Origin: a virus
Strand: one strand, 5' to 3'
Virus record (IMG/VR): IMGVR_UViG_3300022745_000022
Coordinates: 1 to 20,343 of that record
DNA length: 20,343 nucleotides
Part shown: one piece after another, positions 1-20,343 of the stretch
Layout of the letters: every line of letters starts with the position of its first letter
Numbering within the stretch: position 1 is the first letter of the stretch
Translations under genes and position numbers: made by a program
The notes under the pieces: model-generated
Database searches by the model: none
The model's input: only the letters and a program-made list of their open reading frames with translations
Told to the model about the DNA's origin: nothing

Positions 1-179
1 ATGGACAACTCCCTGTTGCGGCAATAGCCGAACCATGAGTAGGCGATATCCATGAGGTTCTTGAAGTTCTCCCGGCCGATCGGTGAGTTCTGAAGGTTCT
101 TTAGCGCGATACGGTTGAGCATGCTATACACAAGAACGAGCTTCACATCGTTGTGGAAATTCTCATCTCTCTGGAGCAT
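1..179 (-). CDS. Hypothetical protein, runs off the left edge (MLQRDENFHNDVKLVLVYSM...)
   Basis: Translated by hand: open from ATG at 179 to the window edge; the start overlaps the 3' end of the upstream gene; A/C-rich leader. Confidence 0.65.
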   Translation of the reverse strand, partial: MLQRDENFHNDVKLVLVYSMLNRIALKNLQNSPIGRENFKNLMDIAYSWFGYCRNRELS

Positions 180-597
180 GGGTTTGGTTTTGTTTACGGG
201 TGATGAATCGTGAGGCACTCGGCGTGTCGTAGTAGACACGCCAATAGCGGAATAGTGTGGTCATAAGGGCCATGTAGTGCTGGACAGGGGGGAAATCCGT
301 ATCCAGCATTCCATCGACGGCATGTACGGAATTGATGACCGTGGTGTGGTCACGATCACCCATGAGCGTTCCTATGAACTTCAGGGTGGCCGGGGTGTAC
401 CTGCGCAGGAAGAATCCCACCACGTGTCTCGCGTAGATCACATCCTTCTTCCTGGTCTTGCCGAACAGCTGTTTCCTGGTCACGCCGTCACTGTACTCCA
501 GGACCTTGTCCAGTATGTACTCTATCAGCTCGTACGAACTGCGAGCCTGTATTGGACAGGTGAAGGGGAACATGATGGGGTAATCAGGACATATCAT
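163..597 (-). CDS. DnaA C-terminal (domain IV) helix-turn-helix-like DNA-binding protein, 144 aa
   Basis: RKKDVIYARHVVGFFLRRYTPATLKFIGTLMGDRDHTTVINSV matches the DnaA domain IV signature (R..ARQ.AMYL.R.LT..SL..IG..FG.RDHTTV). Start placed at 597, where ATGA overlaps the polymerase stop. No AAA+ domain. Confidence 0.85.
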   Translation of the reverse strand: MICPDYPIMFPFTCPIQARSSYELIEYILDKVLEYSDGVTRKQLFGKTRKKDVIYARHVVGFFLRRYTPATLKFIGTLMGDRDHTTVINSVHAVDGMLDTDFPPVQHYMALMTTLFRYWRVYYDTPSASRFITRKQNQTHAPER

Positions 598-1142
598 TTT
601 GTCCATACAGGTGTGATGTTGGTTTCTGCACCCAGGGAACCATCCTTGATGACGAACTTGGCGGCTTCCAGCATGCAGGCATGCTGCAGTGTCTTCCATT
701 GTTCGGCATGGGATTGTTCCACGCGTGCGGTGATCTGGTCATGTACCTGCATGACAAGCTTGACGTACGGCTCCAGCTCTCCACCATGGATGGTCTCGAA
801 CATCAGCCATACGGCAAGCTTGGTCATGTCGGCCGAAGAGCCCTGCACGGGCATGTTTTTGCTGGCCCGTTCTATGGAACCCAATGTGGGATTGTACTGG
901 CTACCGGTGAGGTGGCTCTGTATGTCCGCTCTGGCGAACTTCCAATAAGGAAACCAGCGTTTCCGGTGAAATGGTGCGAGGGTCTGGATGAATCCGAAGC
1001 GCACACCAAAGGATCCGAGGAACCTCAGCATCTTACCGATGCCGGGAAACTTCCTGAAATACTCGTCGATGAGTGCCTGGGCCTCGTTCGGAGTAATGCT
1101 CAAGGTGGCAGCAAGCTTGTACTTGCTCATCCCATATGCCAA
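594..1142 (-). CDS. polA: DNA polymerase family A, exon 2 (end of motif B to C-terminus)
   Basis: Begins TTG GCA TAT GGG ATG (LAYGM), completing motif B. Contains ERASKNMPVQGSSADMTK and motif C VMQVHDQI. Confidence 0.95.
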   Translation of the reverse strand: MAYGMSKYKLAATLSITPNEAQALIDEYFRKFPGIGKMLRFLGSFGVRFGFIQTLAPFHRKRWFPYWKFARADIQSHLTGSQYNPTLGSIERASKNMPVQGSSADMTKLAVWLMFETIHGGELEPYVKLVMQVHDQITARVEQSHAEQWKTLQHACMLEAAKFVIKDGSLGAETNITPVWTK

Positions 1143-1714
1143 CTATGGGGAATCCCTGATTTCTCAGGGCTTGGACTGTCCCTTTGTGTATTTTCCTTTA
1201 TCGTCTCTAACGCAGTGATGTTCCTGATGACACCGTTTGCACAGTGGTTCCAGATTATCAACTGCATTATTCGTACGATCGTGATCCTTGTGATGGATCA
1301 AAGTAGCTCTCACACCACATCTATTGCATATTCGACCGTGAGTTTCAAATCCCAGTTTGGTGTAGTTGCCCACTCCAGTTTTGTACATGTGATTCGAAGT
1401 CCCTAGTTGTGCGCCGCCGGAACCTACATTGGGATATTTGATCCGGCCGGTCTTGTGAGCGTGACGAAGTGCAATGAATGCACTGCGACATCTTGCACTA
1501 CAATAGATAGCATTGCGATACTTACCTGGTGGGATGTCCCCACCACATTTAATACACACCTTCCGTCCAGTCTCTACACACGCCTCCGTGGACATCTCCA
1601 CGGTGCTTGGCTCGGGATTGCCTCCAACATTACTTGCTGAGGTTTCCCCGACTTTGAAAGGTTTTACTTCGGCTTGGCTATTCTGAGTGTTCATACTCAA
1701 AGATATTGTTTTTA
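1143..1714 (-). mobile_element. Group I self-splicing intron (572 nt) in the DNA polymerase gene
   Basis: Exon 1 ends in U (TTCGGT) and the intron ends in G (CCCCATAG); removal restores KTINFG-LAYGM in frame. Pairings seen: P1 ACTTCGGT/GCCGAAGT with a U.G pair; P10 GCCAA/TTGGC; P3 ACCTTTC/GGAAGGT; P4 TCGGG/CCCGA; Q-like GGCAATCCCGAGCCAAGC; P6a CCGTGGA/TCCACGG; P7 GACTG/CAGTC; P8 TGTGTATT/AATACACA; P9 CCCTGA-GAAA-TCAGGG. Confidence 0.95.
1164..1694 (-). CDS. Intron-encoded HNH homing endonuclease with N-terminal Cys4 zinc finger
   Basis: CIKC...YCSARC zinc finger, then CNRC...HHKDHDRTNNAVDNLEPLCKRCHQEHH (HNH core). The functional domains sit in the P8 loop. Start uncertain: TTG 1700, ATG 1694 or a later ATG/GTG. 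Confidence 0.9.
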   Translation of the reverse strand: MNTQNSQAEVKPFKVGETSASNVGGNPEPSTVEMSTEACVETGRKVCIKCGGDIPPGKYRNAIYCSARCRSAFIALRHAHKTGRIKYPNVGSGGAQLGTSNHMYKTGVGNYTKLGFETHGRICNRCGVRATLIHHKDHDRTNNAVDNLEPLCKRCHQEHHCVRDDKGKYTKGQSKP

Positions 1715-3343
1715 ACCGAAGTTGATGGTCTTCACCGCTGTTCTCAAGCGCTTGTGTTTCTTACAATTGCACTTGGCTCCGTTGTGCGCATAGTACGCAC
1801 AATCCGGATTAGCAGCTTTCTTCCAGTCATCCTTGTACACCACCTCAGCGCACACACTGTGCAGGTCTTTTCCGTTTTTCAGGGCATCGAGCCAGACAGG
1901 GTCCTGGCTCATGTACGCGATCACCACCAGCTCTTGGGAAGCATAGTCACTATCCACATATACCCACCCTGGCTCCGCGACGAATGCGTTCCGGTAACGA
2001 TTACCCACAGATTCCTTGGAGGGAATATTCTGCATGTTGGGACCGTAGGAACTCAGGCGTCCGGTACTGACGATGGGATTGAAGTTGGTGCGTATGCAGC
2101 CGTCGGTCTCCACATGTTTCTCGATGAAGGTGGTGCCGTAGGTGGTGATGAGCTTCTTGGCGTCCTTGTACTCTTTGAGAGCGATGCCGATAGGGAATGG
2201 GAACTTGGCCATGGCTTCCTTGTCCAGGCTGGTCAGGCTGGGCTGCAGGACCTGGAACAAGGCGAGGACCTGTGGCTGGGAAGACCAATTGATCGTGAAC
2301 TTCCCAGCGGGTACCATCAGGTTATTCTCCACCAGGAAATCCCGGTGATGCTTCTGCAGGTAGTCCAGGAATTCTCCCTCCTCACCGGCCTCCAGACACT
2401 GCAAGGCATAGCGCTTCAGTGGATCTTCGATGACGGTGATCCTGAGGTAGCGCTTGATGATGGCCTTGGTGGCGCCCGGCATGTCCGGGAACAGCATGGA
2501 GAGTATGGCGACCTTGTGGGCGCGGGAATTGAGGTTCACGACGAGCCTATCCTCATCGGAGTATAGGCCCATGTCCTTGGCCTTGTGGATCAGTGCAGGG
2601 TTCTGGTGCATGCAAAGCTCCAGGTCCACTTCTGCGTGCTGTACCACCGGCCAGGCCAGTTCCTCGTTCTCCAGCCACTTCTGTTTGTCCAGTGGCATAC
2701 CGTGGAAGGTCATCTCCGCCAGGCCCGGGAGGCAAGCCATGTCTAATGCGCAGGTATATACAAGTTGCTCGCCATACAGGCGGAGCATCTGCATATCCCT
2801 GAGCTTGAACAGGTGCCTTACGTCCTCAGCCGCATACTCGACCTTCTCCGGGGTGATGATATCATCGCCAAAGGAAGTCTGCTGTTCCTTGGAGATGGTC
2901 AGGCATATGTAGCGCTCCAGCAGGGACTTCAGGGAATAGAAGCCGAACTGTGTGTTGTCCGCATCTTCATCATCCTCCGTATCCCTGGCCAGCTTGCCAC
3001 AGTTGAGTTCCATCTCGGCAACCATGGTGCAATACACATTGCGCATCACGATGCCGGCAAAGCGCAGGACCACCAGGTCAAAGTATGCGTTGTGCAGTAC
3101 CTTGGTCCGGTAGTCCCTGAGGATGCTGTGGATCTCCTCCCGCTGTCCTCCCGTGAGGAAGGACCACTGGAGCAGCCATTCATCACGGCCATTGCCGAAC
3201 TGGATGAGGATAAGCTTGCGCTCGCACCACATGTGATGCACATTGGTCTCCGTATCCACCATGAATTCCCCCTGTTTAGTAGCCCACTGAAGGAACTGCT
3301 CAAAGGTGCAGTCGCACACCTGGCGGGAATACGTGTGGATCAT
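1715..3343 (-). CDS. polA: DNA polymerase family A, exon 1 (3'-5' exonuclease and polymerase up to motif B); spliced product 725 aa
   Basis: ExoI VDTET, ExoII HNAYFDL, ExoIII YAAEDV; STGRLSSYGPNMQNIP; motif A DSDYASQELVVIA; DLHS; motif B start RTAVKTINFG (Phe at the E. coli F762-equivalent position). No 5'-3' exonuclease domain, as in phage PolA. Confidence 0.96.
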
Positions 3344-3528
3344 TTGGTTGTGTTTTCGTAGTCACAGATATCTTGGGCGTCTTGCTTTTCAGCCAGTCCC
3401 GTCTCCAGGATCTCCTTGCGCCCATTCCACTTGTGGTATCGATACACACCCCAACCTTCTTGGTAGGGCCAGATGGTCCTGGCAGGCAGCCACTTGGACC
3501 ATAGTAACCTTTGCAGGAACTTTCTCAT
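3340..3528 (-). CDS. Hypothetical protein, 62 aa
   Basis: ATGA overlaps at both ends within the tightly packed operon. Confidence 0.7.
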   Translation of the reverse strand: MRKFLQRLLWSKWLPARTIWPYQEGWGVYRYHKWNGRKEILETGLAEKQDAQDICDYENTTK

Positions 3529-3935
3529 ACTTCTTCTTTGTAGCGCAGGTCCACGTCCTCCATGTCGCCATGGAAGTCGATGTCACTGCGCAGGTAAACG
3601 TGAAAGCCGAACTCATCGATCACATCGCTGCGTTCGTGCTGTACCCGTTTCCAGGCGGCCACGTCGGCGATGGTCTTGAGTTTGGCCATGATGATCTCTG
3701 TCTCGTACTGTGTGATGAAGGGTTCATGGCTCAGGGTATTCACGATACGGGCCTTTGGGTATTGTGCGAGAAGTTCCCGCAGTTCTCCCAAAGGCCCGAT
3801 CAGCTTATACTTTACGGTACGCTTCAGTGTGTACATCCGCAGGAACGGGTTGTAATCAAAGAAGGTACCGGAGCGCGGCTCGTTGATGTAGTGGATGAGC
3901 ACCTCATCATTGGGGAGTGGCTCCAGTTTCAGCAT
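3525..3935 (-). CDS. Hypothetical protein, 136 aa
   Basis: Fills the operon slot between ung and the next gene, with overlapping stop/start. Confidence 0.75.
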   Translation of the reverse strand: MLKLEPLPNDEVLIHYINEPRSGTFFDYNPFLRMYTLKRTVKYKLIGPLGELRELLAQYPKARIVNTLSHEPFITQYETEIIMAKLKTIADVAAWKRVQHERSDVIDEFGFHVYLRSDIDFHGDMEDVDLRYKEEV

Positions 3936-4629
3936 TGTCTACCCATTTTATAGGTTCATGACCGTTCTCGGTGAGCCACTCGTTCACACGAATGAATTGC
4001 CTGCCACCGGTGAAACGCATCTTGCCCCCGGAGTAATTCTCATACTGCGGATGACAGGAGCGTATGACATTGCAACTGAAGCTCTGTACGATAGGAGTTG
4101 CTGTGTCATCGGCCTGCTTTCCCCATAGCATGAAGGTTACCGGGCGTCCCGAGAGCTGCCCCTTGATGGCTACTGTCTCCATGATCTTCTGGGTGAGTTG
4201 CTGCCATCCCCAATCCCGGTGGGCATTGGCCATACGGTAGGTGGTGGTCAGTACGCTGTTCAGCATGAGTACGCCTTGCTTGGCCCAGTCTGTGAGGTTG
4301 GGATTGGTGCGCACCCCGTATCCGCTCAACTCGAGCTCCTTGAAGATGACACGAAGGGACGGTGGTATGCTGGGAAGCTGACTGCTGAAGGACAGGCCAT
4401 GGGCTTCATTGCCCGGGTATGGGTCCTGGCCAAGGATCACGATCTTGGTGTGGCTGGGCTGACAAAGCCTGAGGGCCGTGAAGATGTCCTTCTTGGCCGG
4501 CCTCAGTTTATCGCCCTGCTGGTCCACCCGTGCCGCGATCTTGGCCATCCAGTCTGACCGGAAGTGGGGAAGCAGGACATCAGCCCATTCCTCTCCCACA
4601 TTGTCGGCCAGGGTCATTTCTTTTTCCAT
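3907..4629 (-). CDS. ung: Uracil-DNA glycosylase, family 1
   Basis: KIVILGQDPY water-activating loop, AHGLSFSS, IPPSLRVIFKEL, WAKQGVLMLNSVLT, FMLWG and catalytic HP. True start may be ATG 4617 (ATGA overlap). Confidence 0.95.
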   Translation of the reverse strand: MEKEMTLADNVGEEWADVLLPHFRSDWMAKIAARVDQQGDKLRPAKKDIFTALRLCQPSHTKIVILGQDPYPGNEAHGLSFSSQLPSIPPSLRVIFKELELSGYGVRTNPNLTDWAKQGVLMLNSVLTTTYRMANAHRDWGWQQLTQKIMETVAIKGQLSGRPVTFMLWGKQADDTATPIVQSFSCNVIRSCHPQYENYSGGKMRFTGGRQFIRVNEWLTENGHEPIKWVDNAETGATPQ

Positions 4630-4784
4630 AGCTGGTTGCGGTGGTTTATCTGCACGGTCTTGCCGGTGGGGCGTGTGGTCACCAGCTCCTGCTCTCGGCC
4701 GGCGATCTTGATCTTGGTGACCACTTTCTCCATGACAGGCGCACGCTGTGTAAACTGTTTCTTTCTGGTTCTCGACTTGGGCAT
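4614..4784 (-). CDS. Small basic hypothetical protein, 56 aa (MPKSRTRKKQFTQ...LWKKK), not in the ORF track
   Basis: Translated by hand; exactly fills the gap between neighbours and its TGA overlaps an in-frame ung ATG. Confidence 0.7.
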   Translation of the reverse strand: MPKSRTRKKQFTQRAPVMEKVVTKIKIAGREQELVTTRPTGKTVQINHRNQLWKKK

Positions 4785-4786
4785 GG

Positions 4787-5203
4787 TCAATTGTTTTGGA
4801 TTCTTCGGATGAATTGTTCCTCGGTTTCCGGAGTACCGAGGTTCAGGTATGAGCAGCGCCGGCGGTACTCCTCTGCATACATGCGCATCGTGTGATCCAT
4901 CACCAAGTCGATGCTCATGAGCATGAAATAGAACTTGTCGATGAGTTCCTCCTCCGGGAATATCGCATCGATGAACTCCACCATCTGCTCCTTGACCTCC
5001 GGCGTGAATACACGTACGAAGTAGGTTGAGGTGAGGTCCTGTGGCGTCTTGGCATACGGGTAGGTGTCGATCAGGTCCATGAGGGTAGGCTCCAGCTTGT
5101 TGAGCAGGGCCAGCATCATCACGTTCTGATTGGGCAGTGGCATCCGGATGAACCAGGAGCGTGTGCTGTTCGGGTCGTCGTACAGGACATCTTTAAGAAG
5201 CAT
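4787..5203 (-). CDS. Hypothetical protein, 138 aa
   Basis: Operon-consistent ORF overlapping the upstream gene's stop. Confidence 0.75.
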   Translation of the reverse strand: MLLKDVLYDDPNSTRSWFIRMPLPNQNVMMLALLNKLEPTLMDLIDTYPYAKTPQDLTSTYFVRVFTPEVKEQMVEFIDAIFPEEELIDKFYFMLMSIDLVMDHTMRMYAEEYRRRCSYLNLGTPETEEQFIRRIQNN

Positions 5204-5660
5204 CGGGAGGGAGTATTAGTTTGGATTTGCGTTTACCCGGGTTGTGCATCTCGTATTCGATGCGGCCAGCGCGTTGCTGGGCACAGCGGACCGTGTAGTC
5301 ACTCAGGGACTGGGCGTGTGCAGTGACCACCGTGAAGCAGATCACTGCCTTGTACAGCAGGGCTTCGATACTCCCATTCTGCTCGATGAGCTTGTCGACA
5401 ACGGCAGCCACAACCTTCGTGTAGCCCACTGGCAGACCTTCAATCTCCAGCTCGGAGAGTTGTTCCAGGGTCGTGCAGTTGTTTAGCCTGGTGAGGATCT
5501 TCAGTTCCTCCACATACTCCTTGAGCAGGGGCTCCGTCTCAGTGGTCACCTTTCCGCAGTCATTGACGAACTGTTCTTCAGTGGCATACTGAGCAGGGGC
5601 AACGGGAAGGCTTGTCGTGGGGCTAGTCCCGATCGGATTGAGATATTGTTCAAGGTTCAT
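5193..5660 (-). CDS. Hypothetical protein, 155 aa
   Basis: Operon-consistent ORF with short overlaps at both ends. Confidence 0.75.
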   Translation of the reverse strand: MNLEQYLNPIGTSPTTSLPVAPAQYATEEQFVNDCGKVTTETEPLLKEYVEELKILTRLNNCTTLEQLSELEIEGLPVGYTKVVAAVVDKLIEQNGSIEALLYKAVICFTVVTAHAQSLSDYTVRCAQQRAGRIEYEMHNPGKRKSKLILPPDAS

Positions 5661-5880
5661 AAGATTCTCCTCTTGCTACGACCACGTAGCGGGTTTTGTT
5701 GATAATGATGATTCGTTTCTTGGTGATCATGTGAGGAAGTAAGTCCTCTTCACGAAATGGAGGATTGCCCTCCATTACCCGTTCAGGAGGACCATTGAGG
5801 TATGAGGGTATCCCACCTTCCATGTAGGATATATGATCCCCTGTTCCTTCGTTGGCGATAATTATCCAGGCTTTCTTCAT
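5650..5880 (-). CDS. Hypothetical protein, 76 aa
   Basis: ATG after an A/C-rich leader; overlaps the next gene. Confidence 0.7.
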   Translation of the reverse strand: MKKAWIIIANEGTGDHISYMEGGIPSYLNGPPERVMEGNPPFREEDLLPHMITKKRIIIINKTRYVVVARGESYEP

Positions 5881-5905
5881 GCGGGATGTGAATTTAAGGC
5901 ATTCT

Positions 5906-6070
5906 TCAATGCCTTGGTTTGAAAAAGTAGTAGGTGTACCAGGATCTTTTCCTGTCGTCCCATCGCTGGTTCTTTGTACACCACTGACAGTGCCTCAGGG
6001 ACTTCTGCCCGAAGGTGGCGTTCAGGTACACCCACTTGTGGATGCCCAGGAAACAAAGGAGTTTTCGCAT
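5906..6070 (-). CDS. Small phage protein with C-x3-H-K-W...C-x2-C motif (DUF1660-like), 54 aa
   Basis: MRKLLCFLGIHKW...RHCQWC resembles the recalled 'CxLFGHKW' phage family; start moved to ATG 6070. Confidence 0.65.
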   Translation of the reverse strand: MRKLLCFLGIHKWVYLNATFGQKSLRHCQWCTKNQRWDDRKRSWYTYYFFKPRH

Positions 6071-6200
6071 GTGCGTGATTTTGGGTGTGGAATTACTCCC
6101 GTCGCCCCAACCCTGTGTAAGTAACAGGGAAGGGGCATCGGGGAGCATGCGCGGGCTTTCGCCAGGCGCTATCTATCGTGGATGGGTTCTCAGGAAATTG

Positions 6201-6208
6201 TATATTTG
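6201..6208 (+). promoter_or_regulatory. Bacteroidota sigma-70-type -7 element (TATATTTG)
   Basis: Exact TAnnTTTG match 14 nt before the ATG of the lone plus-strand gene; no clear -33 TTTG. Confidence 0.6.
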
Positions 6209-6222
6209 GTTAAATAATCGGT

Positions 6223-6612
6223 ATGGAACTCAAGCTTCCCACTGGCTACACGCCACAGACGGCATACACAATGCTGCATCGGTTACTGCTCCTGACACGA
6301 CTGAGTCATGTGAAGACCAAACCGATCTTTGCAAAGCATATCGCCTTTGAACGGGCTTATGATGGGGTGGCGGACCTCATTGACTCCATCACCGAACAGC
6401 TCATCGGCTACAGCGGAGTGGATCCCATGGATCTGGTCATCGGTACGGTGAGTACGATGGATGTTGCTGAACTGGGTGACCACATCATCCAGGAGGCCGA
6501 CAAACTTGTGCAATTCGCCGAAGCCTCCCGGTGGCATAATGTGGCCAATCAGTCACAGGAGCTGAGTGGTATAGGGGCTACCCTGAAATTTCTATCGCGT
6601 TATACGACTTGA
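6223..6612 (+). CDS. Ferritin-like / Dps-related four-helix bundle protein (DUF5856-like)
   Basis: LSHVKTKPIFAKHIAFERAYDGVADLIDSITEQLIG has the Dps-type H...H...Y...D...E ferroxidase spacing; has its own promoter. Confidence 0.75.
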   Translation: MELKLPTGYTPQTAYTMLHRLLLLTRLSHVKTKPIFAKHIAFERAYDGVADLIDSITEQLIGYSGVDPMDLVIGTVSTMDVAELGDHIIQEADKLVQFAEASRWHNVANQSQELSGIGATLKFLSRYTT

Positions 6613-6862
6613 ACTCCTGGGCAGTGAGTTTGCGGAAGAACTGGTTGAACAGTCCGATCCCACAAGTCTCGTAGTACGGCTCTTCGCCGGGTACTTGTGG
6701 GTGATAGACTCTGTAGTACGCCCTGTCCGGGGGTAATACTCTGCTTCTAAGCTGATACCGGTACAGCATGCCTTCGTCGTATCCTTCCATCCCACCATGC
6801 CCCATTGGGCTCGCGTCGCATATGCACCATCCGGTTTCCCGGACGTAGTATTGCTCAGACAT
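6578..6862 (-). CDS. Hypothetical protein, 94 aa (MSEQYYVRETGWCIC...)
   Basis: Start moved to ATG 6862 because the longer ORF crosses a terminator hairpin; converges on and overlaps the Dps-like gene. Confidence 0.7.
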   Translation of the reverse strand: MSEQYYVRETGWCICDASPMGHGGMEGYDEGMLYRYQLRSRVLPPDRAYYRVYHPQVPGEEPYYETCGIGLFNQFFRKLTAQEFKSYNAIEISG

Positions 6863-6884
6863 GGCTAATGTTTTAGTTGTGAAT

Positions 6885-6915
6885 AAAAAGCCCTGACACC
6901 TTTCAGTGCCAGGGC
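6885..6915 (-). terminator. Intrinsic terminator-like hairpin
   Basis: GCCCTGGCAC-TGAAAG-GTGTCAGGGC followed by TTTTTATT. Confidence 0.75.
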
Positions 6916-7037
6916 AAACCAAACCCGATAAAGGCCCGGGTTACCGTGGATGCTTAACCCTCCCGGGCCTACCCGTCATTAACGTGTCGGGGCTATCACG
7001 ATCGCAGGCAAAGCCTACAATACTTTACTCATTCGTT

Positions 7038-7691
7038 CTATGACCGCTTTGACTGATCAAGTTCGTGCTTCAAAAGTTCCTGGTTCAACCTCTCCACCTC
7101 AGATTTAAGGGTGGCGTTTTCGACTTGTAGGTGGTTCATTTTACCATAGTATTCCCACTTTTTATCGCAGTCCTTTTCAGCAAACAGTTTTATTTCAGCT
7201 ATCTCTGCATCATTCGCGGTGAGTTGGGCTTTAAGTCTTTCGATTTCCTTTGCGTATAATTCTGCTATTCCTTTAGCAGCTGCATCCTTTGCCTCCAACA
7301 ACGGCTCGTAGTGTTGCGCGGCAAGGTCGCGGATTTTTAACCCAAAGTCAGCAGAGTGAAAAACATCAGTTTTGTCCCATAGTTCTCCTACTTTTGCATC
7401 CGTCATCCACGGCTCGGGGGTGTTAGGTGTGGTCACTTTTTCGGTTGTGTACTTATTAAATTCTTCGTCCGTCATGATGCTCTTAAAATGGTTATCCATC
7501 CTAATGTTTTCAGTAAGCAATTCCGGCCTAGTTGTGCGCTTTTCAACCGGGGTACAATCAACGCAATGGTCTACCAGTTCAACGTGATTTGGTGAGTGAC
7601 ATTCGCATTTGATGTTGTAGTGGAAATAGGTTCTTTGAAGTTGGCCAACCTTTCCACAGATTTGGCATTTACCTGACATTATTTCGCCCAT
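7038..7691 (-). CDS. Hypothetical protein with N-terminal Cys/His zinc-binding module and C-terminal coiled coil
   Basis: CQIC...CECH...HCVDC at the N-terminus; heptad-rich EIERLKAQL...LKSEVERLNQEL at the C-terminus. Confidence 0.75.
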   Translation of the reverse strand: MGEIMSGKCQICGKVGQLQRTYFHYNIKCECHSPNHVELVDHCVDCTPVEKRTTRPELLTENIRMDNHFKSIMTDEEFNKYTTEKVTTPNTPEPWMTDAKVGELWDKTDVFHSADFGLKIRDLAAQHYEPLLEAKDAAAKGIAELYAKEIERLKAQLTANDAEIAEIKLFAEKDCDKKWEYYGKMNHLQVENATLKSEVERLNQELLKHELDQSKRS

Positions 7692-8475
7692 TGAGTAAGT
7701 TTTTTGCGCGGGTGAGTAAACTGTTTGTAGTTCCTGTTTTGGGAAACTTTTCGTTCAGGTATTCAAGTTGATTTATGCACTCCCTGACCATATCCTTCAG
7801 CTCGGTGATGCGGGTGCGCATGGCTTCTGCTGTACTCATCAGGTCTGATACTATGTTGCCTTCCCAATCCGCGTCATATTCTAACTTTTCGTCAGCGGGT
7901 TCGGATTTGGTGTCAATAGGGCATACACTGTATCCACAATGATATTGGCACCTATTACCCGTTAGCATTTCATCCTGACACATAAATGCCGGTTCCGTTT
8001 GTTTCGTTTGGTCAACCATTTGGGTGTTCTCACCGCTATGGTCAGCGTCAAGGCTTTTCTTGTCCGTTAGTTCAGGCACATTCCGAAGAGGGGGCCATCC
8101 AGAAAATAGTGTGCATCCAGGTAATGTCGCATCTCCTTCAGCTTCAAAATATTTCTTGCAAAAATTAGTATTCATGTTCCAGGTTTTATTGTTGTGATGG
8201 GGCGGAGTAGCTTTAATTAGATTAGATAAGAATGAGTATGCCCAATGCTCAAATGTTGTTTTGTCGTGTTCTAAAAAGTATTTTCTAATCTTTTCCAACC
8301 CAAGATGATACTCATTAACATCCCCCTCCAGGTCAGCGGGTTGGCTTTTACACTCATCACATTGGCTCTCGCATGTTACACCTGAGCCAGTTTGCCATTC
8401 TTTACAGTAGTGCGCTCCGGGTGCGCTATTAACCTTCACAGGCGGTACGTTGGTCTGGTCGATGTTATTGCTCAT
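7669..8475 (-). CDS. Hypothetical protein, 268 aa, with two Cys4 repeats
   Basis: Long ORF in an AT-richer block; two C..C..C..C-KS(Q/E)PAD modules. Confidence 0.7.
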   Translation of the reverse strand: MSNNIDQTNVPPVKVNSAPGAHYCKEWQTGSGVTCESQCDECKSQPADLEGDVNEYHLGLEKIRKYFLEHDKTTFEHWAYSFLSNLIKATPPHHNNKTWNMNTNFCKKYFEAEGDATLPGCTLFSGWPPLRNVPELTDKKSLDADHSGENTQMVDQTKQTEPAFMCQDEMLTGNRCQYHCGYSVCPIDTKSEPADEKLEYDADWEGNIVSDLMSTAEAMRTRITELKDMVRECINQLEYLNEKFPKTGTTNSLLTRAKNLLNGRNNVR

Positions 8476-8488
8476 GGTGGGTGGGGGT

Positions 8489-8707
8489 TTAGTCGTTTCT
8501 TGTTATGTATATACGCTCACCTCCGTCTGTTGATGGCGGCTCATTTGTCAATGGATGCCACGGTCCGGAAGGGGCCCCGTTTAAATCCCAATACCGATTT
8601 GTCTCAGTGTCTAAAATGTAGTACGGGTATCCGCCGTGGTCAGTTTCTTCCTCCAGCGTCATAATGCGTTGGCCATTGTAAAAAGTAGGCTTTGTAATGT
8701 CTAACAT
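8489..8707 (-). CDS. Hypothetical protein, 72 aa
   Basis: ATG after an A-rich leader; co-oriented with neighbours. Confidence 0.65.
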   Translation of the reverse strand: MLDITKPTFYNGQRIMTLEEETDHGGYPYYILDTETNRYWDLNGAPSGPWHPLTNEPPSTDGGERIYITRND

Positions 8708-8716
8708 ATTATTTGT

Positions 8717-8853
8717 TTTTATACCCCATCGGGGCGTTCAGTTATCATCTTCTTCTATTTTATACCCCATCGGGGTGGTTAAATATTTTCCACTATAACC
8801 TACTTTCCTTCACCTTCTGACAAATATTTTCCAGTAACCCCATCGGGGTGGTT
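8717..8853. repeat. Three copies of a palindromic ACCCCATCGGGG motif
   Basis: TTTTATACCCCATCGGGG at 8717-8734 and 8758-8775; ACCCCATCGGGGTGGTT at 8764-8780 and 8837-8853. Confidence 0.85.
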
Positions 8854-9026
8854 GTGAGGGGTGGGTTTGGGTTACCTTCCACTGGTTGTCCATTGATGTC
8901 CCAGAAAACGGTACCCTCTAATTCCCACCGTTGCTTGTTCGGGTTCCACCGCATATTGGGGGTAAGATTTGCCTTGCCACATCTAATCGGCTCCCCCGCT
9001 AAGGCTTTTTCGTGGTTGAATTTCAT
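8793..9026 (-). CDS. Hypothetical protein, 77 aa (F..EKALAGEP N-terminal motif)
   Basis: ATGA overlap with the upstream gene; the N-terminal motif is common in small phage proteins. Confidence 0.65.
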   Translation of the reverse strand: MKFNHEKALAGEPIRCGKANLTPNMRWNPNKQRWELEGTVFWDINGQPVEGNPNPPLTTTPMGLLENICQKVKESRL

Positions 9027-9340
9027 AGTCTACTCTTTAATTCGTTATGAATGGCGGTCAGTTCGACGTATCGGCACAATACCGTTGTGCATTCCTTGAA
9101 GGTTCCATATTCCTGTATTATGTCTCCCATCTTCATGCATTCCTCTATCCTCGCCTCCGCCTCCTTTATCCCGCATAACGTGGCAGTATGTATGGTTTCA
9201 AATTCAAGAACTTCCGCATATTCTTTACTTCCGTCAGCACATTTTACGTTGGAAATAAATTCTGGAATGTGGAAGTCGCTCTCTCGTATTAGGTTGGCGT
9301 ACCGCTCAACGATGGCATCGGCTTGTTGTGATATAGTCAT
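9023..9340 (-). CDS. Hypothetical protein, 105 aa
   Basis: ATG after an A/C-rich leader; stop overlaps the next start. Confidence 0.7.
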   Translation of the reverse strand: MTISQQADAIVERYANLIRESDFHIPEFISNVKCADGSKEYAEVLEFETIHTATLCGIKEAEARIEECMKMGDIIQEYGTFKECTTVLCRYVELTAIHNELKSRL

Positions 9341-9363
9341 GTCATTTTGAGTTTGAAGTTAAT

Positions 9364-9393
9364 AAAAAGAGCCCGCGTGTAGACACACCGGGC
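9364..9393 (-). terminator. Intrinsic terminator-like hairpin downstream of tRNA-Gln
   Basis: GCCCGGTGT-GTCT-ACAC(G)CGGGC followed by TCTTTTTATT. Confidence 0.7.
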
Positions 9394-9427
9394 GTTGGGG
9401 GTTAATTCACGAATCCTCTACCGAGGG

Positions 9428-9498
9428 TTCCGAGACCTGGATTCGAACCAAGTCAGACAGACCCAAATTCTGCCGTGCTACCGTTACATCATCTCGGA
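9428..9498 (-). tRNA. trnQ: tRNA-Gln (anticodon UUG), CCA not encoded
   Basis: Acceptor TCCGAGA/TCTCGGA plus discriminator A; D loop TAACGGTAG; anticodon arm GCAGA-ATTTGGG-TCTGT; T arm CTTGG-TTCGAAT-CCAGG; 71 nt; one D-stem mismatch. Confidence 0.9.
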
Positions 9499-9499
9499 A

Positions 9500-9697
9500 T
9501 CAGTTATATAACTCTGGGTTGGTTTCCATAGTGGTCTCCTGTATAAGGATCCCGCAGATCACGCAATAACCCAGTCCATTGTACTGCAGATACTGTTCTG
9601 CAGCTTCTTTGCTGAATGCGGGAATATTCGGACCTCCAAAGGTCTTCAATTCCCCATCAGTAGGATCGATCGCCCGAATGAGTGTTGTGAATATCAT
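9500..9697 (-). CDS. Hypothetical protein, 65 aa
   Basis: ATGA overlap with the upstream gene; ends 1 nt before the tRNA. Confidence 0.7.
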   Translation of the reverse strand: MIFTTLIRAIDPTDGELKTFGGPNIPAFSKEAAEQYLQYNGLGYCVICGILIQETTMETNPELYN

Positions 9698-10083
9698 ACA
9701 TCAGCGGTTTTAAGATTGTTCAGTGGCCGGATAGAGCCTTCCTCTTTCGCAGACTCCATAAACGCCATGTGTTGCTGTACTCCTTTCTCATAGTTCTCCT
9801 TGGTATCGGGTAGGATCTGACACTTCGTTGCTGTATGTATGCACGCGCATACCACTTTCTCAGGACTGGACTCCAGCACATAGTATCCATCTCCCAGGTA
9901 TGTCTGCAAGAGTGAATAGATCGGTGGAGGATTCTTGAACCAGTTGATGTCCATGAGAATGGTCTGTGAATACAACGGGGGCCCCGCTTCAGCGACCACT
10001 GACGGCACTGAAGCCAGGTGTTCAGAGATCTCCTTCGCCGCAATCATACCGGGGAGAATCCTAAAGAAGTTCCGTCTGTTCAT
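9694..10083 (-). CDS. Hypothetical protein with twin-arginine (Tat)-like N-terminus, 129 aa
   Basis: MNRRNFFRILPGMIAA resembles the S/T/N-R-R-x-F-L-K consensus. Confidence 0.7.
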   Translation of the reverse strand: MNRRNFFRILPGMIAAKEISEHLASVPSVVAEAGPPLYSQTILMDINWFKNPPPIYSLLQTYLGDGYYVLESSPEKVVCACIHTATKCQILPDTKENYEKGVQQHMAFMESAKEEGSIRPLNNLKTADV

Positions 10084-10378
10084 GTGGTAATGGGTTTATA
10101 ATTGACCAGCCTGCAAAGGTGAAAGATGAGTAGTTCTTATAAGGTGAGTGTGGTACATAGGTCGGGGCCCACTCTCCATCGAAAGGAATACATCTGCGTG
10201 TGGATATACGCATTCCATCAGAGAGGATCATCATGATGAGGTCTTTACTTTCCACATAACTGATCCACCACTTGCTGTAATCGGGCAGAGCAGCTACCTG
10301 TTCCGCCGATAGAGCTTCCGCAATGGCACGTGCTCCCAACAGTCCAGGTACAATTCGAAAGAAGTTCCTTCTGTTCAT
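10061..10378 (-). CDS. Hypothetical protein with twin-arginine (Tat)-like N-terminus, 105 aa
   Basis: MNRRNFFRIVPGLLGARAIAEA; start moved to ATG 10378, matching the paralogous N-terminus next door. Confidence 0.7.
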   Translation of the reverse strand: MNRRNFFRIVPGLLGARAIAEALSAEQVAALPDYSKWWISYVESKDLIMMILSDGMRISTRRCIPFDGEWAPTYVPHSPYKNYSSFTFAGWSIINPLPHEQTELL

Positions 10379-10390
10379 ATGCTTTGTTTT

Positions 10391-10421
10391 AAAAGAGTCC
10401 ACGACCAAGACTGGTCAGGAC
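10391..10421 (-). terminator. Terminator-like hairpin with GUCU loop
   Basis: GTCCTGACCA-GTCT-TGGTCG(T)GGAC followed by TCTTTT. Confidence 0.55.
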
Positions 10422-10457
10422 GGTTGAAATAATTGCACTAACAAAAAGAAAACACAG

Positions 10458-10599
10458 TCGGGGAGACAGGAGTCGAACCTGTAACTCCCCGGTATGAAAG
10501 ACGCTGTGTAGCTTTGCTCTCCGTTTCGGCAGGCTCCCGTCCGTACTCGGTAAGGGGGCTACACCTGCAATTATTCCCCACGGAAAGGAGCGTCTTTCA
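10458..10599 (-). ncRNA. Candidate structured ncRNA ending in a tRNA-like acceptor/T-arm minihelix
   Basis: 11-bp closing helix TGAAAGACGCT/AGCGTCTTTCA, 7-bp GTGTAGC/GCTACAC and inner hairpins, then CGGGGAG-TT-ACAGG-TTCGACT-CCTGT-CTCCCCG-A; no credible ORF in the interval. Confidence 0.65.
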
Positions 10600-10624
10600 A
10601 TATTGTTATTGTTTCGAAAGTTAG

Positions 10625-10653
10625 AAAACCCCGCCTGTAGACACAGGCAGGGG
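10625..10653 (-). terminator. Terminator-like hairpin with GUCU loop
   Basis: CCCC(T)GCCTGT-GTCT-ACAGGCGGGG followed by TTTTC. Confidence 0.65.
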
Positions 10654-10697
10654 GAAAATGAAAAAATGAAAAGCTGGCTTGACTAAGGTAGGGGTTT

Positions 10698-11138
10698 TTA
10701 TAAACCCATGGTCTTGCGGCATTCGGGTCCGATACCCATATGAATGCTCTTGGGATCAGTGAGGTCACGACCACACTTGCCACAGCGTCCCATGTGAAGG
10801 ACTTGGAACCCAGTGGGTAATGAGCCACTGACCAGATTGTTCCAGAACCATTGAAACTTGCCTGCAGCTTTATTGCCGGCGGGATCCTGCGCGATCTCCG
10901 GTTTGGGAATCCATACCCAGGTGTCGGAGAGATGGTTATAAGCCAGCTTACCGACCTCATAGCCTGCACAGCGTACGTAGCGCCATGTAGGGGCAGCTTT
11001 GGACGTGGTGATGCGTACAGCAATGTGCTGCTTGGTCTCCGGATTACGCACCGTGAAGTGCGCCATGCCGGCCGTGGCGAACTTGAACCACATGGTGCGT
11101 GGCAGTTCGACTTCAGAATGGGAGGTCATCGTATTCAT
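10698..11138 (-). CDS. DUF6011-like zinc-ribbon domain phage protein
   Basis: C-terminal GRCGKCGRDLTDPKSIHMGIGPEC matches the recalled C..CGR.LT.P.S...GIGP.C signature. Confidence 0.8.
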   Translation of the reverse strand: MNTMTSHSEVELPRTMWFKFATAGMAHFTVRNPETKQHIAVRITTSKAAPTWRYVRCAGYEVGKLAYNHLSDTWVWIPKPEIAQDPAGNKAAGKFQWFWNNLVSGSLPTGFQVLHMGRCGKCGRDLTDPKSIHMGIGPECRKTMGL

Positions 11139-11535
11139 GGTTATCCTGGTTTGATTCTGTGATTTCGGGTCTCTCCTTGTTGTCCTCGTCTAGCTCATGC
11201 TTGAGCATAGTACAGCGGTTGCGCAGGGTGTCCAGAAACATCCTGTGCCTGTCGTAGCTGTAGTTGCGCGTGTAGAACTGCAGGACATCGACGAGGCGAT
11301 CCTCGAGCTGTTCAGGGGTGAGTACTTCGGGGACAGTGGGCCTTCCATAACGGTGCTCCAGCAGGTCCATGCAGATCTTGCTCTTGAGTAGCTCATCCAG
11401 GGAGTCGTCGAGCTTGGGATCCATATGGATCCCGTAGCCCTTGGCGTAAGCTCTTGCCTTCTTGATGACCTCAATGGCATTGAGCATGGCGTTGGAGGCG
11501 GTTTGTACCGGCATCCGGTCAGGTATATCAACCAT
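11113..11535 (-). CDS. Hypothetical protein, 140 aa, acidic tail ending DDLPF
   Basis: Operon-consistent ORF; the C-terminal DDLPF resembles the SSB C-terminal interaction tip. Confidence 0.75.
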   Translation of the reverse strand: MVDIPDRMPVQTASNAMLNAIEVIKKARAYAKGYGIHMDPKLDDSLDELLKSKICMDLLEHRYGRPTVPEVLTPEQLEDRLVDVLQFYTRNYSYDRHRMFLDTLRNRCTMLKHELDEDNKERPEITESNQDNHEYDDLPF

Positions 11536-11553
11536 AGATGTGGATTGAATGTG

Positions 11554-11583
11554 AAAAAGAAGGGAGCTGGGAAACCAGCCCCC
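11554..11583 (-). terminator. Intrinsic terminator-like hairpin
   Basis: GGGGGCTGG-TTTC-CCAGCTCCC followed by TTCTTTTT. Confidence 0.75.
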
Positions 11584-11628
11584 AATGATGTACTACCCTG
11601 GCCGCCCAGGGTACGGCCCATCGTACGC

Positions 11629-12111
11629 TTACAGTGCAATACCCAATCCGGCAAGGCCATTAAAGCCCTGAGTACCGTACTGTGGTTCCAGGATGAGGGC
11701 GAAGAGATCGCCGCGTCCTAAAGGCAGGCTCAATCGAACACCGCCGGAGACGAATGGAACCGTGGACTTGACGCCCTCCGGTGGACCATTCAGGTAAGTG
11801 CGGATACCACCCATACCCTTGAAATACAGGTAGCGATTCACACGGATGAGCGTGGCTGCATAGACGTACGCACTGACCTCCACTGTACCAGCGTGGACAT
11901 TATCCACTTGGGTGAAGGACACGCCTCCCAAGTATCCGAAGCGGGCATCCTGTGGCCAGGCGCCCATCTCGATACCAAAGCCGTGGGATTGGACGAACAG
12001 GGTCATTTCCCTGAACCTGTCCTGTGTGCAGCCCTCATCCCACCCGCGGTACTGAGCCATACCGTGCACGTGGAACATACTCACCAGGATAAGGACGATG
12101 AAGTTTTTCAT
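11629..12111 (-). CDS. Secreted protein, probable small outer-membrane beta-barrel
   Basis: Signal peptide MKNFIVLILVSMFHVHGMA-Q; Gly/aromatic-rich amphipathic strands (FGYLGGVSF, LYFKGMGGI, PFVSGGVRLSLP, LILEPQYG, LAGLGIAL). Confidence 0.7.
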   Translation of the reverse strand: MKNFIVLILVSMFHVHGMAQYRGWDEGCTQDRFREMTLFVQSHGFGIEMGAWPQDARFGYLGGVSFTQVDNVHAGTVEVSAYVYAATLIRVNRYLYFKGMGGIRTYLNGPPEGVKSTVPFVSGGVRLSLPLGRGDLFALILEPQYGTQGFNGLAGLGIAL

Positions 12112-12352
12112 AGCGCTTCTTTTTGAGTGTGGAATACCGATGCCACAGTGCCCCGAGCAGTGCCGGGAGTGGGTAGCAACAGTATAGGATATAGATCGTG
12201 GAGAAGGAGACGCTGGTGAACCATCCGTGGATGGAGAATGCAGCGAATGTGGCCAGCCACACCACCCATGACAGGATGATGGGCAGCAGGAAGATGGCGA
12301 AGGTCATTGCCATGTTCAGTTTGTACTCCATGCGGAGCTGTTGTCTGTTCAT
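12035..12352 (-). CDS. Membrane protein (about 2 TM segments)
   Basis: Two hydrophobic stretches; the C-terminal tail overlaps the next gene by 77 nt. Confidence 0.7.
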   Translation of the reverse strand: MNRQQLRMEYKLNMAMTFAIFLLPIILSWVVWLATFAAFSIHGWFTSVSFSTIYILYCCYPLPALLGALWHRYSTLKKKRYEKLHRPYPGEYVPRARYGSVPRVG

Positions 12353-12381
12353 TGCTTTGGGTTTGGTTGGTTATTAATCGG

Positions 12382-12576
12382 TCAGTCTTTGAGCATGCTC
12401 CAGATCAGTACTCCGAGCAGGAATACTGCGACCAGGGCCAGTGGTCCTCACAGAGGTGCGGTCACCCACCACCACGACCAGTCGATCACATGCGTGAGCT
12501 TCAGGATGAGGAAGGTGAGAAAGAGCAGGAATGAGACGCTGGTTGAGACCGCATTGCTGTTATTGCTGTCGCTCAT
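12382..12576 (-). pseudogene. Small phage membrane protein (LKL..VIDWSWWWV.APLW family) interrupted by an in-frame TGA at the conserved Trp
   Basis: Hand translation: MSDSNNSNAVSTSVSFLLFLTFLILKLTHVIDWSWWWVTAPL*GPLALVAVFLLGVLIWSMLKD; TGA at 12448-12450. Confidence 0.75.
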
Positions 12577-12608
12577 GGTTCAAGGTTTGGTTATGAAAGA
12601 TAGTGATT

Positions 12609-13004
12609 CTAGTCTTCAAAGGCAAGTGTGTCATCTACACGCACAACATCTACACGCTCAGAGTAGTAGCCATTACTGGTACCGTACCACCGGATGGTGA
12701 TAGTGTCCTTGAGCGTGCGGATGTTGTAGAATGTCCAGGTGTGGGAGTCATCATACTCATCCTTGGCCGGAAGATCACTGGACGTGTTTTCAGTGGCCGA
12801 TAGAATCTGCTGACCCACTAGGTCTTGTATATTACCTGTGATGTCTTCGATGTAGACGCTCTCACAACAATTCCGGTCATGATACATCTTGTACTGCTCC
12901 ACGACTCCTGAATCCGGTGAGTCCTTCACCTGGAAGATGATCTCGTCATTGGCATCGTTGACTGTAATGCCTACGACATACTTGTTGTCAAGCTGGCTTA
13001 TCAT
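12609..13004 (-). CDS. Conserved phage protein (DUF7448-like)
   Basis: MYHDRNCCESVYIEDITG and TWTFYNIRT...IRWYGTSNGYYSE are motifs of a widespread phage family (family name from recall). Confidence 0.8.
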   Translation of the reverse strand: MISQLDNKYVVGITVNDANDEIIFQVKDSPDSGVVEQYKMYHDRNCCESVYIEDITGNIQDLVGQQILSATENTSSDLPAKDEYDDSHTWTFYNIRTLKDTITIRWYGTSNGYYSERVDVVRVDDTLAFED

Positions 13005-13025
13005 GTTGATTTGGTTTTGAAAGTT

Positions 13026-13055
13026 AAAGAAAGGGAAGGCACTTGCTGCCTCCCC
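13026..13055 (-). terminator. Intrinsic terminator-like hairpin
   Basis: GGGGAGGCA-GCAAG-TGCCTTCCC followed by TTTCTTT. Confidence 0.7.
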
Positions 13056-13390
13056 ATTTATCCCTCTGCACTCAGTTGTAATAGGTTTGCCACCAGAAAC
13101 GCCATATCCTTTCGGGAGCTATTTCCTACCTAACTAGTACAACTGCTCACCCTTGGGAGCTGATTAAGCATATACTCGTCACTCGGTTAATCTGTATAAC
13201 ACAGCATGACATTGCATATCCACTCCGAGACAGATATACTGTCCTGTTATCTTAATCAGGCAGTTTCACATCTTAGAAGACGTTCGCTGAGATGGACTAA
13301 GCCAAATACTCCGATGACCTTCAGACTAAGAATTATATATCTGCGTGAGAATGGTGCATTAACAGGCCCACCTCTCGGTAAGCCACTGAA
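13056..13390 (-). ncRNA. Candidate ~335-nt structured ncRNA
   Basis: No credible ORF; multiple long-range helices (CAGTTGTA/TACAACTG, TAGGT/ACCTA, CAGATATAT/GTATATCTG, CCGAGA/TCTCGG) and a possible pseudoknot CCTGTTA/TAACAGG. Confidence 0.55.
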
Positions 13391-13391
13391 C

Positions 13392-13787
13392 TTACTCTGC
13401 CTCAGCGTCGGCTGGAACCTTGTCCTGCAGCACTTCTGTACGCTTACCGGTAGAGAAACTGATATAGGAATCAGCATTAACCGGGTTGAACATACTGTAC
13501 TGGAAGGTGGTATCCTTCATGTTGGCCTTGTGATTCTTCTCATCCCTGACTTTGATGTCAGGACACAGGGCACTGACCAGGCTTTCCACGACCTTGGCAA
13601 GATTCTCTTCGCGTACGGTGAGGATGATGGGCGCTTCTCCACCGCCAAGCATTCCCATGAGCCCACCGGTTTCCAGGTTGAGCTGCAATTGGAATCCACG
13701 GGCCCATACGGGCTTTTCACCTTCACTGATATCGGTGGCCGGGATCAGGAAGGGGGTCACTATGATGTGCGAGATGTCTTTGAACAT
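13392..13787 (-). CDS. Hypothetical protein, 131 aa (MFKDISHIIVTPF...)
   Basis: Start moved to ATG 13787 after an A/C-rich leader; the longer ORF crosses a terminator. Confidence 0.75.
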   Translation of the reverse strand: MFKDISHIIVTPFLIPATDISEGEKPVWARGFQLQLNLETGGLMGMLGGGEAPIILTVREENLAKVVESLVSALCPDIKVRDEKNHKANMKDTTFQYSMFNPVNADSYISFSTGKRTEVLQDKVPADAEAE

Positions 13788-13808
13788 ATGGGTTTGATTT
13801 AAGGTGAC

Positions 13809-13837
13809 AAAATAAAGGGAACCCCGAAGGGTCCCCT
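13809..13837 (-). terminator. Intrinsic terminator-like hairpin with cUUCGg loop
   Basis: AGGGGACCC-TTCG-GGGTTCCCT followed by TTATTTT. Confidence 0.8.
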
Positions 13838-14120
13838 GTGCCTGATGCATCACAGGCTTTGGTCCGTTGTACATCCGGATTCGCAACGGAACTTCTTGAA
13901 AGGGAGTCCACTGTACCTGACATACGTGGAACTCCCTGTGCCTGAGATACAGGCTTGCTTTCAATGAAGTGAGGAGGCTCGTTTAGCAGCCGACCTCCCC
14001 GTGATTGTGCTGACAGCATTGGGAACGACGAGCGTCTATTTACCAATGAGAGCCTGCATCACAATGTCCGTGCCGGCGCCCAGGGACCTGGTCAAACCAT
14101 TGGTATGGGGGCCGGCAAAT
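13838..14120 (-). ncRNA. Candidate ~280-nt structured ncRNA with a duplicated hairpin module
   Basis: Stems TGCCGGC/GCCGGCA, GCTCGT/ACGAGC, AGGGAGT/ACTCCCT, TCCGTTG/CAACGGA; two AAGCCTG..TCAGGCACAGGG copies 100 nt apart. Confidence 0.45.
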
Positions 14121-14121
14121 A

Positions 14122-14598
14122 TCATTTCCATGAAACATAAACTGCCTTGGCAATACAGGTATATCCTGTGGGGGTAACCGCATCGATGGAATCTTTGTAT
14201 ACTTCATACACTTGAGAAGCCAGGCATATCTCGTCAGCGTTTGATCTGTACACATTCACCCAGCCTCTATTGTTGCCGTCCAGCATGGCCCGCGTGGTAC
14301 TCCAGCCATCCGGTAACGGATGCACATTGTCCGTTTGCTCTTCCAGCATCTCCTCATAGATCTGCTGCCAATACTTGAAGTTGGACATCAACTGTTCACG
14401 ACTGTGGGCTATATTGGCGTCCCACACAGGGAATGCCCACCAGTCTATGGGAAGTAATAGGAAGGCTGAGAATGTCTCCCGTGGCTTCTCCATGACAGAC
14501 ATGCGCTGCTCAAGATTGAGCTTTTGGAAGTGCTTGAGGTATGAAGGCCACCAGTCTTTGGATGAGTACCGGGATTCGAACTGTGCAAAGGTTACCAT
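14122..14598 (-). CDS. Hypothetical protein, 158 aa (C-terminal GWVNVY module)
   Basis: Operon-consistent ORF overlapping the upstream stop. Confidence 0.75.
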   Translation of the reverse strand: MVTFAQFESRYSSKDWWPSYLKHFQKLNLEQRMSVMEKPRETFSAFLLLPIDWWAFPVWDANIAHSREQLMSNFKYWQQIYEEMLEEQTDNVHPLPDGWSTTRAMLDGNNRGWVNVYRSNADEICLASQVYEVYKDSIDAVTPTGYTCIAKAVYVSWK

Positions 14599-15356
14599 TC
14601 TATGGGGATTGAGATGATGAGCGATGGTGCTGTCTCTCTTGTGCGTTCCTTGAATTCAATGGTGGCGTAAGGTGGTCCGAATTCCGTTTTAAACACATTG
14701 ACCCACACTGTCTTCTTTAGTGGTGGTGGTGCCATTTCCAGGTTGTACTCCTCCCTATTGGCACACCTTCCATTATCAGCCCAGCGTTCAAGTGCCAAGA
14801 TTCTCTTTGTGTCCTTATCATAGATCACGCCTATATTGCGGAAAGGTCCTCCGGTCACCACTTCTTCCGGAAGCCGGGCCAATACGACCGCTGGATGTCC
14901 GTTCACGGTTCTTGCGAGCTCACCTGTCAGATGCCGCTCCAGATTGAAGGTGAGATCGAAGACCTCCTGTTCGGGGTACAGCTCTTGATTCCTCAACTTG
15001 TACTGCTCAGTGACCACCTGCCCTAACCACTCCAGCCTTGGCTGTAGTGCCTCTTTGACAATAGTATTATGCAAAGTAGGTGTGGTACTGAAGGAAGAGT
15101 CGTAGATATCATTAGGGGTCTTCCACGCATACGATACCCTACCCACTTCTGAAGGAACAGGAAACGGCTCTGTGGTATCCCATTTGAGCGCATTAGCCAT
15201 ATGACACAAGCCCAGCCAGGCTTTGTAGCCCTCCAGGTGTGCCTTCAGTTTTTCAGCGCTACCGAATGGCGCCTTGATCAATGTTATGACCAGTGCTTCG
15301 TACTTGATGCGCATGGTCTTGAGAATCTCGAAGTTCTTGTCGTTGAATTTGTACAT
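14592..15356 (-). CDS. Hypothetical protein, 254 aa (FNLE..LTGE.ART..G...VWVNVF module)
   Basis: Long ORF; the C-terminal half resembles a common small phage domain. Confidence 0.8.
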   Translation of the reverse strand: MYKFNDKNFEILKTMRIKYEALVITLIKAPFGSAEKLKAHLEGYKAWLGLCHMANALKWDTTEPFPVPSEVGRVSYAWKTPNDIYDSSFSTTPTLHNTIVKEALQPRLEWLGQVVTEQYKLRNQELYPEQEVFDLTFNLERHLTGELARTVNGHPAVVLARLPEEVVTGGPFRNIGVIYDKDTKRILALERWADNGRCANREEYNLEMAPPPLKKTVWVNVFKTEFGPPYATIEFKERTRETAPSLIISIPIEW

Positions 15357-15360
15357 GGTA

Positions 15361-15879
15361 TTAAAGTTTGGTTTGTCCTGTGAATGCTTTGATTACTGTG
15401 AGCAGCTCTTCTTCAGTGGTGATGTAGGGAGCACGCTTGCTGCGTTGGTTACCCCATATCAGAACAATGCCCTGGTGCCTGTTGAAGGTTACTGTGAGAT
15501 CACCATAGGCTTTGTACACCACACTGTCCCTATTGGAGTCAGTGGACTCTAGATACCCGTACGCGTGGTGCAGCATGGATACCAACAATGGAAACTGCGG
15601 TGGCTTGTACATCAAGCGCTCCTGCGTGCGTATATCCGCCTCACGATCGAGCTTATTGAGCATCTCATCTGTGTAGGCACTGTAGGATAGCTCACGCAGG
15701 CGTTTCCAGTCCACTGATTTGTCCACATCACTACCCACTGAGGTACGGATGGAGATCTCAGCAGCATCGTAGACTTCACGGAAAGCGAACCACTTGCGTT
15801 CTGAATGTTGTTGCTGTTTGAATAGGAGTATGGTAGCGAATGTGGCTATGGCCAGCACGATCAGGATAGCTGTGGACAT
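15361..15879 (-). CDS. Hypothetical protein with N-terminal membrane anchor, 172 aa
   Basis: MSTAILIVLAIATFATILLFK; start moved to ATG 15879 because the longer ORF crosses a terminator. Confidence 0.75.
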   Translation of the reverse strand: MSTAILIVLAIATFATILLFKQQQHSERKWFAFREVYDAAEISIRTSVGSDVDKSVDWKRLRELSYSAYTDEMLNKLDREADIRTQERLMYKPPQFPLLVSMLHHAYGYLESTDSNRDSVVYKAYGDLTVTFNRHQGIVLIWGNQRSKRAPYITTEEELLTVIKAFTGQTKL

Positions 15880-15898
15880 GAGTTTGGTTTTGAATGTG

Positions 15899-15933
15899 AA
15901 AAGAATGGGAGAGCCTTCAGATGGGCTCTCCCA
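15899..15933 (-). terminator. Intrinsic terminator-like hairpin
   Basis: TGGGAGAGCC-CATCTGAA-GGCTCTCCCA followed by TTCTTTT. Confidence 0.75.
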
Positions 15934-16105
15934 GCTGCATAACACGTTACCCGTAGCGCGAAGCAGCAGCTTTATCGGTCCATACAGTGAACGTGGCATC
16001 AGTGGTGGATAGAATAGGGAGGCTCAGGGAGCAGGTCCTGAGCACTCCCATTAGCCCGAGGGTTACTCAGGAGGTTAGTACACCTTGTGAGTGTACTGTG
16101 TGAGA

Positions 16106-16378
16106 TCACTCCCACTCAGGAGGTGGGAACAGAAAGATCAAGGTAGCGGCGATAAAGACACCCAGGAATCCTGTGATGACTATCCAGACGCCCACTGAAG
16201 GACCTGTAGCATCAAAACGGAGGTGCTGGGAGATGAATTCAAGGGCATGGTTGTGAAGTTCTCCATGCATCCAGGACCAAGCGGTGGTTCCAAGGATGGT
16301 GAAAGAGAGGACGAACAGGAGCATGAGGAGGCCGAGTAGGAGCCTGTATGATAGGATCCTGAGGGGTGAGTGTGACAT
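16106..16378 (-). CDS. Membrane protein, 90 aa, 2 TM segments
   Basis: Two long hydrophobic stretches; A/C-rich leader. Confidence 0.7.
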   Translation of the reverse strand: MSHSPLRILSYRLLLGLLMLLFVLSFTILGTTAWSWMHGELHNHALEFISQHLRFDATGPSVGVWIVITGFLGVFIAATLIFLFPPPEWE

Positions 16379-16664
16379 ATTGAGGGGTATTTGGTTGTGA
16401 TGGTGACGAGTTGAGGGTGGGAAGTGGGAGCACAGAAGGGTTGAGAGCTGTGAGTGGAGCTGAGGAGGAGCTATATAGTTGCGGATGTCAGAGAGAGTTG
16501 ATACTTAGCGGAATAGAGAGAGGAGTGAGGGGAGAGGGTAGCAGGTCCGCAGGACCACTCACAGCGTGCTCAAGGAGGTGTAAAAATACGTTCTATGGAT
16601 ATATCATTGCAGAGTGAGCGTGTAACTTATTCATTCTCATTCACTTATCTACTCAACCTTGTGC

Positions 16665-16714
16665 GGAAAAACGCACAGATCGAACGAAACGCGTGGAAAA
16701 AACGCACACATCGA
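16665..16714 (+). repeat. Imperfect direct repeat pair (iteron/operator-like)
   Basis: GGAAAAACGCACAGATCGA (16665-16683) and GGAAAAAACGCACACATCGA (16695-16714). Confidence 0.7.
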
Positions 16715-16737
16715 CATACCTATCCAGTTTTTAGCTG

Positions 16738-16745
16738 TATATTCG
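16738..16745 (+). promoter_or_regulatory. Bacteroidota -7-like promoter element (TATATTCG)
   Basis: One mismatch to TAnnTTTG, 18 nt before ATG 16764. Confidence 0.45.
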
Positions 16746-16763
16746 CACAAAATATACTCAATC

Positions 16764-17309
16764 ATGAACAAACTCACCCCTTTGCACACCCAACTAGCTG
16801 ATAAACTGCTGAATATGATGCGTTTGGGCAGCTTATCCCGACAGAATCAGGTCACCCCTGGAGTAGCAGGTTATTCAGTGGGCGGTGAAACAAGGTCCTT
16901 CCGGCTTCACCAGGAGATCACGATCGTTGACCGCACTCTCTATGATGGCCTCTCAATTGGTGCTATTAAACTGGTACTCAAGATCCAACAGGAACTGGAG
17001 ATGAACAATCCACTGTGGGAATGCAGCAATCCCAAGTCAGACATACGTCGTCATCTGGCTGAGCTCAAGCGCAATGACATCATCGAAGCCATTCCAGGCA
17101 CCGATATGTATATCGTTAGTCCGGCCAAGATCCGTCGTGGTCATCCACTGATCACCCTCGGTGCACTCTATGAGTACTGCAAGCGCAGATACACTGAGGA
17201 TAAGCACTGGAAGATCAGCAATGTGGATATCAGGGCATTACGCTCCTCGGGAGTAGCTGTTGCACGGCTACCATTTGATATGGATGTACCTGAGGCGGGC
17301 GAAATGTGA
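16764..17309 (+). CDS. Winged-helix DNA-binding protein, RepL-like replication/maintenance family, 181 aa
   Basis: LSIGAIKLVLKI...DIRRHLAELKRNDII...MYIVSPAKIRRG follows the RepL-type pattern LS..A.KL...I / R...EL....II / Y.INP....G; start moved to ATG 16764. Confidence 0.6.
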   Translation: MNKLTPLHTQLADKLLNMMRLGSLSRQNQVTPGVAGYSVGGETRSFRLHQEITIVDRTLYDGLSIGAIKLVLKIQQELEMNNPLWECSNPKSDIRRHLAELKRNDIIEAIPGTDMYIVSPAKIRRGHPLITLGALYEYCKRRYTEDKHWKISNVDIRALRSSGVAVARLPFDMDVPEAGEM

Positions 17310-17384
17310 ATATTCTGCCCTTATTACGGGCATTTGTGTAGGCCACTGACTCCCGAGTTCAGTACTTGACTGTGGGGCTGGGTT

Positions 17385-17414
17385 AAAAAAGACCAGGCTC
17401 CTTCGAGCTGGTCT
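17385..17414 (-). terminator. Intrinsic terminator at convergent gene ends
   Basis: AGACCAGCTC-GAAG-GAGC(C)TGGTCT followed by TTTTT, 9 nt after a stop codon. Confidence 0.75.
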
Positions 17415-17423
17415 ACGAGTTGA

Positions 17424-17633
17424 TCACTCGCAACGGTCTTCGAGCTGTTCTCCCCACCGGTCGACGCTCTGTTCTTCGTGCTGGTCGTGCAGCCAATCTT
17501 CGAGCAGTTTGAAGCCTGCAGCCATGGGAATGACTGCCACAATGCTCCACTCGCTGAATGAGGTGCTAGAGAGGACGGCTGTGGTGGCCACGAACAATGC
17601 CATAGCGAGCCACAAGTTGGTGTACTGTTTCAT
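17424..17633 (-). CDS. Small membrane protein, 69 aa
   Basis: Hydrophobic N-terminal half, acidic tail; A/C-rich leader. Confidence 0.65.
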   Translation of the reverse strand: MKQYTNLWLAMALFVATTAVLSSTSFSEWSIVAVIPMAAGFKLLEDWLHDQHEEQSVDRWGEQLEDRCE

Positions 17634-17654
17634 ATATTGGGATTGATTGATGAC

Positions 17655-17688
17655 AAAGGAAGGTCAGCCCCCTTGCAGGAGCTGACCT
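17655..17688 (-). terminator. Terminator-like hairpin
   Basis: AGGTCAGCTCC-TGCAA-GGGGGCTGACCT with a weak U tract (TCCTTTG). Confidence 0.55.
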
Positions 17689-17707
17689 CTTTCTGTGGTT
17701 CAGCAGA

Positions 17708-18319
17708 TTACGCGGTCTTCTGCGCGATGCCGGACAGCTTGGTCTCGGGAGCTGCAGGTGCTGCAACTTCCTCGACGTCTGCGCCCCAACGACGGCCTTT
17801 GCTGGCCACGATGGCTGCGACCGGAGTCATGCTCTTGACCACAATGGCCTCGTGCGTGCTCTCCAGCCTGTTACCGGCTGCATCACGGTCCTGAACCTGG
17901 ACGGTGTCCAGCAACAGGTCAACAGTCTGGCCGCTGAAGAACTGGGTCTTCGTGCCGTCGTTGTTGATGATGCCGAACGACAGTTGACTCTGGTTGAGCA
18001 ACTGGTCGAACAGGATGCGTGCTTCGTCTTTGTCGCCTGCGGCCTCCAAGGCAATGGCCTTGGCATGTCCTTCAGTGAACATGGTGCTGTTGCACACGCT
18101 GGCTTTGTTGACGTTGAAGGAGTAAATGTCCTTGAGGACGCCCTTCTGCCCGTTCAGGCCCGTGATGTTCTCATCATAGTAGCCGAGCTGTGGTTTACCG
18201 CTCACCTGGCAGCGCACGGGTGTGCCTGTCATGGAACGATTGACCTCGCTGCGGCTGTTCATGATGTTGTTGAACCTGCGCTCTTCGGCGCCAATGGTGC
18301 GAACTTTGGTCTGTGACAT
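17708..18319 (-). CDS. Hypothetical protein, 203 aa (MSQTKVRTIG...), first gene of the leftward arm
   Basis: Start moved to ATG 18319; marked C/G third-position codon bias suggests high expression; function not recognised. Confidence 0.8.
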   Translation of the reverse strand: MSQTKVRTIGAEERRFNNIMNSRSEVNRSMTGTPVRCQVSGKPQLGYYDENITGLNGQKGVLKDIYSFNVNKASVCNSTMFTEGHAKAIALEAAGDKDEARILFDQLLNQSQLSFGIINNDGTKTQFFSGQTVDLLLDTVQVQDRDAAGNRLESTHEAIVVKSMTPVAAIVASKGRRWGADVEEVAAPAAPETKLSGIAQKTA

Positions 18320-18534
18320 GGTCTTTGCTTTATGGGTGATTGAAATGATGACGCATGTTAGATGACGGGGCCAAGCCTCCGCAAAAGTTAGTAGCGGGGC
18401 CTCTCTCGAGGTGGTACCCCAACCCCCCGACACCCTCAAATTTTTAAAAAAAAATTCTTGGTACACTCATTCAGTGTACTTACCTTAGCCTCTGCATTCA
18501 ATTCACTCAGCTCCTTCACATCAAACTCATCGCT
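18320..18534. promoter_or_regulatory. Divergent intergenic control region at the strand switch
   Basis: Separates the leftward and rightward blocks; -7-like TAACTTTTG (minus, 18382-18390) and TACCTTAG (plus, 18481-18488); C tract and A/T tract between them. Confidence 0.55.
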
Positions 18535-18834
18535 ATGCTCCTCAAAGCTTTCGTTGACCACTCCAACATCATCTGGCCCATCTTCGGCGCCGCTGTGCTG
18601 GTAATGCTCGCTCTGTTCGCCTTCATCCCGGGCAACAGGATCTACACTGCCCCTCCCGGTAACAAGGCCGGTGGACTAGTGCTACTACTCGCTGCAGCCG
18701 GTTGGCTCGTGGCCTGGGGTAAGGACATGATCACCCTCAGTTCGGTACCCATAGTGAATAACCTGGTGACCGTGGGCATCGGTGTCATCCTCACAATCCT
18801 GGGCTTATGCGTACTCGTGGTCTGGCACAAGTAG
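18535..18834 (+). CDS. Membrane protein, 99 aa, 3 TM segments
   Basis: Three hydrophobic helices; A/C-rich leader. Confidence 0.75.
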   Translation: MLLKAFVDHSNIIWPIFGAAVLVMLALFAFIPGNRIYTAPPGNKAGGLVLLLAAAGWLVAWGKDMITLSSVPIVNNLVTVGIGVILTILGLCVLVVWHK

Positions 18835-19148
18835 TACTGGTCTCAGTCGCTGCCTTCTTCAATGCGGTGATGGACAGTGTGGGTGATTCGGTGCACTTCA
18901 ATGCATCGGTCTTCCACAAACTGGATCCCACCTTCTGGAGTAAGGATGCCTCCTGGAATACGGCCACCCATGTCTTCGGCTACAAAGTGGACGCTTGGCA
19001 CCTGTCCAAGTCCCTGGTGGTGGTATGCCTCTGTCTGGCCATCGTCCTACCGGCCGTAGCGCGGTTCAAGTGGTGGATGGAGCTGCTGATCGCAGGTGCG
19101 CTATGGAACATCACATTCAACATTTCCTATCACTTTCTGATTCGTTGA
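18807..19148 (+). CDS. Membrane protein (NAVMD...FW...SW...DAWHL family)
   Basis: Hydrophobic segments plus an MD/DAWH motif pattern recalled from Bacteroidota phage membrane proteins. Confidence 0.7.
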   Translation: MRTRGLAQVVLVSVAAFFNAVMDSVGDSVHFNASVFHKLDPTFWSKDASWNTATHVFGYKVDAWHLSKSLVVVCLCLAIVLPAVARFKWWMELLIAGALWNITFNISYHFLIR

Positions 19149-19149
19149 T

Positions 19150-19674
19150 ATGGAGTCATACATTGATAAGGCCGTTATCGCTTCCCGTGAAGAGCGGCAC
19201 GAGGTTTGGCTATTGACACAGAGACTGACTTTGGATGCGCTGAACGACGAAACGGGATTCATCCACCACCAGGTGTTCGAACCACAGACACTGCTAGTGG
19301 CCAAAGATGAGCCGACGTTCATCGCATATGCCAATAGGCGTGTGAGCCTACCGAAGTCCATACTCCGTAACACGGATTACTTCAGGCGTATCGACAACAA
19401 GTTCAGCCTGCAGCTAATCTCTACGGCCACTGGCGAAACGATACGACAGGAGTGGTTGCCACTGCAGAACATAAAGGCCGATAGCCTGTATAGCCACCTG
19501 TACAGCATGATCATCGATATCGTGAACAAATGGGAAGTTGAAATCATGAAAGGACAATTAAAGATCACATTGCACGCGGATGTACCAGACCCACGATATG
19601 AACGACCTGTTGCTGCAGATGCAGGCTCCAACGCAGGAGCTGCAACTGGTAGTAACGCCTCAGGGAAACCTTGA
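19150..19674 (+). CDS. Hypothetical protein, 174 aa
   Basis: Starts 1 nt after the upstream stop; operon-consistent. Confidence 0.75.
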   Translation: MESYIDKAVIASREERHEVWLLTQRLTLDALNDETGFIHHQVFEPQTLLVAKDEPTFIAYANRRVSLPKSILRNTDYFRRIDNKFSLQLISTATGETIRQEWLPLQNIKADSLYSHLYSMIIDIVNKWEVEIMKGQLKITLHADVPDPRYERPVAADAGSNAGAATGSNASGKP

Positions 19675-19733
19675 GGTGCGCATCGTCGTGTCTGACCCGC
19701 TATTCGAACTCACGCACACTTAAAACCCCAATT

Positions 19734-19937
19734 ATGGACGACAATAAAGACCTCACCGAAGAACCCAAGACACAGGAAGCCACTCAACCAGTGCTTCCGC
19801 AGCAAGAGGAGTACATCCCTAATCAGCCACTGACTCCCAAGGAAGACCTGGCTGACAGCATGGGTCCGATCCACGAGGCTCCAGTGGCCGATAAAGATGG
19901 TGTGACCAAGCGCATTGGCGAGAACTACGCAGGATGA
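19734..19937 (+). CDS. Small acidic hypothetical protein, 67 aa (MDDNKDLTEEPK...)
   Basis: ATG 19734 after an A/C-rich leader. Confidence 0.65.
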   Translation: MDDNKDLTEEPKTQEATQPVLPQQEEYIPNQPLTPKEDLADSMGPIHEAPVADKDGVTKRIGENYAG

Positions 19938-20278
19938 ACCGCTTCAGAGACCACTGGAGGATAAATGAAAGGACAATCACCTGGCATGAAGCCTTGGGTA
20001 TTTTCAAAACTCAACAACAGCATATGAACCTCACACTCGGAGAGAAAAGGGTACGGACGAAGTTCAACCCATCAAGCAACAGTCAGGTGGACCTGCTCAA
20101 GACAGTAGCCGCTGATTTCATCAACAAAGTCAACGATATCACCATACCGCATAGCCCTGAGAACGCGAATGAAGCTAACGTGGAAGAGCGCTACGGAGAA
20201 TTCAATCGTCTGAAGGCTCTGGCCATGATGCATATTGAAGATGCTGCCATGTGGGCGGTGAAAGCAGCCACGATCTGA
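19934..20278 (+). CDS. Acb2/Tad1-like helical hairpin protein (DUF7681-like), candidate immune-signal sponge
   Basis: TLGEKRVRTKFNPS...RLKALAMMHIEDAAMWAVKAAT matches the recalled R..ALA.T.LE.A.MW..KA hairpin motif; alternative start ATG 20024 (84 aa). Confidence 0.65.
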   Translation: MNRFRDHWRINERTITWHEALGIFKTQQQHMNLTLGEKRVRTKFNPSSNSQVDLLKTVAADFINKVNDITIPHSPENANEANVEERYGEFNRLKALAMMHIEDAAMWAVKAATI

Positions 20279-20343
20279 TGACTCGAAGCCTTGAACTGGA
20301 GACCGGTCCCGATGTCGTGCGTGATTGCATACTGGCCATGCGG
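20278..20343 (+). CDS. Start of a hypothetical protein running off the right edge (MTRSLELETG...)
   Basis: TGATG stop/start overlap; open to the window edge. Confidence 0.5.
   Translation, partial: MTRSLELETGPDVVRDCILAMR

Follow-up and report, generated by a model that had tools for sequence, protein, structure and literature searches.

The window, by which we mean the whole 20,343-nt stretch analysed (IMG/VR record IMGVR_UViG_3300022745_000022), carries on its minus strand, to which all positions given here refer, a family-A DNA polymerase gene that is split at motif B, between NFG and LAYG, by a group I intron. The exons, the intron and the elements at its splice sites are laid out as follows.

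1715..3343, minus strand: DNA polymerase A exon 1, with the 3'-5' exonuclease domain and the N-terminal part of the polymerase domain; C-terminal end ..RTAVKTINFG
1715..1722, minus strand: 5' strand of P1, ACTTCGGT, the last 8 exon nt; the 5' splice site follows U1715
1712..1714, minus strand: TAA stop in the exon-1 frame, the first three intron nt
1143..1714, minus strand: group I intron of 572 nt, with no P2 and with the body of an ORF inserted in L8; G1143 is the terminal G
1666..1678, minus strand: internal guide sequence (IGS), GCCAA (1678-1674) followed by GCCGAAGT (the 3' strand of P1, 1673-1666), translated S-Q-A-E-V
594..1142, minus strand: DNA polymerase A exon 2, beginning LAYGMSKY.. 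(Pfam DNA_pol_A 7.1e-27, profile positions 218-365)

Exon 1, whose last nucleotide is T1715, matches Pfam DNA_pol_A_exo1 (2.9e-19) and DNA_pol_A (5e-30, profile positions 30-199). Judged from the sequence, joining the exons restores motif B (..KTINFG-LAYGMSKY..), and the two halves match adjoining parts of the DNA_pol_A profile. The Rfam model RF00028 aligned end to end over 1724..1153 (model positions 1-253), with a score of 34.6 bits and an E-value of 4.6e-7 in a 701-nt search. The intron does not reach the RF00028 gathering score (50), because the ∼360-nt L8 insertion and the absent P2 cost score, and a scan of the whole window at gathering scores returned a tRNA only; this score is a curation threshold and no defining structural feature of group I introns. 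A blastn search with the intron as query found no match among 50,697 phage records.

At the splice sites, all eight pairs of P1 can form between ACTTCGGT (1722-1715) and GCCGAAGT (1673-1666), with U1715.G1673 at the 5' splice site itself, and all five pairs of P10 between GCCAA (1678-1674) and TTGGC (1142-1138). The intron belongs to a family for which IMG/VR and metagenomes provided 37 distinct homologues, all inserted between NFG and xxYG; related introns share ancestry, and counts over the 37 overstate independence. Across the family, 4-5 of the 5 P10 pairs are present in 27/37 introns, in 22 different strand combinations, while a comparison of 19 introns shows covariation in P1 at the pairs of exon position -7 and intron nt 1. 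The core was assigned as follows.

1662-1656 x 1564-1558, minus strand: P3, enclosing P4, P5, P6 and the P7 5' strand (region 1558..1662)
1651-1646 x 1617-1612, minus strand: P4, with covarying pairs (19 introns)
1642-1634 x 1627-1621, minus strand: P5, with covarying pairs (19 introns)
1603-1597 x 1592-1586, minus strand: P6, loop GATG, judged by alignment inspection
1572-1568, minus strand: P7 5' strand
1557-1551 x 1192-1186, minus strand: P8, flanking the nuclease body
1185-1179, minus strand: J8/7
1178-1174, minus strand: P7 3' strand, CAGTC
1154..1169, minus strand: P9 hairpin, CCCTGA-GAAA-TCAGGG, holding the ORF stop TGA 1166-1164

Compensatory double changes occur at four of the five predicted P3 pairs (in 4-10 of 19 sequences), P8 keeps all seven pairs in 35/37 introns (15 strand combinations) and P7 all five in 36/37 (five combinations). 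Covariation supports P1, P3, P4, P5, P7, P8, P9 and P10. As judged from the whole-model covariance match, the splice sites given by P1 and P10, the covariation and the joining of the exons, the group I intron is real.

Nearly all of this ribozyme is at the same time protein-coding sequence, in frame +2 relative to exon 1:

1164..1694, minus strand: endonuclease ORF, 176 aa, from ATG 1694 to TGA 1166-1164
1560..1694, minus strand: codons 1-45, the N-terminal extension (peptide MNTQNSQAEVKPFK..), encoded by L1, the P10 partner, the IGS, P3, P4, P5, P6, P7 and P3'
1193..1550, minus strand: zinc-ribbon and HNH nuclease body in L8 (alignment A1, Pfam HNH_3, AlphaFold2)

Stop included, the open frame measures 537 nt from TTG 1700 or 531 nt from ATG 1694, that is 93-94% of the intron. 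It starts in the P1 loop, runs through the IGS, P3-P7 and P3', carries the nuclease in L8, continues through P8', J8/7 and P7' and stops in P9, so that the ORF takes in ∼170 nt of core; P8', J8/7, P7' and half of P9 make up its last 10 codons (P8 3' strand to P7 3' strand, 1174..1192, translated ..KYTKGQS). A sequence-only reading of the window had proposed this path and the figure of 537 of the 572 intron nt in one frame, and both hold, from TTG 1700 to TGA 1166-1164; the end-to-end overlap that it described covers 93% of the intron and is the layout of all 37 related introns. TTG 1700 was rejected as the start codon, as all family members have the ATG and the TTG forms part of a hairpin stem; the other in-frame candidates in the window copy are GTG 1601, ATG 1595 and GTG 1559.

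At the 3' end, the same frame reads one P7 base pair twice. An A-U to G-C change in this pair turns codon 43 from AGA (Arg) into GGA (Gly) and, on the 3' strand, the family's usual TAG stop into CAG, and the ORF of the window copy therefore reads on to P9. Stops elsewhere in the family are a TAA in P8'/J8/7, the TAG in P7', a site in P9 or one 5 nt before the 3' splice site; overall, starts among the relatives range from intron nt 1 to 56, and stops from 5 to 41 nt ahead of the 3' splice site.

From its conserved motif, the product is predicted to be a zinc-ribbon/HNH homing endonuclease. In alignment A1 the patterns CxxC..CxxxC and HH..N..N..H are conserved, the latter flanked by CxxC pairs, and C123, C126, H134-H135, N143, N147, C152, C155 and H159-H160 are each at least 90% conserved. 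The window copy scores 19.6 bits with Pfam HNH_3 (cut-off 24.8), with PF13392 and PF01844 on record for homologues. AlphaFold2 gives pLDDT values of 70-95 over approximately residues 45-170, the nuclease motif region being confident. A profile search against solved structures returned nothing at E ≤ 0.01, and the best Foldseek neighbours in the PDB were HNH and zinc-ribbon proteins, at weak scores (best E 0.068). In most loci the identity of the ORF to the window copy is at least that of the flanking polymerase exons, an indirect indication of homing. One copy (L021/L113) has a frameshifted, decaying ORF inside an intact ribozyme. For the window ORF a pseudogene or remnant was rejected, given the wobble excess in the nuclease body (third-position divergence relative to positions 1 and 2 of 1.61) and the invariant catalytic and zinc residues.

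Is the 5' part of the frame translated, or open by accident? The sequence-only reading had cautioned that about 45 stop-free codons can arise by chance, and for the window alone the caution is apt, since 11.6% of shuffles of the 44 core codons lacked an in-frame stop; taken alone the 44 stop-free codons are unremarkable, and it is the relatives that show more than chance. Between the IGS and the zinc ribbon, in-frame stops number 0 in 37/37 introns, the other two frames having 114 and 170, which answers the comparative question posed by that reading (whether homologues keep the 5' core stop-free). The count is also 0, against 52 and 101, when only the variable segments P3, L5 and P6 are considered. 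The length from IGS to zinc ribbon takes six values (105, 108, 111, 114, 117 and 120 nt), all multiples of 3, and an in-frame ATG lies within L1 in 37/37 introns. All 33 protein-database homologues (118-184 aa; 32 of them full-length, 167-184 aa) have an N-terminal extension. On these comparisons, the 5' extension is kept open by selection.

The same data bear on an internal start, either at GTG 1559 by P8 or at ATG 1595 in the P6 loop, with the open frame upstream a by-product of ribozyme conservation. Such a start would sit well with the shuffles of the window sequence, with related nucleases that begin at the zinc ribbon (those of KpS11, an Acinetobacter phage and the relative L027, described below) and with an extension that has no wobble signature and is predicted to be disordered. 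But GTG 1559 is replaced by a non-start codon (GTA, TTA, CAT or CTA) in 8/19 introns, ATG 1595 is unconserved, and in 11/37 introns the stretch from after the L1 ATG to the first zinc-ribbon Cys is devoid of ATG, GTG and TTG. Nor does a by-product of ribozyme conservation account for the empty stop counts in the variable segments or for six length classes that are all multiples of 3, and the sequence before both codons is G/C-rich and helix-embedded, unlike the A-rich leaders of the genome. We therefore regard an internal start as quite improbable. Of the two things that the sequence-only reading had named as counting against it, a start at the P8 boundary runs up against the unconserved GTG 1559, whereas stops in the 5' core do occur, in more distant relatives only.

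What the extension contributes as a protein is another matter. Its third-position divergence relative to positions 1 and 2 is 0.89, as opposed to 1.61 in the nuclease body; AlphaFold2 places residues 1-42 below a pLDDT of 50 and without secondary structure, and residue changes in the extension track the covariation of P3. The 45 core-encoded residues are thus probably a passenger peptide dictated by the RNA, with a sequence set by RNA pairing and not by protein function. An absence of protein-level selection in the extension is also what would be expected of an untranslated region.

More distant relatives have unextended ORFs. L027 shares its insertion site and ribozyme type with the family and encodes a related HNH nuclease, but its ORF (2618-3007) lies within L8, starts after a Shine-Dalgarno sequence of its own (GGAGGAG-N5) and ends at the same TAG in P7'; no ATG occurs in its L1, and the core is interrupted by a stop in that frame. 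Klebsiella phage KpS11 (Mydovirus) has the same insertion site, between ..YG and IMYG, and Acinetobacter phages have the NFG-equivalent site RAFA, with related zinc-ribbon/HNH nucleases (34-35% identity over the body). In these phages, however, the ORF lies in the P6 region of a larger intron showing GAAGATATAGTC as its J8/7 sequence and has a strong Shine-Dalgarno sequence of its own (AGGAGGAGGAG-ATG), while the 5' core contains in-frame stops and is untranslated; GenBank annotates only split polymerase and HNH CDSs. The tblastn matches to Klebsiella (query residues 9-161) and Acinetobacter (15-161) phages were rejected as cases of the same architecture on account of these 5'-core stops and the Shine-Dalgarno-led start at the zinc ribbon, and their N-terminal 'similarity', read in this light, is nucleotide conservation of the ribozyme core translated as protein. 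Given L027 and the KpS11 and Acinetobacter relatives, the pattern fits a 5' extension that is secondary, i.e. a case of 'core creep'.

Two further elements lie around the start codon:

1682..1701, minus strand: L1 hairpin, with a 7-bp stem (1701-1695 x 1688-1682) and a 6-nt loop, ATGAAC (1694-1689), that presents the start codon
1698..1705, minus strand: TATCTTTG box, matching TAnnTTTG and ending 3 nt before the ATG; putative promoter element

The hairpin, which had been noticed from the sequence just past the exon-1 TAA and is confirmed with this stem and loop, has a minimum free energy of -6.1 kcal/mol (ViennaRNA), and relatives with a long L1 have equivalents with different stem sequences. 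A formed P1 helix together with this hairpin would hide the ATG. Further in, a ribosome on the ORF would occupy the guide sequence and every core helix, and an RNA molecule being translated could therefore not splice meanwhile. The mutual exclusion of translation and splicing that the sequence-only reading drew from this overlap is a sound inference for any one molecule, following from the geometry and from published T4 work. The switch between polymerase and nuclease production that it also proposed does not follow, as the sequence offers three ways round the exclusion: a separate transcript from the promoter-like box, reinitiation after termination of exon 1, and translation of the excised intron.

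TAnnTTTG is the -7 promoter consensus of the Bacteroidota sigma factor sigma-ABfr (PMC7366714). In 21/22 introns with a long L1, the start codon is preceded at 3-4 nt by a TAnnTTT[G/A] box, and an L1 hairpin accompanies it; TA and TTTG are fixed and the middle two bases vary. The TA lies outside the hairpin stem, and the hairpin therefore does not explain its conservation. Genome-wide the box is depleted, with 15 copies against 35 ± 6 expected (z about -3.4). These observations would suit a full-length ORF translated only from a separate, unspliceable and (nearly) leaderless transcript begun at the box, which would lack the 5' arm of the hairpin; the ATG of the pre-mRNA would stay masked by the L1 hairpin and P1, and translation and splicing would never share a molecule, following the logic of T4 I-TevI. 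Against this, the promoter is a motif match of six specified bases, with no -33 TTTG at the usual distance in the window copy, and the Bacteroidota consensus may not be that of the host, whose phylum is predicted from translation signals and from a distant polymerase similarity (25-27% identity) to crAss-like Bacteroides phages. The short-L1 class moreover has no room for an internal box, and leaderless mRNAs are rare in Bacteroides, where ∼3.7% of 5' UTRs fall below 10 nt in length (PMC7366714). We hold both the separate transcript as sole source of the protein and the strict separation of the two processes to be possible but rather doubtful.

The 94-kb genome is poor in Shine-Dalgarno sites (8.8% against a background of 15.5%) and has A-rich leaders. 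Per-locus Shine-Dalgarno counts on the 5-kb flanks of the relatives were noisy.

In the short-L1 introns (n = 15), the exon-frame stop overlaps the start as ATGA in nine and as TAATG in two, the ORF is fused in frame to exon 1 in one (L013, the only such family member), and the introns without overlap have their exon-frame stop within 11 nt of the ATG. An exon-frame stop falls within L1 in 36/37 family introns. The long-L1 introns have a near-constant gap of 17-22 nt between this stop and the ATG, which would place the 5' arm of the hairpin at the edge of the terminating ribosome's footprint. All of this is in keeping with termination and reinitiation on the unspliced pre-mRNA by ribosomes that end exon 1 in L1, in which case nuclease output would be tied to translation of the polymerase gene and each event would delay splicing of that molecule. 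Yet ATGA arises near-automatically from ATG-AAA in a short loop that also needs an exon-frame stop, the efficiency of reinitiation in hosts that lack Shine-Dalgarno initiation is uncertain, and the conservation of TAnnTTTG is left unexplained. As the sole route, reinitiation is tentative at best. Taken together, the start-codon contexts suggest either coupling to exon-1 translation (the ATGA and TAATG overlaps) or an internal promoter of Bacteroidota type.

The third way round would have splicing come first and translation second, with the excised linear intron serving as mRNA, P1 gone and the AUG 1-23 nt from the 5' end (56 nt in forms with an 82-nt L1). Nuclear rDNA introns such as that of I-PpoI provide precedent for mRNAs of this kind, and the AUG of short-L1 introns lies at intron nt 1-9 in 14/15, with nt 18 in the other (L022). 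Translation of the excised intron would nevertheless have to contend with P3-P9, which can still fold around the coding region, and it explains neither the box nor the ATGA overlaps; we consider it unlikely.

With high but not full confidence, then, we interpret the locus as a mobile group I intron in polymerase motif B, the HNH gene of which has extended from L8 in both directions over nearly the whole intron, with the protein starting at ATG 1694. The start would have moved to L1, adjoining the stop site of exon-1 ribosomes, because initiation in the host is independent of Shine-Dalgarno sites; in the long-L1 forms, the window included, the ATG would also come to lie 3-4 nt past a host-type -7 box. 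As to expression of the window copy, the route we prefer, to which we give slightly less than an even chance, is translation of RNAs unable to form the L1 hairpin. These would be either transcripts begun at the TAnnTTTG box or pre-mRNA opened by the ribosome terminating at TAA 1714-1712, whereas folded pre-mRNA would splice to give the polymerase mRNA.

More speculatively, and with a probability well below even, the creep of the ORF to L1 may be an adaptation to hosts without Shine-Dalgarno initiation, with two solutions in L1 because a ribosome-binding site cannot sit inside a folded ribozyme loop. With a short L1, the AUG would overlap the exon-1 stop (ATGA or TAATG) and expression would be obligatorily coupled to exon-1 translation. 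With a long L1, a -7 box in the 5' arm of the hairpin would yield a leaderless transcript from the AUG, the first 45 codons of which are ribozyme, while in read-through pre-mRNA the hairpin and P1 would mask the AUG and the RNA would splice.

Several known systems share parts of this arrangement. The I-HmuI intron of SPO1 (and its SP82 and Bastille relatives) likewise splits a phage family-A polymerase and has an HNH ORF inserted in P8, but in SPO1 no more than 9 nt, in P8, are common to ORF and core (Edgell 2011, PMC3073962, Table 1), as opposed to ∼170 nt in the window. SPO1 is inserted at E. coli Pol I position 674 (PMC3428280) and the window intron at motif B (approximately 763/764), a site not among the three polymerase intron sites that we found in the literature (674, 676 and 881); the SPO1 and window nuclease sequences gave no match to each other at E ≤ 0.01. 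In T4 td/I-TevI, a hairpin also surrounds the start of the intron ORF, and the exon frame runs into a stop shortly after entering the intron; an internal promoter whose transcripts would lack the 5' arm of the hairpin may be a further likeness, that of the window being a putative one proposed from a motif match. In the T4 case (Gibb and Edgell, 2010; Gott et al., 1988, as cited in PMC3073962) it is the ribosome-binding site that is sequestered, and no more than 20 nt of core are shared with the ORF, whereas the window copy has no ribosome-binding site and its AUG lies in a hairpin loop inside the P1 loop.

Exon-fused intron ORFs of the mitochondrial type also creep through the 5' core towards the upstream exon and borrow its expression signals, and L013 is alike. 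The window ORF differs in being out of the exon-1 frame, with a TAA between them (intron nt 1-3) and an ATG of its own in L1, in a phage with coupled transcription and translation and with an HNH-type nuclease, rather than in an organelle. In the methylase insertion of mycobacteriophage ShiLan, an HNH ORF similarly takes up almost all of the insertion, from 18 bp inside it to a stop within the final 4 nt, with no recognisable ribosome-binding site and with leaderless initiation proposed (PMC11855218). That insertion is not demonstrable as an intron and is open in the frame of the host gene, in contrast to the demonstrable group I ribozyme with an exon-frame stop in the window.

The closest conceptual parallel is core creep as described by Edgell, Chalamcharla and Belfort (2011, PMC3073962), in which a loop ORF enters core helices by stop loss and an upstream start. 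The window family extends in this manner from a peripheral loop into the core, with stop positions that vary as the model predicts. The largest overlaps listed there are 81 nt in the Synechococcus lividus LSU intron (P6/P7/P3/P8/P9.0/P9) and 61 nt in the Synechocystis tRNA-fMet intron (P1/P2), with the authors' caution that annotation errors may underlie large overlaps (PMC3073962). The window frame, by contrast, holds nearly the whole ribozyme, and its start is backed by 37 introns. As far as we could find, no conserved overlap between a ribozyme and protein code more extreme than that of this family has been described for a phage.

Core creep thereby gains a well-supported extreme case, in which 37 distinct introns and an unextended relative document an overlap with essentially the entire catalytic core, where earlier discussion of ORF and ribozyme overlap relied mostly on single annotated examples and carried the caveat of annotation error (PMC3073962). 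Gene callers and GenBank present such loci as split polymerase CDSs and an 'HNH' or 'hypothetical' CDS. The family also provides a comparative data set for dual coding, in which P3 and P7 covariation can be read as amino-acid changes and one P7 pair toggles a stop. If the adaptation to hosts without Shine-Dalgarno initiation proves true, the 'gene within a gene' of T4-like type would have been re-invented with Bacteroidota signals, and promoter, RNA structure, ribozyme and coding sequence would all be carried by one and the same set of nucleotides. In this phage setting the overlap coexists with coupled transcription and translation, and the long-standing question of how an intron-encoded protein is expressed without wrecking splicing becomes directly testable.

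The polymerase gene of the window is split by an intron of 572 nt (1714..1143), and all features of the locus lie on the minus strand:

3343..1715, minus strand: DNA polymerase family A exon 1, with Pfam matches to the 3'-5' exonuclease domain and to DNA_pol_A (first half)
1142..594, minus strand: DNA polymerase family A exon 2, with the second half of Pfam DNA_pol_A
1557-1551 with 1192-1186, minus strand: P8, from the Rfam group I model
CCCTGA-GAAA-TCAGGG, minus strand: P9, from the Rfam group I model

In the window sequence, exon 1 ends in ..KTINFG at T1715 with a TAA directly after it, exon 2 begins with LAYGMSKY, and their junction restores the motif-B pattern INFG-LAYGMS. The final 8 exon nucleotides (1722-1715) pair fully with GCCGAAGT (1673-1666) to form P1, with a U.G pair at the splice site, while P10 joins GCCAA, the 5 nt directly 5' of this internal guide sequence, to TTGGC, the first 5 nt of exon 2; the intron's terminal nucleotide is G1143. 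The Rfam group I model aligned over its full length to 1724..1153 (34.6 bits, E 4.6e-7), a score below the curated cut-off of 50, which is why the default Rfam scan missed the intron. It places an insertion of ~360 nt in L8, and P2 is absent. The nuclease frame (TTG 1700/ATG 1694..TGA 1164) occupies 537 or 531 of the 572 intron nucleotides, ATG 1694 lying within the 6-nt loop of a 7-bp hairpin that is itself inside the P1 loop (L1). The P1 and P10 pairings, the Rfam alignment, and the positions of frame and hairpin all agree with the sequence-only reading, whose coordinates and helix assignments for a frame overlaying the ribozyme core are correct. Flanking the locus are an ORF directly downstream of exon 2 (163-699, minus strand), whose translation bears a DnaA domain-IV-like RDHTTV signature, and a 240-aa ORF upstream of the polymerase gene (3907-4629, minus strand) with a uracil-DNA glycosylase motif, ..ILGQDPYPG.., recognised by eye.

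Taken alone, the window's open frame is no more than chance (11.6% of shuffles are stop-free over the 44 codons from ATG to P8), and it is the family that settles the question. Searching at the protein level gave 33 homologues with 48-79% identity, 32 of them full-length (167-184 aa) and one C-terminally truncated (118 aa), and none of the 33 lacks the N-terminal extension M..(S)QAEVKPFKVGE..GNPEPS..ACVETRRKVC. IMG/VR and metagenome contigs supplied the DNA of 37 distinct introns, 520-613 nt long, whose ORF is intact; they all occupy the NFG|xxYG site, each with the guide sequence in the nuclease frame and an in-frame ATG in L1. From the guide to the zinc ribbon, the nuclease frame holds 0 stops versus 114 and 170 in the other frames, and 0 versus 52 and 101 when only the variable segments (P3 strand, P5/L5, P6) are counted; six guide-to-zinc-ribbon distances occur (105, 108, 111, 114, 117 and 120 nt), each a multiple of 3. 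The stop-free 5' core noticed in the window thus recurs in all 37 introns. A core with a broken frame would not have escaped notice, because the HNH body contained one of the two patterns used for detection; the sole broken-frame case (L021:2499-3050, the same as L113) has its break in the nuclease body. In that intron a frameshift ends the frame after 78 codons while the ribozyme helices are intact and P7 is compensated (GAGTA/TACTC), a state resembling the stage of the homing cycle at which the endonuclease decays. Initiation at the P8 boundary (GTG 1559), the alternative under which the 5' core would be untranslated, is disfavoured, as 8 of the 19 introns aligned have a non-start codon in its place. 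In 11 of the 37, no ATG, GTG or TTG other than the L1 ATG precedes the first cysteine of the zinc ribbon. The comparisons make it probable that translation really begins at the L1 ATG and yields the full-length protein.

The 45 core-encoded residues show no third-position excess (0.89 vs 1.61 in the nuclease body). AlphaFold2, run on a 34-sequence alignment, modelled residues 1-42 without secondary structure (pLDDT < 50) and the zinc ribbon and HNH domain with confidence; related nucleases elsewhere begin right at the zinc ribbon. For these reasons the extension appears to be a secondary 5' 'core creep', an ORF extension from a peripheral loop into the core helices, its sequence apparently dictated by RNA pairing and translated because the start codon now sits upstream. 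In Klebsiella phage KpS11, AGGAGGAGGAG-ATG and four residues precede the first Cys, the nuclease of Acinetobacter phages starts similarly, and the 5' cores of both contain stops. The closest such case, locus L027, shares the family's insertion site, guide sequence, core motifs and TAG stop in P7' (the 3' strand of P7); it lacks an ATG in its L1 of 13 nt, a stop interrupts its core frame, and its ORF begins in L8 after GGAGGAG-N5. Further relatives (L039:900-1000, L042-L046) have a related intron with the nuclease in its P6 region. L039, which L044 resembles, has an ATG in a 4-nt-leader L1 (TAAA-ATG-GCGGAA), in frame and open into the nuclease, and also an SD-like AAGGA-N5-ATG at the zinc ribbon; 5' creep here may be independent or at an intermediate stage.

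Covariation shows that the ribozyme is under selection simultaneously with the reading frame. P1, P3, P4 and P5 are backed by compensatory changes among 19 sequences, with double changes at 4 of the 5 predicted P3 pairs in 4-10 of them. All five P7 pairs form in 36 of 37 introns (5 strand combinations) and all seven P8 pairs in 35 of 37 (15 combinations), the 22 strand combinations of P10 track the exon-2 sequence, and P9 is capped by a GNRA-type loop, mostly GAAA. RNA changes in the core surface as amino-acid changes in the ORF: the residues that follow AEVK and VET (PF and GRK, respectively, in the window) are encoded by the P3 strands and vary non-conservatively and in step (KPF/GRK, KTR/RHE, KDR/RHG and others). 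A single P7 pair is read twice by the nuclease frame. In most introns P7 is ACTAG...TAGTC, with the TAG of P7' serving as the ORF stop; the 3' strand is changed to CAGTC in the window, L012, L020, L082, L099 and L106, and the five of these with P7 scored (all but L106) have ACTGG on the 5' strand. This change replaces Arg by Gly (VETRR/VETGR) and the stop by Gln, so that the frame continues into P9, and in L082 ends 5 nt short of the 3' splice site.

The start codons occur in two L1 designs:

Short, unstructured L1, 14-26 nt: 15 introns
Long L1, 40-52 or 82 nt: 22 introns, the window among them

In the short design, L022 has its ATG at intron nt 18 and the other 14 introns have theirs at nt 1-9. 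Overlap of the ATG with the exon-frame stop takes the form ATGA in nine introns and TAATG in two, and in three more the two are <=11 nt apart; in L013 the ORF is fused in frame to exon 1, like those of fungal mitochondrial introns, which commonly creep into fusion with the upstream exon (PMC8393795). Layouts of this kind are classic for termination-reinitiation. In the long design, the exon-frame stop falls at nt 1-3 in 21 of 22 introns, a hairpin holds the ATG in or beside its loop, and a TAnnTTT[G/A] box ends 3-4 nt before the start codon, again in 21 of 22. Its TA, outside the hairpin stem, and its TTTG are fixed, with two variable middle bases; it matches the sigma-ABfr -7 promoter consensus, and its predicted transcript would begin on or near the A of the ATG. 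TAnnTTTG is rarer than expected in the phage genome (15 copies vs 35 +/- 6). Two copies outside the window, at about 29,834 (plus strand) and 80,731 (minus strand), lie just upstream of ORFs and share the longer motif TTTGAAnTTCCAyTAnnTTTG; they may be host-RNA-polymerase promoters.

The phage genome (94,294 bp, 53.8% G+C, judged complete) has a 4-mer Shine-Dalgarno (SD) core upstream of 8.8% of long ORFs vs 15.5% at random positions, and leaders that are A-rich at -14 to -10, a pattern suggesting that it does not use SD sites. SD-less, A-rich leaders are the Bacteroidota style (PMC7366714), and the nearest cultured relatives of the polymerase are crAss-like Bacteroides phages, at just 25-27% identity. 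An SD inside L8 would be useless in such a host. Internal transcripts from the L1 box would have neither the hairpin's 5' arm nor the 5' exon; P1 formation and splicing would be impossible for them, and they could provide a dedicated nuclease mRNA, a logic known for T4 I-TevI (PMC3073962). This route, coupling to exon-1 translation and translation of the excised intron are all candidates, each of them tentative at best, and the ORF is the full 176 aa under all three. All the core helices and the guide sequence would be covered by a ribosome on the ORF, so an RNA under translation could not splice meanwhile; to this extent the proposed exclusion of splicing by translation is sound, but the regulatory switch between polymerase and nuclease built upon it is conjectural.

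Core creep is an established idea, with largest tabulated overlaps of 81 and 61 nt, and 9 nt for the P8-located HNH of SPO1 (PMC3073962). Phage polymerase introns are known at sites 674, 676 and 881 (E. coli Pol I numbering; PMC3428280), to which the motif-B site is an addition; in genomes of Klebsiella Mydovirus phages it too holds introns that are not annotated (..YG|IMYG), and Acinetobacter phages have introns at the NFG-equivalent site (RAFA). Group I cores are present at L079:1470-2170 (KpS11) and L080:950-2150 (Acinetobacter phage vB_Ab_1137_KEN_02), where the GenBank records give the polymerase as two or three CDSs with HNH or hypothetical CDSs between them and the introns unannotated; the Acinetobacter locus seemingly has two introns, one of them ORF-less at about 950-1188. 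In the closest relative the polymerase gene is interrupted by a second group I intron, similar in its core (AATCCTGAGCCAAG.., GCAGAGACT; L001:1150-1420), ~1.3 kb upstream, in the GRLSS..KP|N motif, the site of the SPO1, Bastille and Pf-WMP3 introns (position 674), at which the window's polymerase is uninterrupted.

Our literature search found no paper on this family, or on a phage or bacterial intron with an ORF spanning the whole core. The window's intron shows a known phenomenon in a real, conserved and extreme form, and as a group I intron with an HNH homing endonuclease and core creep it is not new in kind. What is new is the extent of the overlap, with 93-99% of the intron within one frame, the strength of the comparative evidence for it, the twice-read P7 pair that toggles a stop codon, and start-codon contexts that point to SD-independent expression strategies.

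Follow-up and report, generated by a model that had tools for sequence, protein, structure and literature searches.

Terminator-like hairpins, short leaders and structured RNAs recur between the early genes of a crAss-like phage and may form terminator-promoter cassettes

The early genes of this uncultured crAss-like phage are separated by a recurrent arrangement of a terminator-like hairpin, a T tract and a short leader, in several cases with a structured RNA just upstream of the hairpin. Our preferred interpretation, which we put forward tentatively, is that the early arm consists of compact, self-contained terminator-promoter cassettes resembling the promoter-early stem-loop (PeSL) motifs. 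The window, a stretch of 20,343 nucleotides, is the start of a 94-kb genome. All genes considered here are located on the minus strand, and the correspondence of the 6.9-17.7 kb region to the crAss-like early arm is supported; non-coding DNA is concentrated in the 5.9-18.5 kb part of the genome. A divergent control region (18320..18534, no strand assigned) separates ATG 18319 of the first minus-arm gene from the plus-arm ATG 18535. Within it, a block at ~18420-18375 (minus), which includes CTACTAACTTTTGCGGA, is kept in the related phages L007 and L009, and TAACTTTY is seen again 3' of the hairpins at 13033 and 10629.

From 6.9 to 17.7 kb, the minus strand carries ten GC-rich hairpins with T tracts. 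The next ATG lies 17-31 nt past eight of the ten, and at 26-28 nt in six of these eight. The hairpin at 17689-17660 (13 bp, -22.7 kcal/mol, 3 G.U pairs, weak T tract; 17634..17689 with its leader) ends 26 nt before ATG 17633, and the leader has TCATC at -20. Hairpin 15933-15906 is followed by TTCTTTTCACATTCAAAACCAAACTC (15880..15933; ATG 15879, 26-27 nt from the stem base), 13837-13816 by TTATTTTGTCACCTTAAATCAAACCCAT (13788..13837; ATG 13787, 28 nt), 13055-13033 by TTTCTTTAACTTTCAAAACCAAATCAAC (13005..13055; ATG 13004, 28 nt) and 11583-11562 by TTCTTTTTCACATTCAATCCACATCT (11536..11583; ATG 11535, 26 nt). The same layout is found for hairpin 10425-10396 with CTTTTAAAACAAAGCAT (10379..10425; ATG 10378, 17 nt), hairpin 9393-9371 with TCTTTTTATTAACTTCAAACTCAAAATGAC (9341..9393; ATG 9340, 30-31 nt) and hairpin 6915-6890 with TTTTTATTCACAACTAAAACATTAGCC (6863..7037 including the spacer; ATG 6862, 27-28 nt). 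The ATG at 13004 begins a DUF7448 gene, and that at 10378 belongs to the first gene of a paralogous pair carrying a twin-arginine signal. The ninth sense-strand hairpin, 10652-10629, is followed by TTTTCTAACTTTCGAAAC and, instead of an ATG or protein gene, by a tRNA-like RNA of ~200 nt. The tenth, 17413-17391, ends a 69-aa gene unit with TTTTTT and lies opposite the convergent plus-strand gene 16764-17309, whose own hairpin is at 17316-17332.

On re-measurement, the U-tract ends and the gaps of 18-24 nt (12 nt at 10391) reported in an earlier sequence-only reading of the window are correct. The element TTCTTTT(T)CACATTCAA, which that reading noticed at two sites, is indeed common to 15905 and 11561, and a third copy at 13032 is 73-79% alike. 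Three junctions are 73-86% identical over 22-29 nt that run from the 3' half of the stem through the T tract into the leader. Hairpins 10652-10629 and 9387-9367 are 86% identical.

Several lines of evidence agree that the hairpins are genuine RNA-level elements, as had been claimed. With a strict filter that demands a perfect stem of 9 bp or more, five or more G-C pairs and a T-rich tail, seven sites remain on the sense strand of the 12.1-kb early arm and none on the antisense strand, and 60 dinucleotide shuffles of the arm give a mean of 0.15 sites (maximum 2). Elsewhere, three strict sites are found in the 61-kb late arm and two in the 21-kb replication arm. The summed folding energy of the hairpins is -167 kcal/mol in the sense orientation versus -139 kcal/mol in the antisense orientation. 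All 10 G.U pairs are sense-oriented, and this exclusive orientation indicates that selection acts on RNA. The hairpins presumably terminate transcription.

The layout is conserved across the clade. The synteny check proposed in the earlier reading finds this layout again in five relatives (L007, L009, L130, L131 and L132; TerL identity 57-70%), with hairpin-to-ATG distances of 17-41 nt and a mode of 24-28. Hairpins syntenic to 17689-17660 are present in L007 (4990-4967) and L009 (5510-5483), with different stem sequences. At this site, 5' of a ~70-aa gene, the hairpin and T tract are kept while the stem sequence varies. The early arms of the relatives are mosaics with differing gene sets and short, highly conserved non-coding blocks.

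Small or structured RNAs had been claimed upstream of several hairpins, and we find a tRNA, a tRNA-like minihelix and a conserved twister-type RNA in such positions. The tRNA-Gln(ttg) (anticodon UUG), noted earlier for one slot, is located at 9425..9499 (minus) and begins directly past the stop codon of gene 9697-9500. The tRNA-like RNA (10455..10620, minus) is composed of a stem-closed domain and an acceptor-plus-T-arm minihelix (CGGGGAG UU ACAGG UUCGACU CCUGU CUCCCCG A), and has neither a D arm nor an anticodon arm. It folds with z = -3.5 to -4.0 and matches the tRNA model weakly (16 bits); ARAGORN reports nothing for it, and no exact copy is found in IMG/VR. The claim of ORF-free folded spacers stands for three by folding energy: 13838..14121 (minus, 284 nt), the strongest fold of all slots (z = -4.9), 10628-10426 (z = -3.5) and 15934..16105 (minus, 172 nt, from the stop of gene 16378-16106 to the next hairpin; z = -3.0). 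A fourth, 13391-13056 (z = -1.4), is retained by conservation, but the 122-nt spacer 7037-6916 folds no better than shuffles (z = -0.8). A search for relatives of 15934..16105 and 13838..14121 found none. Cleavage or processing of the slot RNAs appears plausible, and by analogy they would fit the abundant early non-coding transcripts reported for Cellulophaga phage phi14:2.

The conserved spacer RNA (13056..13361, minus, ~300 nt) shares conserved blocks with L007 and L009. Its 5' part has U13361, the predicted cleavage site and AA, followed by P2 (UGCA, 13358-13355), CC and P4 (CUCAC, 13349-13345). An inserted domain of ~184 nt precedes L4 (CCCAAGG, 13157-13151) and GUGAG (13150-13146), and the 3' part contains P5 (13145-13072), UGCA (13070-13067), GA and GGG (13064-13062). 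A 20-mer of this RNA occurs in at least 119 IMG/VR contigs, the covariance model of the family matches the window's copy with 47.6 bits (E = 8e-10), and all helices of the family covary. The window holds one copy and no second. Among 91 instances, members of the family precede 64 unrelated gene clusters, usually without a terminator; in other phages the RNA lies immediately 5' of ATGs without a hairpin, also 5' of unrelated genes. The twister self-cleaving ribozyme of type P1, with optional P5, provides the closest comparison (Roth et al. 2014, reviewed in PMC5408937; Rfam RF03160). Like it, the family has P1, a 4-bp P2, P4 and a variable P5, with an unpaired U and then an invariant AA adjoining P1. 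A CCC-GGG pairing between L4 and the 3' strand of L1 is possible, as is a second contact of two bases. The L2 dinucleotide differs, since here it would be CC pairing with GG and the conserved one in twister is GC, and the additional ~184-nt domain is a further difference. The Rfam models twister-P1, Twister-P5 and Twister-sister give no match to the family, nor is the RNA detected by any other Rfam model. Its architecture is that of a twister ribozyme, and we predict that it is self-cleaving.

As in Bacteroidota, Shine-Dalgarno (SD) sequences are lacking before the genes of this phage. The A/C-rich leader, which the earlier reading listed as a part of the cassettes, turns out to be the SD-less translation start region of the whole genome. 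Early and late genes alike carry its A-rich AAAWC element at -14 to -11, which probably has a translational role. A second element, a TCAY box starting at -25 to -18, is found in 32 of the 69 early-arm genes of six related phages (6/69 at control positions). It is less frequent in the plus arm (20 of 132 genes, p = 3e-6) and in the replication arm (1 of 26, p = 6e-5). In the window, seven of the eight genes that follow a hairpin are preceded by this box or, at 13004 and 9340, by its TAAC variant, the exception being 10378; the first gene of the early arm is preceded by it as well. The early-arm-specific T(C/A)AY box may be the early promoter, judging from its distribution. It is short and degenerate and lies just 11-14 nt upstream of the ATG, implying very short leaders. 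Since it also occurs before genes inside tightly packed units and before 15% of late genes, it could instead act as a signal in the leader or for translation, or be a remnant of cassette duplication.

The gap between hairpin and ATG had been taken to leave no room for a promoter and hence to require systematic read-through or antitermination. This argument does not hold, given the early-specific box at about -20 and the canonical Bacteroidota -7 box TACATTTG (29834-29841), which fits between the terminator at 29789-29816 and ATG 29862, 20 nt upstream of the latter. Together with TATATTTG, 14 nt upstream of ATG 6223, its placement indicates that compact promoters fit in this genome. A search for promoter motifs, as suggested earlier, finds no enrichment of sigma-70-like sites (18 found, 20.5 expected) and no canonical Bacteroidota TAnnTTTG box at the early-arm hairpin-leader junctions.

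In the cassette model, the early arm would be a hyperplastic region with cassettes packed head to tail. Each would start with an SD-less leader of ~20-27 nt, with AAAWC at -14 to -11 and the T(C/A)AY box from about -20, continue with one to five small genes, in some cases include an RNA, stable or processed, towards the 3' end (tRNA-Gln, tRNA-like minihelix or twister-type ribozyme), and end in a sense-strand hairpin and U tract serving as intrinsic terminator and 3'-end stabiliser. With the units abutting, a terminator would fall 26-28 nt ahead of the following ATG, and this interval is made up of ~8 nt of U tract and an unstructured start region of minimal length. The region of T tract and box, to which we ascribe putative promoter activity on sequence grounds, would double as a compact early promoter or start site, most likely read by an injected virion RNA polymerase (a 3885-aa protein), as in phi14:2. 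With each unit transcribed on its own, dedicated antitermination would be needless, and forced read-through may not be needed if the box is a promoter; some read-through may persist alongside.

The main rival, which we regard as possible but rather unlikely, is that the terminators are leaky and internal promoters are absent. Long transcripts would start from a few promoters around 18.4 kb and 16.5 kb, each hairpin would halt part of the polymerases and protect the resulting 3' ends, giving a falling expression gradient and stable 3' RNAs, and cistrons would be separated by cleavage at the tRNA, the minihelix (by RNase P) and the twister-type RNA. Sense-strand hairpins with U tracts are classical terminator anatomy, the same geometry occurs in the late arm past the capsid gene (29789-29816) and at 32916-32946, places where attenuation within an operon is usual, and every slot RNA is an established or plausible target of processing. 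In phi14:2, early intergenic RNAs exceed mRNAs in abundance, as expected if terminator-ended RNAs accumulate, and a hairpin with a T tract 20 nt before g006 ends a 1.7-kb non-coding region (another lies 31 nt before the polymerase gene). However, very little transcript would reach the distal end through nine successive strong terminators, and the early-specific -20 box is unexplained by leaky termination. Gene 16378, moreover, sits behind a terminator and a convergent gene, so that at least one internal promoter must exist.

Dedicated processive antitermination, whether through a put-like cis RNA, a protein of the phage or a virion RNA polymerase insensitive to terminators, with the spacers as antiterminator RNAs, seems improbable to us. 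One strand is dense in hairpins, several of these have structured RNAs immediately upstream, and the crAss-type virion polymerase is an unusual two-barrel enzyme. The slot RNAs are mutually unrelated, however (a tRNA, a minihelix, one twister-type RNA and two orphans), and a search for a repeated RNA motif among the spacers found none. Given this and the single twister-type copy in the window, they are not one dispersed antitermination RNA. The twister-type RNA also occurs elsewhere without a hairpin, hairpins 17689, 11583 and 10652 have no long upstream spacer, and neither the put-like elements proposed earlier nor an antitermination factor was identified in this phage. A phage RNA polymerase and RNA processing stay live as candidate mechanisms. 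The order of structured RNA, terminator, short leader and gene is also that of a textbook transcriptional riboswitch, with the spacer as sensor and the hairpin as expression platform for the downstream gene, and by eye the tail GAGGGA of the twister-type RNA could pair with the 3' strand of hairpin 13055-13033. We give riboswitch-like attenuation very little credence, as the sole conserved spacer RNA precedes so many unrelated genes, usually with no terminator, the slot RNAs have no Rfam riboswitch matches, and one slot holds a plain tRNA. Most unlikely of all is that the inverted repeats extrude as DNA hairpins recognised by the injected polymerase, as in phage N4. Like N4, crAss-like phages inject a giant RNA polymerase, the assays of phi14:2 gp66 used denatured or single-stranded DNA, and structure-based promoters would evade a sequence motif search. 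Yet N4 promoters have stems of 5-7 bp and 3-nt loops, whereas the stems here are of 9-13 bp with loops of 4-8 nt and T tracts, and the sense orientation of the G.U pairs makes template-strand hairpins weaker by 28 kcal/mol in sum.

The favoured cassette organisation is reminiscent of PeSLs, the composite terminator/promoter cassettes of T4-type phages (Arbiol et al. 2010, PMC2839356; Comeau et al. 2014, PMC4122927). In both, small composite motifs are repeated between small, variable early genes in hyperplastic regions; here, hairpin, T tract and shared leader recur, with the three similar junctions described above. PeSLs serve as points of genetic exchange, and the relatives of our phage have shuffled gene sets; one L130/L132 rearrangement junction, at the 5' block of a twister-type RNA, hints at recombination at cassette junctions. 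PeSLs differ in having a well-conserved sequence with a recognisable sigma-70 early promoter for host RNA polymerase, whereas here we find no host-type consensus, just the short TCAY/TAAC box. In phi14:2, early genes are made by the virion RNA polymerase; it is the one crAss-like phage with mapped 5' ends, and the authors report that its early transcripts share no upstream motif (Drobysheva et al., bioRxiv 10.1101/2020.03.07.982082). Like our phage, it has a block of small early genes that precedes a DNA polymerase gene split by an intron, and long ORF-free stretches, two of which are transcribed above most genes. It differs in being AT-rich, the same scan giving just two such hairpins in 14 kb, and no sequence similarity between the two early regions is detected. 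In Thermus phage P23-45, a gp66-like virion RNA polymerase recognises 14 small AT-rich promoters and has a dedicated terminator motif (PMC10770324). The injected two-barrel enzyme, related to crAss gp66, and the many small pre-early units, each with a short AT-rich promoter (14 mapped starts), would be points of likeness. Its terminators share a 26-nt sequence motif, in contrast to the generic hairpin and U tract found here, and its promoters have no known sequence relation to the T(C/A)AY box. The put element of HK022 consists of two specific stem-loops that act on E. coli RNA polymerase, once per operon. Both systems have structured cis RNA ahead of the terminators of an early phage operon, but in our phage the upstream RNA differs at each site, includes a tRNA and a ribozyme-like RNA, and contains no identified put-like pair of stem-loops.

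The window forms the first 20.3 kb of an IMG/VR record of 94,294 nt that is rated complete. The capsid, portal and terminase proteins of this phage match those of crAss-like phages, with about 31% identity between its capsid protein and that of crAssphage, and the position of the virion RNA polymerase is occupied by the gene for a 3885-aa protein. The early gene block lies on the minus strand and extends from the divergent control region at 18320-18534 to the DNA polymerase gene at 3343, which is split by an intron; this layout matches the early region of phi14:2, a crAss-like phage of Cellulophaga with mapped early transcripts. The non-coding DNA of the genome is concentrated in this early arm. 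Shine-Dalgarno sequences are absent from every gene of the genome, and the leaders are A/C-rich and G-poor, as is the habit for SD-less starts in Bacteroidota. The split polymerase gene is present in phi14:2 too. Here, a group I intron-like RNA (1153-1724, minus strand; 34.6 bits in Rfam, below the gathering score of 50) lies directly 3' of a 543-aa ORF for the N-terminal part of DNA polymerase A (3343-1712) and is overlapped by an ORF at 1694-1164.

Ten sense-strand hairpins with T-rich tails are found between 17689 and 6890. At eight of them an ATG follows after 17-31 nt, and at six of these after 26-28 nt, which upholds the array of hairpins before start codons described in the sequence-only reading. 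The folding energies range from -13 to -23 kcal/mol. The sense version is more stable than the antisense version in eight cases, the summed energies being -167 and -139 kcal/mol, and each of the ten G.U pairs has the sense orientation. The better folding of the sense strand, together with the sense-only G.U pairs, indicates that selection acts on the transcript. At nine sites the stem is followed by at least five T within 8-10 nt; the tract at 17659 is weak (CCTTTG). A strict filter retains seven sense and no antisense sites in the early arm, against an average of 0.15 in dinucleotide shuffles, and five sites in the remaining 82 kb. These features fit intrinsic terminators or 3'-end stabilisers, and termination is predicted at the hairpins. 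The stem-loop and the shared leader recur together as a repeated intergenic motif.

Searches of the arm against GenBank phages by megablast, and of the spacers and a compact member of the conserved RNA described below by distant blastn, gave no match. Exact peptide words from the gene at 15356-14592 and from TerL revealed no close relatives in IMG/VR, and relatives with 57-70% TerL identity were therefore obtained from a protein search with TerL and from contig look-ups. The DUF7448 gene (13004-12609) was unhelpful as a synteny anchor, being promiscuous, with a best match of 61% identity. The minus arms of the relatives contain small genes, long ORF-free gaps and hairpins with a T tract 17-41 nt before an ATG. 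The layout of hairpin, leader and gene, for which synteny had been proposed as a check, is thus a clade trait. At a syntenic site before a gene of about 70 aa, three stems differ in sequence and keep their structure. In phi14:2, one hairpin with a T tract lies 20 nt before g006, where it closes a 1.7-kb non-coding stretch, and a second lies 31 nt before the polymerase gene. The early gene sets differ between the relatives and their similarity is mosaic; the early arm is part of a hyperplastic region with small, variable genes. A rearrangement junction between two relatives, L130 and L132, maps to the 5' block of one copy of the conserved RNA. In the window, a 146-aa gene matching phrog_20259 (11138-10698, minus strand) is followed by the hairpin 10652-10629; in two relatives, L007 and L008, a 146-aa gene at a comparable place carries Pfam DUF6011.

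The leaders contain two short motifs. Early and late genes alike have AAAWC at -14 to -11, which, judged by this distribution, is best read as part of an SD-less translation start region. A TCAY box (in some cases TAAC) starting at -25 to -18 is early-specific. Across six phages, 32 of 69 early-arm genes have it; the frequency is lower among plus-arm genes (20 of 132, p = 3e-6) and among replication-arm genes (1 of 26, p = 6e-5). The informative difference is the one between the early arm and the other arms; the enrichment in hairpin-preceded over other leaders is not significant (p = 0.08). Of the eight hairpin-following genes in the window, all but 10378 are preceded by the box, as are the arm's first gene and several genes inside units. 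It is also found before gene 16378, which must have a promoter of its own. The version TAACTTTY recurs after the hairpins at 13033 and 10629 and is contained in the non-coding block of the divergent control region that is best conserved among the window and two relatives (L007 and L009). This block (18420-18375, minus strand) is a GC-clamped hairpin with the loop UACUAACUUUUGC.

Promoters of the primary sigma factor of Bacteroidota consist of TTTG at -33 and TAnnTTTG at -7. In the whole genome, TAnnTTTG is present no more than 120 nt upstream of a gene start at four places (6201-6208, 29834-29841, 76351-76358 and 80724), the last of which is coding. The two well-placed boxes are 14 and 20 nt upstream of the respective ATGs, and one of the two is flanked by a terminator and the following ATG. 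The box at 6201-6208 (plus strand; TATATTTG) is 14 nt before ATG 6223, the start of a plus-strand 129-aa gene inside the minus arm. At the junctions of hairpin and leader in the early arm, the early-specific TCAY box is found at about -20, but neither TAnnTTTG nor a sigma-70 consensus.

Several other small features are observed in the arm. A plus-strand 181-aa gene (16764-17309), with no family match, lies between convergent terminators, and the 385 nt upstream of it (16379-16763) contain GTGCGTTTTT(T)CC repeats and a long C/T-rich tract; this gene may be a regulator with its operators. A small membrane-protein ORF (12576-12380, minus strand) is broken by one in-frame TGA at 12450-12448 (...WSWWWVTAPL*GPLALVAVFLLGVLIWSMLKD*), beyond which the frame continues as a hydrophobic segment; the TGA could be read through, be recoded locally or mark a recent break. 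Two neighboring small paralogs (10378-10061 and 10083-9694, minus strand) both start with MNRRNFFR, a twin-arginine-type signal, and are 82% identical in their first 38 nt. The mini-hairpin ACCCCGAUGGGGU, with a stem of 4-5 bp and a 3-nt loop, occurs three times on the minus strand between 8723 and 8853. Two copies are followed by AUAAAA, and the last copy lies 20 nt before ATG 8707. These mini-hairpins are located in a block of lower GC content (44-46%, 7.0-9.3 kb) with leaders unlike those of the rest of the arm.

The ORF-free slots upstream of the hairpins had been described as sites of structured RNAs. One slot holds tRNA-Gln, and another a folded domain that terminates in a minihelix of acceptor and T arm, with neither a D arm nor an anticodon arm; IMG/VR holds no exact copy of the minihelix. 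Such a minihelix is a minimal substrate of RNase P. The spacers 16105-15934 and 14121-13838 fold better than shuffled sequences (z = -3.0 and -4.9, respectively) and have no detectable relatives. With the conserved RNA, the description holds for these five slots, but the spacer 7037-6916 is unremarkable. At E <= 1, Rfam finds only the tRNA-Gln, the sub-threshold group I intron and chance matches in the whole window, and no known ribozyme, riboswitch or sRNA in any spacer. No repeated RNA was found among the spacers, and those other than that of the conserved RNA show no conservation among 123 loci. The possibility that they are further copies of this RNA was rejected by a model search with filters off, which found one copy only.

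The spacer 13391-13056 is the only part of the arm with blocks that are 94-100% identical in relatives, and a 20-mer from its RNA, CCCAAGGGTGAGCAGTTGTA, is present in at least 119 IMG/VR contigs. The family is ordered as a variable P1, an unpaired U, an invariant AA, a 4-bp P2 (UGCA/UGCA), a P4 hairpin with the loop UUCCCAAGG, a variable P5 and a 3' strand GA-GGG. AAUGCA is preceded by U in 62 of 64 distinct instances, and the AA after this U is invariant in our alignment (A2). Among 84 distinct members found with a covariance model, 23 of 24 pairs have changes on both sides, and 89% of the cells are paired, against 25-46% with partners slid. Since the duplex energy of P1 (-3.07 against -2.68) is too insensitive a measure for AU-rich helices of 4-6 bp, we used a register test, which gave a mean run of 2.61 against 1.22 ± 0.12. 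In twister, the pseudoknot T1 joins L4 to L1, and T2 joins the conserved GC of L2 to L4; the corresponding pairings here, CCC/GGG and CC/GG, are possible in every sequence, but never vary. This arrangement matches the P1/P2/P4/P5 architecture described for twister type P1 with P5 (P1, a 4-bp P2, P4 and an optional P5; PMC5408937), and the family has an equivalent of the U-A scissile step of twister, adjoining P1, with its conserved A. However, the L2 dinucleotide is CC instead of the conserved GC of twister. RF03160 and RF02684 give no match at the RNA locus, the sole RF02684 match in the genome being at 10799-10810 (7.2 bits, E = 6.6). RF02681 finds nothing at E <= 10 in four other records, and cmscan of a compact member at E <= 10 lists no twister family. 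Because no Rfam twister model matches and L2 differs, we call the RNA at 13361-13056 (minus strand) twister-type, its membership of the twister class being not proven.

The window contains one copy of the twister-type RNA, and L130 and L132 contain three or four each within 6 kb. Both L130 and the window have a copy with a terminator hairpin, then a leader and then an ATG immediately after it. In many viral contigs, small genes are interspersed with two or three copies over a stretch of a few hundred to a thousand bases (L076, L036, L016, L010, L014, L023, L051, L045, L074, L019, L064, L018 and L068). In three loci, Hatchet ribozymes scoring above the Rfam threshold lie 1-2 kb upstream on the same strand (L010 5635-5767, L016 191-325 and L024 46-208). 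One contig, L030, has a pistol-like match just below threshold (1398-1457), and one phage contig, L016, contains a tmRNA (8424-8820).

From the short distance between hairpin and ATG, it had been argued that 18-24 nt hold no promoter and that the array must be read through. This step is unsafe, because canonical -7 boxes lie 14 and 20 nt before ATGs in this genome and viral polymerases use compact promoters. In P23-45, 14 short promoters rich in AT serve the gp66-like injected RNA polymerase, which also has terminators of its own (PMC10770324), and early RNAs made by the injected polymerase of phi14:2 have several distinct 5' ends without a common motif (10.1101/2020.03.07.982082). In view of these precedents and of the placement of the box, we favor compact head-to-tail cassettes with a composite terminator/start region, a reading that we hold tentatively, at somewhat less than an even chance. 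The PeSLs of T4-type phages offer a model (PMC4122927): there, a stem-loop joins an early promoter, whereas here the stem-loop joins a shared leader and a box at -20 with no sigma-70 consensus. Together, the T tract and the T(C/A)AY box that lie about 20 nt upstream of each early ATG would form the start signal of the injected RNA polymerase, fused to the terminator of the preceding unit, and each early cassette would be an autonomous, exchangeable transcription unit. The twister-type ribozyme, the tRNA and the tRNA minihelix would be cut out by self-cleavage and RNase P and would accumulate as stable early small RNAs. That the box is a crAss-type polymerase start signal, the cassettes are autonomous and the slot RNAs are excised and stable, all at once, is doubtful.

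The main rival holds that transcripts start at a few promoters, terminate leakily and are processed at the slot RNAs; this is possible but rather unlikely, and it is compatible with composite cassettes. Since the slot RNAs show no relation among themselves, nothing positive speaks for a dedicated antitermination system of the put type, and we consider it improbable. Attenuation by riboswitch-like elements would call for functionally coherent downstream genes, but the 91 ORFs downstream of the twister-type RNA fall into 64 unrelated clusters; this RNA is therefore not a gene-specific riboswitch, and such attenuation is very unlikely. Promoters of the N4 type are template-strand DNA hairpins with a 5-7 bp stem and a 3-nt loop. 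The stems here have 9-13 bp and the loops 4-8 nt, the template-strand hairpin is weaker than the sense RNA hairpin, and the selection on the sense RNA likewise argues against hairpins of this kind, which is the least probable of these explanations.

The arm bears on how crAss-like phages start their infection program. In phi14:2, the injected polymerase makes the early RNAs, a promoter motif was not found, and very abundant early non-coding RNAs were not assigned a function (10.1101/2020.03.07.982082). The arm provides a concrete, testable map, with ten predicted 3' ends, an early-specific box at a fixed distance from start codons and three RNA classes predicted to be freed by processing, and it ties terminators, box and slot RNAs to the shuffling of small early genes among related phages. 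Should the box be a promoter, the early genes of uncultured crAss-like phages could become predictable from sequence alone; otherwise, the array offers a natural test bed for a two-barrel viral polymerase meeting classical terminators.

Our literature search found no description of this combination of features. Hairpin terminators, tRNAs in phage operons, cassettes of the PeSL type and twister ribozymes are of kinds already known. The combination seen here is a variant of these: terminators densely arrayed in the early arm of a crAss-like phage, a box that is early-specific and keeps a fixed distance to the ATG, and slots next to the terminators that contain a tRNA, a minihelix and a twister-type RNA absent from the catalogs.

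Follow-up and report, generated by a model that had tools for sequence, protein, structure and literature searches.

The twister self-cleaving ribozyme was reportedly described by Roth et al. in 2014. Its published auxiliary stems are P0, P3 and P5, an insertion within loop L4 not being among them (PMC5408937, PMC11662667). Twisters tolerate many imperfections as well as long auxiliary stems (PMC11662667), P1 is dispensable in vitro (PMC5408937) and P0 reduced in vitro cleavage (PMC11662667). In the account that PMC6765202 gives of Weinberg et al. 2015, hammerhead, twister, hatchet and pistol ribozymes are found in ribozyme-rich intergenic arrays near phage genes, and processing of polycistronic transcripts has been suggested for bacterial and phage ribozymes (PMC6765202).

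The crAss-like phage phi14:2 expresses abundant early long non-coding RNAs from its gene-free gaps (bioRxiv 10.1101/2020.03.07.982082). One of them, published there as abundant and with its function unassigned, comes from the g005-g006 gap (4031-4502, plus strand, of NC_021806, our locus L087), which holds a tmRNA gene: ARAGORN gives the tag peptide GSSVQKLAMVA and the Rfam tmRNA model scores 46 bits (gathering threshold 47; E = 2.6e-16), while a tmRNA is absent from the features listed in NC_021806 for that segment. In the g004-g005 gap of the same phage (L087 3256-3364), about 100 nt show ~75% identity with unannotated DNA from two unrelated phages of 145 kb, Cellulophaga phi4:1 and phi17:2, and this stretch could represent either a small RNA common to these phages or a mobile element.

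The DNA analysed here, referred to as the window, comprises 20,343 nucleotides, the opening 20.3 kb of an IMG/VR virus record that spans 94,294 bp and is rated complete. We estimate a probability of about 0.85 that the minus strand of a gene-free gap in it encodes, at 13361-13059, a twister-type self-cleaving ribozyme belonging to a large phage family. The RNA is a variant of the known twister class, and not a new kind of RNA.

Genomic setting and non-coding status of the gap

The phage is crAss-like, with 54% G+C, an assignment made because its nearest relatives have Pfam Crass_capsid and CrAss_Ring genes; PHROG matches were obtained for its terminase, portal and major head protein. Genes in the arm where the gap lies are encoded on the minus strand, and their starts lack a Shine-Dalgarno sequence and are preceded by A/C-rich leaders. 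The elements that border the ribozyme are as follows (window coordinates):

13392-13790, minus strand: upstream ORFan gene (132 aa), with a coding signal and its stop codon 30 nt ahead of the predicted cleavage site
13026-13055, minus strand: terminator-like hairpin (13055-13033) plus U tract, from a terminator scan; ensemble probability 0.95
12609-13004, minus strand: downstream DUF7448 gene (131 aa; Pfam PF24240, E = 1.4e-22), with its ATG 57 nt past the ribozyme core

The ORFan protein has zero homologues among 5.8 billion proteins or 1.8 billion representatives, which left no route to synteny through this neighbour. Homologues of the DUF7448 protein begin at its residue 2 and are of equal length, and a 21-nt A/C-rich leader separates the U tract from the ATG at 13004.

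Hairpins of this kind are found elsewhere in the arm. A G+C-rich hairpin, followed by the conserved leader UUCUUUUCACAUUCAAAACCAAA and then an ATG, recurs before at least three minus-strand genes (plus-strand coordinates 11545-11566, 13010-13038 and 15883-15911), with similar hairpins ahead of other genes, and the arrangement could be a terminator plus a translation leader or, alternatively, a phage-specific start signal. Another strong terminator-like hairpin with a U tract (13816-13837, minus strand) ends about 20 nt ahead of the ORFan ATG (13790), and longer calls of that ORF (152-190 aa) are probably wrong because they run through it. The 289-nt gap before the DUF6011 gene, for which a tRNA minihelix had been suggested, gives a weak tRNA-like Rfam match (10458-10523, minus strand; 16 bits, E = 1.5), and ARAGORN detects neither a tRNA nor a tmRNA there.

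The gap under study (13005-13391, 387 nt, minus strand) is non-coding, in agreement with the preliminary description of this DNA, which had noted about 335 nt with no credible ORF. Each of the six frames contains 4-8 stop codons, none of them opens when small ORFs or alternative codes (including TAG=Q or TGA=W) are considered, and codon bias is absent from all six, being clearly positive in both neighbouring genes. Several explanations of the gap were rejected at this level. A decayed gene would have left some codon bias, of which no frame retains a residue; a group I intron splitting the flanking genes is discarded by a DUF7448 protein that is full-length relative to its homologues and by an ORFan that ends at a stop codon of its own and lacks relatives; and a leader specific to DUF7448 is discarded by the short upstream gaps present at most DUF7448 loci, none of the 80 loci matching the gap sequence. 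A hammerhead core was likewise rejected on reading the sequence, since the essential G is missing from CUGAUUA and its spacing could not work. Neither ARAGORN nor Rfam finds a tmRNA in the window or the whole genome.

Sequence searches at this stage returned little. There is no similarity to the gap in deposited phages (BLAST), in the rest of the genome or in the other gene-free gaps of the arm (paralogy), the exact 16-mer GGGATAAATGGGGAGG gives chance coding matches only, a TerL 8-mer search of IMG/VR gave no match, and full-text literature searches with the core words produced nothing relevant. The sole other copy of the locus that was found, in a Logan contig, is 99.97% identical and hence uninformative. 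An Rfam scan, proposed in the preliminary description as a check, gives no twister match either: RF03160 (twister-P1) and its sister models are silent at E <= 10 in both the gap region and the whole genome, and at E <= 1 in the three compact relatives tested, and Rfam overall (gathering threshold, E <= 10) yields only an irrelevant snoRNA and a weak RsmZ-like match. The RNA is thus not a member of the Rfam twister family as currently modelled. Regarding thermodynamics, the minus strand folds more stably than its shuffles (z = -2.35 to -2.7, versus -0.36 for the plus strand); however, of 27 windows of equal size from the arm (the completed portion of the baseline scan), about one in four reaches a comparable z, so that folding energy alone proves nothing, and the z-score, not being distinctive against the arm background, was set aside as evidence.

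The twister-type core and its peripheral arms

Positions 13361-13059 thread onto twister base for base, with the consensus base at every core position. The core is of type P1, that is, U-AA (with the cut predicted after the U), P2, the T2 strand, P4, loop L4 (CCC-AA-GG), P5, P2 and G-A-GGG, and both the order and the identity of its residues match the rice twister sequence printed in bioRxiv 10.1101/2020.06.20.162982 and fit the element definitions of PMC5408937 and PMC11662667. The preliminary description had proposed an RNA of a class that could not be named; its core is that of a twister-type ribozyme. From 5' to 3' along the transcript, the elements are:

13365-13384, minus strand: P0 hairpin, GGCUUACC-GAGA-GGUGGGCC, directly upstream of the ribozyme; ensemble pair probability 0.92, dG -13.7 kcal/mol
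13360-13361, minus strand: predicted cleavage dinucleotide U13361-A13360, followed by A13359 (5' strand of L1); UAA ahead of P2, at the same position as in the rice twister
13355-13358, minus strand: P2 5' strand UGCA, partner 13070-13067; 97-100% paired
13353-13354, minus strand: T2 (PK1) 5' strand CC, predicted partner GG 13152-13151; 98-99% paired, almost invariant
13345-13349, minus strand: P4 5' strand CUCAC, partner GUGAG 13150-13146; covariation
13160-13344, minus strand: insertion of ~185 nt within L4, between the P4 5' strand and CCC
13146-13157, minus strand: L4 core and P4 3' strand, namely CCC (T1), AA, GG (T2) and GUGAG; matches the UCCCAAGC loop of the rice twister
13073-13145, minus strand: P5 arm of 73 nt, with an 8-bp conserved base CAGUUGUA/UACAACUG (13145-13138 with 13080-13073) and a variable tip; covariation
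13059-13070, minus strand: P2 3' strand UGCA (13070-13067), predicted catalytic G13066, A13065, T1 GGG (13064-13062) and P1 3' strand AUA (13061-13059); GAGUGCAGAGGG 93-99% conserved

The compact members of the family share the consensus U-AA-UGCA-CC-AYWM-CUCAC-UU-CCC-AA-GG-GUGAG-(P5)-AG-UGCA-G-A-GGG, with cleavage predicted after the first U. Both adenosines at the cleavage site are 98-99% conserved among 243 family members, and the predicted general base G13066, located directly 3' of P2 and equivalent to G45 of the rice ribozyme, is 97% conserved. P2 occurs in four complementary versions (UGCA/UGCA, UGUA/UACA, UGCG/CGCA and CACA/UGUG). P1 is reduced in this copy to three pairs (UGU 13364-13362 with AUA 13061-13059), and across the family its first three pairs are formed in 72, 65 and 65% of the members, compared with ~32-43% in a shifted register.

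Two pseudoknots complete the family fold. T1 (PK2) would join CCC 13157-13155 to GGG 13064-13062 next to an A-A pair (A13154, A13065), and T2 would join 13354-13353 to 13152-13151. Both assignments rest on analogy with solved twisters: T1 pairs in 98% of the family yet hardly varies, thus lacking covariation support, and T2 shows few variants (U-A, U-G), its pairing being no higher than in the shuffle control, so that covariation says little about either of them. The preliminary description had placed a pseudoknot elsewhere, between loop 13360-13366 and 13243-13249, a pairing that is not supported, as it would occupy the predicted cleavage-site nucleotides.

Around this core, a stable upstream fold (dG <= -8) such as P0 is present in 26% of the family members, versus 12% in a control window. 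The base of P5 is paired at 78-100% over pairs 1-11 and covaries at pairs 9-12, enclosing an interior of 26-298 nt in the family; the helix 13138-13145 with 13073-13080, seen previously as part of a separate rod, is this conserved base, while the other segment assigned to that rod (13128-13132 with 13082-13086) falls in the variable tip.

The insertion in L4 consists of two hairpins. Hairpin A contains S1 (13344-13341 with 13263-13260), which stacks directly on P4, and S2 (13331-13326 with 13276-13271), with an internal loop between both and a variable tip; hairpin B contains S3 (13259-13251 with 13168-13160), which also ends in a variable tip. S1 covaries (GUGG/CCAC, GUAG/CUAC, and GCAG/CUGC, which is unique to this copy), and S3 is 95% paired, with five doubly changed pairs. 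A long insert (>14 nt) at this site of L4 is carried by 55 of the 243 members, 43 of which share the conserved anchor AAGAUGUGAAA. In most insertion-bearing relatives the internal loop (AUAUAAAGA / UGAAA) hardly varies; this copy departs from it and also has a weakened S2 (A.G and U.U).

The complementary segments listed in the preliminary description are all present and form standard pairs, but the two separate domains built from them are peripheral arms of one ribozyme, the former 5' domain being part of the L4 insertion and the former rod being P5. The helices proposed to close the 5' domain are not supported. Pairing of 13373-13378 with 13225-13230 has an ensemble probability of 0, its 5' arm belonging to the P0 hairpin; 13335-13343 with 13231-13239 reaches 0.83 here, but on the 5' side it takes up family helix S1 together with the neighbouring internal loop (conserved in relatives but divergent in this copy), and on the 3' side it falls within a variable tip. 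As for the alternative 9-bp pairing CTGATTAAG/CTTAATCAG (13259-13251 with 13168-13160), the helix itself stood, as it is the conserved and covarying S3, and the conformational switch that it had been taken to indicate did not.

This copy does have a competing fold. Its family-consistent nested fold, hand-mapped and with pseudoknots uncounted, is 11 kcal/mol weaker than an alternative minimum free energy (MFE) structure that sequesters T2, L2, the P4 5' strand and the S1 5' strand, with 13354-13348 pairing to 13226-13220; the gap of 21 kcal/mol obtained on the family alignment described below is too large because MAFFT misaligned S2 by 2 nt. Among the expanded relatives, the family fold is often at or near the unconstrained MFE (median gap ~6 kcal/mol, and 0 for two members). 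The alternative fold of this copy is taken as a caveat, and not as evidence of a switch.

Family conservation and rival readings

The family was reached through a terminase search, which gave relatives whose TerL is ~70% identical and whose DNA upstream of the terminase genes was taken for comparison. With nhmmer, also among the checks proposed at the outset, the element was found in the loci of three of these relatives (L104, L105 and L106), as sharply conserved blocks separated by spacers that vary in length and sequence. The core 20-mer CCCAAGGGTGAGCAGTTGTA is found in >119 viral contigs and in >120 from metagenomes, and the 3' word TACAACTGAGTGCAGAGGG is likewise abundant, the counts of both 19-20-nt core words being lower bounds. 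Fuzzy anchors retrieved at least 243 distinct instances from phage and metagenome contigs, 188 of them compact and 55 with a long insert, and the family is very widespread in phages.

Covariation is present in P4, P2, P5, S1 and S3. P4 is the clearest example, with 19 haplotypes among 183 compact members (such as CUCAC/GUGAG, CCUGA/UCAGG, UCUAC/GUAGA, UCAGC/GCUGA and CUAUC/GAUAG), 17 of which are fully complementary; shuffling the partners lowers the share of paired cells from 99.7% to 81%. For the P5 base and the short P1, pairing is also above shuffled controls. For the expanded form, a MAFFT alignment (A1) of 33 members was evaluated with the full structure, including both pseudoknots: 92% of cells pair, compared with 31-43% once partners are slid. 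Double changes affect 21 pairs, whereas shuffles give 9.3+/-1.7, and in 500 shuffles the observed values were never attained. The preliminary view of the element as a sizeable structured RNA of the phage, non-coding, pseudoknotted and encoded on the minus strand, is upheld.

Side by side, the segment ~12112-16650 of the window, L104 581-4138 and L106 share no genes between an outer-membrane-like gene and a RepL-like gene. Between these two conserved anchor genes only the ribozyme is kept, and it sits ahead of different genes. In addition, tandem copies occur, with two to four per contig in L281, L286, L144, L304 and 22 other locus-strands, some of them head to tail, 0-4 nt apart, and with compact and expanded forms mixed.

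Fold and core residues are conserved, and the ribozyme probably cuts itself. It is unlikely that this copy, or the expanded subgroup, is instead a non-cleaving RNA of twister architecture with a structural or regulatory task, e.g., as an element between the genes that binds a protein or has a stabilising effect. What speaks for such an RNA is the insertion adjoining the active-site loop, together with the deviant internal loop, the weakened S2 and the strong competing fold of this copy; nonetheless, its catalytic and pseudoknot residues all match the consensus, the core is intact in 43 expanded members, and imperfections and long auxiliary stems are tolerated by twisters (PMC11662667). A site for recombination or cassette exchange, conserved mainly as DNA and with the RNA fold being secondary, would account for the only sequence kept where the genes of relatives differ entirely, for downstream genes that fall into 116 clusters and for copies that are often in tandem, but it is made very improbable by the compensatory double substitutions that preserve pairing in P2, P4, P5, S1 and S3, by the strand specificity of the folding and by a G-U-tolerant pairing that a DNA site would not need. 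Finally, the new two-domain class as originally described, with its loop-loop pseudoknot and its conformational switch, is barely credible, for although its complementary segments exist and the MFE here prefers part of its 5' domain, its closing helices and pseudoknot use conserved twister residues or variable tips and its 'switch' helix is constitutively conserved.

Proposed role and comparison with known systems

Under the twister-type ribozyme reading, the early minus-strand transcript would fold and cut itself between U13361 and A13360, 30 nt past the ORFan stop. The upstream ORFan mRNA would then carry a 2',3'-cyclic phosphate just past the P0 hairpin, which would cap its 3' end. The downstream RNA would begin with a 5'-OH and run through the ribozyme body into the hairpin and U tract (13055-13026), extending over the DUF7448 message in case of read-through. 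Since that hairpin with its U tract sits in between, the ribozyme RNA may end there rather than head the DUF7448 message. In either form, the element would uncouple the fates of neighbouring early messages. The genomic context fits transcript processing: the ribozyme is on the same strand as both flanking genes, and 184 of the 243 family instances have a same-strand ORF no more than 400 nt downstream (median 78 nt), these ORFs forming 116 unrelated clusters.

Two further ideas are speculative and rather doubtful: the L4 insertion could be a sensor or protein-binding domain gating the T1/T2 active site, which would make this a natural allosteric twister, or the ~330-nt 5'-OH RNA that cleavage would release could itself be a functional phage non-coding RNA. 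If one of these held, the competing fold of this copy would be its 'off' state.

Similar 'empty' gaps in phage genomes may be misread, given that the Rfam twister models missed this copy and three compact relatives. With its flipped T2 pair, its P5 base of conserved sequence and the large domain housed in the catalytic loop, the family broadens the twister sequence space, and it presents a ribozyme as the sole conserved sequence of a hypervariable early-gene region, ahead of >100 unrelated gene families. This makes the role of self-cleaving RNAs in phages (transcript punctuation, 5'-OH protection or cassette exchange) directly testable.

Compared with the phi14:2 RNAs, the gap is likewise a long gene-free stretch in the early/replication arm of a crAss-like phage, those of phi14:2 being transcribed with genes; however, they have no sequence similarity to the gap, and one of them is a tmRNA, of which this stretch has none. 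With the phage ribozyme arrays, it has in common a candidate self-cleaving RNA between phage genes, tandem copies in relatives and a suggested polycistronic processing, whereas the element occurs once in this genome, in which searches revealed no further ribozyme class.

The closest system is the twister of type P1 (RF03160; PMC5408937, PMC6765202, PMC11662667), from which this RNA differs in several respects. Its T2 strands read CC/GG where GC/GC is canonical, P4 closes with a flipped pair, and CCC is preceded by an additional U; the P5 base is conserved in sequence (CAGUUGUAAUA/UAUUACAACUG), whereas published P5 stems have no consensus; about one fifth of the family, this copy included, carries a 60-200-nt two-hairpin insertion inside L4; and the Rfam models give no match to this copy. 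In spite of these differences, the order of elements is that of type P1 throughout (putative P1, U-AA, P2, 2-nt pseudoknot strand, P4, CCC-AA-GN loop, P4, P5, P2, G-A-GGG and putative P1). P0 and P5 occupy the same places, upstream and on the 3' side of L2, respectively, and both RNAs are found in association with phages. A 3-bp T1, a candidate 2-nt T2, the predicted general-acid A and the predicted general-base G are all in place.
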